Virus record (IMG/VR): IMGVR_UViG_2671180699_000001 | Coordinates: 1-33,901 of that record | Reading direction: 5' to 3' (one strand) | DNA length: 33,901 bases | From: a virus | Lineage: Duplodnaviria > Heunggongvirae > Uroviricota > Caudoviricetes | Shown here: positions 1 to 33,901 of the stretch, piece after piece | How positions within the stretch are numbered: position 1 is the stretch's first letter | How the letters are laid out: the number at the start of each line of letters is the position of its first letter | Position numbers and translations under genes: made by a program | The notes under the pieces: model-generated | Told to the model about the DNA's origin: nothing | Databases searched by the model: none | The model's input: only the letters and a program-made list of their open reading frames with translations

Positions 1-1284
1 TTACTTCTTCGCCTCTGCAACCACTTTACTACCCACGCCGCGGTTATTGTATTCCCACATGCGGTTGTAGTTAGTGTCATTCAGATTGCGCTGTATTTCG
101 TCGTTATCATCTACGCTGCCGGTATTACCCGCAAACGGACGATTAGAGATCACCGCATCGGCCCACGGTTTAGCCGTGTTAAAACCTTCGTTGATGGCGC
201 TATCACGGATCACCACCTGACCGTTGGTATTGGCATCAACATCCAGCGAGCGGCCCAGTTGCGCCACACCATCACCGAAAGCATTGAAACGGCTGTTTAC
301 GGCGAGGAAACCGTAGTAAATGTTGGACAGCGTAGCCGGTGCAAACACATACGCTTCTTGCTGAGTACGTGAGTTCACCACGCGGAATTCGGTGTTATCG
401 AACACCACTGCGCCGCGACCAGAAACGATATCCACATCCCCTTCAATGTAGCTGTTGGTCACCAGCGTACGCGGCTGACGATTCGTTTCCAGACGGTTCT
501 GCACACCGCTGTTGGTGACAAAGAAGGTGTTCTGACGACCGAGAATGTTAACGTTGTTAATCTGTACCTGGTCACCATCAGTACGCAGTGCCACCGCCGG
601 ATGGTTACCTGCATCTACGCTATCGCCCAGCGTGTTTTCGATGGTCAGATTTTGCAGTTGCAGGCCATTGTTTTGTGACCAGAAGACCGCAGAGCAGAGA
701 ACACCGATACTGTCGCTGCGTTTGCTCTGGCAGCTATCGTACATATACCACGCTGGTTTACCTGGCATATATTTGCCGCGCGGGTTGACGTCGTGACGCC
801 AGTCGGCAGGGCTCATGCCACCATCAAGGGAAAGCCCAATCTTCACATCAATCGGTTTTTCACCTGTACCGTACAGAGTAATTCCACCCGGAGCGGCAGG
901 GACATATACCGTTCCCTGATACTCACCAGGCATCACGGCAATATACTGGCGCTTGTTGGTACGCTTGATAATTGCCGCATCTACCGCCGCCTGAATCGTG
1001 GTATGCGTTACACCTTGAGTGCCCGCCGGGCCGACAACAAAGTCAGGTTGCGCAGGCAGGGTAATCGGGGAAGGATTCCACGCTGCAGCACCTGGTGTCA
1101 GGGATGCAAAATAGTGTTGAGCATCGAAATTCTGCGCTTCTTTTGCCGACAGAATCGGGCGAGAAGAGGTACCAGGCGCGGTTTGATCAGAAGGACGTTG
1201 ATCGGGCGGGGTTGAGCTACAGGCGGTCAGCGTCACGCCAAAAGCCAATGCCAGCGCCAGACGGGAAACTGAAAATGTGTTCAC
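1..1284 (-). CDS. ybhC: YbhC, pectinesterase-family outer-membrane lipoprotein (host gene flanking lambda attB)
   Basis: 427-aa ORF with lipoprotein signal (…LTACSS) and pectinesterase-like composition; ybhC is the known gal-side neighbour of lambda attB; apparent GTG start. Confidence 0.85.
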   Translation of the reverse strand: MNTFSVSRLALALAFGVTLTACSSTPPDQRPSDQTAPGTSSRPILSAKEAQNFDAQHYFASLTPGAAAWNPSPITLPAQPDFVVGPAGTQGVTHTTIQAAVDAAIIKRTNKRQYIAVMPGEYQGTVYVPAAPGGITLYGTGEKPIDVKIGLSLDGGMSPADWRHDVNPRGKYMPGKPAWYMYDSCQSKRSDSIGVLCSAVFWSQNNGLQLQNLTIENTLGDSVDAGNHPAVALRTDGDQVQINNVNILGRQNTFFVTNSGVQNRLETNRQPRTLVTNSYIEGDVDIVSGRGAVVFDNTEFRVVNSRTQQEAYVFAPATLSNIYYGFLAVNSRFNAFGDGVAQLGRSLDVDANTNGQVVIRDSAINEGFNTAKPWADAVISNRPFAGNTGSVDDNDEIQRNLNDTNYNRMWEYNNRGVGSKVVAEAKK

Positions 1285-1299
1285 AGGTTGCTCCGGGCT

Positions 1300-1418
1300 A
1301 TGAAATAGAAAAATGAATCCGTTGAAGCCTGCTTTTTTATACTAAGTTGGCATTATAAAAAAGCATTGCTTATCAATTTGTTGCAACGAACAGGTCACTA
1401 TCAGTCAAAATAAAATCA
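1300..1418. other. attL (B-O-P') lambda-type attachment site; 15-bp core GCTTTTTTATACTAA at about 1331-1345 followed by the P' arm
   Basis: Core and P' arm (…GTTGGCATTATAAAAAAGCATTGCTTATCAATTTGTTGCAACGAACAGGTCACTATCAGTCAAAATAAAATCATTATTTGATTTC) read directly; sits between ybhC and int. Confidence 0.88.
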
Positions 1419-2489
1419 TTATTTGATTTCAATTTTGTCCCACTCCCTGCCTCTGTCATCACGATACTGTGATGCCATGGTGTCCGACTTATGCCCGAGA
1501 AGATGTTGAGCAAACTTATCGCTTATCTGCTTCTCATAGAGTCTTGCAGACAAACTGCGCAACTCGTGAAAGGTAGGCGGATCCCCTTCGAAGGAAAGAC
1601 CTGATGCTTTTCGTGCGCGCATAAAATACCTTGATACTGTGCCGGATGAAAGCGGTTCGCGACGAGTAGATGCAATTATGGTTTCTCCGCCAAGAATCTC
1701 TTTGCATTTATCAAGTGTTTCCTTCATTGATATCCCGAGAGCATCAACATGCAATGTTGTTGGGATGGCAATTTTTACGCCTGTTTTGCTTTGCTCGACA
1801 TAAAGATATCCATCTACGATATCAGACCACTTCATTTCGCATAAATCACCAACTCGTTGCCCGGTAACAACAGCCAGTTCCATTGCAAGTCTGAGCCAAC
1901 ATGGTGATGATTCTGCTGCTTGATAAATTTTCAGGTATTCGTCAGCCGTAAGTCTTGATCTCCTTACCTCTGATTTTGCTGCGCGAGTGGCAGCGACAGG
2001 GTTTGTTGTTATATGGCCTTCAGCTATTGCCTCTCGGAATGCATCGCTCAGTGTTGATCTGATTAACTTGGCTGACGCCGCCTTGCCCTCGTCTATGTAT
2101 CCATTGAGCATTGCCGCAATTTCTTTTGTGGTGATGTCTTCAAGTGGAGCATCAGGCAGACCCCTCCTTATTGCTTTAATTTTGCTCATGTAATTTATGA
2201 GTGTCTTCTGCTTGATTCCTCTGCTGGCCAGGATTTTTTCGTAGCGATCAAGCCATGAATGTAACGTAACGGAATTATCACTGTTGATTCTCGCTGTCAG
2301 AGGCTTGTGTTTGTGTCCTGAAAATAACTCAATGTTGGCCTGTATAGCTTCAGTGATTGCGATTCGCCTGTCTCGGCCTAATCCAAACTCTTTACCCGTC
2401 CTTGGGTCCCTGTAGCAGTAATATCCATTGTTTCTTATATAAAGGTTAGGGGGTAAATCCCGGCGCTCATGACTTCGCCTTCTTCCCAT
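1419..2489 (-). CDS. int: Integrase, tyrosine recombinase (lambda Int type, 356 aa)
   Basis: Protein matches lambda Int along its length as recalled (MGRRRSHERRDLPPNLYIRNNGYY…); adjacent to P' arm. Confidence 0.97.
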   Translation of the reverse strand: MGRRRSHERRDLPPNLYIRNNGYYCYRDPRTGKEFGLGRDRRIAITEAIQANIELFSGHKHKPLTARINSDNSVTLHSWLDRYEKILASRGIKQKTLINYMSKIKAIRRGLPDAPLEDITTKEIAAMLNGYIDEGKAASAKLIRSTLSDAFREAIAEGHITTNPVAATRAAKSEVRRSRLTADEYLKIYQAAESSPCWLRLAMELAVVTGQRVGDLCEMKWSDIVDGYLYVEQSKTGVKIAIPTTLHVDALGISMKETLDKCKEILGGETIIASTRREPLSSGTVSRYFMRARKASGLSFEGDPPTFHELRSLSARLYEKQISDKFAQHLLGHKSDTMASQYRDDRGREWDKIEIK

Positions 2490-2685
2490 TTCTGATCCTC
2501 TTCAAAAGGCTACCTGTTACTGGTCGATTTAAGTCAACCTTTACCGCTGATTCGTGGAACAGATATTCTCTTCCATCCTTAACCGGAGGAGGGAATATCC
2601 TGCATTCGCGCACCCATCGACGAACTGTTTCAAGGCTTCTTGGGCGTCGCTGGCGAGCGTTCCACTCCTGAAGTGTCAAGTACAT
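2467..2685 (-). CDS. xis: Excisionase Xis (72 aa)
   Basis: MYLTLQEWNARQRRPRSLETVRRWVRE… as recalled for lambda Xis; overlaps int start as in lambda. Confidence 0.95.
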   Translation of the reverse strand: MYLTLQEWNARQRRPRSLETVRRWVRECRIFPPPVKDGREYLFHESAVKVDLNRPVTGSLLKRIRNGKKAKS

Positions 2686-2710
2686 CGCAAAGTCTCCGCA
2701 ATTACACGCA

Positions 2711-2733
2711 AGAAAAAACCGCCATCAGGCGGC
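2711..2733 (-). terminator. Rho-independent terminator (minus strand) upstream of xis
   Basis: Stem CCGCC / GGCGG with 4-nt loop, followed on the minus strand by TTTTTTCT. Confidence 0.55.
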
Positions 2734-2905
2734 TTGGTGTTCTTTCAGTTCTTCAATTCGAATATTGGTTACGTCTGCATGTGCTATCTGCGCCCACAGC
2801 ATCCAGTGGTCATAGCAGTCGCTGATGTTCTCGGCTTCGATAACTCTGTTGAATGGTTCTCCATTCTATTCACCTGTGACTCGGAAGTGCATTTATCATC
2901 TCCAT

Positions 2906-2958
2906 AAAAAAACTCGCCGTAGCGAGTTCAGATAAAAGAAATCCTCGTCAGTGCGAGG
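2906..2958 (-). terminator. Two tandem hairpin terminators (minus strand)
   Basis: Stems CTCGC/GCGAG and CCTCG/CGAGG, each followed by a T-rich run on the minus strand. Confidence 0.5.
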
Positions 2959-3132
2959 ATGCTGTTCATTGCTGCTATACACTTTTTTGCTCTCAACGTA
3001 AGCGGTAGCCCATTCTGTTGGGTTGGTGCAGTTGCTTTTAGGAAATGCTATTTACCCCTTAAATGTCGGCTGAAAGAGCTAAAATCCATGCAAAAAATTT
3101 ACGCAATTTTGTGTATTATTGTGCAGTAAGTA

Positions 3133-3735
3133 ATGAGCTATTTTCTGCGCAAAAAATGGATGGTAAATTTGTCCGGGTCAGGAAAAATTTTATGGGCGCT
3201 AAACATGAAAAAAGATTCGTATCCTTATTTGATTTGCATGACAGTTTCAGGGCTGATCTTTATTTTCCTTTTCTTCTGGTGGCGGGCAGATATCTACAGG
3301 GTCACGTTTCTTAATCAGAGTATATCCCACTATTACATTCTGTTTAGCATGGGAATAGCTTTTCTGTTATCTCTGTTTTGGGTTAAGAAGGGGATAGTAA
3401 AACAAAGCGGCTGGAAGAGTCTGTCAGCATACCTTAAGGTTTATGCAGGGATGTGCATATTTGCTGGATTTTTTCTGATTATACCCCTTACGACACTAAC
3501 TTATTTTTTGCCTGGAGAGACATCGTCTTACGTTGCACCGTATCGGTATACTTCCGGTAGTTCAAAAAGTTGTTCTGGAGCTGAGGTGGATGACCCCGAT
3601 CTACATGAGAATATTCGCATTTGCTATCCGTATGGCAATTATGAGTACGATAATATTATCTATGTTGAAAAGAAAATTAATATATTAGGTGCGGTAGTGA
3701 CATATGCACAGACCGCGCGTGATGATACTGAATGA
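3133..3735 (+). CDS. Hypothetical integral membrane protein (3 predicted TM helices plus about 60-aa soluble C-terminal domain); moron gene
   Basis: 200-aa ORF on the strand opposite to the early-left operon; AT-rich; hydrophobic segments LICMTVSGLIFIFLFFWW, ILFSMGIAFLLSLFWV, VYAGMCIFAGFFLIIPLTTL. Confidence 0.55.
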   Translation: MSYFLRKKWMVNLSGSGKILWALNMKKDSYPYLICMTVSGLIFIFLFFWWRADIYRVTFLNQSISHYYILFSMGIAFLLSLFWVKKGIVKQSGWKSLSAYLKVYAGMCIFAGFFLIIPLTTLTYFLPGETSSYVAPYRYTSGSSKSCSGAEVDDPDLHENIRICYPYGNYEYDNIIYVEKKINILGAVVTYAQTARDDTE

Positions 3736-3770
3736 TATAGTATATAGCGGGCAAGTTTTAGTTAATTTAT

Positions 3771-3800
3771 CGAGGTAATATAATTTACCTCGACTCGTTT
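3771..3800 (+). terminator. Hairpin terminator after the membrane-protein gene
   Basis: 8-bp stem CGAGGTAA / TTACCTCG with loop TATAAT, followed by a moderately T-rich tract. Confidence 0.4.
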
Positions 3801-3945
3801 GTTCTGGTATTAATATTTCGCTTTACGACCGATTTTTATCTGATGATATCATGCGGTTTTCATATACTGACTTACTGTCTTTTCTCCGTTAGCGATTTTC
3901 TCCTGCTCAGCGATGATTTTATCTTTGGCTTCTAGTTAATTTCGC

Positions 3946-4167
3946 TCACTTCGAACCTCTCTGTTTACTGATAAGCTCCAGATCTTGCTGGCAACTGGCA
4001 CAAGTCCGACAACCCTGAACGGCCAGTCGTCTTCGTTCATCTATCGGATCGCCACACTCACAACAATGAGTGGCAGATATAGCCTGGTGGTTCAGGCGGC
4101 GCATTTTTATTGCTGTGTTGCGCTGTAATTCTTCAATTTCTGATGCTGAATCAATTATGTCTGCCAT
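3946..4167 (-). CDS. TraR/DksA-family C4 zinc-finger protein (73 aa)
   Basis: CxxC-x17-CxxC (CECGDPIDERRRLAVQGCRTCASC) with TraR-like size and position in the early-left operon. Confidence 0.8.
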   Translation of the reverse strand: MADIIDSASEIEELQRNTAIKMRRLNHQAISATHCCECGDPIDERRRLAVQGCRTCASCQQDLELISKQRGSK

Positions 4168-4265
4168 CTTTCATTAATCCCTGAATTGTTGGTTAATACG
4201 CTTGAGGGTGAATGCGAATAATAAAAAAGGAGCCTGTAGCTCCCTGATGATTTTGCTTTTCATGT

Positions 4266-4481
4266 TCACCGTTCCTTAAAGACGCCGTTCAACATGCCGA
4301 TCGCCAGGCTTAAATGAGTCGGTGTGAATCCCATCAGCGTTACCGTTTCGCGGTGCTTCTTTAGTACGCTACGGCAAATGTCATCGACGTTTTTATCCGG
4401 AAACTGCTGTCTGGCTTTTTTGATTTCAGAATTAGCCTGACGGGCAATGCTGCGAAGGGCGTTTTCTTGCTGAGGTGTCAT
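4266..4481 (-). CDS. Small early-left hypothetical protein (71 aa from internal Met of track ORF)
   Basis: MTPQQENALRSIARQ…; position corresponds to lambda small orfs between ea22 and exo; start uncertain. Confidence 0.45.
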   Translation of the reverse strand: MTPQQENALRSIARQANSEIKKARQQFPDKNVDDICRSVLKKHRETVTLMGFTPTHLSLAIGMLNGVFKER

Positions 4482-4557
4482 TGAACAAGCCCCATGTCGG
4501 CAAGCATAAGCACACAGAATATGAAGCCCGCTGCCAGAAAAATGCATTCAGTGGTTG

Positions 4558-4749
4558 TCATACCTGGTCTCTCTCATCTGCTTCTGCTTTCGCCACCATC
4601 ATTTCCAGCTTTTGTGAAAGGGATGCGGCTAACGTATGAAATTCTTCGTCTGTTTCTACTGGTATTGGCACAAACCTGACTCCAATTTGAGCGAGGCTAT
4701 GTGCCATCTCGATACTCGTTCTTAATTCAACGGGAGATGCTTTGTGCAT
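4558..4749 (-). CDS. Small early-left hypothetical protein (63 aa; lambda orf63-like by size and position)
   Basis: ORF in operon orientation immediately upstream of exo region. Confidence 0.5.
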   Translation of the reverse strand: MHKASPVELRTSIEMAHSLAQIGVRFVPIPVETDEEFHTLAASLSQKLEMMVAKAEADERDQV

Positions 4750-4910
4750 ACAGCTCCCCGTTTATTATTTATCTCCTCAGCCAGCCGCTGGGCTTTCAGC
4801 GGATTTCGGATAACAGAAAGGCCGGGAAATACCCAGCCTCGCTTTGTAACGGAGTAGACGAAAGTGATCGCGCCTACCCGGATATTATCGTGAGGATGCT
4901 TCATTGCCAT
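4722..4910 (-). CDS. Small early-left hypothetical protein (62 aa; lambda orf60a-like by size and position)
   Basis: ORF ends just before exo start. Confidence 0.45.
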
Positions 4911-5581
4911 TGCTCCCCATATACAAAACCAATTTCAGCCAGTGCCTCGTCCATTTTTTCGATGAACTCCGGCACCATCTCGTCAAAACTCGCCATGTAC
5001 TTTTCATTCCGCTCAACCACGACGTAATGCAGGCCTTCACGCTTCATGCGCGGGTCATAGTTGGCAAAGTACCAGGCATCTTTTCGCGTCACCCACATGC
5101 TGTACTGCACCTGGGCCATGTAAGCCGATTTTATTGCCTCGAAACCACCGAGCCGGAATTTCATGAAATCCCGGGAGGTAAACGGGCATTTCAGTTCAAG
5201 GCCGTTGCCGTCACTGCATAAACCATCGGGAGAGCAGGCGGTGCGCATATTTTCGTCGCGATAGATGATCGGGGATTCAGTAATATTCACGCCGGAAGTG
5301 AATTCAAACAGGGTTCTGGCGTCGTTCTCGTACTGTTTTCCCCAGGCCAGCGCCTTAGCATTAACTTCCGGAGCCACACCGGTGCAAACCTCAGCCAGCA
5401 GGGTGTGGAAGTAGGACATTTTCATGTCAGGCCACTTCTTTCCTGAGCGGGGCTTTGCTATCACGTTGTGAACTTCTGAAGCGGTGATGACGCCGAGCCG
5501 TAATTTGTGCCATGCATCATCCCCCTGTTCGACAACTCTCACGTCGATCCCGGTACGCTGCAGGATAATGTCCGGTGTCAT
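4901..5581 (-). CDS. exo: Lambda exonuclease (Red alpha, 226 aa)
   Basis: [15 protein letters not shown]…GEQWQ, as recalled for lambda Exo, same length. Confidence 0.97.
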
Positions 5582-6363
5582 GCTGCCACCTTCTGCTCAG
5601 TGGCTTTCTGTTTAAGGAATCCAAGAGCTTTCACTGCTTCGGCCTGTGTCAGTTCTGACGATGCGCGAATGTCGCGGCGAAATATCTGGGAACAGAGCGG
5701 CAATAAGTCGTCATCCCATGTTTTATCCAGGGCGATCAGCAGAGTGTTAATCTCCTGCATGGTTTCATCGTTAACCGGAGTGATGTCGCGTTCCGGCTGA
5801 CGTTCTGCAGTGTATGCAGTATTTTCGACAATGCGCTCGGCTTCATCCTTGTCATAGATACCAGCAAATCCGAAGGCCAGACGGGCACACTGAATCATGG
5901 CTTTATGCCGTAACATCCGTTTGGGATGCGACTGCCACGGCCCCGTGATTTCTCTGCCTTCGCGGGTTTTGAATGGTTCGCGGCGGCATTCATCCATCCA
6001 CTCGGTAACGCAGATCGGATGATTGCGGTCTTTGCGGTAAATCCGGCATGTGCAGGATTCGTTGTCCTGTTCAAAGTCCATGCCGTCAAACTGCTGGTTT
6101 TCGTTGATGATGCGGGACCAGCCATCAACGCCCACCACCGGAACGATGCCGTTCTGCTTATCAGGGAAGGCGTAAATTTCTTTCGTCCACGGATTAAGAC
6201 CGTACTGGTTGGCGACGATCAGCAATGCGATGAACTGCGCATCGCTGGCATCACCTTTAAATGCCGTCTGGCGAAGAGTGGTGATCAGTTCCTGTGGGTC
6301 GACAGAATCCATGCCGACTCGTTCAGCCAGCTTCCCAGCCAGCGTTGCGAGTGCTGTACTCAT
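5578..6363 (-). CDS. bet: Bet single-strand annealing protein (Red beta, 261 aa)
   Basis: [37 protein letters not shown]…, as recalled for lambda Bet; ATGA overlap with exo. Confidence 0.97.
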
Positions 6364-6368
6364 CCGTT

Positions 6369-6665
6369 TTATACCTCTGAATCAATATCAACCTGGTGGT
6401 GAGCAATGGTTTCAACCATGTACCGGATGTGTTCTGCCATGCGCTCCTGAAACTCAACATCGTCATCAAACGCACGGGTAATGGCTTTTTTGCTGACCCC
6501 GTGGCGTTGCAAATGATCGATGCATAGCGATTCAAACAGGTGCTGGGGCAGGCCTTTTTCCATGTCGTCTGCCAGTTCTGCCTCTTTCTCTTCACGGGCG
6601 ATCTGCTGGTAGTGACGCGCCCAGCTCTGAGCCTCAAGACGATCCTGAATGTAATAAGCGTTCAT
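6369..6665 (-). CDS. gam: Gam, RecBCD inhibitor (98-aa short form)
   Basis: [21 protein letters not shown]…VDIDSEV, as recalled for lambda GamS; an in-frame TAA about 15 codons upstream excludes the long form. Confidence 0.93.
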
Positions 6666-6740
6666 GGCTGAACTCCTGAAAATGGCTGTGAAAATATCGC
6701 CCGCGAAATGCCAGGCTGATTAGGAAAACAGGAAAGGGGA

Positions 6741-7151
6741 TTAGTGATTCAGGCCGTTACCGCGTCCGTCGAGAAAAACTTCTACGAGCAAATCACGGGT
6801 ATAAGTGCGCTCGATGCCGCGATGCAGATAAAGCCGTCCGCGTAAATTAGCTGATGCAGTCCAGGTACCATCTTTGTGTTTGACCAGCATTCCTGGCATG
6901 ACCGCACCGCGATTAACGGTCTGCGTTCCGTAATGTTGATGAACCATAAAAACTCCTGCCCGTAAGCTGGGCTGCTGAACATATAGAGACTTCTGCGCGT
7001 ATTCAGGCGGTGGATGGCCGCCGGTTGTCATAACTAAGCCGCCTCGTTGAAGCGACTGAGGTATAAAGTGTTGTGTTGATTTCAGCTGGTCACACCGACG
7101 TTCACGCGTCCGTTTCACCCCTCGCACTCCCCGAAGCCTGCTGAAATTCAA
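6741..7151 (-). CDS. First ORF of the pL operon, hypothetical; Arg-rich N-terminus (KRTRERR) in the N-antiterminator position, C-terminal part in the kil position
   Basis: Track ORF 136 aa with non-ATG start; internal ATG with GAGG upstream at 7031 would give 96 aa; no confident family assignment. Confidence 0.35.
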
Positions 7152-7169
7152 ACTGCGGATCTAAGCGGT

Positions 7170-7219
7170 CATCGCAACGGTGAAACAGGTGGTTACCGTA
7201 TCGTTGTGTCGTTGCGATG
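7170..7219. repeat. Perfect 10-bp inverted repeat (CATCGCAACG … CGTTGCGATG) with 30-nt spacer in the pL leader
   Basis: Read directly; lies immediately downstream of the putative pL -10 on the minus strand. Confidence 0.7.
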
Positions 7220-7225
7220 AATTTA

Positions 7226-7262
7226 ATTTAAAACTATAGTTGTTTTATCGTCAACAACAAAA
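7226..7262 (-). promoter_or_regulatory. Putative pL promoter with overlapping operator (oL)
   Basis: Minus strand -35 TTGACG, 17-bp spacer, -10 TTAAAT; operator TTGTTGTTGAC-N6-AAAACAAC closely matches the oR site. Confidence 0.45.
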
Positions 7263-7387
7263 GTTGTTTTGTCGGTTGTTTTAAATATAACTGGTTGTAT
7301 TTAGGATGGATTTATTTTGTGACTTGCATCGCATAGCGATAACTGAAGTGAGGTGTGGTGGTTTTTTGGACGGTATGAGTTATGAGG

Positions 7388-7420
7388 GGGAGGAAAAGAA
7401 AACCCGGCGCGGTTGCCGGG
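7388..7420 (-). terminator. Rho-independent terminator after the lipoprotein gene (tImm-like)
   Basis: Stem CCCGGC / GCCGGG with 6-nt loop, followed on the minus strand by TTTTCTTTTCC. Confidence 0.6.
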
Positions 7421-7428
7421 TATGATTA

Positions 7429-7809
7429 TCAGTCAGCCCAACCTGATTTCGAGTTTATTTGGGTTTCTGACATTGTGTATTTCTTAATCGTGTCATCGTT
7501 AAAAAGAATAGTAAGTTCTTTTTTCGTACCGTTCGTTCCATTATGGAATAATCCATAGAATGGAATAAAAGTGGTGCCATTAACTTTTACTTTTGCAAAG
7601 GCGTACTTCCAGATCTCGTTTCCACTGTCAGTATATGAAACAGCATCAGGAGAACCAAAGTAAGATTTAACCTCATTCTTGGTTGTTTTACCTTCCTGAA
7701 GTTTAGACTGGACACTAATTTCAGTTTCATTTTTGAGTTGCTGGTTGCCTGAAGAAGCACACCCAGCCAATACAGATGCCATCATGGCAGCGATTAGGAT
7801 TTTTCTCAT
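7429..7809 (-). CDS. Lipoprotein (126 aa) encoded downstream of cI in the rexAB position
   Basis: Signal peptide with lipobox LAGC (MRKILIAAMMASVLAGCASS); AT-rich; co-oriented with and immediately downstream of the repressor gene. Confidence 0.8.
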   Translation of the reverse strand: MRKILIAAMMASVLAGCASSGNQQLKNETEISVQSKLQEGKTTKNEVKSYFGSPDAVSYTDSGNEIWKYAFAKVKVNGTTFIPFYGLFHNGTNGTKKELTILFNDDTIKKYTMSETQINSKSGWAD

Positions 7810-8038
7810 TTTATGTTTCCATTCATTATAATCAGAAACATCTTAACATAATGATTCGAAATAAAAACCGCTACGAGATAGGGGGACATTTTGCTGACAG
7901 TAGCAACAAATCTCAGCTAACAACGAGAATATTTACTGAAATATGCAAACAGATTTGGCGTTCTTATAGAGAATTTAGTGCAATATCTAATCCGAGTGGT
8001 ATAAACCTTAACCTTCGCTCCCTTAAGTCGTAGATAAA

Positions 8039-8728
8039 TTAACCATGCTTCCTGTACGTCTGCGGCATGCTTCCAATGACCTTACCGAATATGAACACCC
8101 GGTTCATCTCGTCTTTCTCGATCGGGTCCCACGGCGAGTAGCTCTTGTTATCAGAGATAACCAGCAGCTTATCCTTCATCATTTGAAGACGTTTTACATG
8201 GGCAGTGTCGTCGTACAGAAACGCATAGATGCCATCACCGTCGAAAGATTTAACAGTGATATCAACGAACAGCAGGTCACCTGGTTCGATCGTCCCTGAC
8301 ATGCTGTCACCTCGCACGTTAATGATGCGGATATTTTCCGCCTTCCTGCCATCGAACATGTGACGAGCATCGTCAAACGAGTACTCAACCGAGCGTAGAA
8401 CTTCTACAAACTCACGGTTGATTACACCTGGCCCGGCACTGACTTCTATATCAAGAACGTCAATTTTGAAGTATTTGGAATGGCTGACAGTTGATTGTAT
8501 TGGTTGCACTGTACTGTCTGACATATTTCCAACGCCAGAAGATAACCATTCTGCGCGCACACCCAAAGCGTTCGCGATCTCCACGATTTTAGTTGTTTGG
8601 TTAGCTTTCCCTGTTTCGATTTTCTGAATAGCAGCCTGGCTAACCCCGACCAAATCCCCAAGCGCCTTTTGTGTAAGGCCTCGCGCTAATCTGGCTTCTT
8701 TAAGTCTTTCTGAGAGTGTTGTTTTCAT
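8039..8728 (-). CDS. cI: CI-type prophage repressor (HTH_XRE N-terminal domain plus S24 LexA-like peptidase domain, 229 aa)
   Basis: HTH (LTQKALGDLVGVSQAAIQKIE), Ala-Gly cleavage site (SAGPG), catalytic Ser (GDSMSG) and Lys (HVKRL). Confidence 0.93.
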   Translation of the reverse strand: MKTTLSERLKEARLARGLTQKALGDLVGVSQAAIQKIETGKANQTTKIVEIANALGVRAEWLSSGVGNMSDSTVQPIQSTVSHSKYFKIDVLDIEVSAGPGVINREFVEVLRSVEYSFDDARHMFDGRKAENIRIINVRGDSMSGTIEPGDLLFVDITVKSFDGDGIYAFLYDDTAHVKRLQMMKDKLLVISDNKSYSPWDPIEKDEMNRVFIFGKVIGSMPQTYRKHG

Positions 8729-8767
8729 AGATCAAATGTACAACCAAGGTTTTATTTCATCAAACGA

Positions 8768-8803
8768 AAATGGTTGTTGACTAAAAACAACCATAGTTTT
8801 AAT
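8768..8803 (+). promoter_or_regulatory. oR operator with pR promoter; divergent cI/cro control region
   Basis: Inverted repeat ATGGTTGTT-N7-AACAACCAT overlapping -35 TTGACT, 17-bp spacer, -10 TAATCT; GGAGG Shine-Dalgarno before cro. Confidence 0.6.
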
Positions 8804-8832
8804 CTTTATTCGGATTAACCACGGAGGTTGTT

Positions 8833-9063
8833 ATGAACCCAGCAATCAAAACAGCGATCAATATCGTTGGTTCACAAAAGAAACTAGGCGATGCCTGCGA
8901 AGTTTCACAGCAGGCCGTCTATAAGTGGCTTCACAACAAAGCAAAGGTATCCCCTGAACATGTCGGCAGCATTGTTACGGCTACTGGTGGAGTTGTGAAG
9001 GCATACCAGATTCGCCCGGATCTTCCGAAGTTGTTTCCACACACCGAAAAGAACGCAGCTTAA
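8833..9063 (+). CDS. cro: Cro-like HTH regulator (76 aa)
   Basis: Small HTH protein (…CEVSQQAVYKWL…) divergent from the repressor. Confidence 0.8.
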   Translation: MNPAIKTAINIVGSQKKLGDACEVSQQAVYKWLHNKAKVSPEHVGSIVTATGGVVKAYQIRPDLPKLFPHTEKNAA

Positions 9064-9075
9064 ATTTCCATTTCA

Positions 9076-9088
9076 CGCTCTTTAACAA
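9076..9088 (+). promoter_or_regulatory. boxA-like antitermination element (CGCTCTTTAACAA) downstream of cro (nutR position)
   Basis: Near-identity to the boxA consensus (rrn boxA GCTCTTTAACAA; lambda CGCTCTTA); no obvious boxB hairpin follows. Confidence 0.45.
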
Positions 9089-9132
9089 TAAGCAATCAAC
9101 TTAACAGTCAATTCAAACTAAAGGAGTCAATT

Positions 9133-9672
9133 ATGCAACCACTTACATACCAACAGACTAGCGGATTTATTCCGACTGCGGTGATAAATCGTTCTCAAAC
9201 AAAACAAGCTCCAGGCCACGAAAAAATCCGTGATGCCGTCCGCGCCTGGTCGGCTGTAGATAATCAGGATGTCGTTGCCGCACTCATTGTGAATGAGTAT
9301 CGGGAGCAGGGCGACGGCACCATCGATTTCCCTGATGATGTCAGCCGTGCACGCCAGAAGCTGTTCCGCTTCCTCGATAACAAATTCGATTCTGAAAAAT
9401 ACCGAAATAACGTGCGTGAACTGACCCCGGCAATTCTGGCGGTACTACCGCTGGAATATCGCGGTTACCTGGTTGAGCAGGATAGCTTCATGACTCGGTT
9501 GGCTGAAATGGAAAAGGAACTCAGTGAGGCAAAACAGGCTGTCATTCTCAACGCACCACGCCACCAGAAACTGAAGGAAATGAGTGAAGGTATTGTGTCG
9601 ATGTTTCGTGTGGACCCGGATCTGGCTGGTCCATTAATGGCGATGGTGACCACCATGCTGGGGGCAATATGA
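9133..9672 (+). CDS. YdaT-family regulator (CII functional analogue position, 179 aa)
   Basis: Motif LTPAILAVLPLEYRGYL resembles the YdaT family as recalled; sits between cro and O. Confidence 0.65.
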   Translation: MQPLTYQQTSGFIPTAVINRSQTKQAPGHEKIRDAVRAWSAVDNQDVVAALIVNEYREQGDGTIDFPDDVSRARQKLFRFLDNKFDSEKYRNNVRELTPAILAVLPLEYRGYLVEQDSFMTRLAEMEKELSEAKQAVILNAPRHQKLKEMSEGIVSMFRVDPDLAGPLMAMVTTMLGAI

Positions 9673-9758
9673 CAGGTTCAGAAATGGCGAAAGTCGGTCT
9701 GCGGGAACAGAACCGACTTTCAGGTGCAAATCGTAACACACTCATTGCGGGAGGAATT

Positions 9759-10688
9759 ATGGCAAACACTGCTGAGATATTCAATTTTCCAGTGCCGGAT
9801 GCGGCACAAAAGGAGCCGCGCGTGGCAGATCTCGATGATGGTTATACGCGCATTGCAAATGAGTTGCTGGAAGCTGTGATGCTGGCCGGATTAACACAGC
9901 ACCAGCTTCTGGTCTTCCTGGCTGTCATGCGCAAAACATATGGCTTTAATAAAAAACTGGATTGGGTGAGCAACGAGCAACTTTCCGAGTTGACCGGGAT
10001 ATTGCCGCACAAGTGTTCTGCTGCAAAAAGTGTTCTGGTAAAGCGTGGGATTTTTATTCAGAGCGGGCGGAATATCGGCATTAATAATGTGGTCAGTGAA
10101 TGGTCAACATTACCCGAATCAGGTAAGAAAAATAAAGTTTACCTGAAAGAGGTAAATTTACCTGAATCAGGTAAGAAAAGTTTACCCAAATCAGGTAAAG
10201 GCACTTACCCGAATCAGGTAAACACAAAATACAAACTAACAAAAGACAATATAAAACCTTTTTCGTCCGAGAATTCTGGCGAATCCTCTGACCAACCAGA
10301 AAACGATCTTCCTGTGGAGAAACCAGATGCTGCAATTCAGAGCGGCAGCAGGTGGGGGACAGCAGAAGACCTGACCGCCGCAGAGTGGATGTTTGACATG
10401 GTGAAGACCATCGCGCCATCAGCCAGAAAACCGAATTTTGCAGGGTGGGCTAACGATATCCGCCTGATGCGTGAACGTGACGGCCGTAACCACCGCGACA
10501 TGTGCGTGCTGTTCCGCTGGGCATGCCAGGACAACTTCTGGTCCGGTAACGTGCTAAGTCCGGCCAAACTCCGCGACAAGTGGACCCAACTCGAAATCAA
10601 CCGTAACAAGCAACAGGCTGGCGTGATAGCCGGAAAATCAAAACTCGACCTGACAAACACTGACTGGATTTACGGGGTGGATTTATGA
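9759..10688 (+). CDS. O: Replication initiator O (lambda O type); ORF opens at 9669 but the GGGAGGA-preceded ATG at 9759 is the likely start
   Basis: …VADLDDGY…L…KTYG…NK…SEWS… resembles lambda O as recalled; iterons embedded in the gene. Confidence 0.92.
   Translation: MANTAEIFNFPVPDAAQKEPRVADLDDGYTRIANELLEAVMLAGLTQHQLLVFLAVMRKTYGFNKKLDWVSNEQLSELTGILPHKCSAAKSVLVKRGIFIQSGRNIGINNVVSEWSTLPESGKKNKVYLKEVNLPESGKKSLPKSGKGTYPNQVNTKYKLTKDNIKPFSSENSGESSDQPENDLPVEKPDAAIQSGSRWGTAEDLTAAEWMFDMVKTIAPSARKPNFAGWANDIRLMRERDGRNHRDMCVLFRWACQDNFWSGNVLSPAKLRDKWTQLEINRNKQQAGVIAGKSKLDLTNTDWIYGVDL
10110..10223 (+). repeat. Origin iterons: five about 18-bp direct repeats (TTACCYRAATCAGGTAA, one degenerate) followed by an AT-rich tract to about 10262
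   Basis: Repeats read directly inside O, as in ori-lambda (which has four). Confidence 0.85.
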
Positions 10689-11386
10689 AAAACATCGCCG
10701 CACAGATGGTTAACTTTGACCGTGAGCAGATGCGCCGGATCGCCAACAACATGCCGGAACAGTACGACGAAAAGCCGCAGGTACAACAGGTAGCGCAGAT
10801 CATCAATGGTGTGTTCAGCCAGTTACTGGCAACTTTCCCGGCGAGCCTGGCTAACCGGGACCAGAACGAACTGAACGAAATCCGCCGCCAGTGGGTTCTG
10901 GCTTTCCGGGAAAACGGGATCACCACGATGGAACAGGTTAACGCAGGAATGCGCGTAGCCCGTCGGCAGAATCGACCATTCCTGCCATCACCCGGGCAGT
11001 TTGTTGCCTGGTGCCGGGAAGAAGCATCCGTTACCGCCGGGCTGCCAAACGCCAGCGAGCTGGTTGATATGGTTTACGAGTATTGCCGGAAACGTGGCCT
11101 GTATCCAGATGCAGAGTCTTATCCGTGGAAATCAAACGCGCACTACTGGCTGGTTACCAACCTGTATCAGAACATGCGGGCCAATGCGCTGACTGATGCG
11201 GAATTACGGCGCAAGGCTGCCGATGAACTGGCCTGTATGACAGCGCGAATTAACCGTGGTGAGGCGATACCTGAACCAGTAAAACAACTTCCTGTCATGG
11301 GCGGGAGACCGCTTAATCGTGTTCAGGCTCTGGCGAAGATCGCAGAAATCAAAGCGAAGTTTGGGCTGAAAGGAGCAAGTGTATGA
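10685..11386 (+). CDS. P: Replication protein P (DnaB helicase loader, 233 aa)
   Basis: Same length and position as lambda P; sequence recognised as lambda P type. Confidence 0.93.
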   Translation: MKNIAAQMVNFDREQMRRIANNMPEQYDEKPQVQQVAQIINGVFSQLLATFPASLANRDQNELNEIRRQWVLAFRENGITTMEQVNAGMRVARRQNRPFLPSPGQFVAWCREEASVTAGLPNASELVDMVYEYCRKRGLYPDAESYPWKSNAHYWLVTNLYQNMRANALTDAELRRKAADELACMTARINRGEAIPEPVKQLPVMGGRPLNRVQALAKIAEIKAKFGLKGASV

Positions 11387-11670
11387 CGGGCAAAGAGGCA
11401 ATTATTCATTACCTGGGGACTCATAAGAACTTCTGTGCGCAGGACGTTGCCGCGGTAACAGGCGCAACCGTAACCAGCATAAATCAGGCTGCGGCTAAAA
11501 TGGCGCGGTCAGGAATCCTGGTCGTTGATGGTAAGGTCTGGCGAACGGTGTATTACCGGTTCGCTACCAGAGAAGAACGGGAAGGAAAGGTGAGCACGAA
11601 TCTGATTTTTAAGGAGTGTCGTCAAAGTGCCGCGATGAAGCGGGTGTTGGCTTTATATGGAAGAGAGTAG
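11383..11670 (+). CDS. ren: Ren (95 aa)
   Basis: Same size and position as lambda ren, directly after P. Confidence 0.85.
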   Translation: MTGKEAIIHYLGTHKNFCAQDVAAVTGATVTSINQAAAKMARSGILVVDGKVWRTVYYRFATREEREGKVSTNLIFKECRQSAAMKRVLALYGRE

Positions 11671-11734
11671 GTATGAGCAATTATTGTTACTAATTTTAGT
11701 TTTACGACATTCGTGATAACTAAATAATTGATGT

Positions 11735-11989
11735 GTGGAACTGAATTATAAAGGGGATGATGTTTTGGGAAATAAAGAAAATATCGATTGTAAGCACACA
11801 AGAAGCTCATGCTATAAAAACAAGCAGATGAAAGATGTTATTTATATTACATTGCCTAAACTCACTGAAGAAGAAGTAGAAATTTTTAAGGGACCAATGC
11901 ATAAAGCATTGCTTGCAGGGATAAATGTTACAAAAAAGGCAGTTTCTGATGCCCTGCTAAACAAAGGGATAAAAGTTGAATTTAAATAG
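11735..11989 (+). CDS. Small hypothetical ORF in the ren-nin insertion (start uncertain; GTG, TTG or ATG giving 53-84 aa)
   Basis: AT-rich, Lys-rich; convergent with the 472-aa gene; weak start signals. Confidence 0.3.
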   Translation: MELNYKGDDVLGNKENIDCKHTRSSCYKNKQMKDVIYITLPKLTEEEVEIFKGPMHKALLAGINVTKKAVSDALLNKGIKVEFK

Positions 11990-12004
11990 AGTAATTCAGT
12001 GGCA

Positions 12005-12032
12005 ACAATAGCACTCATTTGTGAGTGCTATT
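12005..12032. terminator. Bidirectional hairpin terminator between convergent genes (12-bp perfect stem CAATAGCACTCA / TGAGTGCTATTG)
   Basis: Read directly; sits in the 50-bp gap between the two convergent ORFs. Confidence 0.6.
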
Positions 12033-12040
12033 GAAATTTA

Positions 12041-13459
12041 TTAGAAAATAATGTTTGCTATATCCGAGATAGCATTTAAAGAACCTCTGTGGTCACTTCC
12101 TGTTTTAGGTAAAATATAGGAATATCGAGGGTCTTCATTATATGTTAACTTCCAGTGTTTTCCATCGCTTGACGCACTGAAACCTAAGTCCTTTAAATTT
12201 CTTTGTGTTGCGCTATCCATGCTTCTGTAACCTGTTAAAGTCCTTTTAAGTAATTGGCGGCGACTCTCGGTTTCTTTATTGTATTCATTATTGGCAATTA
12301 GGGATGATAAGATATGGTAGCTTCTACCAAATTCATTTTTATTTTTTATGGCAGTTTTTAGTGCGTCAATAATTATATTTTTGATTTCTCCATCAAAAAA
12401 ATCAGTCTCTTCACCAGCATTAAGCACAATGCTTCCTTGGGCTGAAGCTTGTGATTGAAGAGTGCGTACTCTGTGCTCTAAAGAGGAGATCTTATGCTTA
12501 AGATCTTCTATTTGGTCATCTTTCGCAACATTATCGGCTTCGTAAAGCGCCATCAGTTCGCGTGTGTATTCTCCTCTTTCTTTGAGTGAGTTAATAGAGT
12601 CTTTCGTTTTTCTGGTTTGTATCTCACTCCATCCACTATCTGAGACAGGAGCCATTGTAGTCGTAGCTCTTACAACATCATCAAATAACTCATCTTCAAA
12701 TTCTTTTGCGGTTTTCTCACCACGGCGATAAAAACTGATATTTTGACCCCGTGGCCAATAGATACCAACAGCACCAGCATAGGCATTTTTAGCATTTGTC
12801 TCATTTTTTAGCTTAATAGAAAATAGTCTATTGCTAGGCTCAATTAATACATGTGCTAATCCGCATACCTTTCTTGCAAGGCGTTCTGGGATGATATTGT
12901 GAGCATGTTCATTAAAAAAATACTTGGAGCTAACGTATATTATTGGTAGTCTGTTGTCAGTTTCACCATTTATAACTTTAGCTGCTATATTTAAATGTTC
13001 ATCAGTATCATCTAAGGAATGAGGTTCGACTGACACCTTGAAAATATCATCAAGACCACCAGAAAATTTATCAATCAATCTCATAACAACTAATGGTTTC
13101 TTAGGTTGCGGGGCTAGATAAGCTGCATCTTGGCTTACAACGCTAGATTCCACCTGAATCCACATGGTATCAGTTTTGAGATTTTTATTAATTGAAATAT
13201 CTGTTACCCATTTGTGTGGCTCAGATATTTTCGAATACCTAAAACAGCCTAAACTAGTATCTTTGTTTTTATAAGTTATTATATCAATTCTTTCATTTTT
13301 AGACTCTATGAAGTACTCCTCGCTTTTATAATCACATACTAATTGTGCTGGAATAAAAGTTGTATGTGGTGAGTCGTTTACCCAAGAAAAACATTCATTA
13401 AAGATCTCAGCTAGAGATGTGGAGTTTGAAACATAAAAACCAGTTGAGAAATATTTCAT
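12041..13459 (-). CDS. Orphan 472-aa protein in the ren-nin insertion; function unknown, candidate anti-phage/abortive-infection protein
   Basis: Long uninterrupted ORF on the strand opposite to the replication/nin operon; low GC; central coiled-coil (EDLKHKISSLEHRVRTLQSQ); no TM helices, no Walker A seen. Confidence 0.75.
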   Translation of the reverse strand: MKYFSTGFYVSNSTSLAEIFNECFSWVNDSPHTTFIPAQLVCDYKSEEYFIESKNERIDIITYKNKDTSLGCFRYSKISEPHKWVTDISINKNLKTDTMWIQVESSVVSQDAAYLAPQPKKPLVVMRLIDKFSGGLDDIFKVSVEPHSLDDTDEHLNIAAKVINGETDNRLPIIYVSSKYFFNEHAHNIIPERLARKVCGLAHVLIEPSNRLFSIKLKNETNAKNAYAGAVGIYWPRGQNISFYRRGEKTAKEFEDELFDDVVRATTTMAPVSDSGWSEIQTRKTKDSINSLKERGEYTRELMALYEADNVAKDDQIEDLKHKISSLEHRVRTLQSQASAQGSIVLNAGEETDFFDGEIKNIIIDALKTAIKNKNEFGRSYHILSSLIANNEYNKETESRRQLLKRTLTGYRSMDSATQRNLKDLGFSASSDGKHWKLTYNEDPRYSYILPKTGSDHRGSLNAISDIANIIF

Positions 13460-13734
13460 GAAATTTCCTTATTAAAAATGAGATTAATCTCATTGGCTAT
13501 GATAATTGTTACCCTCCTTTGGATCTAGTGTTCATTTGACATAAGAACCTATTGATTCATCATAATCAACTCGCCATAATCATGTCATCGGAGCCTGAAC
13601 AACTCCGGTGACTTCTGCGCTTTGAGGGGACTCAAAGTGCAAACGACAATCAGAACACCTTTCAACCAGTCACAGATGCAGAAATGCACCTGCGATATCT
13701 TGCATCCAACGTTTGACCTCTGCGGAGGTGAAGC

Positions 13735-14190
13735 GTGAACCTCCCACAAGATGGTATCAAATTGCATCGCGGTAACTTCACCGCTATCGGTCGGCAGATC
13801 CAGCCTTATCTGGAGGACGGCAAATGCTTTCGCATGGTGCTTAAACCGTGGCGCGAGAGACGCAGTCTTTCCCAGAATGCACTCAGCCACATGTGGTACA
13901 GCGAAATCAGTGAATACCTCATCAGCAAGGGTAAAACGTTCGCCACTCCAGCTTGGGTAAAAGATGCTCTCAAACACACATATCTCGGTTATGAAACCAA
14001 AGACCTGGTTGATGTCGTAACCGGTGATATCACCACTATCCAGTCGTTACGCCATACCTCCGATCTTGATACCGGAGAGATGTATGTCTTCCTGTGTAAG
14101 GTTGAAGCCTGGGCGGTGAATATTGGCTGCCACCTGACTATTCCGCAGAGCTGCGAGTTCCAGCTGCTCCGCGACAAGCAGGAGGCGTAA
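13735..14190 (+). CDS. ybcN: YbcN/NinB-family protein (151 aa, GTG start per ORF track)
   Basis: SLSQN…W motif typical of the NinB family; DLP12-type nin gene order. Confidence 0.8.
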
Positions 14191-14360
14191 TGGCTACACC
14201 GCTTATTCGTGTCATGAACGGACACATCTACAGAGTACCAGATCGTCGTAAGCGTAAACCGGAGCTGAAGCCTTCCGAAATACCAACACTGCTCGGATAT
14301 ACCGCCAGCCTGGTTGATAAAAAATGGTTGCGACTGGCAGCAAGGAGGAATCATGGCTGA
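14190..14360 (+). CDS. ninE: NinE (56 aa)
   Basis: [61 protein letters not shown] overlap with ybcN; below the track size cutoff. Confidence 0.8.
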   Translation: MATPLIRVMNGHIYRVPDRRKRKPELKPSEIPTLLGYTASLVDKKWLRLAARRNHG

Positions 14361-14643
14361 TTTGAGAAAAGCAGCGCGTAGTCGGGAATGCCAGGTAAGA
14401 ATCCCTGGCGTATGTAATGGCAACCCTGAAACGTCTGTACTGGCACATATCCGGCTGACTGGATTGTGCGGCACCGGTACCAAACCGCCAGACCTGATTG
14501 CCACCATTGCATGTTCTGCCTGCCACGACGAAATCGACCGCCGCACACATTTTGTCGATGCTGCATATGCAAAAGAATGCGCGCTGGAAGGTATGGCGAG
14601 AACACAGGTTATCTGGCTGAAAGAGGGGGTTATTAAGGCGTGA
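14353..14643 (+). CDS. ybcO: YbcO-like DUF1364 Cys-rich protein (start at AGGAGG-preceded ATG 14353)
   Basis: Cys motifs ([11 protein letters not shown] … CSACHDEID); DLP12 nin order. Confidence 0.8.
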
Positions 14644-15002
14644 ATACCTACAGCATCACATTACCCTGGCCTCCGAGCAATAATCGCTATTACCGCCATA
14701 ATCGCGGGCGCACGCACGTCAGCGCAGAGGGGCAGGCATACCGCGATAACGTCGCCCGAATCATTAAAAACGCAATGCTGGATATCGGCCTGGCTATGCC
14801 TGTGAAAATCCGCATTGAGTGCCACATGCCGGATCGCCGTCGCCGTGACCTGGATAATCTGCAAAAAGCCGCTTTTGACGCACTCACTAAAGCAGGTTTC
14901 TGGCTGGATGATGCTCAGGTCGTTGATTACCGCGTTGTGAAGATGCCTGTTACCAAAGGTGGGAGGCTGGAACTGACCATCACCGAAATGGGGAATGAAT
15001 GA
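14640..15002 (+). CDS. rusA: RusA Holliday-junction resolvase (120 aa)
   Basis: [37 protein letters not shown]… recognised as E. coli RusA. Confidence 0.95.
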
Positions 15003-15139
15003 TGTTTGAGTTTTATATGGCAGAACGTCTTCGCCACCGCTGGGGGCGTCTGCGCTTATATCGTTTCCCCGGTTCTGTTTTGACCGATTACCGAATACTG
15101 AAGAATTACGCCAAAACCCTGACAGGAGCAGGAGTATGA
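14999..15139 (+). CDS. ylcG: YlcG-like small protein (46 aa)
   Basis: [46 protein letters not shown]; overlaps rusA stop. Confidence 0.7.
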
Positions 15140-15224
15140 AGTCAGAGATAACAATCAACTAATACTGTTTTGTTGATTTTTGCTTGTAATTGGCGTTCTG
15201 GTCTGATTTTTGTGGAGTAAGTTG

Positions 15225-15265
15225 ATGCGTGATATTCAGATGGTTCTTGAGCGTTGGGGAGCGTG
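15225..15265 (+). CDS. Q antiterminator (phage 82 / QuuD type), 5' fragment only, truncated by assembly gap
   Basis: MRDIQMVLERWGAW then N-run. Confidence 0.65.
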
Positions 15266-15275
15266 NNNNNNNNNN
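15266..15275. other. Assembly gap (10 N)
   Basis: N run in sequence. Confidence 0.99.
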
Positions 15276-15468
15276 GCCACCGACGGCATTGCGGTCAGAA
15301 AAAGATGATATTGAATCGCCCATTGAAAAACTGGAGGGCAGCGTCGCTGATCTGAATAAAAAATTGTCGGTGCTGATTCCTTCTGAAGATGAAAAAAAAC
15401 GCCGCGATGAGCAGTTTGCGGCGTTTTACGATTATTGCATTGAAGTTACTCTCGCAGGAATTTTGTGA
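15276..15468 (+). CDS. 3' fragment of an unidentified gene continuing from the gap (…SPIEKLEGSVADLNKKLSVLIPSEDEKKRRDEQFAAFYDYCIEVTLAGIL)
   Basis: Open frame runs from the gap edge; overlaps the minus-strand ORF below, so only one of the two is likely real. Confidence 0.25.
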
Positions 15469-15708
15469 AGATTTTTGAGGAGGGTAAATCTCTTCAGTAA
15501 GCTTAATGGCGGACGCTGCAATTAATTCAGGAAGGTCCGCAAGGTCATCTGTCAGTGGATATGATGAAAAATCGGCGGCAGTTCTGTTAAGAAGCGCTTT
15601 AACTAATTCCTTTTCCTTCTCCGGCAACAAGTTGATTAGAGCTACGACTGCTTGCCTGAGTGCGATTAAATCAGCAAAAGTTTGTTTAGGTAGATTTGTG
15701 TAATCCAT
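15295..15708 (-). CDS. Hypothetical protein upstream of and divergent from the lysozyme gene
   Basis: ATG with GAGG 6 nt upstream; N-terminal 100 aa look protein-like, C-terminal part overlaps the plus-strand fragment. Confidence 0.35.
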   Translation of the reverse strand: MDYTNLPKQTFADLIALRQAVVALINLLPEKEKELVKALLNRTAADFSSYPLTDDLADLPELIAASAIKLTEEIYPPQKSSQNSCESNFNAIIVKRRKLLIAAFFFIFRRNQHRQFFIQISDAALQFFNGRFNIIFF

Positions 15709-15821
15709 AGTCGCCTCTGTGTTTATCAGATTGACATCCTCCTCCCGCCAGTGCCCATCACTGGTGAGGTAAGATTTAACATATCCGGGGATTTGAAGCC
15801 GATAAATCCTGATAAATATCC

Positions 15822-16849
<1,028 letters not shown>

Positions 16850-17212
16850 ATTAATATTAAATCGGATTATTTTTAGCGCTGAATGTGAAATTTAAATAAA
16901 AAGGACTCTTCCATGAGTCAAAATCCTTGAAATCTTAAGGGTAAGATAAAAGGTCATTAGACAGAATGACACGTTTTATTAATAAATAAAGCTATTGTTT
17001 CATTCGTGTGTTTTTCTTTACAAAAGTAATCCTTGCTATGGTTGGTTAATCATGCGTTAATGGTGTTCTGGTTTGTTACAAAATTATCTGAAGCAGTCAT
17101 TGTTATAATTTTATTATTTGTACCTCTTGAGATTTCCTTGTTGGTTTTTCTCTCTGATATTTTTTTTCGGACCATTCTGCCCAAGGGCTAACTTCTTCAA
17201 AAGGTAATAATG

Positions 17213-17425
17213 ATGTCTAACAAAATGACTGGTTTAGTGAAATGGTTTAACCCTGAAAAAGGTTTTGGTTTCATCACGCCGAAAGATGGTAGCAAAGATG
17301 TGTTTGTCCATTTCTCAGCTATTCAGAGCAACGATTTCAAAACGTTAACTGAGAATCAGGAAGTCGAATTTGGTATTGAGAACGGACCTAAAGGCCCCGC
17401 GGCTGTTCATGTTGTGGCACTTTGA
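17213..17425 (+). CDS. cspI: Cold-shock protein (CspA family; CspI-like)
   Basis: [38 protein letters not shown]… with RNP1/RNP2 motifs. Confidence 0.93.
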
Positions 17426-17630
17426 GGTAGAAAATATTACAAACCATATTCACTTTAGATGCCCGTGTTGCCATGGTTCTCAGTATAGAACATCATCTTT
17501 TGATGTTTCTGACAGGAATCCTTTCGGGGCAAAATGTATCTTTTGTAAATCAATGATGATTACATTTGATAATATTTCACAATACTTAAATGTTAGCCGT
17601 CTATCGTTAGATTTAAGAAAGTGAAAATGA

Positions 17631-17653
17631 AGGCTCCTTCGGGAGCTTTTTTG
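17631..17653 (+). terminator. Rho-independent terminator
   Basis: AGGCTCC TTCG GGAGCT followed by TTTTTTG. Confidence 0.7.
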
Positions 17654-17736
17654 CTTAGTGTCTAGTCGATGGATACTCACATATTACGGTAACATTATGA
17701 AAAAAAATAATAGTTTTTTTTAACTCTGAACCAGCA

Positions 17737-17928
17737 ATGGTAGTGCCAGTGATGACCGGAGTTAACACCATCATGCGTGAATATCCAAATGGCGAAACAA
17801 CACACCTCACTGTAATGGCTGCAGGGTTTCCATCTCTGACCGGAGATCATAAAGTCATTTATGTAGCAGCGGATCGACATGTAACTTCAGAAGAAATTCT
17901 GGAAGCAGCAATGAGACTCTTGAATTGA
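17737..17928 (+). CDS. YnfN-like small protein (Qin-type cargo)
   Basis: Small ORF adjacent to gnsB as in Qin; start uncertain. Confidence 0.5.
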   Translation: MVVPVMTGVNTIMREYPNGETTHLTVMAAGFPSLTGDHKVIYVAADRHVTSEEILEAAMRLLN

Positions 17929-18100
17929 TTTGATTCTAATGCATTGATAATAAATGATAATCATCTTTATCTGTTTGTGTGAAATTTAGACCGTCGTATG
18001 TTGATTATTGCGATGTTTCATCTTATCTTTTATACGTTTGCTCCATATAATTGACACTACTGTGTACCAGGAAAGTCATAACAGACTAAAAGAGGAAATG

Positions 18101-18274
18101 ATGAACATTGAAGAGTTAAAAACAAAAACAGAAGCAGATATTTCTGAATATATAACAAAAAAAATCATTGAGCTTAAGAAAAAGACCGGGAAAGAAGTTA
18201 CCAGTATCCAGTTTACTGCACGGGAAAAAATGACTGGTCTTGAAAGCTATGATATCAAGATTGATTTAATCTAG
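18101..18274 (+). CDS. gnsB: GnsA/GnsB-family protein (57 aa)
   Basis: MNIEELKTKTEADISEYITKKIIELKKKTGKEVTSIQFTAREKMTGLESYDIKIDLI matches the Gns family. Confidence 0.85.
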   Translation: MNIEELKTKTEADISEYITKKIIELKKKTGKEVTSIQFTAREKMTGLESYDIKIDLI

Positions 18275-28537: not shown

Positions 28538-28867
28538 ATGCAGTTTGTCATGCGGCTTGCCCGGGAGTTCAGGCGGGCAGACTGGCGGCGGATGCTGTCG
28601 GAAATGTCGGCCACTGAGCTTGGTGAGTGGGGCGATTATTTCCGGATGCAGAGCTTCAGTGATGTGTGGATGGATGCGCAGTTTGCCTCGCTGAAGGCAT
28701 TGATCGTGAGAATGGTGTCCGGCAGCAGTGATGCTGCGGTGGCTGATTTCAGCCTTTTACCGGAAGAGAACGGGATACCGGAGCGAACGGACGAAGAACT
28801 GATGCATCTTGGGGAAGGTATTTCCGGAGGTGTGCGTTATGGACCAGATAGCCAACCTGGTCATTGA
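28538..28867 (+). CDS. T: Tail assembly protein T; -1 frame relative to G, open from about 28505, presumably made as G-T fusion by programmed frameshift
   Basis: Frame relationship to G read directly; conserved G-T arrangement of lambda-like tails. Confidence 0.7.
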   Translation: MQFVMRLAREFRRADWRRMLSEMSATELGEWGDYFRMQSFSDVWMDAQFASLKALIVRMVSGSSDAAVADFSLLPEENGIPERTDEELMHLGEGISGGVRYGPDSQPGH

Positions 28868-31800
28868 TTTGGGGATTGATGCGGCAGAGTTTAAAAATGA
28901 AATTCCCCGTATCAAAAACCTTCTGAATGGTGCAGCCAGCGATGCAGAACGGTCTTCTGCCCGTATGCAGCGTTTTATGGAGCGTCAGACTCAGGCCGCC
29001 CGGCAGACAACGCAGGCGGCGTCTTCGGCTGCAACAGCCGCATCCGTCCATGCGCAGACGGTGGAGAAGAACGCACAGGCTCATGAACGCATGGCCCGCG
29101 AGGTGGAGAAAACCCGCCAGCGTATGGAGGCACTGAGCCAGAAAATGCGCGAGGAACAGGCGCAGGCCATGGCTCTGGCGGAGGCTCAGGATAAAGCAGC
29201 TGCTGCGTTTTATCGTCAGATTGACAGTGTGAAACAGGCCAGTGCGGGGCTGCAGGAATTACAGCGTATTCAGCAGCAGATCCGACAGGCCAGAAACAGT
29301 GGCGGGATTGGTCAGCAGGATTATCTGGCGCTGATTTCTGAGGTTACGGCGAAAACCCGTGTTCTTACGCAGGCTGAGGAAGAGGCTACCCGACAGAAAG
29401 TGGCGTTTATCCGTCAGCTTAAAGAGCAGGCAACCCGCCAGAATCTTTCTTCTTCTGAGTTGCTTCGTGCTAAGGCTGCCCAGCTGGGGGTAAGCAGTGC
29501 TGCAGAAGTGTATATCCGCAAAATGGAGCAGGCAGGAAAAGCCACGCATTCGCTGGGTCTGAAAAGTGCAGCGGCCCGCCAGGAGATAGGCGTTCTGATA
29601 GGTGAACTGGCCCGCGGCAATTTAGGGGCGCTGAGGGGATCCGGGATAACGCTGGCTAACCGTGCCGGATGGATAGACACTCTGATGTCACCGAAAGGCA
29701 TGATGCTTGGCGGGGTTATTGGCGGTATTGCCGCGTCCGTCTATGGTCTGGGTAAAGCCTGGTATGACGGTCAGAAGGAGGGGGAAGAATTTAACCGCCA
29801 GTTGTCGCTGACGGGGCATTATGCCGGAGTCACTGCCGGGCAGCTGTGGACGCTCAGTCGTGCTATTTCCGGGAATGGTATCACGCAACATGCTGCAGCC
29901 GGTGTGCTGGCTCAGGTGGTGGGGAGTGGTGCATTTCGTGGAAACGATATCGGTATGGTGGCGAGAGCTGCCGCACAGATGGAGCGATCGGTTGGCCAGT
30001 CGGTCAGCGATACCATAAATCAGTTTAAGCGGCTGAAGGATGATCCTGTAAATGCCGCGAAGGCTCTGGACAATGAGCTGCATTTTCTTACTGCCACTCA
30101 GCTTGAGCAGATACGTGTCCTTGGGGATCAGGGACGGTCCAGTGATGCTGCACGGATAGCCATGTCTGCACTGGCAGAGGAAACCGGTCGGCGTACTGCG
30201 GATATTGATAATAACCTCAATGCGCTTGGCAGTACGCTGAAGTATCTGTCTGATTTATGGAGTCGTTTCTGGGATGCGGCCATGAATATTGGTCGTGAAG
30301 ACTCGCTGGATGAACAGATTGCCGCTTTACAGGAGAAAGTGTCGCGGGCGAAAAGACTCCCCTGGACGGCATCATCTTCTCAGGTTGAATACGATCAGCA
30401 GCGTCTTAACGATCTTCAGGAGAAAAAACGCCAGAAGGATTTGCAGGATGCAAAAGAGCAGGCAGAGCGGAATTATCAGGAGCAACAGAAACGACGTAAT
30501 GCTGAAAATGCTGCACTGAACCGGATGAATGAAACGGAAGCAGCACGACATCAGCGTGAAATTGCGCGTATTAATGCCATGCAGTACGCCGATCAGGCTG
30601 TCAGGGATGCAGCGATACAACGTGAAAATGAACGTTACGAGAAAGCCCTGGCATCCGGTAAGAAAAAAACACGCGAAACCCGTAATGATGAGGCCACCCG
30701 GTTATTGCTGCAGTACAGTCAGCAACAGGCACAGGTGGAAGGACAGATTGCTGCTGCAAGACAGTCAGCAGGCATTGCCACTGAAAAGATGACAGAAGCG
30801 CATAAACAGCTTCTGGCTCTGCAGCAGCGCATCAGCGATCTGGACGGGAAAAAACTGACGGCAGATGAAAAGAGTGTGCTGGCCCGTAAAGATGAACTGA
30901 TTCAGGCACTGACGCTGCTGGATGTAAAACAGCAGGAGCTTCAGAAACAGACGGCACTCAACGATCTGAAGAAAAAAACAATTCAGCTGACCAGTCAACT
31001 GGCTGAAGAAGAGCTCGCTCAGCGTCAGCAACATGACCTGGATATCGCCACGGTGGGTATGGGTGATCAGCAGCGGCAGCGATATCAGGTACAACTGAGT
31101 CTTCGCCAGAAATACCAGCAACAGCTGGAGCAGTTGAGGCGGGATAGTGAGCAGAAAGGGACATATAACACGGATGACTACAGAAAGGCCGAGCAGGCGC
31201 TGACGGAGAGCCTGAACCGACAACTGAATGAGAATCGCCGTTACTGGCAACAGCTTGAAGTTGTGCAGGGTAACTGGAAAAACGGAGTCCTGCGTGCATT
31301 TCAGGATTTTACCGTGGATGCAGACAATACGGCAGGAACAGCAGAACAGGTGTTCTCGTCAGCCTTCAGCAACATGGGAAATGGCCTGGCAACTTTTGTC
31401 ACTACCGGCAAACTCAACTTCAAATCCTTCACCTCTTCGGTGCTGTCAGATATGGCGAAAATCCTGGCGCAGGCAACCATGATGAAATCGATAAAAGGGA
31501 TTGGCAGTGTACTGGGATTTGATCTCAGCAGCCTTTCCCTGAATGCCAATGGGGGGATTTATCAGTCTGCTGATTTGAGTCGTTACAGTGGCACGGTGGT
31601 TAACCGTCCGACGTTTTTTGCTTTTGCAAAAGGCGCGGGTGTGATGGGGGAAGCGGGACCTGAAGCCATTCTGCCACTGCGTCGTGGTGCTGACGGTAAG
31701 CTGGGGGTTGTGGCGGATATTGGTGGTTCAGGTATGGCGATGTTTGCCCCGCAGTACAACATCGAGATCAATAACGATGGCACGAACGGGCAGATAGGTC

Positions 31801-31904
31801 CGGCTGCCCTGAAGGTGGTTTATGACCTTGGGAAAAAAGCGGCAGCGGACTTTATGCAACAGCAGGCCCGTGATGGTGGTCGGTTAAGTGGAGCATATCG
31901 GTAA
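28839..31904 (+). CDS. H: Tail tape measure protein H (about 1021 aa)
   Basis: Long Ala/Gln-rich coiled-coil protein, then hydrophobic and Gly-rich C-terminal region; GGAGG before ATG 28839. Confidence 0.93.
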   Translation: MDQIANLVIDLGIDAAEFKNEIPRIKNLLNGAASDAERSSARMQRFMERQTQAARQTTQAASSAATAASVHAQTVEKNAQAHERMAREVEKTRQRMEALSQKMREEQAQAMALAEAQDKAAAAFYRQIDSVKQASAGLQELQRIQQQIRQARNSGGIGQQDYLALISEVTAKTRVLTQAEEEATRQKVAFIRQLKEQATRQNLSSSELLRAKAAQLGVSSAAEVYIRKMEQAGKATHSLGLKSAAARQEIGVLIGELARGNLGALRGSGITLANRAGWIDTLMSPKGMMLGGVIGGIAASVYGLGKAWYDGQKEGEEFNRQLSLTGHYAGVTAGQLWTLSRAISGNGITQHAAAGVLAQVVGSGAFRGNDIGMVARAAAQMERSVGQSVSDTINQFKRLKDDPVNAAKALDNELHFLTATQLEQIRVLGDQGRSSDAARIAMSALAEETGRRTADIDNNLNALGSTLKYLSDLWSRFWDAAMNIGREDSLDEQIAALQEKVSRAKRLPWTASSSQVEYDQQRLNDLQEKKRQKDLQDAKEQAERNYQEQQKRRNAENAALNRMNETEAARHQREIARINAMQYADQAVRDAAIQRENERYEKALASGKKKTRETRNDEATRLLLQYSQQQAQVEGQIAAARQSAGIATEKMTEAHKQLLALQQRISDLDGKKLTADEKSVLARKDELIQALTLLDVKQQELQKQTALNDLKKKTIQLTSQLAEEELAQRQQHDLDIATVGMGDQQRQRYQVQLSLRQKYQQQLEQLRRDSEQKGTYNTDDYRKAEQALTESLNRQLNENRRYWQQLEVVQGNWKNGVLRAFQDFTVDADNTAGTAEQVFSSAFSNMGNGLATFVTTGKLNFKSFTSSVLSDMAKILAQATMMKSIKGIGSVLGFDLSSLSLNANGGIYQSADLSRYSGTVVNRPTFFAFAKGAGVMGEAGPEAILPLRRGADGKLGVVADIGGSGMAMFAPQYNIEINNDGTNGQIGPAALKVVYDLGKKAAADFMQQQARDGGRLSGAYR

Positions 31905-32233
31905 TGGAGACGTTTCACTGGAAAGTGCGCCCGGATATGAATGTGGTATCAGAGCCGAAAGTGGTGACAGTGAAGCTGGGCGATGGTTATGAACAGCGTC
32001 GTGCGGCGGGACTGAATAACCAGTTGTCGACTTACAGCGTGACGATACGTGTTCGTAAATGTGAACACCCATCTTTAAAAGCCTTTCTGGAACGGCACGG
32101 TGGCGTCCGCGCATTTCAGTGGACGCCACCTTATGACTGGAAGCCGATCAGGGTGGTTTGTCGTAAATGGTCGGCAAGCGTGGGGGCGTTGTGGGTAACC
32201 ATAACGGCAGATTTTGAACAGGTCGTGGCATAG
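31904..32233 (+). CDS. M: Minor tail protein M (109 aa)
   Basis: Same size and position as lambda gpM. Confidence 0.9.
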   Translation: METFHWKVRPDMNVVSEPKVVTVKLGDGYEQRRAAGLNNQLSTYSVTIRVRKCEHPSLKAFLERHGGVRAFQWTPPYDWKPIRVVCRKWSASVGALWVTITADFEQVVA

Positions 32234-32242
32234 GAGTCTCTG

Positions 32243-32600
32243 ATGCAGGATATTCCACAGGAAACACATCATGAGACGACACGCCTCACTCAGTCAGCCC
32301 AGGTGGTGCTCTGGGAAATCGATCTGACAGTGGTCGGTGGAGAACGTTATTTTTTCTGTAATGAGCAGAACGAAAAAGGTGAGCCGATCACCTGGCAGGG
32401 GCGACAGTATCAGGCGTATCCCATTCAGGGGACGGGATTTGAACTGAACGGCAAGGGCAGTGCTGCCCGTCCGACACTGACGGTTTCTAACCTGCACGGC
32501 ATGGTCACCGCGATGGCGGAAGACCTGCAGAGTCTGGTCGGAGGAACGGTGGTCCGGCGTAAGGTTTACGCCCGTTTTCTGGATGCGGTGAACTTCGTCA
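32243..32600 (+). CDS. L: Minor tail protein L, 5' portion truncated by assembly gap
   Basis: Lambda gpL-like N-terminus; frame runs into the N-run. Confidence 0.88.
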
Positions 32601-32610
32601 NNNNNNNNNN
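32601..32610. other. Assembly gap (10 N)
   Basis: N run in sequence. Confidence 0.99.
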
Positions 32611-32855
32611 AAAATGACCTGGATTATCCCTCTGCTGATATACGAGCGAAGATCAGTAAAGATATAGAAAGTGGTATCCCTGGCTATTGGCAAGGTCAGG
32701 TTTTGATTCCATTTACTATAGATCCAGTAACAAAAGAACGTAAACAAATCCATCCAGAAGATATACATCTCACTGCAAAAGACTTCGAAGCAAGTAAAGA
32801 TAATATTTCTAAGGATGAATGGGAAAACCTCCATGCATTAAAAGAAATCGTTTAA
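32611..32855 (+). CDS. 3' fragment of an unidentified low-GC gene continuing from the gap
   Basis: Open frame from the gap edge (…DLDYPSADIRAKISKDIESGIPGYWQGQVLIPFTIDPVTKERKQIHPEDIHLTAKDFEASKDNISKDEWENLHALKEIV) ending at TAA. Confidence 0.35.
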
Positions 32856-32860
32856 ATGGA

Positions 32861-33901
32861 ATGCCTAAAACAACCCCCAAAAGTGACCAGGTTATTATGC
32901 TGCAAAATCAATACGTTCGTGAAATGCGAAAATATGGCGTACGAGGTTTACGTTACGATGCAGCAAAACACTCAAAACATGAACAAATAGAAAGATCAAT
33001 AACCCCACCGCTTAAAAATTATAATGAGCGATTACACAATACTAACTTATTTAACCCAAAATATCATGAAAAAGTCGTTATGAATTACATGGAATATCTG
33101 GTAACTTGTCAGTTGGATGAAGAACAAATGTCATCGCTGCTTTATGAAAGAGATGATTTAAGCGCCATTGATTTTTCATTGCTCATGAAGACGATAAAAG
33201 CTTTTTCATTTGGTGGCGATCTCCAAACCCTTGCATCAAAACCGGGTTCCACAATCTCAAGCATCCCATCAAAAAGACGGATATTGATTAACATTAACCA
33301 CGATTTTCCTAACAATGGCAATCTTTTCAATGACTTTCTATTTAACCATCAACAAGATGAACAATTAGCAATGGCATATATGGCCGCTCTCCCGTTCAGC
33401 AGGCCTTTAGTTTACTGGGATGGCCAAGTATTAAAATCAACGACTGAAATTAAAAATTATGATGGGTCGACGCGTGTTGGCGATGAGGCGTGGCTTAATA
33501 AAGGTTGCTCTACCTATCAGCAGCTCTACAATGAATTCCACGCATTATATATAGATAAAGCAGGAATATGGAGCGCATTTGAGGGTGTATTTGCAACTAA
33601 AAACGTTCTGGCCTTTAGTCGTGGGGATTCTGTGAACATTAATCACTCTCCTCATGATGGACTAATTATAATAAATAAAGGAAACGAAGAAGTTGAAGGT
33701 GCCTGGCCTAACAAATTGCAACCTGGAAAATATAAAAACATGGGGAGTAATAGCGTTAACATTATTATTAATACCCGAAAAATTATCCCCCCTGGTAAAG
33801 CATTTATGCTTAGAGGCGGAACTCTAAATATCAATATTCCTGGGCGTAGCGCTCTTCTTTTAGGGAAAACAGGAGAACCGCTGAACTATCTCTATTTGTA
33901 A
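32861..33901 (+). CDS. Low-GC hypothetical protein, possibly GH13 (alpha-amylase family)-like
   Basis: GLRYDAAKH resembles GH13 region II (G-F/L-R-x-D-A-x-K-H); FNHQQD resembles region IV; beta-rich C-terminal domain; ORF opens at 32819 in a different frame from the upstream fragment. Confidence 0.5.
   Translation: MPKTTPKSDQVIMLQNQYVREMRKYGVRGLRYDAAKHSKHEQIERSITPPLKNYNERLHNTNLFNPKYHEKVVMNYMEYLVTCQLDEEQMSSLLYERDDLSAIDFSLLMKTIKAFSFGGDLQTLASKPGSTISSIPSKRRILININHDFPNNGNLFNDFLFNHQQDEQLAMAYMAALPFSRPLVYWDGQVLKSTTEIKNYDGSTRVGDEAWLNKGCSTYQQLYNEFHALYIDKAGIWSAFEGVFATKNVLAFSRGDSVNINHSPHDGLIIINKGNEEVEGAWPNKLQPGKYKNMGSNSVNIIINTRKIIPPGKAFMLRGGTLNINIPGRSALLLGKTGEPLNYLYL

Follow-up and report, generated by a model that had tools for sequence, protein, structure and literature searches.

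A putative membrane-protein moron in the exo-xis region of a 434-type prophage: relatives in the P2 anti-phage hotspot and a candidate role in phage exclusion

The exo-xis region and the extent of the gene

The window, by which we mean the whole stretch of 33,901 nucleotides that was analysed, contains a lambdoid prophage of the 434/mEp332 type integrated at the lambda attachment site, ybhC. The window starts with ybhC itself (1..1284, minus strand), followed by the leftward genes int (1419..2489) and xis (2467..2685) and by a leftward 55-codon ORF (2725..2892). Further to the right, a TraR/DksA zinc-finger gene (3946..4167), exo (4901..5581), bet (5578..6363) and gam (6369..6665) are also read leftward. 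An open frame of 200 codons on the plus strand (3133..3735) lies between these two groups, with xis and the 55-codon ORF on one side and the TraR/DksA gene, exo and bet on the other. Since all the flanking genes are leftward, this frame is antisense to the int-xis and early-left transcription unit. The ORF map thus agrees with the original prediction, made from the letters of this DNA, which had placed a plus-strand, antisense gene between xis and the early-left genes.

The same prediction had described the patch as AT-rich, and the GC content is indeed 0.34-0.41 across 2851-3900 versus 0.44-0.53 in both flanks; such a patch could be open to silencing by H-NS. Over 2700-4200 the identity is 99.6% with phage mEp332 and 97.9% with phages 434 and 2B8, whereas lambda, HK630, DE3 and other relatives match only the flanks and have ea8.5/ea22 in between. 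The cassette that holds the plus-strand frame takes the place of lambda ea8.5, between xis and the TraR/DksA-type gene. As lambda matches the flanks only and has ea8.5/ea22 inside, the slot corresponds to the exo-xis region of a 434-type prophage, where accessory genes vary, as had been proposed. The lambda genes of this slot (ea8.5, ea22, orf61, orf63, orf60a and orf73) are leftward genes for small soluble proteins, transcribed from pL; in contrast, the cassette described here is on the opposite strand, has its own signals and encodes a predicted membrane protein. The leftward limit of the inserted cassette is set by two terminator-like hairpins on the minus strand (2910..2960), the second of which (2941..2960) occupies a position equivalent to that of t-L4 in the phage 434 record M60848.

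The protein had been expected to have 200 residues, starting at the ATG at 3133, and this length did not hold. The alignment of homologues, the predicted fold and the dN/dS ratios all point to a CDS of 176 codons plus stop at 3205..3735 on the plus strand. The methionine encoded by the ATG at 3205 (Met25 of the longer frame) is invariant across the alignment of 23 homologues. Apart from the near-identical E. coli/Shigella set, homologues mostly have their start at its equivalent and comprise 169-180 residues. The 24 in-frame codons that precede it (3133..3204), which are the source of the 200-aa annotation, are not conserved among homologues. This 72-nt extension has seven variable sites among eight near-identical copies and, in E. 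coli PSJ-42 (L023), two stops (3158 G>A, giving TAG, and 3181 G>T, giving TGA), while the 176 downstream codons are all intact, the annotation of that genome giving a protein of 176 aa. Since Met25 is invariant and the extension has stops in PSJ-42 and contains the candidate promoter of the cassette (see below), the start codon is the ATG at 3205, and 3133..3204 most likely is a non-coding promoter and 5' UTR. The same grounds rule out both the ATG at 3133 and the TTG start of the phage 434 annotation (188 aa). As for the 'ORF-22+' of M60848, its start is equivalent to window position 3192 and lies in a different frame, which is not the conserved one.

The substitution pattern supports the reality of the gene. 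The near-identical copies vary at 16 sites within 3205-3732, 12 of which (12/16) are at codon position 3, and the comparison of the window copy with copies borne by P2-like prophages gives a dN/dS of 0.08-0.16, with dS saturated. These values indicate that the 176-aa protein is under strong purifying selection.

Another plus-strand ORF, of 56 codons, lies immediately upstream (2959..3129) and is annotated in 434 as CPT_434_35, a 'putative membrane protein'. It is probably no gene: it is frameshifted in PSJ-42, has 16 variable sites per 171 nt, matches no family, is not called by PGAP and falls outside the DNA common to the window and the P2 cassettes. Its frameshift, variability, lack of family and position outside the shared DNA also rule it out as an operon partner.

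Signals of the cassette and architecture of its product

A putative extended -10 element, TGgTAAATT, was recognized by its conservation at 3161..3169 (plus strand). The ATG is preceded, at a distance of 44-48 nt, by the motif TG(G/A)TAA(A/T/G)TT in copies from lambdoid prophages, from the P2-like prophages of E. coli, Salmonella and E. hormaechei, and from Cedecea and Citrobacter. Of the 16 upstream regions listed, 8 have it, corresponding to 7 of 15 independent contexts, and this conservation persists despite the saturation of dS. The copy from K. michiganensis has TACAAT at this position, and the eight near-identical copies have no substitution at all in 3161-3169. A weak -35-like hexamer, TTTTCT (3141..3146, plus strand), is located 17 nt upstream of the -10, and its TTT core does not vary in the alignment of upstream regions. 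By its sequence, then, the cassette carries an extended -10 sigma-70 promoter, although this candidate is weak by consensus and was not listed by a scan of the region for strict two-hexamer consensus promoters.

Two direct repeats with a 10-bp spacing, TTGTGTA-tta-TTGTGCA (3109..3125, plus strand), lie upstream of the putative promoter, one mismatch apart and ~50-70 nt before the inferred transcription start. The P2-borne copies have two or three exact TTGTGCA repeats with the same 10-bp period, 80-110 nt before the ATG. The annotators of phage 434 flagged the same bases (3109..3122) as a pattern-only CII site, TTGYN6TTGY, but CII control of the promoter is judged unlikely since the TTGTGCA repeats are best preserved in the P2-borne copies. 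The conservation of the 10-bp-spaced repeats suggests an expression that is regulated rather than purely constitutive.

On the 3' side, a hairpin with a 9-bp stem and a 6-nt loop (3770..3793) begins 35 nt past the stop codon and is followed on the plus strand by a T-rich stretch, so that the whole element (3770..3803) reads TCGAGGTAA-tataat-TTACCTCGA and then CTCGTTTGTT. It is a moderate predicted intrinsic terminator and corresponds to the downstream hairpin that had been announced for this gene. Eight terminator-like sites are found in the region versus 1.4 expected. A related hairpin is located 3' of the P2-borne copy of E. coli, and in PSJ-42 the hairpin has a single substitution (3773 A>G) that retains a G-T pair.

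The locus accordingly has a position between genes that is filled differently in related phages, a distinct base composition and a candidate terminator of its own. The initial description of the gene as a moron is therefore well supported: a conserved cassette of candidate promoter, CDS and hairpin, low in GC and opposite in orientation to its neighbours, replaces ea8.5 and recurs in P2-like prophages. Its signals suggest that it would be expressed independently of the early-left operon, including in the lysogen.

The product starts with MKKDSY (from 3205), a terminus predicted to be cytoplasmic. Kyte-Doolittle hydropathy delimits three transmembrane segments, with residues counted along the 200-codon frame: TM1 (residues 31-50, nt 3223-3282), TM2 (residues 66-83, nt 3328-3381) and TM3 (residues 105-126, nt 3445-3510). 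The first two are joined by a short loop with the conserved stretch WWRxxIYRVTFL, of which W, I, R, T, F and L are the conserved residues, and the last two by a Lys-rich loop with five lysines and no acidic residue (+5/0). A beta-barrel domain follows (nt 3511-3714). AlphaFold2, run on an alignment of 25 sequences, models three long helices and a five-strand beta domain with a mean pLDDT of 87.7, and the C-terminal domain modelled alone reaches 88.2. The C-terminal 72 residues include 6 basic and 12 acidic ones (+6/-12). Since the positive-inside rule would leave the Lys-rich loop 2 inside and the acidic C-domain outside, the N-terminus and loop 2 are predicted to be cytoplasmic, and loop 1 and the C-domain of ~70 residues to be periplasmic. 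Hydropathy and AlphaFold2 thus both recover the three helices and the small soluble C-terminal domain of the original prediction. The topology check that it had called for returned three segments and, by the positive-inside rule, placed the C-domain in the periplasm. The predicted location of the protein is consequently the envelope (inner membrane/periplasm).

The C-domain is the best conserved part of the protein (mean identity 0.70 versus 0.34-0.53 for the TM helices) and carries the motifs SCSGAxVDDPDL, IRICYPxGNY and LGAVVTYA; this conservation points to a conserved host partner rather than to variable phage proteins. Its two cysteines (3571-3573 and 3622-3624; C123 and C140 of the 176-aa protein) are invariant in the 23-sequence alignment and retained in the most distant full-length members (P0106, P0119 and P0125). 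They stand at either end of one predicted beta-hairpin, and it is reasonable to expect a periplasmic disulfide between them. A lipoprotein reading of the 'LIC' near the N-terminus was rejected, as it misfits the lipobox and its cysteine is not conserved.

Its family, which is small and found in Enterobacterales, is an orphan one: when 1.84 billion representatives were searched with a profile, only 61 clusters were recovered, with one common architecture. The 3,074-aa repeat protein P0123, matched only over a Cys-containing stretch and devoid of meaningful Pfam hits, was treated as noise. No significant match was found among Pfam-A and NCBIfam profiles or solved folds, no family of the PADLOC-DB v2.0.0 defence models matched at E <= 1, and the sole match among the PHROGs was phrog_1416, of 'unknown function'. 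Membership in the GtrA-like, holin or colicin-immunity families was dismissed, Pfam support for them being absent. Neither sequence nor fold similarity was found to known exclusion or defence proteins, the exclusion families compared being P22 SieA/SieB, HK97 gp15, T4 Imm/Sp, phi80/N15 Cor, T5 Llp and P1 Sim. A tblastn search of 50,697 phage records, a collection that may or may not include the reference genomes of these families, recovered 434, 2B8 and mEp332 only.

Distribution of the family in prophages and chromosomes

Orthologues with 98-100% identity occupy the same exo-xis position in phage 434 (CPT_434_36), mEp332 (XSB40999), phage 2B8 and the O157:H7 Sakai prophage (ECs_0804). Their annotations go no further than 'putative membrane protein' or 'hypothetical protein' and disagree on the start, with products of 188, 200 or 176 aa or split into fragments. 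Lambda-type int/xis genes and integration at ybhC characterize the lambdoid carriers in the window, in O157:H7 (Sp3, ECs_0804) and in O104:H4, while other lambdoid carriers have the gene in the exo-xis slot together with torI-type excisionases and are integrated at sites other than ybhC. With a threshold of at least 80% coverage of the 1-kb cassette region, 905 of the 5,426 complete E. coli genomes (~17%), O157:H7 Sakai among them, contain the moron DNA. The gene is intact in PSJ-42 and in Sakai Sp3, which are decaying prophages whose int, bet and exo are pseudogenes. No paper citing the family accessions or ECs0804, and none reporting a functional test, was found in the literature.

The window copy itself is in a lambdoid prophage, not in a P2-like one. 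In the P2-type loci examined (L005-7, L014-16, L019-21 and L026-28), homologues directly follow the portal gene gpQ, share its strand and precede the replication gene gpA, often as the sole cargo. Six P2 lineages are represented, with identities of 78% (E. coli), 71% and 59% (Salmonella), 58% (E. hormaechei), 56% (K. michiganensis) and 50% (a metagenome). At the DNA level, the similarity to the Salmonella P2 cassettes extends from ~3072-3109, about 100-130 nt before the ATG, to about the stop codon. Since the shared DNA spans the upstream region through the CDS, the candidate promoter and the CDS move together. It is a solid conclusion that the cassette is mobile, having been exchanged between unrelated temperate phage types, and that it is kept after prophage decay.

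In P2, old and tin lie in the cos-proximal locus between gpA and gpQ, which is an anti-phage hotspot (Rousset et al. 2022, PMC9122126). The family resides in this hotspot: Table S5B of that study reports a System #4 made of a single protein with no Pfam domain and '3 TM', with 470 occurrences in the E. coli P2 hotspot (PMC9122126). The moron protein is 52% identical to the System #4 protein over 168 residues (E 5e-57), and this alignment assigns both to the same family. They have the same length, three TM segments and the motifs SCSGAxVDDPDL...ICYPxGxY...LGAVVTYA, but System #4 is found in P2-like myovirus prophages, beside cos, whereas the moron is in the lambdoid exo-xis region. The System #4 sequence is absent from Table S2 of the same study, which contains the cloned and tested systems, and is tabulated elsewhere in it as frequent cargo only (PMC9122126). 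The family sequence is likewise absent from the portion of the Vassallo 2022 supplements that was covered. The gene was thus already known as an annotated hypothetical membrane protein and its P2 relatives as tabulated, frequent hotspot cargo; what is new here is the link, at 50-78% identity, of the phage 434 exo-xis ORF to this recurrent cargo of the P2 hotspot.

More distant homologues (35-56% identity) are ordinary non-prophage chromosomal genes or are carried by Pantoea megaplasmids. A narrow peptide-pattern scan of genome contigs gave at least seven loci. Five Enterobacter species have a syntenic homologue adjoining a GGDEF gene, the Klebsiella homologue adjoins a bgl-type PTS operon, the Serratia homologue is immediately 3' of ptsG, the Citrobacter homologue is near rstB-tus, and Cedecea also has a chromosomal homologue. 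In Klebsiella, Cedecea, Citrobacter, Serratia and Pantoea, the gene is present in single copy on the chromosome or a megaplasmid, away from any phage genes. The distant homologues are stable outside prophages, and these chromosomal copies suggest a cellular role, perhaps in the envelope, that is not tied to phages.

A side observation on these contexts concerns the genes of PTS EIIC proteins, which are adjacent to the homologue in two genera (Serratia and Klebsiella), that is in 2 of ~6 chromosomal contexts. The pattern is weak and was noticed post hoc, and can be called suggestive.

Candidate functions of the moron

The gene is best filed as a prophage membrane moron and candidate exclusion factor, without relatives of known function. 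From its topology and genomic company, we tentatively favor a single-protein factor of superinfection exclusion, or more generally of envelope-level anti-phage activity, acting at the step of genome entry, in line with the exclusion or injection-blocking role mentioned in the original prediction; to this reading we give somewhat less than an even chance. It is favored because the working surface of the protein is predicted to be periplasmic and the mobile branch of the family sits in two loci known for exclusion genes. The negligible cytoplasmic mass disfavors any sensing of intracellular phage components. The cassette would be transcribed from its own extended -10 promoter, with its own hairpin ending the transcript, and a three-pass inner-membrane protein would be made, with its N-terminus in the cytoplasm. 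The disulfide-stabilized beta-barrel and the conserved loop 1 would then face the periplasm. This periplasmic face may bind a conserved host envelope component needed by incoming phages, the candidate targets being PTS permease conduits such as ManYZ (lambda and 434) or PtsG (HK97), and such binding would block the entry of the phage genome. A more elaborate version seems distinctly unlikely: the family would be a new class of single-protein exclusion factors passed horizontally between lambdoid and P2-like prophages, in which the disulfide-bonded barrel clamps the periplasmic side of a PTS EIIC permease (ManYZ or PtsG) or of another conserved inner-membrane conduit and shuts the route by which siphovirus tape-measure proteins inject the genome, the chromosomal homologues beside ptsG or bgl PTS genes being the ancestral, permease-associated form that phages captured.

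Several known systems offer points of comparison. The injection of HK97 reportedly uses the PTS permease PtsG, and Cumby et al. are said to have found that the moron gp15 excludes this phage; gp15 and P22 SieA are both said to be inner-membrane proteins that block DNA entry. Like the protein studied here, they are small prophage inner-membrane proteins from moron or accessory loci that act singly at genome entry, but there is no detectable sequence similarity, and the moron protein has three TM segments and a predicted periplasmic beta-barrel. Both are cited as exclusion proteins in PMC6832061. The entry of lambda and 434 DNA requires ManYZ, and a prophage protein, DicB, blocks this route (PMC6832061). 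DicB, which is encoded by the cryptic prophage Qin, resembles the present case in being a small prophage protein that disables an inner-membrane conduit for siphovirus DNA, although there is no kinship in sequence or location. It is a cytoplasmic cell-division inhibitor of 62 aa that works through MinC. Its precedent means that an entry block through a host target exists for exactly the lambda/434 group. Comparable in its inner-membrane residence, SNIPE is a constitutive defence nuclease that acts during genome injection, where it joins both ManYZ and the tape measure protein (PMC13190303). Its nuclease domain cleaves DNA, whereas the moron protein has no enzymatic domain and almost no predicted cytoplasmic mass.

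The question matters because about one sixth of the complete E. coli genomes, including O157:H7 and O104:H4, carry the moron DNA while its protein has neither a name nor a domain, and because, among the cargoes of the P2 anti-phage hotspot, a sister lineage ranks fourth in frequency. With the start fixed and the promoter and topology predicted, an anonymous 'hypothetical protein' becomes a cheap test on a single 0.75-kb fragment. If the protein excludes phages, it would represent a new family among the few envelope-level single-gene exclusion factors, relevant to the choice of therapeutic or typing phages for lysogens of E. coli, Salmonella and Klebsiella. Otherwise, it would serve as a warning that residence in a hotspot alone fails to identify defence genes.

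The strongest alternative, which we consider rather unlikely without discounting it, is a host-envelope accessory protein unrelated to phage and carried by prophages as a lysogenic-conversion gene that raises fitness. Possible variants are an orphan protein that confers immunity to a bacteriocin, CDI or T6SS toxin acting in the periplasm, and a modulator of envelope stress or of an inner-membrane transporter. The syntenic chromosomal copies of the five Enterobacter species and the single copies of other genera, away from phage genes, are in line with such a role, and a conserved periplasmic domain fits a conserved cellular partner better than fast-evolving phage proteins. Three-TM immunity proteins of the inner membrane are known for pore-forming colicins and provide a precedent for the immunity variant. 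The adjoining PTS permease genes in two genera also fit an envelope role, as does the non-defence cargo of the P2 hotspot, which includes StbA/StbB (System #1; PMC9122126). Nevertheless, no toxin or partner gene is consistently adjacent, and Pfam and NCBIfam reveal no similarity to known immunity families. The mobile branch, moreover, occupies precisely two accessory loci of prophages where exclusion genes are known, and decaying prophages have kept it.

An abortive-infection membrane effector, or a combined sensor and effector, is improbable. Such a protein would remain inert until an infection cue and would then permeabilize or depolarize the inner membrane, killing the infected cell. Transmembrane proteins of the hotspot are usually read as suicide effectors (Rousset 2022, PMC9122126), and this family is a single-gene cargo there. 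Yet the cytoplasmic part is predicted to be tiny, with ~6 N-terminal residues and a loop of ~20 residues, which leaves little to sense a phage inside the cell. There is also no partner sensor gene, and constitutive chromosomal copies are tolerated in several genera.

A role in the life cycle of the phage is more improbable still. In one form, a rightward promoter under the control of CII or another activator would yield transcripts antisense to the pL transcript and so damp int/xis or exo-xis expression while lysogeny is being established; in another, the product would act in lysis timing or DNA release. The CII-type pattern flagged in 434, the antisense orientation of the gene to the early-left operon and the hint of regulated expression from the 10-bp-spaced repeats could be read in this sense. 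The CII match, however, is a pattern only, and the 17-nt repeat pattern gives at least two matches in 11 of 100 shuffles. Repeats and candidate promoter also travel into P2-like prophages, and are best kept there, without a lambda-type CII or pL operon. Strong selection at the protein level means that the product matters and not transcription alone, and the chromosomal copies exist without any phage.

Finally, a chance ORF in an AT-rich spacer, in favor of which one could cite the lack of function in any database and the disagreement of annotators on the start (which gives 200, 188 or 176 aa, a gene cut into two in 2B8 and a different frame in M60848), is already refuted by the dN/dS ratios, by the confidently predicted fold of both protein and domain, and by the maintenance of the family down to 35-45% identity with invariant motifs.

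Sequences upstream of the membrane-protein gene

The 176-aa membrane-protein gene is accompanied by TTGTGCA direct repeats with a 10-bp period, which lie 5' of its predicted promoter in both P2-like and lambdoid prophages and follow the gene from one prophage type to the other. They occur at window positions 3109..3125 and in the loci of three P2-like prophages (L006, 5895-5921; L026, 5895-5911; L027, 5240-5266). In the phage 434 record, the bases corresponding to the repeats of the window are marked, by pattern, as a CII-type site. The same region holds a plus-strand ORF of 56 codons (2959..3129). The annotations of phages 434 and mEp332 both include it, that of 434 as a 'putative membrane protein'. 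This ORF is probably not a gene, since its copy in E. coli PSJ-42 carries a frameshift, 16 of its 171 sites are variable, the family search returned no match and it overlaps minus-strand terminator hairpins.

Other candidate morons of the prophage

A predicted lipoprotein of 126 aa (signal ...VLAGC) is encoded on the minus strand at 7429..7809. The next gene upstream is that of the CI-type repressor (8039..8728, minus strand), so that the ORF takes the place of rexAB in lambda. The DNA here is AT-rich (GC 0.36-0.41); the protein has a weak BamE-like Pfam match (E = 1.6e-4) and matches phrog_3135, a family annotated as 'unknown function'. This ORF is likely a second moron of the prophage, expressed in the lysogen. 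Another ORF, of 472 aa (12041..13459), is on the minus strand, opposite to the adjoining plus-strand ORFs. The Pfam search found no match for it, and the PADLOC candidate HEC-07 matches its residues 83-334 (E = 1e-9). It may represent a defence-type moron carried by the same prophage as the membrane-protein gene.

Genomic surroundings of the homologues

In E. coli PSJ-42 (NZ_AP027652, 1777160-1786144), the gene is intact despite the decay of the surrounding prophage, a remnant adjoining torI in which the IS4 transposase gene is frameshifted, exo is broken and a fragment of a tail-fibre-assembly gene is present. Among the chromosomal homologues, that of Serratia marcescens directly follows ptsG (L029, 3333-5510) and those of Klebsiella sp. 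(L011/L037) are divergent from an adjoining bgl-type PTS EIIBCA gene. These neighbours are notable because lambda, 434 and HK97 enter through the inner membrane via PTS permeases; nevertheless, the adjacency was spotted post hoc and is a weak pointer. The Serratia record (NZ_CP042515.1, 'plasmid pE28_003') is linear and 67 kb long. With mltG, tmk, holB, ptsG and mntR among its genes, it resembles a piece of chromosome more than a plasmid.

In the gpQ-gpA hotspot of a K. michiganensis P2-like prophage (L019-L021, 2281..5623), the neighbours of the family gene encode an AAA_16 protein of 790 aa and a protein of 279 aa on the opposite strand; they may constitute a separate defence candidate. Finally, a copy with 99% identity to the gene occurs, together with a lambda-type exo, on a contig of 3.5 kb assigned to a 'Candidatus Nanosynbacter' MAG (JARKOR010000073.1); this contig is almost certainly mis-binned E. 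coli prophage DNA.

Follow-up and report, generated by a model that had tools for sequence, protein, structure and literature searches.

Operators of phage 434 are known from established structural work to be 14-bp sequences of the form ACAA-N6-TTGT, in which ACAA is outermost, and classical lambdoid Cro proteins occupy the same operators as CI. PaaR2 of CP-933P, whose locus also includes a YdaS-family Cro, is not known to carry an S24 self-cleavage domain. The operators of CP-933P are 18-bp palindromes with the half-site GTTTAGTAA (PMC8630535). In this report, we compare these and other systems with a locus in a 33,901-nucleotide virus sequence (IMG/VR record IMGVR_UViG_2671180699_000001), the whole of which we call the window.

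Positions 7225-8832 of the window are most likely the immunity region of a lambda-like temperate phage. This segment is ~99.8% identical to Escherichia phage PhiR26_1, and the immunity region is found in 1,521 of 5,426 complete E. coli genomes. Divergent cI (minus) and cro (plus) genes flank a short control region, with a YdaT-type CII equivalent (Pfam YdaT_toxin, E = 4.3e-30) and the O and P replication genes on the right of the switch and exo, bet, gam and kil on its left. The initial annotation had placed oL and oR, with their early promoters, in two segments here, and this assignment to a lambdoid immunity module is borne out by the domains of CI and Cro and by this gene context. The locus has the feature set of a lambdoid CI/Cro switch, namely the gene order, a repressor with helix-turn-helix (HTH) and S24 domains, multiple operators at oR and a second set at pL. 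By analogy, CI and Cro are expected to bind these operators and to establish bistable repression. Searchable literature yielded no published account of operators, footprints or transcription starts for this immunity type. Coordinates are collected in Table 1.

Table 1. Features of the immunity region, with positions in the window; promoters and operator sites are predicted.
Feature	Positions	Strand	Description
pL	7225-7254	minus	-35 TTGACG (7254-7249); from consensus scan and conservation in 18 loci
OL1	7230-7243	minus	ACAACTATAGTTTT on the pL-sense strand; in pL spacer and -10
OL2	7254-7267		ACAACAAAAGTTGT; arms perfectly symmetric; adjoins pL -35
Two orphan ACAACC half-sites	7274-7298	minus	7279-7274 and 7298-7293; upstream of OL2
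cI	8039-8728	minus	229 aa; HTH_3 and Peptidase_S24 (Pfam)
pRM (candidate)	8735-8763	minus	-35 TTGATG (8763-8758), 17-bp spacer, -10 TACATT (8740-8735)
OR3	8740-8753	plus	ACAACCAAGGTTTT; overlaps pRM spacer and -10
OR2	8764-8777	plus	ACGAAAATGGTTGT; left arm weak, right arm consensus
oR palindrome	8770-8794		OR2 right arm, pR -35 and OR1 left arm
pR	8777-8805	plus	-35 TTGACT (8777-8782), 17-bp spacer, -10 TAATCT (8800-8805)
OR1	8787-8800	plus	ACAACCATAGTTTT; in pR spacer, overlaps -10 by 1 nt
Fourth dyad (candidate, low confidence)	8818-8831	plus	ACCACGGAGGTTGT, one mismatch; cro Shine-Dalgarno GGAG in centre
cro	8833-9063	plus	76 aa; YdaS/P22-Cro-type HTH (Pfam YdaS_toxin)

Among solved structures, that of the 434 repressor comes closest to the N-terminal domain of CI (1per, 2or1, 1r69; E = 4.9e-10 with phmmer against PDB sequences), and CI residues 5-68 pair without gaps with 434 repressor residues 2-65. 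Gln28 is kept in this alignment, as are Gln17 and Arg10 according to our own residue mapping. However, the recognition helix of this 434-like HTH (S30-Q-A-A-I-Q-K-I37) differs at the 434-numbered residues Gln29, Ser30, Glu32 and Gln33, which are Ala, Ala, Gln and Lys in CI, and the details of 434 contacts are therefore not transferable. Pfam matches cover both domains of the protein (HTH_3, E = 5e-13; Peptidase_S24, E = 1e-18). The motifs of a C-terminal S24 autopeptidase can be read off the translation: by analogy with LexA and lambda CI, we predict cleavage at Ala98-Gly99 and catalytic roles for Ser142 (in GDSM) and Lys179 (in VKRL).

The likeness to 434 thus includes the gapless CI domain with its C-terminal S24 self-cleavage domain, 14-bp operators with ACAA at the outer ends and a weakly specified centre, and three oR sites between divergent cI and cro. 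The differences are also clear. SQAAIQKI replaces TQQSIEQL in the helix; the arm, ACAAC, has 5 bp, with an invariant C as fifth base; Cro is of the YdaS/P22-Cro type, and not a paralogue of CI like 434 Cro; and the CII equivalent is YdaT-type. The specificity of 434 immunity, defined by the helix TQQSIEQ and the 434 operators, is thus not that of the helix SQAAIQK and its arm with the invariant fifth C. CI is a relative of the 434 repressor with a separate immunity type, and the phage should almost certainly be heteroimmune with 434.

Cro matches Pfam YdaS_toxin (E = 6.6e-17), with a sub-threshold match to P22_Cro, and has no homology to the N-terminal domain of CI. Its best match among solved structures is the prophage Cro 3bd1, at a weak E = 0.0055, and its putative recognition helix is VSQQAVYKW. 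Searches of NCBIfam with CI, Cro and the Pectobacterium pair discussed below gave only sub-threshold generic matches. A YdaS-family Cro and a YdaT-family CII equivalent are shared with CP-933P (PMC8630535, PMC9986795), which also has a lambda-like pRM/pR/pL layout, a leaderless repressor gene and two overlapping repeat systems. However, the paaR2 operon of CP-933P holds paaA2-parE2 toxin-antitoxin genes as well, whereas cI is alone here. We considered transferring the PaaR2/YdaS footprints to the window and rejected this because the operators are unrelated (GTTTAGTAA versus ACAAC-N4-GTTGT; PMC8630535).

Comparison with known immunity regions, as the initial annotation had suggested, also covered lambda, HK639 and the Stx1 phage PA28. 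The window shares several features with lambda: oR is tripartite, with centre-to-centre distances of 24 and 23 bp; OR2 is situated at about -42 of a predicted promoter for a leaderless cI; OR3 covers the core of pRM; another operator is found at pL, at a distance of 1.56 kb; and the place of rexAB between cI and pL is taken by an accessory (moron) gene. It differs from lambda in its 14-bp sites (17 bp in lambda), in having only two clear OL sites, in the absence of a recognisable N gene after pL, and in its Cro and CII families. HK639 and PA28 share the gene order of cI and YdaS-type cro, N-terminal domains 56-58% identical to that of CI, and three 14-bp dyads, which start as far from the cI ATG as those of the window. 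HK639 also has a long, YdaT-sized cII gene, and its pL and pR, annotated as putative, are positioned with respect to the dyads as in the window. The arm in these two phages is ATAAC and the helix SQPAIQKM, as opposed to ACAAC and SQAAIQKI, so specificity differs. HK639 is additionally annotated with a putL-like antiterminator RNA that is absent in the window. A hairpin in the pL leader was a candidate for a put-type antiterminator RNA, but it was rejected: Rfam contained no match, the leader has no similarity to the putL regions of HK022 and HK639, and the leaders of relatives are mosaic.

A further relative is chromosomal. Loci L009-L020 presumably correspond to the Pectobacterium rdgA/rdgB circuit, reportedly described by Liu et al. 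(Mol Microbiol, 1994/1996), an identification that also draws on the rdgA annotation of phage phiEt88. In these RdgA/RdgB-like systems the helix is identical (SQAAIQKIE), a perfect ACAAC-N4-GTTGT lies 12 nt upstream of the gene for the repressor, and the downstream gene, for a 116-aa activator-like protein, is preceded by a pL-like promoter in which ACAACTATAGTTTT follows TTGACA. Unlike the phage locus, they have no adjacent cro, have lost the equivalents of OR2 and OR1 at the repressor promoter, and presumably control a host regulon.

The assignments of pR and pL are plausible from sequence. In 18 related loci, T1, A2 and T6 of the pR -10 are invariant. The pL -10 could be TTAAAT (7232-7227, 17-bp spacer) or TAAATT (7230-7225, 18-bp spacer). 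For candidate pRM, all 18 loci displayed retain TTG of the -35, and the -10 is invariant at A2 and T6. Its predicted start coincides with the A of the cI ATG (8728), which would make the cI mRNA leaderless. A leaderless cI is also implied by the fixed distance between OR3 and the ATG: in the 27 of 30 loci whose match begins at the start codon, OR3 begins 12 nt from the cI start, or 13 nt in two loci. In the window, the OR3 centre is at -18.5 relative to the cI start.

We consider the most likely binding unit of CI to be a 14-bp dyad, ACAAC-N4-GTT(G/T)T, predicted to occur three times at oR and twice at oL. Perfect matches to ACAACNNNNGTTKT occur at four sites in the 33.9-kb window, all of them in oL or oR. 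These amount to 5 strand-matches, compared with 0.13 expected, and 0 of 100 shuffles reached this number; beyond the control regions, matches with one mismatch are at chance level. The dyads have the same polarity and spacing as 434 operators, which, together with the 434-like CI domain, supports the 14-bp register. At oR, the centres are 8746.5, 8770.5 and 8793.5, and the geometry is the same in 15 of 18 cro-adjacent loci and off by 1 bp in the other three. OR1 is conserved in the 18 loci; in L021, L023 and L025 it is flipped inside the same 14-bp frame (AAAACTATAGTTGT). OR2 has the consensus ACGAAWATRGTTGT, fixed 23 bp from OR1 in these loci. At one end it adjoins the -35 of pRM, and at the other end it includes the first T of the pR -35; its centre lies at -42.5 from the predicted pRM start and about -41.5 from the predicted pR start. 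The left arm of OR2, ACGAA, is conserved yet off-consensus, so occupancy of OR2 would require cooperativity.

At oL, the centres are 7236.5 and 7260.5 (24 bp apart). OL1 matches ACAACNNNNGTTKT perfectly and was found in all 30 same-helix loci. A perfect OL2 dyad with a freely varying centre, 24 bp from OL1 (23 bp in L024), is present in the window and 12 relatives. The initial annotation anticipated that a motif search would find three sites per operator region. This expectation holds for oR, but at oL there are two sites plus orphan half-sites, and no third full site is found ~24 bp past OL2. The orphan ACAACC half-sites start 12 and 31 bp from the start of OL2, and neither has a recognisable partner arm. 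The one at 31 bp is kept in most relatives, yet within the immunity type both are less constrained than the arms of OL1 and OL2. They possibly represent a weak OL3.

Sequence variation follows the 14-bp register. The 80 viral contigs that carry this immunity type differ in only 1 of the 50 columns of the arms, compared with 36 of 139 other columns (p = 5e-5). The OL1 arms have no variable column, and the OL2 arms are invariant around a variable centre. In 30 loci with the same helix, 24 of them distinct, 14-bp operators with outer ACAA have invariant or nearly invariant ACAAC-N4-GTTKT arms and a nearly free centre. For the OR3 class, all five positions of the left arm are invariant at 2.0 bits, and those of the right arm also have 2.0 bits except for the G/T position (1.3). 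The centre has 1.0, 0.2, 0.4 and 1.3 bits, and the first three positions of the right flank have 0.2-0.7 bits. The arms also change with the recognition helix. SQAAIQK (window, UPF_BP1) and SQANIQK (phiEt88) go with ACAAC-type arms, SQPAIQKM (HK639, PA28) with ATAAC-N4-GTTAT in three sites 24-25 bp apart, and AQPTIWRL (SPLA1b, PhiR68_2, Klebsiella phage 6 LV-2017 and Providencia) with the ATACG-N4-CGTAT type.

A different pairing of the same half-sites had been proposed originally, in which the operator is a 19-20-bp palindrome, GTTGT-N9/10-ACAAC, with one main site per promoter and a repressor dimer on the -35. The half-site itself, GTTGT(T), is sound, being the complement of the conserved arm ACAAC, and inverted repeats flanking a TTGAC -35 indeed exist at both operators. 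At oR, the arms ATGGTTGTT and AACAACCAT (8770-8778 and 8786-8794) are 9 nt long and perfectly complementary, with 7 nt between them, around TTGACT. The oL element, GTTGTTGACGATAAAACAAC (7239-7258, minus), includes TTGACG. Such palindromes are improbable by chance: GTTGT-N9/10-ACAAC occurs 3 times in the window versus 0.09 expected, two being these elements and the third, at 26262, unrelated. Nor does counting perfect dyads decide the register, and an unbiased enumeration of all perfect 5-Nk-5 dyads was rejected for this purpose. In 17 distinct related intergenic sequences, ACAAC-N4-GTTGT is found in 13 and GTTGT-N9-ACAAC, almost as widespread, in 12.

The -35 palindrome is nonetheless an improbable operator. 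The two elements were described as nearly the same, but they are not one element: the gap between the arms is 9 bp at oR and 10 bp at oL. This difference is consistent (of 18 loci, 16 have 9 bp at pR and 14 have 10 bp at pL), and variants in single contigs have gaps of 8 or 10 bp at pR; in contrast, the spacing within dyads is always 4 bp. The likeness of oL and oR also runs past the palindrome toward the -10, as ACAACYATAGTTTTAA, an early sign that the unit is something other than the palindrome. Six arms are left unpaired by it: both arms of OR3, the left arm of OR2, the right arm of OR1, the distal arm of OL2 and the -10-proximal arm of OL1. These are equally conserved (arms outside the palindromes have 1 variable column of 30, versus the 36 of 139 non-arm columns, p = 0.003, in the 80 contigs), and re-pairing the half-sites as ACAAC-N4-GTTGT accounts for all arms. 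In 13 rdgA-like loci (12 Pectobacterium, 1 Samsonia), a perfect 14-mer lies 12 nt upstream of the repressor gene, and in 12 of the 13 no GTTGT-N9/10-ACAAC is nearby. In HK639 and PA28, the three 14-bp dyads are perfect and the gap across the promoter is 11 bp. Moreover, the half-sites of the palindrome face away from its centre, a polarity opposite to that used by the 434 repressor, and their arm centres are 14-15 bp apart, a poor fit to a 434-type dimer. The half-sites were therefore probably paired wrongly, and each -35 palindrome is probably made up of the arms that neighbouring O2 and O1 sites turn toward each other.

One observation fits the palindrome better. In L021, L023 and L025, both arms at the pR -35 are altered together, from GTTGT/ACAAC to GTTTT/AAAAC, a change that retains the palindrome across the promoter and, if the 14-mer model holds, makes OR2 a very weak site. 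This paired change may be a single evolutionary event. It could also be taken to favour a switch in which CI uses the 14-bp dyads and the unrelated Cro uses the overlapping outward-facing repeats, or another subset of sites, so that the two proteins are discriminated by register. The absence of homology between Cro and the CI N-terminal domain points the same way. On the other hand, classical lambdoid Cro shares the operators of CI, the putative Cro helix (VSQQAV...) starts like that of CI (VSQAAI...), as in the site-sharing CI and Cro of 434, and the variable gap speaks against any site of fixed geometry across the -35. A possible precedent is CP-933P, in which the PaaR2 and YdaS footprints hold two overlapping repeat systems of ambiguous protein assignment (PMC8630535). 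On balance, we regard such an arrangement as having only a slim chance of being correct.

We assign a similarly small likelihood to a more elaborate form in which both registers are functional, with CI on the 14-mers and the YdaS-type Cro on the outward arms or on the orphan ACAACC half-sites, and in which the candidate fourth dyad would be both an operator and an RNA hairpin that hides GGAG. This dyad is located at about +6 to +19 of pR and has equivalents in relatives (ACAACGGAGGTTTT and similar). Its distance from OR1 varies from 27 to 31 bp, which indicates that it is tied to the ribosome-binding site and is not phased with OR1. If true, this would be a dual-register switch, in which antagonists are told apart by register and not by graded affinity for shared sites. 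Least probable of all, and very unlikely in our view, is that the repeats are promoter-associated sequences or hairpin- or terminator-like elements conserved for reasons other than protein binding, for although a simple scan finds the oR palindrome terminator-like on both strands and arms overlap promoter hexamers by 1 nt, the stem has only three G-C pairs, the sites lie upstream of the predicted starts, the arms co-vary with the repressor recognition helix across immunity types while the hexamers remain sigma-70-like, and dyad symmetry with a free centre is the signature of a protein dimer.

We therefore return to a lambda-like immunity region in which a 434-type, self-cleaving CI recognizes 14-bp dyads, with a tripartite oR and with OL1 and OL2 at pL; taken jointly, these elements are very probably correct. 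From this arrangement we infer CI binding, its cooperativity, the order in which the sites are filled, the activation of pRM and the points at which transcription starts. CI dimers would bind the ACAAC-N4-GTT(G/T)T dyads. Occupancy of OR1 and OR2, which cover the pR spacer, its -10 and the edge of its -35, would turn off cro and the early rightward genes, and OL1 and OL2 would cover pL likewise. OR2, at about -42 of the predicted leaderless cI promoter pRM, corresponds in position to the site that lambda CI uses to activate transcription of its own gene, whereas OR3, over the pRM spacer and -10, would provide negative autoregulation at high CI concentration. Cro is expected to act on the same sites with reversed preference. 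RecA-stimulated self-cleavage at Ala98-Gly99 would then lead to prophage induction.

This switch is an ordinary new example of the well-known, textbook lambdoid type. It offers a lesson in method, in that neighbouring dyads yield spurious palindromes around the sequence that intervenes, which here is the -35. The operator definition provides a search string for CI-controlled promoters and a means to tell homoimmune from heteroimmune pairs of these prophages. The combinations SQAAIQK/ACAAC, SQPAIQK/ATAAC and AQPTIWR/ATACG form a natural series of specificity change in 434-type repressors. Finally, the rdgA/rdgB-like DNA-damage circuit on the Pectobacterium chromosome has the same helix and the same operator, which links it to this phage module.

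The DNA examined here comprises the early control region of a temperate lambdoid phage, with 99.8% identity to Escherichia phage PhiR26_1 over positions 7000-9200. On the evidence of its sequence and of related loci, the predicted operator unit is most likely a 14-bp dyad, ACAAC-N4-GTTKT, and not a palindrome surrounding the -35 hexamer, as the initial annotation had proposed for both early promoters.

Genes, promoters and predicted control sites of the immunity region
Feature	Position	Strand	Description
exo, bet, gam, kil		minus	left end of gene order
pL	TTGACG 7254-7249		between kil and lipoprotein moron; 17- or 18-bp spacer, then TTAAAT or TAAATT
OL1	7230-7243		perfect dyad
oL palindrome	7239-7258	minus	GTTGTTGACGATAAAACAAC
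OL2	7254-7267		perfect dyad
lipoprotein moron	7429-7809	minus	
cI	8039-8728	minus	HTH_3 and Peptidase_S24 domains
pRM candidate	TTGATG 8763-8758, TACATT 8740-8735		17-bp spacer
OR3	8740-8753		perfect dyad
OR2	8764-8777		ACGAAAATGGTTGT; right arm consensus, left arm weak
oR palindrome	8770-8794		ATGGTTGTT / AACAACCAT; perfect 9-nt arms, 7-nt loop containing TTGACT
pR	TTGACT 8777-8782, TAATCT 8800-8805		17-bp spacer
OR1	8787-8800		perfect dyad
cro	8833-9063	plus	YdaS/P22-Cro type
YdaT-type CII equivalent, then O and P			right of cro

Dyads were defined by pairing each ACAAC with a GTTKT 4 bp downstream. In the whole window, perfect matches occur at four sites, all within the oL and oR control regions (5 strand-matches vs 0.13 expected), and one-mismatch matches elsewhere are at chance level. 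Counting OR2 as a fifth site, oR holds three sites with centre spacings of 24 and 23 bp, and oL holds two, 24 bp apart; the three sites per operator anticipated by the initial annotation are thus found at oR but not at oL.

The palindromic elements overlapping the -35 hexamers are both present in the sequence, and GTTGT-N9/10-ACAAC occurs 3 times in the window, compared with 0.09 expected. Each palindrome is composed of the right arm of O2 and the left arm of O1. The arms are separated by 9 bp at oR and by 10 bp at oL, and the likeness between oL and oR runs beyond the palindrome on the -10 side, as ACAACYATAGTTTTAA; both features argue against the palindrome as the unit. The proposed half-site and operator regions stand, and the unit spanning the -35 hexamer most likely does not. 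Counts of perfect dyads do not separate the two registers (13 of 17 sequences for the 14-mer, 12 of 17 for the palindrome), and in three related loci both arms beside the -35 hexamer are altered jointly to GTTTT/AAAAC, which favours a unit spanning the hexamer. However, that register requires half-sites of polarity opposite to 434, with centres 14-15 bp apart, and GTTGT-N9/10-ACAAC is missing near the perfect 14-mer in 12 of 13 rdgA-like chromosomal loci. Moreover, the gap across the -35 hexamer is not constant, being mostly 9 bp at pR (16 of 18 loci) and 10 bp at pL (14 of 18), whereas spacing within the dyad is constant throughout the 18 loci. We conclude that the palindromic register is most likely wrong.

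A scan with the CI N-terminal domain, using one genome per species, yielded 53 loci, 29 of which retain the recognition helix SQAAIQKIE. Across the window and these 29 loci, the left arm of OR3-class sites is invariant (2.0 bits) and the right arm carries 2.0 bits, except for 1.3 at its G/T position; the centre (1.0/0.2/0.4/1.3 bits) and the first three right-flank positions (0.2-0.7 bits) are nearly free. The layout OR3-24-OR2-23-OR1, with OR2 consensus ACGAAWATRGTTGT, is maintained in the window and seventeen cro-adjacent loci. OL2 in the window and 12 relatives is a perfect dyad of variable centre lying 24 bp from OL1 (23 bp in one locus, L024), independent of the cargo between cI and pL. 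Among eighty viral contigs whose encoded N-terminal domains are 99-100% identical, variation affects 1 of the 50 arm columns in the five 14-mers, versus 36 of the 139 remaining columns (p = 5e-5); for arm columns outside the palindromes, the figure is 1 of 30 (p = 0.003). Single contigs have a 1-bp insertion or deletion in the pR -35 gap, which could be homopolymer sequencing errors.

When the recognition helix changes, the arms change, and the 5-N4-5 frame and offset from the cI ATG do not. HK639 and PA28 (SQPAIQKM) have three ATAAC-N4-GTTAT dyads 24-25 bp apart; SPLA1b, PhiR68_2, Klebsiella phage 6 LV-2017 and Providencia (AQPTIWRL) have the ATACG-N4-CGTAT type; and UPF_BP1 (SQAAIQKL) and phiEt88 (SQANIQKL) have ACAAC-type arms. 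The Ala-to-Pro change lies at the equivalent of 434 Gln29, and the altered base is arm position 2; in 434 complexes, Gln29 reads base pairs 2-3. Among solved structures, CI residues 1-78 match best to the DNA-binding domain of the 434 repressor (E = 4.9e-10, no gaps), with Gln28 conserved and, by our mapping of the alignment, Gln17 and Arg10 as well. The 434 operators are 14-bp ACAA-N6-TTGT elements with ACAA outermost, equal in length and polarity to the window's dyads. Thus, the window carries a lambdoid switch with predicted operators of the 434 class, yet it is not of the 434 immunity type, because helix and arm both differ. The CP-933P module shares its Cro and CII families with the window; its operators are unrelated (PMC8630535).

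The diagnostic TTG, A2 and T6 promoter positions are conserved across relatives. For matches that begin at the start codon, the start of OR3 is 12 nt away from the cI ATG (13 nt in two loci); this fixed distance places the predicted pRM start at the A of the ATG, so that cI would be leaderless, as in lambda. The OR2 centre is at -42.5 from pRM and about -41.5 from pR, and oR is nearly mirror-symmetric around OR2. Repression of pR and pL would come from CI dimers at OR1/OR2 and OL1/OL2, CI at OR2 would be positioned to activate pRM, and OR3 would provide negative autoregulation. Cro is expected to bind the sites of CI; its putative helix (VSQQAV...) starts like that of CI (VSQAAI...). CI has Ala98-Gly99, Ser142 and Lys179, which predict RecA-dependent self-cleavage and SOS induction.

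Several other elements accompany the switch. A fourth near-dyad, ACCACGGAGGTTGT (8818-8831), is centred on the cro Shine-Dalgarno GGAG; in relatives its left arm is perfect consensus (ACAACGGAGGTTTT), and the separation from OR1 ranges between 27 and 31 bp. This element may serve as a downstream operator or, at the RNA level, form a hairpin hiding the ribosome-binding site. Upstream of OL2, conserved orphan ACAACC half-sites without partner arms (7274-7279 and 7293-7298, minus strand) begin 12 and 31 bp away from the start of OL2; such half-sites also occur in Pectobacterium rdgB-type promoters. The predicted pL leader (7120-7222, minus strand) has a hairpin with an 11-bp stem (7220-7210 pairing with 7179-7169) and a second hairpin (MFE -34 kcal/mol, z = -2.75). 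It has no Rfam match and does not resemble HK022 or HK639 putL, and the interval from pL to kil has no N-like gene. In relatives the pL leaders are of mosaic makeup, many with a classic boxA instead. A perfect boxA, GCTCTTTAACA, occupies the nutR position at 9077-9087 (plus strand), with cro on one side and the YdaT-type cII gene on the other. The window contains no other match, although 52 of 100 shuffles yield one with at most one mismatch; an obvious boxB hairpin downstream and a recognizable N gene are both lacking.

The lipoprotein moron occupies the lambda rexAB position between cI and pL, with a terminator-like site at 7421-7402 (minus strand). It has a weak BamE-domain match, and E. 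coli genomes annotate it as BamE-like. Relatives carry GevT/GevA or other cargo at this location or none at all, and the form without cargo is the most frequent one in E. coli. Downstream of ren, a 472-aa ORF (12041-13459, minus strand) is the counterpart of a PhiR26_1 gene annotated as PD-lambda-1, an anti-phage defence gene.

In thirteen rdgA-like loci (12 Pectobacterium, 1 Samsonia), a perfect 14-mer precedes the repressor gene by 12 nt, and each locus also has a pL-like promoter containing ACAACTATAGTTTT ahead of the downstream gene, a 116-aa ORF in L016. On these chromosomes, loci L009-L020 and L015 encode a CI-like S24 repressor with the window phage's recognition helix and 14-bp operator; in L016, the sole locus with ORFs listed, the 116-aa product is activator-like. 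In L009-L020, a one-mismatch 14-mer, ACAACCAAAATTGT (coding strand), lies about 145 nt inside the repressor gene and encodes QTTKIV; it is probably a coding coincidence, and the corresponding place in the window's cI matches less well. The L009-L020 and L015 circuit is probably the RdgA/RdgB DNA-damage circuit. If so, that circuit would derive from an immunity module of this phage type by domestication.

A published description of window-type ACAAC-N4-GTTKT operators was not found in the searchable literature, and the carrier phages are recent, uncharacterized isolates. The immunity module occurs in 28% of complete E. coli genomes: the segment 8600-8860, covering the cI N-terminus and oR, matches 1,521 of 5,426, with identity of at least 95% in every case except one. 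This immunity type is among the commonest prophage immunity types in E. coli.

Follow-up and report, generated by a model that had tools for sequence, protein, structure and literature searches.

Introduction

Which phages, toxins and host defences a bacterium withstands is decided by envelope proteins expressed in the lysogen, and the locus studied here raises the question of what a single lipoprotein gene, placed directly behind the repressor gene of a prophage, does in the lysogen, and from which promoter it is transcribed. The locus belongs to a window of 33,901 nucleotides (the whole stretch of DNA that was analysed), which constitutes a prophage at the lambda attachment site, adjoining ybhC. 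Cargo genes in a comparable position include rexA/rexB of lambda, BstA of BTP1 and the GevT/GevA pair of PhiR47_2, all of them co-oriented with the repressor, located between cI and oL/pL and closed by a terminator; of these, rexAB and BstA (the latter from a Salmonella phage) occupy the same cI-proximal slot. In this work, we describe the gene, its predicted product, its relatives and the genomic slots in which they are found, and we tentatively favour a role at the cell envelope in which the entry of other phages would be blocked.

Results

Organization of the immunity region

The region displays 99.8% identity over 2.4 kb to Escherichia phage PhiR26_1 (PV340555.1), in whose GenBank annotation the gene appears as 'hypothetical protein / putative lipoprotein' and other defence genes are named. 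Its features, listed in Table 1, bear out much of the initial annotation, which had described a 126-aa lipoprotein ORF with an LAGC lipobox, downstream of and co-oriented with the repressor gene, followed by a strong hairpin terminator and placed where lambda carries rexAB. The gene occupies the interval between cI and oL/pL, which is the rexAB interval of lambda, and sister phages hold other cargo in it. Two of these have the same cI: PhiR47_2, in which the GevT/GevA toxin-antitoxin pair takes the lipoprotein slot, and PhiR34_1, in which the slot has been emptied and a remnant is left. The flanks are kept in both phages and the lipoprotein gene is missing; the 3' end of cI and the segment from the terminator to pL are common to them and to the PhiR26_1-type region, and the terminator is likewise found in sister phages with other cargo in the slot.

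Two further candidates in this region were considered. A put-like structured RNA, as a possible replacement for N in the 480-nt leader from pL to kil, folded no better than shuffles (z -0.9) and had no match in Rfam. The convergent small ORF of PHROG 3975, found downstream of the gene in other genera, was dismissed as an obligate partner because it is absent from the window, where a 39-aa ORF without a PHROG match takes its position.

Table 1. Features of the immunity region around the lipoprotein gene, in window coordinates.
Feature	Position	Strand	Remarks
pL-like promoter (TTGACG, 18 nt, TAAATT) and oL palindrome AACAAC-N4-GTTGTT	7225..7268	minus	Left boundary of the immunity region; TTGACG at 7254-7249, operator palindrome AACAACaaaaGTTGTT at 7253-7268
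Intrinsic terminator: 7-bp GC-rich stem, 6-nt loop, T-run	7392..7421	minus	Closes the immunity-region transcript; hairpin ACCCGGCAACCGCGCCGGGT, then TTTTCTTTT, at 7421-7402, 8 nt past the lipoprotein stop codon; -14.1 kcal/mol, z -3.3 versus shuffles
Lipoprotein CDS	7429..7809	minus	126 aa, stop codon included in the coordinates; PHROG 3135; PGAP 'SEN1984 family lipoprotein'; BamE fold
Predicted signal peptide and lipobox MRKILIAAMMASV-LAGC, then family motif C-A-S-x-G-N	7759..7809	minus	Cys17 as lipidated residue; sequence and conservation
Conserved upstream block: predicted promoter and 5' UTR with GGA Shine-Dalgarno	7810..7855	minus	Moves with the gene; alignment
Predicted extended -10 element TGTTAAGAT	7840..7848	minus	31-39 nt before the ATG; cross-genus conservation
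Degenerate remnant of upstream hairpin and T-run	7868..7887	minus	Alignment; -5.5 kcal/mol, z -0.4
cI-type repressor, HTH_3 and Peptidase_S24, 229 aa	8039..8728	minus	Upstream of the lipoprotein gene, same orientation, 229 bp away
oR palindrome ATGGTTGTT...AACAACCAT	8770..8794		Related to the oL palindrome
cro, YdaS/P22_Cro-like	8833..9063	plus	Divergent from cI; Pfam/PHROG profiles

Features of the protein and its predicted localization

The translation of the ORF begins with MRKILIAAMMASVLAGC. Its signal peptide, MRK-ILIAAMMASV-LAGC, comprises a positively charged n-region, a hydrophobic core of 10 residues and the lipobox L-A-G-C, which agrees with the pattern [LVI][ASTVI][GAS]C of bacterial lipoproteins (substrates of Lgt/LspA/Lnt), and the predicted processing would release a mature lipoprotein of 110 aa and 12.2 kDa with one Cys. 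Of 67 homologues across Proteobacteria, nearly all retain the lipobox and the CASxGN motif. For E. coli, an Asp at position +2 is established as the residue by which lipoproteins avoid the Lol pathway; here Ala stands at +2 and Ser at +3, in a C-A-S arrangement that is conserved, and the Lol-avoidance Asp is absent. From its +2 residue, the lipoprotein is thus predicted to be sorted to the outer membrane.

The profile of PHROG 3135, annotated 'unknown function', matched residues 1-124 over its positions 1-114 of 114 (E 2.9e-48), and an E. coli gene identical to the lipoprotein gene is named 'SEN1984 family lipoprotein' by PGAP. The NCBIfam release searched with the lipoprotein did not return the SEN1984 family model, and its matches to Ag473, YgdI/YgdR and OsmE were rejected as family assignments, being weak, signal-peptide driven and far under the cut-offs. 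No RexA or RexB family was present among the Pfam, PHROG and PADLOC matches, with PADLOC giving zero matches, and neither Pfam nor PHROG matched the lipoprotein to Cor or Llp. A tblastn search of 50,697 phage records recovered BamE-like relatives only, and the BFVD matches were exclusively uncharacterised SmpA/OmlA lipoproteins of temperate Pseudomonas phages. In the literature searched on SEN1984, PhiR26 and BamE/SmpA/OmlA-type prophage genes, we found no functional study of any family member.

Relationship to BamE and naming of the family

By profile comparison, the lipoprotein is a distant member of the BamE domain superfamily. It scores 21.8 bits (E 1.6e-4) against Pfam BamE (SmpA/OmlA, PF04355), under the gathering threshold of 23.2; PF04355 is matched at E<0.01 by 52 of 61 diverse family members, the best at 4e-9; alignment of the family profile with E. 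coli BamE in hhalign gives a probability of 88.5%; and the protein conforms to the two-helix, three-strand BamE fold. BamE itself is a lipoprotein of the beta-barrel assembly machine encoded at the chromosomal bamE locus, whereas the gene described here is prophage-borne and the host retains its own bamE. Moreover, a BamE orthologue would be expected at a chromosomal housekeeping locus with one copy per genome, and to bind BamD/BamA, but this gene lies in a prophage immunity region; it was found in 69 of 5426 complete E. coli genomes, every time on the chromosome. The family also departs from BamE in its N-terminal segment, where C-A-S-S-G-N follows straight after the lipid anchor of the lipoprotein (the C-A-S-x-G-N motif at this place being nearly invariant across Proteobacteria), in an additional hairpin of ~14 residues (FIPFYGLF), and in a C-terminal extension with an SGWAD tail.

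RefSeq often labels the gene 'outer membrane protein assembly factor BamE', which is an over-transferred name; the newest annotation is 'SEN1984 family lipoprotein'. SEN1984 is a gene of the excisable ROD21 island of S. Enteritidis, its product predicted as BamE-like by Phyre2 (PMC10655114). The PGAP naming of the identical E. coli gene places SEN1984 and the lipoprotein in one family, the former on an excisable, mobilisable island and the latter beside a phage repressor, and a limited search of the SEN1984 literature returned no reported phenotype. The family is already catalogued, often under a wrong name; a BamE-fold exclusion lipoprotein would add a variant to the exclusion lipoproteins known so far.

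Selection and distribution

In all, 228 close homologues were identified, spread over Escherichia, Citrobacter, Enterobacter, Cronobacter, Kluyvera, Leclercia and Serratia. Comparison with the copies of other genera gives a dN of 0.10-0.18 with dS saturated and an amino-acid identity of 71-92%, and dN/dS is ~0.05-0.06 where dS is measurable. As judged from these substitution rates, the lipoprotein gene is real and under strong purifying selection.

The whole family amounts to 1332 clusters at 50% identity (E<=1e-3) across Proteobacteria. Chromosomal copies lie near a DEAD-box helicase gene in Buttiauxella and Dryocola, and homologues were found between atpG and atpD in four Moraxella species, adjoining cstA in Nitrosomonas, and between a haemagglutinin-repeat TpsA protein and a ShlB/TpsB POTRA transporter in two Paraburkholderia species. 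On this distribution, the family is old and not confined to phages, and the existence of non-phage members argues that its ancestral role was not anti-phage.

The Paraburkholderia copies stand at the 'O' position of the bcpAIOB arrangement, an analogy that is positional only. At the 'O' position of the Burkholderia bcpAIOB contact-dependent inhibition loci, a lipoprotein is required for full activity of the secreted protein (PMC3415462). Characterised BcpO proteins measure 73-74 aa, and we therefore dropped the equation of the Paraburkholderia copy with BcpO and kept the positional analogy.

The cI slot across prophages

The cI-slot loci comprised those of E. coli (5), Citrobacter (4+1), Enterobacter (4+1), Cronobacter (3), Pseudocitrobacter, Pseudescherichia, Scandinavium and Salmonella phage S107. 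At all those examined, the lipoprotein gene is located downstream of the repressor gene, in the same orientation, as the final same-strand gene before the early-left genes (N or kil, then recombination genes), and some loci carry extra cargo between cI and the lipoprotein gene, which encodes a protein with an NYN domain, an unknown protein of 302 aa, or two products of 136 and 90 aa. The repressors at these loci fall into at least 7 groups with mutual identity <50%, one of them a 155-aa repressor without the S24 domain. Replication and recombination modules also vary among the carriers, with O/P or DnaB for the former and Bet/Exo, RecT/ExoVIII or Erf for the latter.

A predicted self-transcribed cassette

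The extended -10 element of Table 1 is kept as TGTTAAGAT or TGTTAGGAT in the copies of E. coli, Salmonella, Citrobacter, Enterobacter, Cronobacter and Phytobacter, within a block whose consensus is (C)AT-ATG-TTAAGAT-G-TTC(C/T)GATTGCAATCAATGGAAA, followed by the ATG. Prophage copies share 71-83% of this 46-nt block, while identity at their four-fold degenerate sites is 26-52%; compared with a chromosomal copy (L024) it is ~50% identical and not conserved. Since such identity is retained between lineages with saturated synonymous sites, the block is under selection. A generic sigma-70 scan of 7810-8038 gave zero matches on the minus strand, and the promoter prediction thus rests on cross-genus conservation.

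Further upstream, a hairpin followed by a T-run stands ~50-80 nt before the ATG in the copies of Salmonella, Citrobacter, Enterobacter and Cronobacter. Folded for three genera, this hairpin reaches -14.4 kcal/mol in Cronobacter (z -3.5) and -13.8 kcal/mol in Enterobacter, and is weak in Citrobacter (-9.4 kcal/mol, z -1.1). In the window it is degenerate, for which reason it was rejected there as a block to read-through from pRM, and no other terminator was predicted between cI and the lipoprotein gene. Because the upstream hairpin has decayed and no further terminator is predicted, read-through from pRM or pRE may add to the expression of the lipoprotein gene in the window.

The conserved promoter block and the flanking hairpin terminators lead us to regard the gene as a predicted autonomous moron: an insulated cassette that would be transcribed from its own putative promoter, with no need of pRM. 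The co-transcription from pRM put forward in the initial annotation accordingly holds as a possibility for the window, where the upstream hairpin is degenerate, but not as the conserved mode, since an own promoter block is predicted. The gene also bears the marks by which morons are recognised, with its own terminator, a deviant base composition (GC is 48% across the window but falls to 38% in the gene and 34% in the spacer) and presence/absence polymorphism. Expression in the lysogen is predicted.

A second slot upstream of tape-measure genes

In a scan with one genome per species, which covered 67 family loci, the homologue was located directly upstream of a PHROG-confirmed tape-measure gene in 8, with a small ORF intervening in 3 of these. 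Copies in this slot were found in Phytobacter diazotrophicus (79% identical), Raoultella lignicola, Serratia bockelmannii, Biostraticola tofi, a Pantoea candidate species, Pectobacterium polonicum, Morganella morganii and Pseudidiomarina, and in Klebsiella phage RAH1 a homologue is likewise upstream of the tape-measure gene. Identity of the tape-measure-slot homologues to the lipoprotein ranges from 42 to 79%. The tape-measure genes at the slot belong to three different families (phrog_1107, 1538 and 2854), which argues that the association arose more than once.

The arrangement at these loci is that of the cI slot: a hairpin comes first, then an element resembling TGnTAnnnT, then the gene, and a strong terminator stands right before the start codon of the tape-measure gene. 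In Phytobacter, the promoter block is the same as that of the cI-slot copies, meaning that the cassette as a whole has moved between the two slots. The slot upstream of the tape-measure gene is also that of HK97 gene 15, the 'moron' first described, whose product is a superinfection-exclusion protein (PMC3594210).

Discussion

Comparison with known systems

Although rexAB, BstA and GevT/GevA share the position of the gene, they have no sequence or structural relation to the lipoprotein, and they are defences of the abortive-infection or toxin-antitoxin type that work in the cytoplasm or inner membrane, whereas the product described here is a single exported lipoprotein with its own predicted promoter. 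A closer likeness in architecture is found in HK97 gp15, also a self-contained moron with promoter and terminator, whose slot is occupied by relatives of the lipoprotein in other genomes; gp15 derives from the host gene yebO, and the lipoprotein family likewise has host chromosomal relatives. Conversely, gp15 is a small protein of the inner membrane that has no sequence relationship to the lipoprotein, and the window copy occupies the cI slot rather than the tail slot.

T5 Llp, the Cor proteins of phi80, N15 and HK022, and Lpp021/Lpp010 exclude phages via an outer-membrane receptor. Their genes are linked to tail or receptor-binding genes and match the receptor of their own phage, while the lipoprotein gene is linked to cI and independent of the receptor-binding domain, and no sequence similarity to the lipoprotein was found for any of them (Pfam, PHROG, tblastn). 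A further case is Ltp of Streptococcus thermophilus phage TP-J34, which targets the tape-measure protein. Ltp is reported to be a lysogeny-module lipoprotein excluding superinfecting phages (PMC3952083). The likeness is that of an exclusion lipoprotein in the lysogeny module; Ltp acts at a Gram-positive cell surface and has an unrelated fold.

The favoured reading and its alternatives

BamE-type folds are repeatedly found in proteins that bind others: BamE associates with BamA and BamD, and BLIP and BtiO inhibit their targets directly. Among phage lipoproteins, Cor and Llp have an exclusion function and act on FhuA. Lpp021 and Lpp010 of mEpimmI phages are exclusion lipoproteins matched to users of OmpA or LamB (PMC11893012), and the phage lipoproteins tested so far, those of lysis apart, are mostly exclusion factors. 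Our leading explanation, which we hold tentatively and at slightly less than even odds, is that the gene is an autonomous moron whose product, an outer-membrane BamE-fold lipoprotein, blocks the entry of phages by binding a conserved partner in the host envelope. A cassette of own promoter, single gene and terminator would supply the lipoprotein in the lysogen; the lipoprotein would bind a conserved component of the host envelope, either an outer-membrane protein or a machine; this binding would stop an early step of infection by other phages, be it adsorption or the passage of tail tip or tape measure and DNA across the envelope; and the outcome would be heterotypic superinfection exclusion by the lysogen. 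An anti-phage role at the envelope is supported by the occurrence of the gene in two slots that are both known to house exclusion or defence genes, by the moron architecture, by the predicted location on the periplasmic face of the outer membrane, and by a fold that is repeatedly used to bind or inhibit periplasmic or outer-membrane proteins. The very strong purifying selection, with saturated dS, points to a conserved host component as the partner rather than a variable phage protein. The tape-measure-slot copies may leave room for a link to the tape measure or to DNA entry, by analogy with gp15 or Ltp. That the lipoprotein resides in the outer membrane, has such a partner and confers exclusion are all parts that we infer. 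Several observations count against exclusion: PADLOC gave no match, the PhiR26_1 record names other defence genes but leaves this one as hypothetical, the family has non-phage members, both moron slots accept cargo that is not anti-phage, and strong conservation would equally fit a housekeeping-like envelope role.

One competing account, which we consider unlikely, is that the protein is an accessory or mimic of BAM/Omp85, a BamE paralogue that docks on BamA/BamD or on another POTRA-bearing Omp85 protein and retunes outer-membrane protein assembly (for example that of the prophage's beta-barrel morons) or the conformation of BamA, any effect on phages being secondary. The BamE fold and the BamE-like lipoprotein adjoining an Omp85-family transporter in Paraburkholderia speak for it; however, the Pfam BamE score stays below the gathering threshold (21.8 against 23.2 bits), the N-terminal segment is unlike that of BamE and the ~14-residue hairpin and C-terminal extension are extra, the hosts possess bamE already, characterised BcpO measures 73-74 aa and corresponds in position only, and the carrier phages have no outer-membrane protein morons in common as a set. 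A factor for envelope fitness or virulence of the Bor or OsmE kind, serving stress tolerance, serum resistance or colonisation with no part in phage conflict, is in our judgement also unlikely. The limited literature search gave no phenotype for SEN1984, and repeated capture into two exclusion-gene slots would be left unexplained, though any moron could land there. Immunity to a toxin acting in the periplasm (for instance a bacteriocin, an effector of the T6SS or CDI type, or a phage or tail lysin) through direct inhibition, as by BLIP or BtiO, seems very improbable: its likeness to these inhibitors is in fold only, none of the prophage contexts examined has a cognate toxin gene adjoining, and the high conservation of the family is at odds with the diversification usual among immunity proteins.

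Masking of the phage's own receptor, as by Llp or Cor, had been suggested in the initial annotation, and we find it the least probable of these accounts. Such a protein would inactivate the outer-membrane receptor to which the phage's tail binds, block homologous superinfection and shield released virions from debris, and a predicted outer-membrane lipoprotein of a temperate siphovirus, with Cor and Llp on FhuA as precedents, would be in keeping with it. Nevertheless, the gene is unlinked to the receptor-binding domain of J. The C-terminal 250 aa of the PhiR26_1 J protein are >=95% identical in 43 phage records (98-100% among the matches listed, n=25), but among Escherichia phage records the lipoprotein is found only in PhiR26_1; Salmonella phage S107 has the lipoprotein, but the C-terminus of its J is unrelated beyond residue 837; and the gene rides with the immunity regions of phages that differ in replication and recombination modules. 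Lpp021 and Lpp010, matched to OmpA/LamB users, are further precedents, but known receptor-matched lipoproteins sit in the structural cluster beside tail genes (PMC11893012), whereas the lipoprotein gene is ~30 kb from J, adjoining cI. Taken together, the slot and exclusion as a plausible class of function stand from the initial annotation, its mode of transcription was wrong or incomplete, and its analogy to own-receptor masking is disfavoured.

Significance

Because it recurs in two exclusion-gene slots, the cassette is an inexpensive and clearly delimited candidate for a new way of blocking entry, consisting of a single 381-bp gene whose fold points to an interaction with BAM/Omp85. Should it have no anti-phage effect, an annotation error would still be corrected, and the cI-proximal slot would be shown to carry cargo other than anti-phage genes as well.

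BamE itself changes the conformation and surface loops of BamA, and BamA is the receptor of short-tailed Stx phages, CDI toxins and some bacteriocins. A bolder version, which we rate as distinctly unlikely, is that a phage-borne BamE mimic docks from the periplasm on BAM or another Omp85/POTRA protein and alters the conformation or surface loops of BamA, so that the lysogen resists agents for which BamA is the receptor, or has its set of outer-membrane proteins reset. If true, BamE mimicry would constitute an allosteric, Llp-like exclusion aimed at an essential machine, in the form of a portable cassette hopping between the cI and tape-measure slots of temperate phages. Other positions were also recorded for the family in phages: in Pseudomonas phage Lodos the gene adjoins int, and in Alteromonas phage P24 it separates the head genes from the tail genes.

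Cargo genes and terminators downstream of cI

The interval between the cI repressor gene and the terminator that follows the lipoprotein gene (window 7392-8038; 2729-4157 in PhiR47_2, L002; and its counterpart in PhiR34_1, L026, these being sister phages with the same cI) is a hot spot for cargo genes. Among phages sharing this cI, the interval holds either the toxin-antitoxin pair GevT/GevA or a deleted remnant of it, and in others the genes annotated in their records as 'membrane carboxypeptidase', 'ASCH domain' and 'transmembrane protein'. Furthermore, an additional gene is found between cI and the lipoprotein gene in Cronobacter prophages, where it encodes a NYN-domain protein, and in Citrobacter prophages, where it encodes a 302-aa protein of unknown function.

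In the Cronobacter locus L021, both ends of the cassette (promoter block, lipoprotein gene and terminators) carry an identical hairpin, CCCGGCCACCGAGCCGGG, followed by a T-run, and the terminator of the window, CCCGGCAACCGCGCCGGG, is a close variant of it. These repeated terminators may be recombination sites by which the cassette is shifted between phages, as well as between the slot downstream of cI and the one directly upstream of the tape-measure gene. Beyond the lipoprotein terminator, the Citrobacter, Enterobacter and Cronobacter prophages harbor a convergent ORF of 63-74 aa assigned to PHROG 3975 (unknown function), and the Salmonella phage S107 has a different small ORF there, of PHROG 3946. 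At the counterpart position, the window presents only a 39-aa ORF that overlaps the terminator and has no PHROG match.

Coordinates of the features described
Feature	Location	Strand or orientation	Basis
Terminator hairpins, Cronobacter cassette	L021 about 5920-5950; about 6397-6425		
PHROG 3975 ORF	L004 8413-8619; L017 6510-6722; L021 6420-6611	convergent to lipoprotein gene	PHROG match
39-aa ORF	window 7306-7425	+	
472-aa ORF	window 12041-13459	-	
200-aa predicted membrane protein	window 3133-3735	+	
pL-like promoter	window about 7225-7254		
Leader hairpin	window about 7165-7215		
kil	window 6742-6948		
cspA thermoregulator and 71-aa cold-shock protein gene	window 17055-17471 and 17210-17425	+	Rfam for thermoregulator
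Moraxella family members	L073, L076, L083, L093 about 5001-5378		match to lipoprotein family
Paraburkholderia family members	L065, L067 5001-5369		match to lipoprotein family

Other regions of the prophage

Downstream of P, the nin region holds a 472-aa ORF in reverse orientation; it had no match in a Pfam search and a weak PADLOC match to HEC-07 (E 1e-9). Since the corresponding place in PhiR26_1, the Escherichia phage that matches the region around the lipoprotein gene, is occupied by the defence gene PD-lambda-1 (SNIPE), this site seems to be a further hot spot for defence genes, whose cargo differs between both phages.

The window opens inside the host pectinesterase gene ybhC, after which comes a lambda-type integrase (1-2489, the integrase at 1419-2489), and thus the prophage occupies the lambda attachment site. 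A predicted membrane protein of 200 aa encoded near int matched nothing in Pfam or PADLOC.

No N-like antiterminator gene was found between the pL-like promoter and kil in the window, roughly 480 bp (6949-7428) being non-coding, and N is present at the equivalent position in related Cronobacter and Salmonella phages. This interval opens with a hairpin with a 10-bp stem (CATCGCAACG...CGTTGCGATG); the leader as a whole folded no better than shuffled sequences (z -0.9) and gave 0 Rfam matches.

A full-length cspA thermoregulator (109.8 bits) precedes the gene of a cold-shock protein within the prophage. Collinearity with PhiR26_1 breaks down in this segment: by coordinate offset it corresponds to rusA, ylcG and Q of that phage, whose record has no annotated csp gene.

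Naming and non-phage members of the lipoprotein family

In most E. coli RefSeq records the prophage lipoprotein gene bears the name 'outer membrane protein assembly factor BamE'; one calls it 'BamD', and the name 'SEN1984 family lipoprotein' appears in the newest annotation only. The label BamE over-extends a domain match that falls below threshold.

Family members also occur outside phages. In Moraxella, one (L073) belongs to the ATP synthase operon, where it follows atpG and ends 21 nt before atpD, an odd site for an outer-membrane lipoprotein gene; at the other three loci (L076, L083 and L093), the lipoprotein gene is followed after 21-30 nt by a similar ORF of 473-474 aa. In Paraburkholderia, the L065 member is flanked on one side by a haemagglutinin-repeat (TpsA/BcpA-like) gene and an 86-aa ORF, and on the other by a ShlB/POTRA TpsB gene, thereby occupying the place that 'O' has in the bcpAIOB loci for contact-dependent inhibition; directly downstream of the L067 member lies an ORF of 587 aa similar to that TpsB gene's position and kind.

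Follow-up and report, generated by a model that had tools for sequence, protein, structure and literature searches.

The spacer between cro and the next gene of a lambdoid phage raises the question of what a boxA can do at the nutR position when the boxB hairpin is missing. The stretch of DNA analysed here, 33,901 nt long and referred to as the window, belongs to a lambdoid phage or prophage whose immunity region is 99.9% identical to that of Escherichia phage PhiR26_1 and which is related to the Bievrevirus 4A7 group. Its early region is laid out in Table 1. The putative pR overlaps an operator inverted repeat at 8770-8794, and boxA would lie about 265 nt into the transcript that starts there. 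The first gene 3' of boxA encodes a YdaT-type protein, for which a CII-like function has been described (PMC8630535, PMC9986795).

Table 1 Features of the window, with emphasis on the early region and the spacer downstream of cro.
Feature	Position	Strand	Remarks
int	1419-2489	-	
xis	2467-2685	-	
exo, bet, gam	4901-6665	-	assigned on the basis of the PhiR26_1 annotation
kil	6741-7031	-	
pL leader	7031-7220	-	structured, upstream of kil; without boxA, boxB-type nutL, N gene or put signature
putative pL	7225-7254	-	TTGACG, 18-nt spacer, TAAATT
terminator	7402-7421	-	
cI repressor	8039-8728	-	HTH and S24 peptidase
putative pR	8777-8805	+	TTGACT, 17-nt spacer, TAATCT
cro	8833-9063	+	YdaS/Cro family, 76 aa
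G-poor tract	9005-9175 (boundaries approximate)	+	C > G (C/G 2.0-2.7, G 9-15%); covers cro end, boxA and ydaT start
cro-ydaT intergenic spacer	9064-9132	+	69 nt; unstructured, A-rich and G-poor (A27 C15 G6 T21)
boxA, CGCTCTTTAACAA	9076-9088	+	no mismatch to the GYTCTTTAANA consensus or the 12-nt core of the rrn boxA
Shine-Dalgarno GGAG of the ydaT-like gene	9123-9126	+	
YdaT-type CII analogue	9133-9672	+	179 aa; first gene 3' of boxA
O, P, ren	9669-11670	+	

Beyond ren, and before the nin region, lies an AT-rich ORF of 472 aa (12041-13459, minus strand) that is antisense to the pR operon, is bounded by a 12-bp bidirectional hairpin (12006-12033) and has a weak PADLOC match only (HEC-07, 1e-9). 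In PhiR26_1, another gene, PD-lambda-1, takes its place, so that the site is probably a defence-gene hotspot; transcription from pR would need to cross the antisense ORF before it reaches Q. The Q antiterminator gene (QuuD-like, MRDIQMVLERWGAW...) is itself broken by a run of ten Ns at 15267-15276, and the sequence beyond is unrelated to Q, so that the window is a scaffold join whose two sides may not be contiguous. Two morons are also present: a lipoprotein gene with weak BamE-domain similarity (7429-7809, minus strand), which lies between cI and pL and has its own terminator, and a gene for a cold-shock-protein homologue in the late region (17210-17425, plus strand).

Judged by its sequence, the element is a genuine boxA, and it occupies the nutR position. 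It begins 13 nt after the cro stop, lies 45 nt ahead of the ydaT ATG and is the only copy of CGCTCTTTAACAA in the whole window when up to two mismatches are allowed. Within it, GCTCTTTAACA at 9077-9087 is a perfect match to GYTCTTTAANA, the gamma-proteobacterial BoxA consensus of Baniulyte et al. 2017 (PMC5725501). The 13-mer GCTCTTTAACAAT is common to the window and to the rrn leader boxA of E. coli, a leader sequence that was checked in 5426 of 5426 complete E. coli genomes (median 7 copies), while the boxA of lambda nutR reads CGCTCTTA. The consensus occurs once in the window against 0.16 expected, and at least once in 15 of 100 shuffles, so composition by itself is not decisive; for a 69-nt spacer on the sense strand, we estimate the chance of a boxA at ~1e-4. 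What makes the boxA significant is its position, together with its homology to same-position boxA elements in related cro modules. The element is intergenic, untranslated and accessible in RNA (mean unpaired probability 0.61), and would be transcribed from the putative pR.

Structure prediction bears out the statement in an earlier note on this DNA that no boxB is apparent in the 40 nt after boxA. The 45 nt 3' of boxA fold with only -1.7 kcal/mol (z 0.0), compared with -6.4 to -19.8 kcal/mol at 15 nut sites of relatives and -9.4 kcal/mol at lambda nutR. Neither the isolated spacer (MFE -3.6 kcal/mol, z 0.1) nor the segment 9055-9140 (-5.2 kcal/mol, z 0.13) departs from its shuffles. A boxB-type hairpin was sought in the spacer, in the 45 nt after boxA, upstream and in a 240-nt context, and none stood above shuffles; folding found no hairpin directly 5' of boxA either, where the boxB-boxA order of rrn leaders would place one. 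A permissive Rfam scan of 6000-16000 returned chance-level matches only.

The spacer has other properties that bear on the start of ydaT. The sequence AAGGAGU (9121-9127), which includes the ydaT Shine-Dalgarno, is complementary to the boxA core GCUCUUU (9077-9083) over 7 bp with two G-U pairs, forming a weak helix, and binding of NusB/E to boxA might in principle compete with sequestration of the Shine-Dalgarno. The spacer is polymorphic for an imperfect tandem duplication of 12 nt, in which AACAGACTGATT precedes AACAGTCAATT (inserted at 9102/9103; loci L022, L023, L035, L040 and L047); this duplication is linked to a weaker Shine-Dalgarno, GGAG being changed to GGAA at 9126. The TAA stop of cro is in frame with ydaT (9061-9135), with 23 codons and no stop between them, and read-through would give a Cro-YdaT fusion; this is probably coincidence. 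The frame is kept by the 12-nt duplication variant and broken by one variant with a 1-nt deletion.

Comparison with relatives points to where this boxA came from. Cro homologues with 63-86% amino acid identity occur in 14 other Enterobacterales genomes, eight of which (Izhakiella, Erwinia, Xenorhabdus, Buttiauxella, Photorhabdus, Arsenophonus and two Rosenbergiella) have a boxA with zero to two mismatches at a distance of 10-43 nt beyond the end of cro, and in each of them a hairpin and a lambda-type cII come after it. At least seven of the eight also have a boxA-bearing nutL to the left of cI, usually with exact CGCTCTTTAACAA; the nutL hairpin is similar to the nutR hairpin of the same phage (UAUGCCGCGAGGUGUA at both sites in Photorhabdus), and the ORF after nutL matches the N-like family phrog_271 in six of seven relatives. 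By alignment, the window boxA is the positional homologue of the nutR boxA of these relatives, and the rrn-like form is, on the same comparison, the usual one in their nut sites, lambda being the deviant. The earlier note had thus placed boxA correctly at the nutR position and was right that it matches the rrn boxA better than that of lambda; since the rrn-like form is usual in this phage group, this likeness is not a distinguishing feature. The nutR boxA deviates by one or two bases in five of the eight N-containing relatives, whereas the orphan in the window is a perfect 13-mer.

The window aligns to the nutR region of relatives at boxA and then again at a cII-leader motif (AACTAATCAACA-like), and the ~60 nt missing between the two correspond to boxB and a second hairpin in the relatives. 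We infer this "deletion" from a short, AT-rich alignment, for which an illegitimate recombination junction is an equally possible explanation. With boxA at the nutR position and boxB missing relative to these phages, the spacer looks like a nutR that has lost boxB rather than a nut site with a new partner. Among relatives without a nutR boxA, three (L008, L010 and L012) carry a boxA-like GCTTTTTAACAA or CGCTCTTTAACAA on the minus strand in their pL operons, 1258, 1348 and 1832 nt left of cro, respectively, followed after ~40 nt by a conserved GTTTAGACCC motif and a small hairpin. An N-like ORF was not recognised within 600 nt of these sites, which may represent a different kind of nutL.

The remaining parts of an N system are also missing. 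A second boxA was found neither anywhere in the 33.9-kb window, including the minus strand within 4 kb left of cro where a nutL boxA would be expected, nor on either strand within 4 kb in 80 copies of the module. The pL-operon ORFs tested in the window comprise Kil, an excisionase, a DksA-like protein and unknowns, none of which matched phrog_271, and no N gene is annotated in related complete phage records. To our knowledge, N-less lambdoid phages are common and their early transcription is largely unstudied, the put RNA of HK022 and HK639 being the sole characterised alternative. We derived a put signature (GGCGKGNTCA(N)GGAWGA...CAAT, a two-stem RNA) from putL and putR of HK022 and putL of HK639; it recovers these sites and both sites of Salmonella phage UPF_BP1; neither the window nor the remaining 98 of the 101 loci compared gave a match. 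Here, we show that the phage is without an N system, boxB, nutL, N and put RNA all being absent.

Two candidates in the pL leader were considered and rejected. The leader has a 9-mer, TGCGAGGGG, in common with putL of HK639, and reading it as an HK639-like putL was discarded on account of the absent signature, the lack of a right-operon copy and a fold z of -1.4. A cryptic N was considered in an ORF that starts at GTG 7118 with the arginine-rich-motif-like VKRTRERR; of 60 variants, 21 have a TAG at 7058 within this ORF, whose only family match is to Kil, from residue 60 of the longest (136-aa) reading. The ORF (7032-7118, minus strand) has GGGGAG ahead of its start, runs in frame into kil and begins with ATG in five variants, and it is probably not a conserved coding extension. 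The leader as a whole (~190 nt, untranslated, from pL to kil) opens with an 11-bp hairpin (UCAUCGCAACG...CGUUGCGAUGA, 7220-7169) and is ~94% identical in phages with a different immunity region, the homology beginning at ~7218.

In E. coli genomes, cro, boxA and spacer travel as one mosaic module, and homology to other alleles starts at the ydaT ATG. The cro-boxA-ydaT module is present in 1515 of 5426 complete E. coli genomes, with 1712 copies in all. The 4A7-type allele (4A7 and three E. coli genomes) combines a different cro with the same ydaT-O-P-ren operon across a 30-nt spacer without boxA, and the cro-ydaT junctions of HK639, Enterobacter and Klebsiella are likewise without boxA. Several cro alleles that lack boxA end in a conserved hairpin around the cro stop, GCCGCC-UAA-N-GGCGGC (L003 at ~10019-10041; L220-L222 at ~463-485; L005, L006 and L008-L010 at the cro stop), with a compensatory G-C to U-A change in L222. 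With this hairpin, the cro-cII junction seems to be built in a different way that may be functional.

Variation within the module is scarce. The spacer is identical in 71 of 80 IMG/VR copies and varies at eight positions, two of which are core boxA bases (G9077T, C9078T); boxA is intact in 118 of 119 further IMG/VR copies, the exception being an A>G at boxA position 9. These three singleton variants give no sign of extra constraint on boxA relative to its flanks and are too few substitutions to decide. Since all copies are ~97% or more identical, which leaves little power, neither the conservation nor the small number of variants is informative on selection. A search of viral contigs with Cro returned only copies in which Cro was at least 99% identical and added no diverged boxA-only lineage. 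Overall, boxA without boxB is seen only in one nearly clonal E. coli module, while diverged relatives have either boxA with boxB or no boxA.

The reading we favour, with rather more confidence than doubt, is that boxA is an orphan left over from an old nutR, with no more than a dispensable, host-only effect. As one half of the ancestral site, it would have been inherited together with the cro module by a lambdoid lineage that now lacks an N system. What remains resembles a lambda-type nutR in lying just after cro on the pR transcript, before a CII-type gene, with a boxA element in a rut-like setting; it differs in having no boxB hairpin, no cognate N and no nutL, and in pairing a full rrn-like 13-mer with a YdaT-type CII analogue, where lambda has CGCTCTTA and cII. 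NusB and NusE bind consensus boxA tightly, and by analogy, the boxA of the window probably still binds them. As the ribosome leaves the cro stop, the unstructured boxA RNA could bind host NusB-NusE, which together with NusA, NusG and SuhB could form a host-only Nus complex on RNA polymerase, set within a G-poor tract that resembles the rutA/rutB Rho entry site of lambda. If there is an effect, it would be modest and independent of N, altering either Rho-dependent polarity or the translation of ydaT. Comparative data suggest that such an effect is dispensable for this type of phage, because sister phages with the same ydaT-O-P-ren operon do without boxA. Against a mere relic, a perfect 13-mer is what would be expected if boxA works without N and boxB, as it does in rrn, which mildly favours a retained function.

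That boxA is instead under selection as a stand-alone BoxA of the rrn, suhB or CRISPR-leader type is possible, and we hold this view only tentatively. By analogy with those systems, NusB-NusE would nucleate NusA, NusG and SuhB on RNA polymerase leaving cro, and either of two outcomes could follow: Rho-resistant transcription from pR, that is, N-independent processive antitermination of ydaT-O-P and beyond, or translational repression of the CII-like ydaT, as seen with suhB and its BoxA. Precedent for a boxA that acts alone comes partly from the rrn operons, where Berg, Squires and Squires are said to have found in 1989 that no more than the rrn boxA is needed for reporters to read through Rho terminators, and Stringer et al. 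reportedly described in 2020 a BoxA upstream of Salmonella CRISPR arrays. The rrn leader boxA (with NusA, B, E, G, SuhB and S4) shares with the window the 13-mer, a single-stranded context and the absence of a required phage protein. The window differs from the rrn leader in having neither an upstream boxB nor a downstream GU-rich boxC, and the rrn boxA precedes a long untranslated RNA, whereas the boxA of the window stands between two translated genes.

A closer parallel is the 5' UTR of suhB, where BoxA alone recruits the Nus complex and modulates both Rho termination and translation (PMC5725501; reviewed in PMC12360218), and where it remains active with up to 100 nt inserted before the Shine-Dalgarno (PMC5725501). 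As at suhB, the window has a perfect consensus within 50 nt of a start codon in a leader or spacer, and its exact GYTCTTTAANA 45 nt before the start codon agrees with the criteria of Baniulyte et al. (PMC5725501); it could likewise alter Rho termination or translation without boxB. In favour of a selected element also speak the unstructured RNA, the identity with the host rrn boxA and the perfect form of this boxA compared with relatives, many of whose N-assisted nutR boxAs are degenerate. With N and put absent, the phage yielded no other device for early antitermination, which leaves room for boxA to matter in pR transcription that reaches Q. On the other side, different genera keep the suhB BoxA at an orthologous gene, whereas here no diverged lineage showed boxA-only conservation; the pL operon has no counterpart, rare variants fall in core positions, and the sister phages manage the same downstream operon without boxA.

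We consider it somewhat unlikely that the region serves mainly as the rut part of a Rho-dependent attenuator resembling tR1 that lies between cro and ydaT, with the identity of boxA incidental. The tract at 9005-9175 has the features used here to recognise rut sites, namely about 80 nt or more of unstructured RNA with C above G, and is free of significant structure. In the lambda record, rutA (38249-38266) starts at the first base of boxA and rutB comes after boxB, and by composition and layout the spacer resembles a rutA placed directly next to a rutB, the boxB being left out. However, the untranslated part of the tract is short (69 nt), translated genes are close by, the Shine-Dalgarno is strong, composition is a weak predictor of Rho sites, and the exact 13-mer is left unexplained. 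A rut role would be compatible with boxA being an orphan remnant as well as with a stand-alone BoxA.

The strongest form of the stand-alone proposal, in which the phage uses boxA as its own device for early antitermination or regulation and borrows the host rrn-type Nus complex (NusB/E/A/G/SuhB) without any phage protein, strikes us as decidedly unlikely.

The proposal of the earlier note, Nus-dependent antitermination with a non-canonical RNA partner, divides into two parts. Involvement of Nus factors is plausible from the sequence, position and accessibility of boxA. The partner RNA found no support, there being neither a hairpin nor an Rfam family, and no protein that would need one was found, with no phrog_271 match among the tested pL ORFs and no nutL; in the comparison with related nut sites, the homology of boxA holds, and the pattern is one of boxB loss with ~60 nt missing. 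A complete non-canonical nut site, relying on an unrecognised RNA element or on an N-like protein from the phage or a co-resident prophage, is accordingly very improbable to us. Its appeal lies in the nutR position and in the arginine-rich start of the pL-leader ORF at GTG 7118. Against it, the 45 nt on each side of boxA form no hairpin, and neither a nutL nor an N-like ORF was found, the ORF at 7118 being interrupted in about a third of its variants and related by family match to Kil only. The N proteins known to us need a cognate boxB, which also counts against such a site. A chance match, which the 15% of shuffles with a hit might suggest, has a negligible probability in our view, since the full 13-mer is exact, on the sense strand, within a 69-nt spacer and at the nutR position, and, decisively, since a positionally homologous boxA follows the homologous cro in eight other genomes.

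The put RNAs of HK022 and HK639, antiterminator RNAs that act without a protein, offer a further comparison. Like the window, they belong to N-less lambdoid phages, and in HK639 the cro is likewise YdaS-like and the cII YdaT-like; the window differs in that its spacer has no two-stem structure and the put signature is absent. A survey of the literature on boxA in connection with prophages, YdaS or YdaT brought up no description of the boxA site of the window. In the supplement of Baniulyte et al. (PMC5725501), GCTCTTTAACA is catalogued for two E. coli strains, S88, where it stands 3 nt ahead of "cII", and 55989, where it precedes "C1"; the distance does not fit the window locus. BoxA, the decay of nut sites and stand-alone BoxA elements are already known, and this particular site is best filed as a stand-alone or orphan BoxA sequence and not as a nut site.

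If boxA is only a relic, as we favour, it documents the decay of a nut site after the loss of N and warns against annotating nutR from boxA alone. Were it the phage's own device, it would carry pR transcription past Rho or throttle the translation of YdaT, and in the latter case, the lysis-lysogeny decision would be tied to the availability of free Nus factors and, through it, to the growth rate of the host. Present in more than a quarter of the complete E. coli genomes compared, the module offers a natural test of what a lone perfect boxA does, be it nothing at all, processivity against Rho, or control over the translation of a CII analogue.

Follow-up and report, generated by a model that had tools for sequence, protein, structure and literature searches.

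At the ren-ninB junction of a lambda-like Escherichia coli prophage, a cargo cassette of 1,902 bp and low GC content was found, extending from position 11650 to 13551 of the window (the whole stretch of 33,901 nucleotides that was analyzed, IMG/VR record IMGVR_UViG_2671180699_000001). The edges of the cassette were placed by alignment with a sister prophage (L086) in E. coli 16F5M1D1, as homology to the window (97.5% identity) ends at 11649 and restarts at 13552, from where the two sequences are 95.3% identical. The GC content is 0.346 in the cassette (0.32–0.37 along the insert) compared with 0.511 on both sides, in agreement with a preliminary description of the locus as about 2 kb of inserted low-GC DNA. 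That description had also held that ren is followed directly by ninB in lambda, where the two genes are indeed only 73 bp apart. The rightward early genes of the prophage are, in order, cro-like, YdaT-like, O, P, and ren, and the cassette that follows contains a 472-residue gene on the minus strand, a convergent 84-residue ORF, and a hairpin with a 12-bp stem between them. The features of the locus are as follows.

9669–10688, rightward: early gene O
10685–11386, rightward: early gene P
11383–11670, rightward: early gene ren, left neighbor of the insert
11650–13551, no strand: cargo cassette, delimited by the L086 alignment and the GC drop
11735–11989, plus strand: small convergent ORF, 84 aa from a GTG start codon, annotated in RefSeq
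12006–12033, no strand: perfect 12-bp stem with a 4-nt loop, terminator-like, between the convergent stop codons
12041–13459, minus strand: 472-aa gene (ORF and RefSeq annotation, WP_042028685.1), HEC-07-like scaffold with a HicA-like C terminus
13466–13470, minus strand: Shine-Dalgarno-like AAGGA, 6 nt before the ATG, read from the sequence
13559–13588, minus strand: promoter-like site of the 472-aa gene, ATGACA-18-TATGAT, 10/12, from a consensus scan only
13735–14190: ninB/ybcN, first nin gene after the insert, followed by ninE, ybcO, and rusA

The 2.2 kb around the cassette are 100% identical to E. coli EFF60, where the prophage adjoins tRNA-Arg and intD, the DLP12 site. On the 3′ side of the cassette, rusA and ylcG are found in the window, and Q lies after them in the EFF60 prophage; no Q was seen in the window, where a 10-N assembly gap adjoins. 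The cassette is present in 24 of 5,426 complete E. coli genomes, with the flanking genes present in 3,717. Comparison with a related prophage, as proposed in the preliminary description, revealed that the same site in L086 is occupied by 804 bp of different cargo. This exchanged stretch of L086 contains two small ORFs on the plus strand, and a further small ORF is annotated just beyond its right edge.

Both the large ORF on the opposite strand and the small ORF had been predicted from the sequence, and both were found at the positions given and are annotated in RefSeq. The hairpin between them, previously placed at 12005–12032, has the perfect 12-bp stem claimed for it and lies one base further along; its predicted folding energy is −17 kcal/mol (z = −4.7), and none of 200 shuffled sequences folded as well. 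The promoter-like site, which precedes the start codon of the 472-residue gene by ∼100 nt, the Shine-Dalgarno-like sequence, and the terminator-like hairpin would accord with lysogen expression that does not depend on the repressed pR operon. These signals, together with the exchange of cargo in L086, agree with the earlier proposal of cargo that lies on the opposite strand and has its own transcription, at a junction that varies. As part of the best overall explanation, it is reasonably probable that the cassette is a moron with its own transcription, running against the direction of the early operon.

The small convergent ORF has a narrow distribution. Only its C-terminal ∼50 residues are conserved, and a profile of this region finds only the E. 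coli cassette, a Siccibacter prophage (L004), and a viral contig (L110), the homologues in the latter two being 44–47% identical and the N-terminal parts differing among all three. The large gene of these two loci is 76% (L004) and 68% (L110) identical to that of the window, and the cassette is again found between P-like and nin-like genes, which are themselves only 48–85% identical to those of the window. Each of the three phages has a strong hairpin (−16 to −18 kcal/mol), of unrelated sequence, in the 40–50 nt that separate the convergent stop codons. The small-ORF module was absent from about 110 other loci of the large-gene family and from 50,697 phage records, and no family match was obtained for it in the profile libraries. 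Given this distribution over three contexts, the small ORF does not accompany the family in general, yet in lambdoid phages it is linked to the large gene. One RefSeq record names the small ORF a “phospholipase D-like domain-containing protein,” which Pfam did not reproduce, and a ribbon-helix-helix fold, suggested by eye, received no support from a PDB profile search.

The 472-residue protein was initially regarded as an orphan, a view that did not survive the family searches. A word-indexed search returned 75 clusters of ∼470-residue “hypothetical proteins,” 45–81% identical in Enterobacterales and ∼40% identical in Pseudomonas, with others in Caulobacter and elsewhere. Scanning with HMMER and a 40-sequence profile extended the family to 3,489 clusters (at 50% identity) with E ≤ 1e-3, including 1,041 at E ≤ 1e-30. 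The 150 best of these 3,489 clusters are, with few exceptions, 460–480 residues in length and align from end to end; the exceptions are shorter or carry N-terminal extensions. A scan of one genome per species located relatives in 131 species, patchily distributed over many phyla and groups (Alpha-, Beta-, and Gammaproteobacteria, Planctomycetota, Acidobacteriota, Verrucomicrobiota, Nitrospira, and Gemmatimonas). Across 40 diverse members, 19 residues are invariant, including His203 in a G-x-A-H-V motif, Gly426, Phe427, His435, Asp443, Arg445, and Tyr446. Compared with homologues of 71–77% protein identity, pN is 0.14–0.17 and pS is 0.76–0.81, where synonymous sites are saturated; with pN this far below a saturated pS, the gene is under strong purifying selection.

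The sequence itself matched few described families. Searches of Pfam and NCBIfam with the whole protein and three fragments, and a PDB sequence profile search, returned coiled-coil noise only, and a literature search on the accessions found no mention of them. Residues 411–467 match phrog_2053 (E = 9e-8), a PHROG family with no assigned function. Neither a Walker A motif nor a hydrophobic segment is present (maximum KD19 0.75), as the preliminary description had stated in noting the lack of transmembrane helices. An AlphaFold2 model of the full protein (pLDDT 83.5) is made up of five parts, four of which are listed here with their coding positions.

13055–13459, minus strand: N-terminal domain, residues 1–135, β-sheet with helices, START/Bet v 1-like
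12650–13042, minus strand: middle α/β domain, residues 140–270, thioredoxin-like without CxxC
12449–12631, minus strand: long helix/coiled coil, residues 277–337, with an ELxxLYExDN motif common to HEC-07
12044–12214, minus strand: C-terminal HicA-like domain, residues 416–472, α-β-β-β-α, with invariant His435

The fifth part is a helical linker (residues 358–409 in the model) between the long helix and the C-terminal domain. The long helix corresponds to the central coiled coil recognized earlier from the sequence, and suggests that the protein forms an oligomer. The invariant Gly200-x-Ala202-His203-Val motif, which is also common to HEC-07, lies in the middle domain. A structure search of the PDB with the full model (Foldseek) produced nothing at E ≤ 0.001, the matches for the first two domains being weak ones to thioredoxin-like and SRPBCC folds.

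The sole match in the PADLOC library was HEC-07 (PDLC04161; E = 1e-9, 35.8 bits), contrary to the initial impression that no family could be recognized. This match spans residues 83–334 of the protein and only positions 107–366 of the 553 in the profile; nevertheless, 38 of 40 family members match the same model (best E = 1.9e-14) and 13 match a second HEC-07 model. HEC-07 is one of nine candidates embedded in Hma systems (Payne et al., bioRxiv 10.1101/2024.01.29.577857), seven of which lowered plaquing in E. coli; HEC-07 must be among the seven, because HEC-01 and HEC-09 were the sole failures in that work. Its predicted domains are an AdoMetDC-like N terminus (template 3C6K), a thioredoxin-like domain without CxxC, and a RelE-like C terminus with a conserved His543 (same preprint). 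The first 399 residues of the tested HEC-07 representative, the Pseudomonas aeruginosa protein WP_033943166.1, given in Table S2 of Payne et al., were used as the query, with which the full 549-residue protein and its family were recovered. The family profile was paired by hhalign with the tested HEC-07 sequence at a probability of 95.4%, and with a profile of 30 HEC-07 sequences at 97.2% (E = 3e-11, 342 columns), such that residues 5–365 of the 472-residue protein correspond to residues 27–421 of HEC-07. Three motifs are common to both (W-[VI]-T-[DE]-[IV], G-x-A-H-V, and EL-x-x-LYE-x-DN), and the alignment ends before the C-terminal domains of both families. To our knowledge, HEC-07 is known from one preprint only, without a mechanism.

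The two proteins are thus alike in being encoded by a single gene, in ∼360 homologous N-terminal residues comprising a START/AdoMetDC-like domain, a thioredoxin-like domain lacking CxxC, and the coiled coil with its ELxxLYExDN motif, and in ending with an RNase-toxin-type domain that contains a conserved histidine. They differ in that identity is only 16–18%, the 472-residue protein is ∼80 residues shorter, and the C termini cannot be aligned. The HEC-07 tail (...FRLYFFWDDExQVVVVGWLPSHLDNR) was read as a RelE/ParE-type pattern, agreeing with Payne et al., and is RelE-like (FRLYFFWDD..VVVVGWLPSH, His543), whereas the present tail is HicA-like (LGF..DGKHWKL..RY..LPKTGSD, His435). The setting differs as well, with HEC-07 found inside the Hma (helicase-methylase-ATPase) system and the present gene at a prophage ren-ninB site. 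Compared with HEC-07 as described, the protein therefore has the profile match, the AdoMetDC-like N terminus, and the thioredoxin-like domain, and it has neither a RelE-family end with a His543-type histidine nor an Hma embedding. The gene is a distant relative of HEC-07 with a different, putatively RNA-cutting, toxin-type end, and most likely a defense gene carried by the prophage.

To characterize this end, the C-terminal 68 residues were modeled alone (pLDDT 80.8), and the best fold matches were HicA toxins. Pfam HicA_toxin was the commonest weak match, hitting six of 25 domain sequences (best E = 0.0048); the window's own domain did not match the Pfam family (PF07927), and the scores of the domain lie below the Pfam gathering threshold. 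With the PADLOC HicA-like model, 17 of the 25 domains matched (best E = 4e-5), and the domain of the window itself aligned over nearly the whole model length with E = 0.0062. When the domain profile was compared with HicA of E. coli K-12 (translated from NC_000913), hhalign gave a probability of 69% and a pairwise E of 4.3e-5, pairing LGF..DGKH-WKL with QGV..GSNH-LKL and thereby placing the invariant His435 on His23 of HicA. The conserved histidine is catalytic in studies of HicA. Weak scores are to be expected, since HicA sequences are very divergent among themselves; E. coli HicA as a phmmer query found no other HicA in the PDB. The scores for the HicA assignment are weak but concordant, and the C-terminal domain is quite probably a HicA-like RNase domain.

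In its likeness to the HicA toxins (PF07927; E. coli HicA, PDB code 6HPB, and Burkholderia pseudomallei HicA, 6G26), the domain has the ∼55-residue α-β-β-β-α fold, similar to that of dsRBDs, and a histidine at the β1–β2 turn in the same register (GSNH-LKL compared with DGKH-WKL). It differs in being preceded by an N-terminal scaffold of 400 residues, in carrying the additional invariant residues Asp443, Arg445, and Tyr446, and in having no recurrent HicB neighbor in 78 loci of the family. The domain thus shares the dsRBD-like fold and the conserved histidine with HicA and falls short of the Pfam threshold and of the usual HicB neighbor. As a RelE-like end, a score above the Pfam threshold, and a HicB partner were all lacking, the protein is classed as an HEC-07-type scaffold with a HicA-like effector. 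Stand-alone C-terminal homologues of 55–119 residues were considered as free toxins and rejected, as they resemble gene fragments or genes that have been split: in one (L083), a 395-residue ORF lies directly upstream of a 59-residue ORF, and in another (OMZ175) there is an uncalled gap at this position.

Fused HicA-domain proteins have been surveyed by Gerdes (mBio 2024, PMC10865869), including class 13 (340–440 residues with an α-rich N terminus) and class 14 (SMC/coiled coil-HicA), and a role in defense was proposed for them by analogy with CapRel (PMC10865869). As in these two classes, the present gene is monocistronic and its C-terminal HicA-like domain is preceded by a long N-terminal part containing a coiled coil; however, the N terminus is here β-rich START-like and thioredoxin-like, and not mainly helical or SMC, and the length is 460–480 residues. 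WP_042028685 does not appear in the portion of the supplementary class lists that was compared, which includes sheets 11–14 in part.

The genomic contexts of the family are varied. No neighboring gene is conserved in 78 loci, and none is shared across about 110. Some neighbors are of defense type (PDC-S19, DUF3644/HEPN, and PIN at three loci each, as well as a type IIG restriction enzyme, PD-T4-6, DrmMI, and mad6), and others are an integrase and many housekeeping genes. The earlier term “single-gene” is consistent with this lack of a conserved neighbor but has to be qualified by the small ORF, which accompanies the gene in three lambdoid prophages that are diverged from one another. One homologue (77% identical), which is common in both E. 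coli and Salmonella, is a lone gene between an integrase and the chromosome, ending a DUF927-type integrative element at two chromosomal sites. In Klebsiella, 5.9-kb ColRNAI mobilizable plasmids carry a 49% identical homologue as their main cargo, adjoining a RelE/ParE pair. Members are found on 31 IMG/VR viral contigs (24–100% identity) and in none of the 50,697 GenBank phage records. Lone carriage by prophages, integrase islands, and small plasmids is a recurrent feature of the family.

Several explanations other than phage defense were weighed against these data. A decaying remnant or a chance ORF in AT-rich junk DNA might be suspected from the low GC content and from the lack of a Pfam or NCBIfam family, but such an origin is excluded by the conservation data, namely the length of 460–480 residues kept in the best 150 of 3,489 clusters, the 19 invariant residues, and a pN of 0.15 compared with a saturated pS of 0.77, and it also disagrees with the confident AlphaFold2 model; it is judged extremely improbable. 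More serious is the prospect that the dsRBD-like C terminus binds RNA without cleaving it, and that the protein is a regulator serving the phage's own biology. In favor of this view, HicA itself adopts a dsRBD fold, none of the HicA scores reaches the threshold, and the invariant Asp443, Arg445, and Tyr446 lie outside the canonical HicA signature. However, the invariant histidine pairs with the conserved His23 of HicA, and the scaffold is common to a defense protein that ends in another type of RNase toxin. Moreover, the gene also occurs outside phages (on plasmids, in islands, and beside housekeeping genes), so its function cannot hinge on the biology of one phage, and a non-catalytic role of this kind appears quite unlikely.

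Only slightly less unlikely, in our estimate, is an addiction or stabilization module, in which a fused toxin and cis-antitoxin would penalize loss of the mobile element rather than stop phages. The C-terminal domain is of toxin type, the family is carried on mobile elements, and it is the main cargo of the 5.9-kb mobilizable plasmids beside the RelE/ParE toxin pair, all of which would suit such a module. A single stable polypeptide nevertheless offers no obvious differential-decay mechanism for post-segregational killing, and the nearest tested relative, HEC-07, shows a defense phenotype. Addiction and defense roles are mutually compatible.

The explanation preferred here, held with moderate confidence, is that the 472-residue gene encodes a prophage-borne, one-protein abortive-infection defense, in which a sensor or regulatory scaffold shared with HEC-07 is joined to a HicA-like endoribonuclease. 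The preliminary reading of the locus as a defense gene was thus of the right kind, although the gene is no orphan and does have relatives. The protein would be made in the lysogen from its own promoter, with the N-terminal scaffold restraining the RNase as an antitoxin in cis. A superinfecting phage would be sensed through the scaffold, whereupon the HicA-like domain, with His435 as the predicted catalytic residue, would be freed to cleave mRNA and stop translation, so that the phage burst fails and the infection is aborted. CapRel is a fused toxin-antitoxin defense that has been discussed in connection with fused HicA proteins (Gerdes, PMC10865869), and CapRel-SJ46 serves as a working model only: there, too, a non-toxin domain of one polypeptide serves both as inhibitor of the toxin and as sensor of a phage product, leading to translation arrest, whereas the domains are unrelated, the toxin being a tRNA pyrophosphokinase in place of the HicA-like RNase.

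The orientation of the gene may also bear on the prophage's own lytic growth. From lambda biology and from the gene order, with rusA and ylcG, and in EFF60 also Q, on the 3′ side, early transcription after induction is expected to cross the cassette antisense to the 472-residue gene, and could silence it while the prophage itself grows lytically. A bolder extension, which we consider rather doubtful, is that the lambdoid cassette is a two-part, phage-adapted immunity unit. The RNase would then be confined to the lysogen, the prophage's own induction being protected both by antisense transcription from pR, which has to traverse the entire gene on its way to the nin genes, and by the small early-operon ORF acting as a self-immunity factor or antitoxin. 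The scaffold of HEC-07 would then act as a portable sensor to which either RelE-like or HicA-like RNase warheads can be attached.

Swapping of warheads is frequent among defense systems. The HEC-07 scaffold of ∼360 residues is seen here to extend to a far larger family, in which it is followed by a HicA-like end, such that a conserved “sensor” half is separable from an exchangeable “warhead” half, and the ren/ninB junction of lambdoid prophages joins the list of sites at which such cargo is exchanged. His203 in the shared GxAHV motif and His435 in the effector are targets for mutation, and a version native to E. coli, usable in its own host and prophage, would provide a handle on the sensor scaffold.

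The ren/ninB junction of the sister prophage from E. coli 16F5M1D1 (locus L086) carries a different cassette of 804 bp (L086:1851-2654, the counterpart of 11650-13551 in the window), within which lie two small plus-strand ORFs of 102 and 67 amino acids, neither matching a Pfam family; just beyond the cassette's right edge sits one more small annotated ORF. The same kind of 1.5-kb spacing at this junction was found in about 100 complete E. coli genomes. Some E. coli copies have an extra ~2 kb between the 472-aa gene and ninB (the IMG/VR loci L097, L101, and L106, and H6, NZ_CP060073.1), which is annotated in H6 as an IS3 transposase. The 84-aa ORF of the window's cassette is named a "phospholipase D-like domain-containing protein" in one RefSeq record (L088:1636-1890, NZ_CP073976.1); Pfam gives no such match.

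Elsewhere in the window, the following features were located.

Features of the window outside the cassette
9133-9672: ORF at the cII position, with a YdaT_toxin domain (E 4.3e-30)
15295-15708, minus strand: opposite-strand ORF of 137 aa adjoining the N gap at 15266-15275, no Pfam family
17210-17425: cold-shock protein gene (CSD, E 1.7e-31)
17370-17624: YmcF-like ORF
18008-18274: GnsA/GnsB toxin-family ORF

The last three lie within a second low-GC stretch (16850-19300, GC 0.30-0.38), past the lysis genes; this is the csp-ymcF-gns cluster. The window contains two runs of 10 Ns, at 15266-15275 and 32601-32610, which represent either gaps in the assembly or masked bases. No Q antiterminator or holin gene was seen around the first run, from ylcG (14999-15139) to the lysozyme gene (15822-16355), whereas Q is present at this interval in the prophage of E. 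coli EFF60.

Beyond these prophages, a homologue with 49% identity takes up a quarter of the ColRNAI mobilizable plasmid p3_085072 from K. pneumoniae (L096, 5,897 bp), where a RelE/ParE toxin gene and a TraY-domain gene lie immediately upstream of it. The family member in Streptococcus mutans (L083:2717-4110 and L082:2748-4180) appears to be split in two, with a 395-aa ORF followed by a 59-aa ORF corresponding to the HicA-like domain; in strain OMZ175 the 59-aa ORF is the only one called, and a KAP NTPase gene adjoins. Among the loci with family members (L002-L081), three immediate neighbors contain DUF3644, the HEPN domain of the candidate HEC-08 (bioRxiv 10.1101/2024.01.29.577857), three contain PIN domains, and three match PDC-S19. 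Thus, members of the family sometimes adjoin other candidate defense genes.

Follow-up and report, generated by a model that had tools for sequence, protein, structure and literature searches.

An apparently holin-less lysis cassette in an Escherichia coli prophage record is produced by a 10-N contig spacer

The lysis cassette in IMG/VR record IMGVR_UViG_2671180699_000001 appears to lack a holin gene because a contig break lies upstream of its lysozyme gene. The "holin-less" cassette is an artifact of assembly and not a biological feature, and the underlying biology is an ordinary, already known lysis cassette of the phage 21/Qin type. The whole stretch of DNA that was analyzed (33,901 nucleotides, positions 1 to 33,901 of the record; hereafter, the window) is very probably a piece of a pseudo-scaffold, in which the early arm of one E. 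coli prophage has been placed across a spacer from the late arm of another. The most likely origin of the right flank is the late arm of a separate, Qin-like prophage. The features on which this reading rests are as follows.

14999 to 15139, plus strand: ylcG, the last complete gene of the left contig (annotated as YlcG in E. coli genomes that are 100% identical; PF26818 in sister loci)
15208 to 15265, no strand: terminal 58 nt of the left contig, part of a 100-nt stretch that recurs exactly at the Qin-like Q locus
15225 to 15265, plus strand: 5′ fragment of a Q antiterminator gene, 13 codons and 2 nt by direct reading
15266 to 15275, no strand: 10-N contig-concatenation spacer; in sister assemblies, unrelated chromosomal DNA lies across the same spacer from these ends
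15277 to 15468, plus strand: terminal (3′) segment of a long ydfR-family gene, continuing the ydfR frame of three related loci (L001, L010, and L261)
15295 to 15708, minus strand: small antisense gene (phrog_2572), converging on ydfR and diverging from the lysozyme gene
15449 to 15450, no strand: 2-bp CT insertion within a CTCTC run, located by alignment
15822 to 16355, plus strand: lysozyme of the rrrQ/phage 21 R type, a predicted SAR endolysin (PF00959)
16352 to 16849, plus strand: Rz-like i-spanin of the rzpQ type, DUF2514 (PF10721; phrog_312, Rz-like spanin)
16545 to 16799, plus strand: embedded Rz1-like o-spanin in the +1 frame, with lipobox LTSC (phrog_11621, Rz-like spanin)

Direct reading of the window bore out the description of this region in the initial annotation, namely, a Q-like gene cut after 13 codons by 10 Ns, no holin ahead of the lysozyme, and a plus-strand fragment overlapping a divergent minus-strand open reading frame (ORF) with a ribosome binding site. 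The Q-like frame begins with the ATG at 15225 and encodes MRDIQMVLERWGA in 13 complete codons, followed by 2 nt of a Trp codon and then the Ns; these codons are all that the window holds of the Q domain, which is ∼118 residues long at full length (PF06530). The same fragment, without differences, opens quuD (127 aa) in strain LH13-b and the gene for the 125-aa Q (PF06530) of a sister Qin-like locus. The ORF listing of the window contains no holin-like ORF between 15276 and the lysozyme start at 15822, and a PF04971 pinholin gene of ∼71 aa upstream of the endolysin is absent from the window. The plus-strand frame extends without interruption from the contig edge (15277) to a stop codon at 15466 to 15468 and overlaps the minus-strand ORF (15708 to 15295, 137 aa), which carries a GAGG motif ∼7 nt ahead of its ATG. 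Scans for consensus promoters and terminators across 15100 to 15900 returned nothing exceeding the shuffled expectation.

The nature of the spacer was established from assemblies related to the one that contains the window. An exact-protein look-up with the 137-aa product of the minus-strand ORF identified 10 NCBI assemblies belonging to one series (GCA_0014129xx to GCA_0014137xx; WGS prefixes JRRI to JRSJ), whose multi-megabase "contigs" contain runs of 10 Ns. One of them, JRRY01000079.1, is 100% identical to window positions 5295 to 25708, Ns included, and is accordingly either the record from which the window derives or an identical copy. In the other nine sister assemblies, the right contig is present at 100% identity over 10,433 nt, with varied continuations upstream. 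It is cut at exactly the same base in three of these, followed by 10 Ns and then by unrelated DNA (an IS66/MmeI island; an IS1 end with ycjM and the psp operon; a tuf fragment with bfr and gsp genes). In four others it extends 58 to 64 nt further into ydfR before unrelated chromosomal genes appear, and in one it covers ydfR and reaches approximately codon 50 of the holin gene before pmrD and icd follow. The ninth, JRRI01000005.1 (151 kb), has no break. The left contig was traced by a second look-up, for which a 472-aa protein encoded on it served as the query. Four sister assemblies share 13.2 kb of the left contig at 100% identity, with its end at 15207, 15265, 15269, or 15271; its partners across the 10 Ns are the asnB/nag, yhdP/mre, nan, and gltP/nrf regions. 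Because the same contig ends are joined to unrelated DNA in different sisters, the 10-N runs are concatenation spacers without linkage information, and the spacer in the window says nothing about adjacency or gap size. The earlier view of the two flanks as one locus, with a gap that could be closed by PCR, is not supported, given these many unrelated chromosomal partners.

A second, identical run of 10 Ns is located at 32601 to 32610. It cuts a lambda-L-like minor tail gene, L, which starts at 32243, and its far side is the interior of a chromosomal pseudogene of the alpha-amylase family that adjoins glaH, lhgO, and gabDTP in other E. coli strains. This join agrees with the reading of the 10-N runs as concatenation spacers, and the prophage therefore has no real right end in the window. 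The L-gene sequence flanking the spacer is very common in IMG/VR. For this assembly series, prophage calls that cross spacers can thus be chimeras, either of two prophages or of a prophage and the chromosome, and no biological meaning should be attached to seeming gene losses at the spacers (the holin, Q, and the tail genes K, I, and J).

The path upstream of the lysozyme gene could be followed in the unbroken contig, which was found twice, as NCBI JRRI01000005.1 (L261) and as IMG/VR UViG_2700989272_000005 (L010). These records share 13,162 nt at 100% identity and may represent a single assembly, which would then be the only one with the unbroken arrangement. The gene order on this path is hok, ydfU (DUF968), Q, a lipocalin gene on the opposite strand, a ybgA-like gene (2-thiouracil desulfurase/DUF1722), an IS1-family element, a pinholin gene, long ydfR, the antisense ORF, lysozyme, and Rz/Rz1. 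The pinholin is a 71-aa protein with the dual start MKSM that matches PF04971, "Bacteriophage P21 holin S" (E value, 3.5e-35); its stop codon lies 4 nt before a 173-aa ydfR-family gene that runs into window position 15276. Between the equivalents of 15265 and 15276, the sister path contains 4,230 nt that are missing from the window (5752 to 9981 in the reverse complement of L261). The presence of this pinholin in the unbroken sister means that the expected gene exists in the lineage and that its absence from the window is an artifact. The initial annotation had considered the holin, Q, the late promoter, and the qut site to be probably inside the gap. That the holin is missing by artifact was correct, an S21-type pinholin being found upstream in a contig 100% identical to the right flank. 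The rest of a Q gene (125 aa, matching PF06530 positions 1 to 118) lies further upstream in the sister, followed by sites that resemble a promoter and a terminator by consensus match only: a weak promoter-like site that overlaps the 3′ end of this gene and, ∼100 nt beyond its stop codon, a terminator-like hairpin accompanied by a T run. The supposition that the right flank belongs with the left is opposed by the same contig, which ties the right flank to a Qin-type early region (hok, ydfU), not to rusA-ylcG.

The IS1-family element (InsA-like, 90 aa; L010 positions 5482 to 6192) lies between the ybgA-like gene and the pinholin gene and separates the Q/late-promoter region from the lysis genes. 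Strain CFSAN061763 has a helix-turn-helix gene at the corresponding place. The element may contribute to the assembly breaks, and it possibly causes polarity on late transcription.

The left contig has a different affiliation. The window opens inside ybhC, and positions 1 to 2685 also include a lambda-type integrase gene (1419 to 2489, minus strand) and an excisionase gene (2467 to 2685, minus strand), which identify the left contig as a prophage at the lambda attachment site. Over ≥80% of its length, the contig (1 to 15265) resembles lambda-attachment-site prophages in 278 complete genomes. The gene order ahead of the Q start is ybcN, ninE, ybcO, rusA, ylcG, and the flank from 13700 to 15265 matches strain LH13-b at 100% identity and the lambda-attachment-site prophage of strain JS01 at 98%. 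In the best matches to the left contig, Q is quuD (127 aa) and is followed by a porin gene, essD, rrrD, and rzpD. This DLP12-type late region (quuD, an nmpC/ompC-like porin gene, essD, rrrD, rzpD) follows the matching flank in both LH13-b and JS01 and is not in the window. The 472-aa protein used for the second look-up is encoded between ren and ybcN (12041 to 13459, minus strand) and has no Pfam hit on record; the ORF is listed in 888 blocks of the collection, all contexts that were read are lambdoid prophages, and it appears as an accessory gene.

The positions of the contig ends are those of repeats. The exact block shared with the Qin-like Q locus extends from −58 to +42 relative to the left-contig end, the sister contig has no exact match to a left-contig suffix longer than 58 nt, and the left-contig ends in all four sisters fall within −58 to +6 nt of 15265, inside the 100-nt repeat. 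The right contig starts at codons for ...KTPP, the point at which the long YdfR departs from the common short forms, which end in ...KTPPES. With one end in the Q repeat and the other at the YdfR divergence, both are repeat boundaries, as expected for short-read contigs. That one of the breaks falls within Q implies that the genome carries two or more Q loci.

Searches of larger collections were made with the right flank, with the exact end of the left contig, and with the sequence spanning the gap. Qin-like prophages match the right flank at 99.8% identity, as do the isolated phages PhiR63_1 and 2H10 (99.3% over 15276 to 15821); in these prophages and phages the order is Q, an accessory block, holin, the long YdfR gene, the antisense ORF, rrrQ, rzpQ, and cspI. 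For the gap-spanning query, no single place was covered at ≥80% in 5,426 complete E. coli genomes, and the GTDB set, with one genome per species, yielded no match to the pattern. Among the best matches listed, all but one cover only the right arm and the ∼84-bp Q start. The exception, MB07152 (55% coverage), has a similar early arm linked to an essD-rrrD cassette and not to the ydfR-rrrQ segment. Of 120 IMG/VR loci tested that carry the exact left-contig end, 4 have an rrrQ-type lysozyme gene (∼89% identity) 3.0 to 3.7 kb downstream, and none contains the segment 15276 to 15750. This test neither proves nor rules out a recombinant prophage.

Taken as two prophages, the window would have arisen through the end-to-end joining of short-read contigs by 10-N spacers of fixed length. 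Contig 1 (1 to 15265) would be a lambdoid early arm at the lambda attachment site that stops 58 nt into the 100-nt Q repeat, and contig 2 (15276 to 32600) would be a Qin-like late arm that begins where the long ydfR departs from the short copies. The true upstream sequence of contig 2 in the window strain would then be the 4,230-nt path of the unbroken sister, from ydfU and Q through the lipocalin, ybgA-like, and IS1 genes to the pinholin and ydfR, a Qin-like arrangement that we infer from the sister assemblies. The order and orientation of the contigs, from the Q start to the 3′ end of ydfR, the lysozyme gene, and the structural genes, tell against this reading, being those of a single lambdoid prophage and unlikely for a random join; such a layout may have been favored if the window was picked as a prophage-like region. 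The same agreement with the lambdoid map fits a true adjacency, in which one recombinant prophage occupies the lambda attachment site and the Ns represent ∼4.2 kb that short reads could not assemble. In that case, Q would be followed by the lipocalin/ybgA-like/IS1 block, the pinholin, and ydfR, which would have remained unassembled since the Q start, IS1, and holin/ydfR are repeated elsewhere. Strain EFF60 has a natural mosaic in which this rusA-ylcG type is combined with the 125-aa Q, the lipocalin, and the ybgA-like gene; together with the four IMG/VR loci that have the exact Q start and an rrrQ-type lysozyme, it makes a single recombinant prophage biologically possible. We nevertheless consider a recombinant prophage unlikely. 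The sole unbroken sister attaches the 100%-identical right arm to hok, ydfU, and Q, at least 12 sister assemblies place unrelated DNA next to these two contig ends, the break inside Q implies a second Q copy, and the join is absent from the 5,426 complete E. coli genomes.

A genuine loss of the holin would require a deletion of most of Q, the late promoter, the holin gene, and the 5′ part of ydfR in a defective prophage, with the Ns standing for a few bases. Deletions and rearrangements are frequent in cryptic prophages such as Qin and DLP12, and the window itself holds nothing that contradicts such an event. Against it, the ydfR frame remains open as far as the contig edge, six sisters continue upstream into the DUF1327 part of ydfR (four by 58 to 64 nt, one into the holin gene, and one completely), the left contig goes 4 to 6 nt further into Q in two sisters, and both contig ends coincide with repeat boundaries. 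The deletion was rejected on the continuation of sisters into ydfR and the holin and on the repeat-boundary ends, and we regard it as barely credible. Under every reading other than a true deletion, the pinholin is missing from the assembly only.

The two overlapping ORFs, for which a check for homologs had been proposed, both have them: the plus-strand frame belongs to long YdfR and the minus-strand ORF to a phage family of 86-aa proteins. The ydfR fragment in the window corresponds to the C-terminal extension beyond DUF1327. In full-length YdfR relatives, DUF1327 (PF07041) occupies residues 1 to 112 and the extension follows in frame. The 63-aa fragment, which falls wholly beyond the domain, has no Pfam hit above threshold. 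The profile matched is phrog_2091 (positions 1 to 168 of 183), and the gene is, on the basis of its full-length relatives, a YdfR/DUF1327 member, though the fragment does not itself show the domain. Long YdfR variants range from 171 to 296 aa and differ by in-frame indels, which marks the plus-strand frame as coding. The antisense ORF matches phrog_2572 over 86/86 profile positions (E value, 1.2e-53). Family members are ∼86 aa in all close E. coli homologs and 89 to 93 aa, with 40 to 47% identity, in distant ones, and substitutions relative to one relative number 3, 2, and 11 at codon positions 1, 2, and 3. Judged by such comparisons of sequence, the minus-strand ORF is a real gene. An AlphaFold2 model suggests three helices with moderate confidence (pLDDT, 72; pTM, 0.43). 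A Pfam scan of the ORF was empty at an E value of ≤0.1, and the label "DUF1823 containing" used by the annotators of PhiR12 was rejected on this basis.

The size of the overlap is explained by the CT insertion at 15449 to 15450. In relatives, ydfR and the antisense gene are convergent and overlap by only 53 nt, and the insertion sits inside this overlap. It destroys the TAA stop codon of the antisense gene so that 51 more codons are read, yielding 137 aa compared with 86 aa, and this read-through is the reason that the overlap seemed large and puzzling. In YdfR, a frameshift replaces the last 15 residues, with their usual ending RRNFVKIFEEGKSLQ, by 5 (LAGIL). None of the 5,426 complete E. coli genomes contains the insertion (best match, 99.2%), and the variant has no match in the GTDB set of one genome per species. 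Three IMG/VR contigs carry the insertion, as does every NCBI sister assembly identified with the 137-aa ORF (at least 10), and it is therefore a real lineage marker and not a random error.

The lysozyme was identified as a PF00959 protein, containing the phage lysozyme domain of glycoside hydrolase family 24 (E value, 5e-25), and matches the phage 21 lysozyme structures 3HDE and 3HDF (E value, ∼4e-17) and RrrD (4ZPU). Residues E35, D44, and T50 align column for column with EGVSYIPYKDIVGVWT of 3HDE and display the catalytic pattern of Glu, 8 residues, Asp/Cys, 5 residues, and Thr. Within residues 1 to 24, K4 and R6 are followed by an uncharged stretch of Ala, Ser, and Leu where R21 has its SAR domain. 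We take this stretch to be a predicted SAR anchor from what is known of R21. The suggestion in the initial annotation that the lysozyme is a SAR endolysin is in line with its homology to the phage 21 SAR endolysin. Downstream, the i-spanin gene has an o-spanin lipoprotein gene embedded in its +1 frame, the arrangement of a two-component spanin, and PGAP assigns the names rrrQ and rzpQ to genes that are 99.8% identical.

In phage 21, the membrane potential is dissipated by the pinholin, the tethered endolysin comes free and turns active, and lysis is completed by the spanins. By homology, the intact cassette would function in the same manner. Q-dependent late transcription would express the pinholin, which would depolarize the membrane; depolarization would release the membrane-tethered SAR endolysin, which would become active, and the Rz/Rz1 spanins would then disrupt the outer membrane.

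The lysozyme, Rz/Rz1, and cspI-like genes of the window are like those of phage 21 (S21, R21, Rz/Rz1) and of the K-12 prophage Qin (essQ, ydfR, rrrQ, rzpQ/rzoQ, cspI), and the sister locus likewise has a PF04971 holin gene with an MKSM start directly upstream, followed by a DUF1327 gene. The window differs from these systems in that the holin and most of Q are missing through the contig break, that ydfR is of the long form (173 to 183 aa here and 103 aa in K-12 Qin), and that an extra antisense gene of the 86-aa family lies between ydfR and the lysozyme gene. The same module of holin S, YdfR/DUF1327, antisense ORF, lysozyme R, and Rz is found in the temperate Escherichia phages PhiR63_1, 2H10, and PhiR12_1 (91% identity for the last), in which the CT insertion is absent and the proteins are 183 aa (YdfR) and 86 aa (antisense ORF).

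The long YdfR gene and the antisense gene are wedged between the pinholin and SAR endolysin genes in viable phages. K-12 YdfR (103 aa) is without an established function and was reported to bind the N-terminal (catalytic) half of RNase E and possibly RNA (PMC13232886). It might be speculated, with a low probability of being right, that the long YdfR, in which DUF1327 is joined to a coiled-coil-like extension, and the 86-aa antisense protein constitute an accessory module for lysis timing or for targeting host RNA. If so, the CT insertion, which alters both proteins at once, could change the function of the module.

Two further elements were observed near the cassette. A hairpin at 15741 to 15762 (CGCCAGTG, loop CCCAT, CACTGGTG) is located in the intergenic region from which the antisense ORF and the lysozyme gene diverge, with no T run after it. 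In relatives that are 91% identical, a perfect 7-bp stem is retained at this position (GCCAGTG, loop CCCAC, CACTGGC) despite flanking substitutions. Just downstream of the lysis cassette, the Rfam cspA thermoregulator was detected at 17055 to 17471 (110 bits; gathering score, 78), spanning the leader and coding region of the cspI-like cold-shock gene (17210 to 17425), as in Qin.

Follow-up and report, generated by a model that had tools for sequence, protein, structure and literature searches.

The 1,291 nucleotides that follow the second run of Ns in the window (the whole stretch of DNA analysed here, 33,901 nucleotides of the IMG/VR virus record IMGVR_UViG_2671180699_000001) are part of ygaQ, an Escherichia coli chromosomal pseudogene that is already known and catalogued; there is nothing new in this segment. 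It is highly probable that the place where the prophage tail gene L appears to meet ygaQ is an unsized scaffold spacer between two unrelated contigs, and that no tail genes were replaced there. With the segment identified as ygaQ, a false lead disappears: the tail region holds no novel cargo, and no amylase is borne by the phage. The features that define the layout of the window around this join are the following:

1..1284, minus strand: ybhC, a 427-aa ORF starting exactly at base 1 of the window, which gives the context for mapping the left end
32243..32600, plus strand: lambdoid minor tail protein gene L, first 358 of 699 nt, interrupted by the contig end
32601-32610, no strand: 10-N spacer between two contigs, true size unknown
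32611..33901, plus strand: 3' 1,291 nt (nt 959-2249) of the ygaQ pseudogene (b4462), alpha-amylase/GH13 family

A search with the segment at 32612-33901 gave matches in 4,103 of the 5,426 complete E. coli genomes, with a median of one copy per genome; these were always chromosomal (0 plasmid copies among the complete E. coli genomes), and the best of them, in many complete chromosomes, had 100% identity over 1,290 nt. The identical alleles carry the RefSeq label 'alpha-amylase family glycosyl hydrolase / frameshifted; internal stop' and sit between tRNA-Ile and glaH in complete genomes. In K-12 the same locus is named ygaQ (b4462, 2786397-2788649, plus strand), is marked as a pseudogene and lies between tRNA ileY and glaH/csiD; earlier annotations divided it among ygaQ, ygaR and other ORFs (e.g., b2657 and b2658). 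The segment and K-12 ygaQ have 96.7% identity (43 differing columns in 1,295), have their frame and stop codon in common, and represent the same gene preceding glaH. The segment picks up ygaQ exactly at nt 959 of the MLI023K1 allele, where the ygaQ sequence directly upstream ends GGGGGTAGTGGTA. After the Ns the window thus opens inside ygaQ, and it closes at the ygaQ stop codon, with both neighbours of the gene outside the window. At the protein level, the exact 360-aa product of the longer frame was found on at least 24 contigs; among the distinct places listed, 10 of 10 were between 5' ygaQ pieces and glaH-lhgO-gabD-gabT-gabP, and 0 of 10 were beside phage genes. A preliminary description of this DNA, made from the letters alone, had put the GC content after the gap at 33–35%; the strong contrast with the tail module (54% for 26000-32600) stands, while the actual values are slightly higher (35.9% for the upstream fragment, 37.8–38.0% for the ORF and 37.6% for the post-gap segment as a whole). 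ygaQ is an AT-rich gene remnant, described as horizontally acquired and H-NS-silenced.

To the left of the spacer, 32243-32600 matches the L gene of NH-21 (L003, 17444-18142) without a single difference as far as the Ns. The NH-21 gene runs on past this cut point, the remainder of L starting ACGGAAACAGTGACGCC, and is then followed by K, I and J. L always continues into K-I-J in complete genomes, the order after L being K, I, J, lom and tail fibre, and beyond the tail fibre the prophage ends at ybhB in strain S6aCHROMc, which has the same integrase, and at pinQ-ydfK-ydfJ in NH-21, CUPF06 and PCN061. As the preliminary description had noticed, the N run is followed by neither the C-terminus of L nor K, I and J: L is present in the window only as its first 358 nt and there is no K, I or J, so that the same-strand L-K-I-J tail tip module, with K as a C40 peptidase, is incomplete in the window; homologous prophages carry the full set. 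The gene fragment and 347-aa ORF that it had reported after the gap are also there (a fragment at 32613-32852 and an ORF at 32819-33901). Its view that the tail genes had been replaced by unrelated genes does not hold, as what follows the gap is one catalogued pseudogene, ygaQ, and K-I-J would be merely absent from this scaffold path rather than replaced. Complete genomes carry this tail module in a median of 2 copies (maximum 8), so that short-read assemblers will treat it as repetitive sequence.

In collinear complete genomes, the first of the window's two 10-N runs (15266-15275) corresponds to 4.3–4.8 kb, which shows that 10 Ns serve here as a placeholder rather than as a measure of the real gap. 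At the left end of the window is ybhC, a chromosomal gene on the left side of lambda attB, which in complete genomes is followed by an integrase and an excisionase (99.8% identity) and which in K-12 is located at 805998-807281 on the minus strand, adjoining ybhB-bioA. Taken as a whole, the window would be a prophage call trimmed at gene boundaries on a scaffolded draft E. coli genome, composed of three contigs with two 10-N placeholders between them. One contig would end inside L, where the multi-copy tail module begins, and the next would start inside ygaQ, the breaks probably falling at repeats, at an IS element or at a drop in coverage. The window as a whole is probably chimeric, combining as many as three loci, and conclusions on this 'prophage' that span either N run are not to be trusted without gap closure. 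Caution is warranted in that prophage callers run on scaffolded drafts may cross N spacers and take in unrelated AT-rich chromosomal DNA, which then mimics exotic cargo or a replaced tail module.

When we searched with a query spanning the junction, both halves were found in one place in 0 of 5,426 genomes, with no L within ~1.2 kb of ygaQ. With a 24.9-kb query, all 25 of the 25 best late-module matches stopped at window position 32600, and there was no ygaQ within ~13 kb downstream. On the K-12 map, ybhC (0.806 Mb, minus strand) and ygaQ (2.786 Mb, plus strand) are ~2 Mb apart, and as their relative orientation in the window is that of K-12, a real join in one piece needs a ~2-Mb deletion; an inversion between the prophage and ygaQ is ruled out by the same K-12-like orientation. 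We infer that the junction is a scaffolding artefact rather than a true junction of the source strain, in which case reads running off the L end would be expected to carry on into ACGGAAACAGTGACGCC, and those running off the ygaQ end to lead into GGGGGTAGTGGTA or the end of an IS element. A scaffold mis-join was one of the two alternatives offered in the preliminary description, and it is borne out, the segment being ygaQ, which lies elsewhere on the chromosome in complete genomes.

Two observations speak against an artefact. Clean L sequence and clean ygaQ sequence extend right to the Ns on either side, with no terminal bases of an IS element to account for the break inside ygaQ. In addition, the stretch between ssrA and ygaQ is a genuine hot spot for integration, which makes a prophage near ygaQ not absurd in principle. 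The scaffold order could be correct and the gap large, with the late module (15276-32600) in a lambdoid prophage within the ssrA/ileY-to-ygaQ interval and the 10 Ns taking the place of the missing 3' end of L, then K, I, J, tail fibre and attR, and whatever has replaced the first 958 nt of ygaQ; we consider this very improbable. The region upstream of ygaQ does contain CP4-57 remnants in K-12 and integrase/ParB islands in other strains, ygaQ is 5'-truncated or interrupted within an 801-nt query around the break in ~660 of 4,047 genomes, and the other 10-N run hides several kb; furthermore, if a prophage sat at ssrA with its integrase on the ssrA side, its tail genes would presumably point in the direction of ygaQ, on the strand seen in the window. 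However, the common ygaQ truncation point is near nt 1145, not nt 959, the nearest complete-genome relatives of the late module (99–99.9% identity) all occupy the Qin site, with pinQ-ydfK-ydfJ at their end, and none of the 25 best matches mentioned above has ygaQ in the ~13 kb downstream. The Stx1 prophage CP-1639 (strain 1639/77) comes closest to this arrangement, as it is a lambdoid prophage adjoining a truncated ygaQ, and its integration-site record (AJ304858) is the only phage-collection record with the segment (96.6% over 85% of the query). CP-1639 is nevertheless reversed, its early genes lying on the ygaQ side and its tail genes on the ssrA side; ygaQ there belongs to the chromosomal flank and not to the phage, borders on what is left of an integrative element at the early-gene end, runs in the opposite orientation, and is truncated ~190 nt further in than in the window.

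It seems still less probable that the junction is both real and short, a deletion or an IS-mediated rearrangement or translocation having joined the beginning of L to ygaQ at nt 959. The scaffolder did link both ends, 10 Ns are what some scaffolders insert for gaps that are short or cannot be sized, strain CUVM3 has an IS3 at ~nt 942 of ygaQ, and IS elements (IS1, IS3 and IS66) also insert in prophages of this kind, as seen in complete genomes; but no complete genome has such a junction, both contig ends are free of IS end sequence, and if the late module belongs to the ybhC prophage, ~2 Mb of essential chromosome would be lost. Foreign cargo, the second alternative of the preliminary description, fails, and we give next to no credence to the segment being a prophage cargo gene (moron) downstream of the tail genes: its low GC content and its position next to phage genes in the scaffold are all that suggest it, whereas ygaQ has a fixed position beside glaH in thousands of genomes, with or without a prophage, is without plasmid copies as noted, and, in a collection of 50,697 phage records, matches only the stretch of chromosome submitted together with CP-1639. 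A spacer between unrelated contigs thus remains our preferred reading of the L/ygaQ join.

The two post-gap frames are one pseudogene split by a 1-nt deletion:

32613..32855, plus strand: upstream ygaQ frame, 80 codons without a start (32613-32852) and then a TAA (32853-32855) resulting from the frameshift
32819..33901, plus strand: downstream ygaQ frame, 360 aa counted from its first ATG, 347 aa if the ATG at 32861 is taken
32844..32848, plus strand: position in an A run where 1 nt is deleted, window CATGCATTAAAAGAAATCG versus K-12 CATGCATTAAAAGAAAAGCG

The two overlap and are in different frames, and the downstream one finishes with the ygaQ stop codon, where the window also ends. In the alignment around the indel, K-12 has GAAAAGCG where the window has GAAATCG, and K-12 reads through the point of the frameshift-derived stop in the same frame. 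Adding one A suffices to give a single frame of 429 codons to the window end, so the suggestion that the two frames merge into one GH13 protein by a single indel was correct. The identical alleles of complete genomes have an additional stop at codon 111, which is outside the window. The lesions of K-12 ygaQ differ from these, being in-frame stops at codons 111, 345 and 613 with no frameshift; the window allele has Trp at codons 345 and 613, and has the 1-nt deletion at ~32844-32848 and a 3-nt deletion near 33768. Different lineages of E. coli have had ygaQ inactivated by different lesions.

By sequence homology, ygaQ belongs to GH13. The repaired 749-aa protein matched PF00128 (Alpha-amylase; E = 3.5e-5, 23.7 bits against a cut-off of 22) and also PF02806, while the 360-aa ORF alone matched only PF02806 (Alpha-amylase_C; E = 1.5e-5, 25.7 bits against a cut-off of 21.2). 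A profile of the family matched the Bacillus subtilis alpha-amylase structures 1UA7/1BAG (E = 5e-19), and the GH13 similarity proposed in the preliminary description was thus recovered both by Pfam and by this profile. A Pfam DUF237 match of the upstream fragment (17.4 bits against a cut-off of 25) was below threshold and was taken as noise. The best solved-structure relatives of the repaired protein were AmyE-type alpha-amylases (1BAG, 1UA7 and 3DC0) and Ruminococcus bromii Amy16 (9QF9), with which regions I, II and IV and the C-terminal all-beta domain can be aligned. The similarity in sequence to these enzymes is low, however, with the catalytic-domain Pfam score barely over its cut-off, and the ygaQ protein differs from them in having a ~210-aa N-terminal extension without a match, a replaced region I His (DYTFNF), an acid/base Glu without confident placement and a longer insert between regions III and IV; in this strain the gene is moreover broken. 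The parts of the GH13 framework that fall within the window were placed as follows:

32945..32971, plus strand: region II, GLRYDAAKH, with the nucleophile Asp, by alignment to solved alpha-amylases
33017..33046, plus strand: counterpart of region III, NYNERLHNTN, with the position of the acid/base Glu dependent on the alignment
33290..33304, plus strand: region IV, NINHD, with the transition-state-stabilising Asp, by profile alignment
33596-33862, plus strand: Alpha-amylase_C match, residues 260-348 of the 360-aa ORF

That GLRYDAAKH is region II, as had been proposed from the letters, is supported by its alignment with GFRFDAAKH of the B. subtilis enzyme (1UA7/1BAG) and GLRWDAAKH of R. bromii Amy16, and its R, D, K and H are invariant in five family members. 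The preliminary description had likened FNHQQD (33341-33358) to region IV, but this motif aligns after it; the actual region IV is NINHD, ~17 residues upstream, where the profile alignment pairs 'vinhdiPnng' with VESHDTYAND of 1UA7/1BAG and the N-H-D is invariant in all five family members. Region III was less straightforward: phmmer paired NYNERL with NYGEIL of Amy16, Glu opposite Glu, whereas in the MAFFT alignment the first Asn of HNT faced the GET Glu of two paralogues, P0009 and P0010, and the profile alignment set the Glu of AmyE YGEIL opposite the Asn after HNT. In the E. albertii orthologue region III reads NIKRRSHITN, which has no Glu under any alignment. Region I lies upstream of nt 959, outside the window, and in full-length alleles reads IIPDYTFNF against VIVDAVINH; the Asp and Asn are kept and the His is changed to Phe, so the DxxxNH pattern is not preserved. 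An AlphaFold2 model of an intact 750-aa allele, built from a 5-sequence alignment, had a mean pLDDT of 42.6 and a pTM of 0.31 and was unusable for placing the catalytic Glu. We found no enzymatic data for the full-length ygaQ protein in the literature, where the only biochemical report concerns a 110-aa N-terminal fragment, outside the window, for which nuclease activity was claimed (PMC4725251).

The ygaQ family is small, comprising 10 clusters among 5.8 billion proteins, and every cluster with an organism name is from Escherichia or Shigella. An intact E. albertii orthologue (738 aa, e.g., WP_273819635.1; 59% identity) and rare intact 750-aa E. coli alleles (95% identity) are collinear with the ygaQ protein over its full length and have the same region II and region IV motifs; their frames are open, while the window allele is frameshifted and incomplete. 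The family further has paralogues of 798–806 aa. Based on the small clade, the unmatched ~210-aa N-terminus, the substituted region I His and the lack of a securely placed acid/base Glu, which extends to the intact E. albertii orthologue, we tentatively raise the rather unlikely possibility that this family represents an unconventional amylase, i.e., a non-hydrolytic GH13 derivative or an enzyme of altered chemistry, that is being lost by E. coli and kept by E. albertii. This speculation concerns the gene family only, and the L/ygaQ junction remains in our view an artefact.

Within 32611-33901, a consensus scan found 6 promoter-like sites where 4.7 ± 2.4 were expected; terminator-like sites in the same interval numbered 2, with an expectation of 1.1 ± 0.9. 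Both counts are at chance level. One promoter fragment known from the gene has a counterpart here:

33029..33178, plus strand: counterpart of the 'ygaQ 1.1' promoter fragment

This corresponds to the H-NS-repressed intragenic promoter 'ygaQ 1.1' described by Warman et al. 2020 (PMC7229825), the primers from that study mapping to the window with 1 and 0 mismatches.

The preliminary description had reported an assembly gap followed by low-GC reading frames carrying the motifs GLRYDAAKH and FNHQQD, and we recovered the gap, the frames and both motifs in the window. The GC contrast was also real, at 37.6% over 32611–33901 vs 54% in the tail module, although the 33–35% quoted for the frames was slightly low (computed, 36–38%). 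The features on which the following depends are:

1–1284, minus strand: ybhC; the window starts exactly at its stop codon
15266–15275: gap 1, a run of 10 Ns; left flank, the start of a Q antiterminator gene (15182–15265); right flank, a truncated ydfR (15276 onward)
32243–32600: 5' portion of the lambdoid minor tail protein L gene, left of gap 2
32601–32610: gap 2, a run of exactly 10 Ns
32613–32852: start-less frame, with its stop at 32853–32855
32819–33901: overlapping ORF in another frame, encoding 360 aa (347 aa if translation begins at the ATG at 32861)

A megablast search with 32612–33901 identified matches in 4,103 of 5,426 complete E. coli genomes, all chromosomal and with a median of one copy, the top matches being full length at 100% identity; no plasmid copies were found in these 5,426 genomes. 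In the matched genomes the segment is the 3' part of a ~2.25-kb pseudogene flagged "frameshifted; internal stop", annotated as "alpha-amylase family glycosyl hydrolase" or "alpha amylase C-terminal domain-containing protein", with a tRNA-Ile gene on one side and glaH-lhgO-gabD-gabT-gabP on the other. Its counterpart in K-12 MG1655 is the pseudogene ygaQ (b4462; 2786397–2788649), between ileY and glaH; the window segment begins at ygaQ nt 959, continues the pseudogene without one extra base and ends exactly at its stop codon (33901). We read this exact 360-aa product on 24 contigs, and at all 10 of the distinct places listed the ORF lies downstream of a 110-aa ygaQ piece, a 283-aa piece, or both, with glaH next on every listed contig reaching that far and no adjoining phage genes at these 10 places.

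The finding is thus very probably an assembly and scaffolding artefact beside a well-known E. coli pseudogene, and there is nothing new in the junction or in the post-gap segment. Left of gap 2, the final 100 bases match the NH-21 (E. coli) L gene at every position; that gene extends 341 nt beyond the point where the window meets the Ns and is followed by K (C40 peptidase), I, J, lom and tail fibre genes. With a junction query of 700 nt from each side, the L and ygaQ halves lay within ~1.2 kb of each other in none of the 5,426 complete genomes, and a 24.9-kb query, able to bridge pieces as much as ~13 kb apart, gave 25 best late-module matches that all end at window position 32600. After the ybhC stop codon at base 1 the window continues with an integrase and an excisionase; ybhC is the left side of lambda attB at 0.806 Mb in K-12, and ygaQ lies at 2.786 Mb. 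The complete genome S6aCHROMc, with the same integrase at ybhC, has L-K-I-J-lom-tail fibre, its prophage ending at ybhB-bioA. Of the two explanations first offered, the scaffold mis-join is therefore borne out by an adjacency seen in no complete genome between loci so far apart. The other, foreign cargo brought by the phage, is refuted by the fixed chromosomal context and lack of plasmid copies, and by the sole match to post-gap DNA in the phage collection, the CP-1639 record, which expressly takes in the "chromosomal integration site" and where the ygaQ remnants are host flank beside a "remnant integrative element".

A correctly ordered scaffold with a large gap 2, in which a prophage occupies the ssrA/ileY-to-ygaQ hot spot, is very improbable. 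This hot spot is real, being occupied by CP4-57 remnants in K-12 and by CP-1639 in strain 1639/77; however, CP-1639 is oriented oppositely and the late module's nearest relatives occupy the Qin site, as the closest late regions to 15276–32600 (PCN061, CUPF06 and NH-21, 99–99.9%) belong to prophages ending at pinQ-ydfK-ydfJ. We give a similarly slight chance to a short, true L/ygaQ junction produced by rearrangement, against which stand both its absence from complete genomes and the orientation of the two loci: K-12 and the window alike have ybhC on the minus and ygaQ on the plus strand, and therefore a genuine fusion would be a ~2-Mb deletion, not an inversion. Returning to the artefact, the exact ends of the window at the ybhC and ygaQ stop codons suggest that a prophage predictor trimmed it at gene boundaries, having run over the two N spacers and on into AT-rich DNA of the chromosome. 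The practical worth of the case lies in its caution that up to three loci have probably been combined in this chimeric "prophage" window.

The flanks of gap 1 are 4.3–4.8 kb apart in collinear complete genomes, and therefore a run of ten Ns here is no measure of gap size. Given this unsized gap and the match of 15276–32600 to late regions of Qin-site prophages (99–99.7% identity in PCN061 and CUPF06), the window may combine the left arm of an attB-lambda prophage with late genes from another one. The segment left of gap 1 is partly collinear with the S6aCHROMc prophage at ybhC (lambda attB). Complete genomes contain the tail module that precedes gap 2 in a median of 2 copies and at most 8, which offers a commonplace explanation for a short-read contig that stops within L. 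On the ygaQ side other draft contigs likewise start inside the gene, strain CUVM3 carries an IS3 at about ygaQ nt 942, ~17 nt from the window's contig start, and in ~660 of 4,047 genomes ygaQ is truncated or interrupted within an 801-nt query around the break (no 80%-or-better match). The ygaQ-side contig boundary of the window shows no IS end; this contig start could reflect trimming by the assembler, an IS insertion or a fall in coverage over AT-rich DNA.

The proposal that the two frames belong to one split gene proved correct. At the frameshift site K-12 has CATGCATTAAAAGAAAAGCG vs CATGCATTAAAAGAAATCG in the window, and one added A yields a single 429-codon frame through the window end. 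K-12 ygaQ lacks this frameshift and is interrupted by stops at codons 111, 345 and 613; at the codon 345 and 613 positions the window allele encodes Trp, yet it is frameshifted, and the identical full-length alleles of complete genomes also have the codon-111 stop. Intact 750-aa alleles occur in a few E. coli, and many E. albertii assemblies encode an intact 738-aa orthologue (59% identity). Decay of ygaQ has followed several independent routes (stops in K-12, the frameshift in the window allele, IS3 in CUVM3 and, in other genomes, truncation). Truncation near nt 1145 recurs among partial matches, within ~10 nt of the boundary between the CP-1639 "remnant integrative element" and ygaQ.

The repaired 749-aa protein, with the missing base restored, scored above the Pfam cut-offs for Alpha-amylase (23.7 bits vs 22) and Alpha-amylase_C, and a five-sequence profile of its family matched the Bacillus subtilis alpha-amylase structures 1UA7 and 1BAG (E = 5e-19), which upholds the suspected GH13 similarity. 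GLRYDAAKH does align as region II (to GFRFDAAKH); FNHQQD, however, falls just after the actual region IV, NINHD (33290–33304), which aligns to VESHD. Region I, upstream of the window, keeps Asp and Asn and has His replaced by Phe. For region III, NYNERL lines up with NYGEIL of R. bromii Amy16 in one alignment and the others put Asn at the acid/base Glu position; no alignment places a Glu there in the E. albertii orthologue, and an AlphaFold model from a shallow alignment (pLDDT 42.6) was too poor for placing the region. Judged by sequence homology, which is established, "degenerate GH13-like" is a fair label. The family is small, with only 10 clusters from 5.8 billion proteins. Two distant paralogues of ygaQ (P0009 and P0010; 798–806 aa, 34–36% identity; E. 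coli WP_334614416.1), found on a few short contigs only, have the canonical GH13 motifs GFRIDAEKH, FVFGET and VNHDIPNNG and an N-terminal extension of ~330 aa that differs from that of ygaQ.

ygaQ has been regarded as AT-rich, horizontally acquired and H-NS-silenced, a spurious promoter lying inside the gene (Warman et al. 2020, PMC7229825); the fragment tested there corresponds to window 33029–33178. A 2016 study (PMC4725251) reported flap nuclease activity, and mitomycin C resistance conferred by over-expression, for its 110-aa N-terminal ORF, which lies upstream of nt 959 and hence outside the window; that study also remarks on the adjoining alpha-amylase-like ygaR.

Elsewhere in the window, a low-GC stretch between the lysis genes and terminase (17000–18500, 33–37% GC) corresponds to the cspI-ynfQ-ynfN-gnsB small-gene block of Qin-type prophages in complete genomes. 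Another low-GC island (~11500–13500, 33–38% GC), between the replication and nin genes, holds a 472-aa ORF (12041–13459, minus strand) with no Pfam match; it matches the PADLOC candidate defence family HEC-07 (E = 1e-9, residues 83–334) and is possibly an anti-phage defence cargo gene of the prophage. Lastly, a 126-aa ORF of the early region (7429–7809, minus strand), lying where GC is 36%, has a sub-threshold BamE domain match (21.8 bits vs a cut-off of 23.2) and may be a small lipoprotein-like moron.
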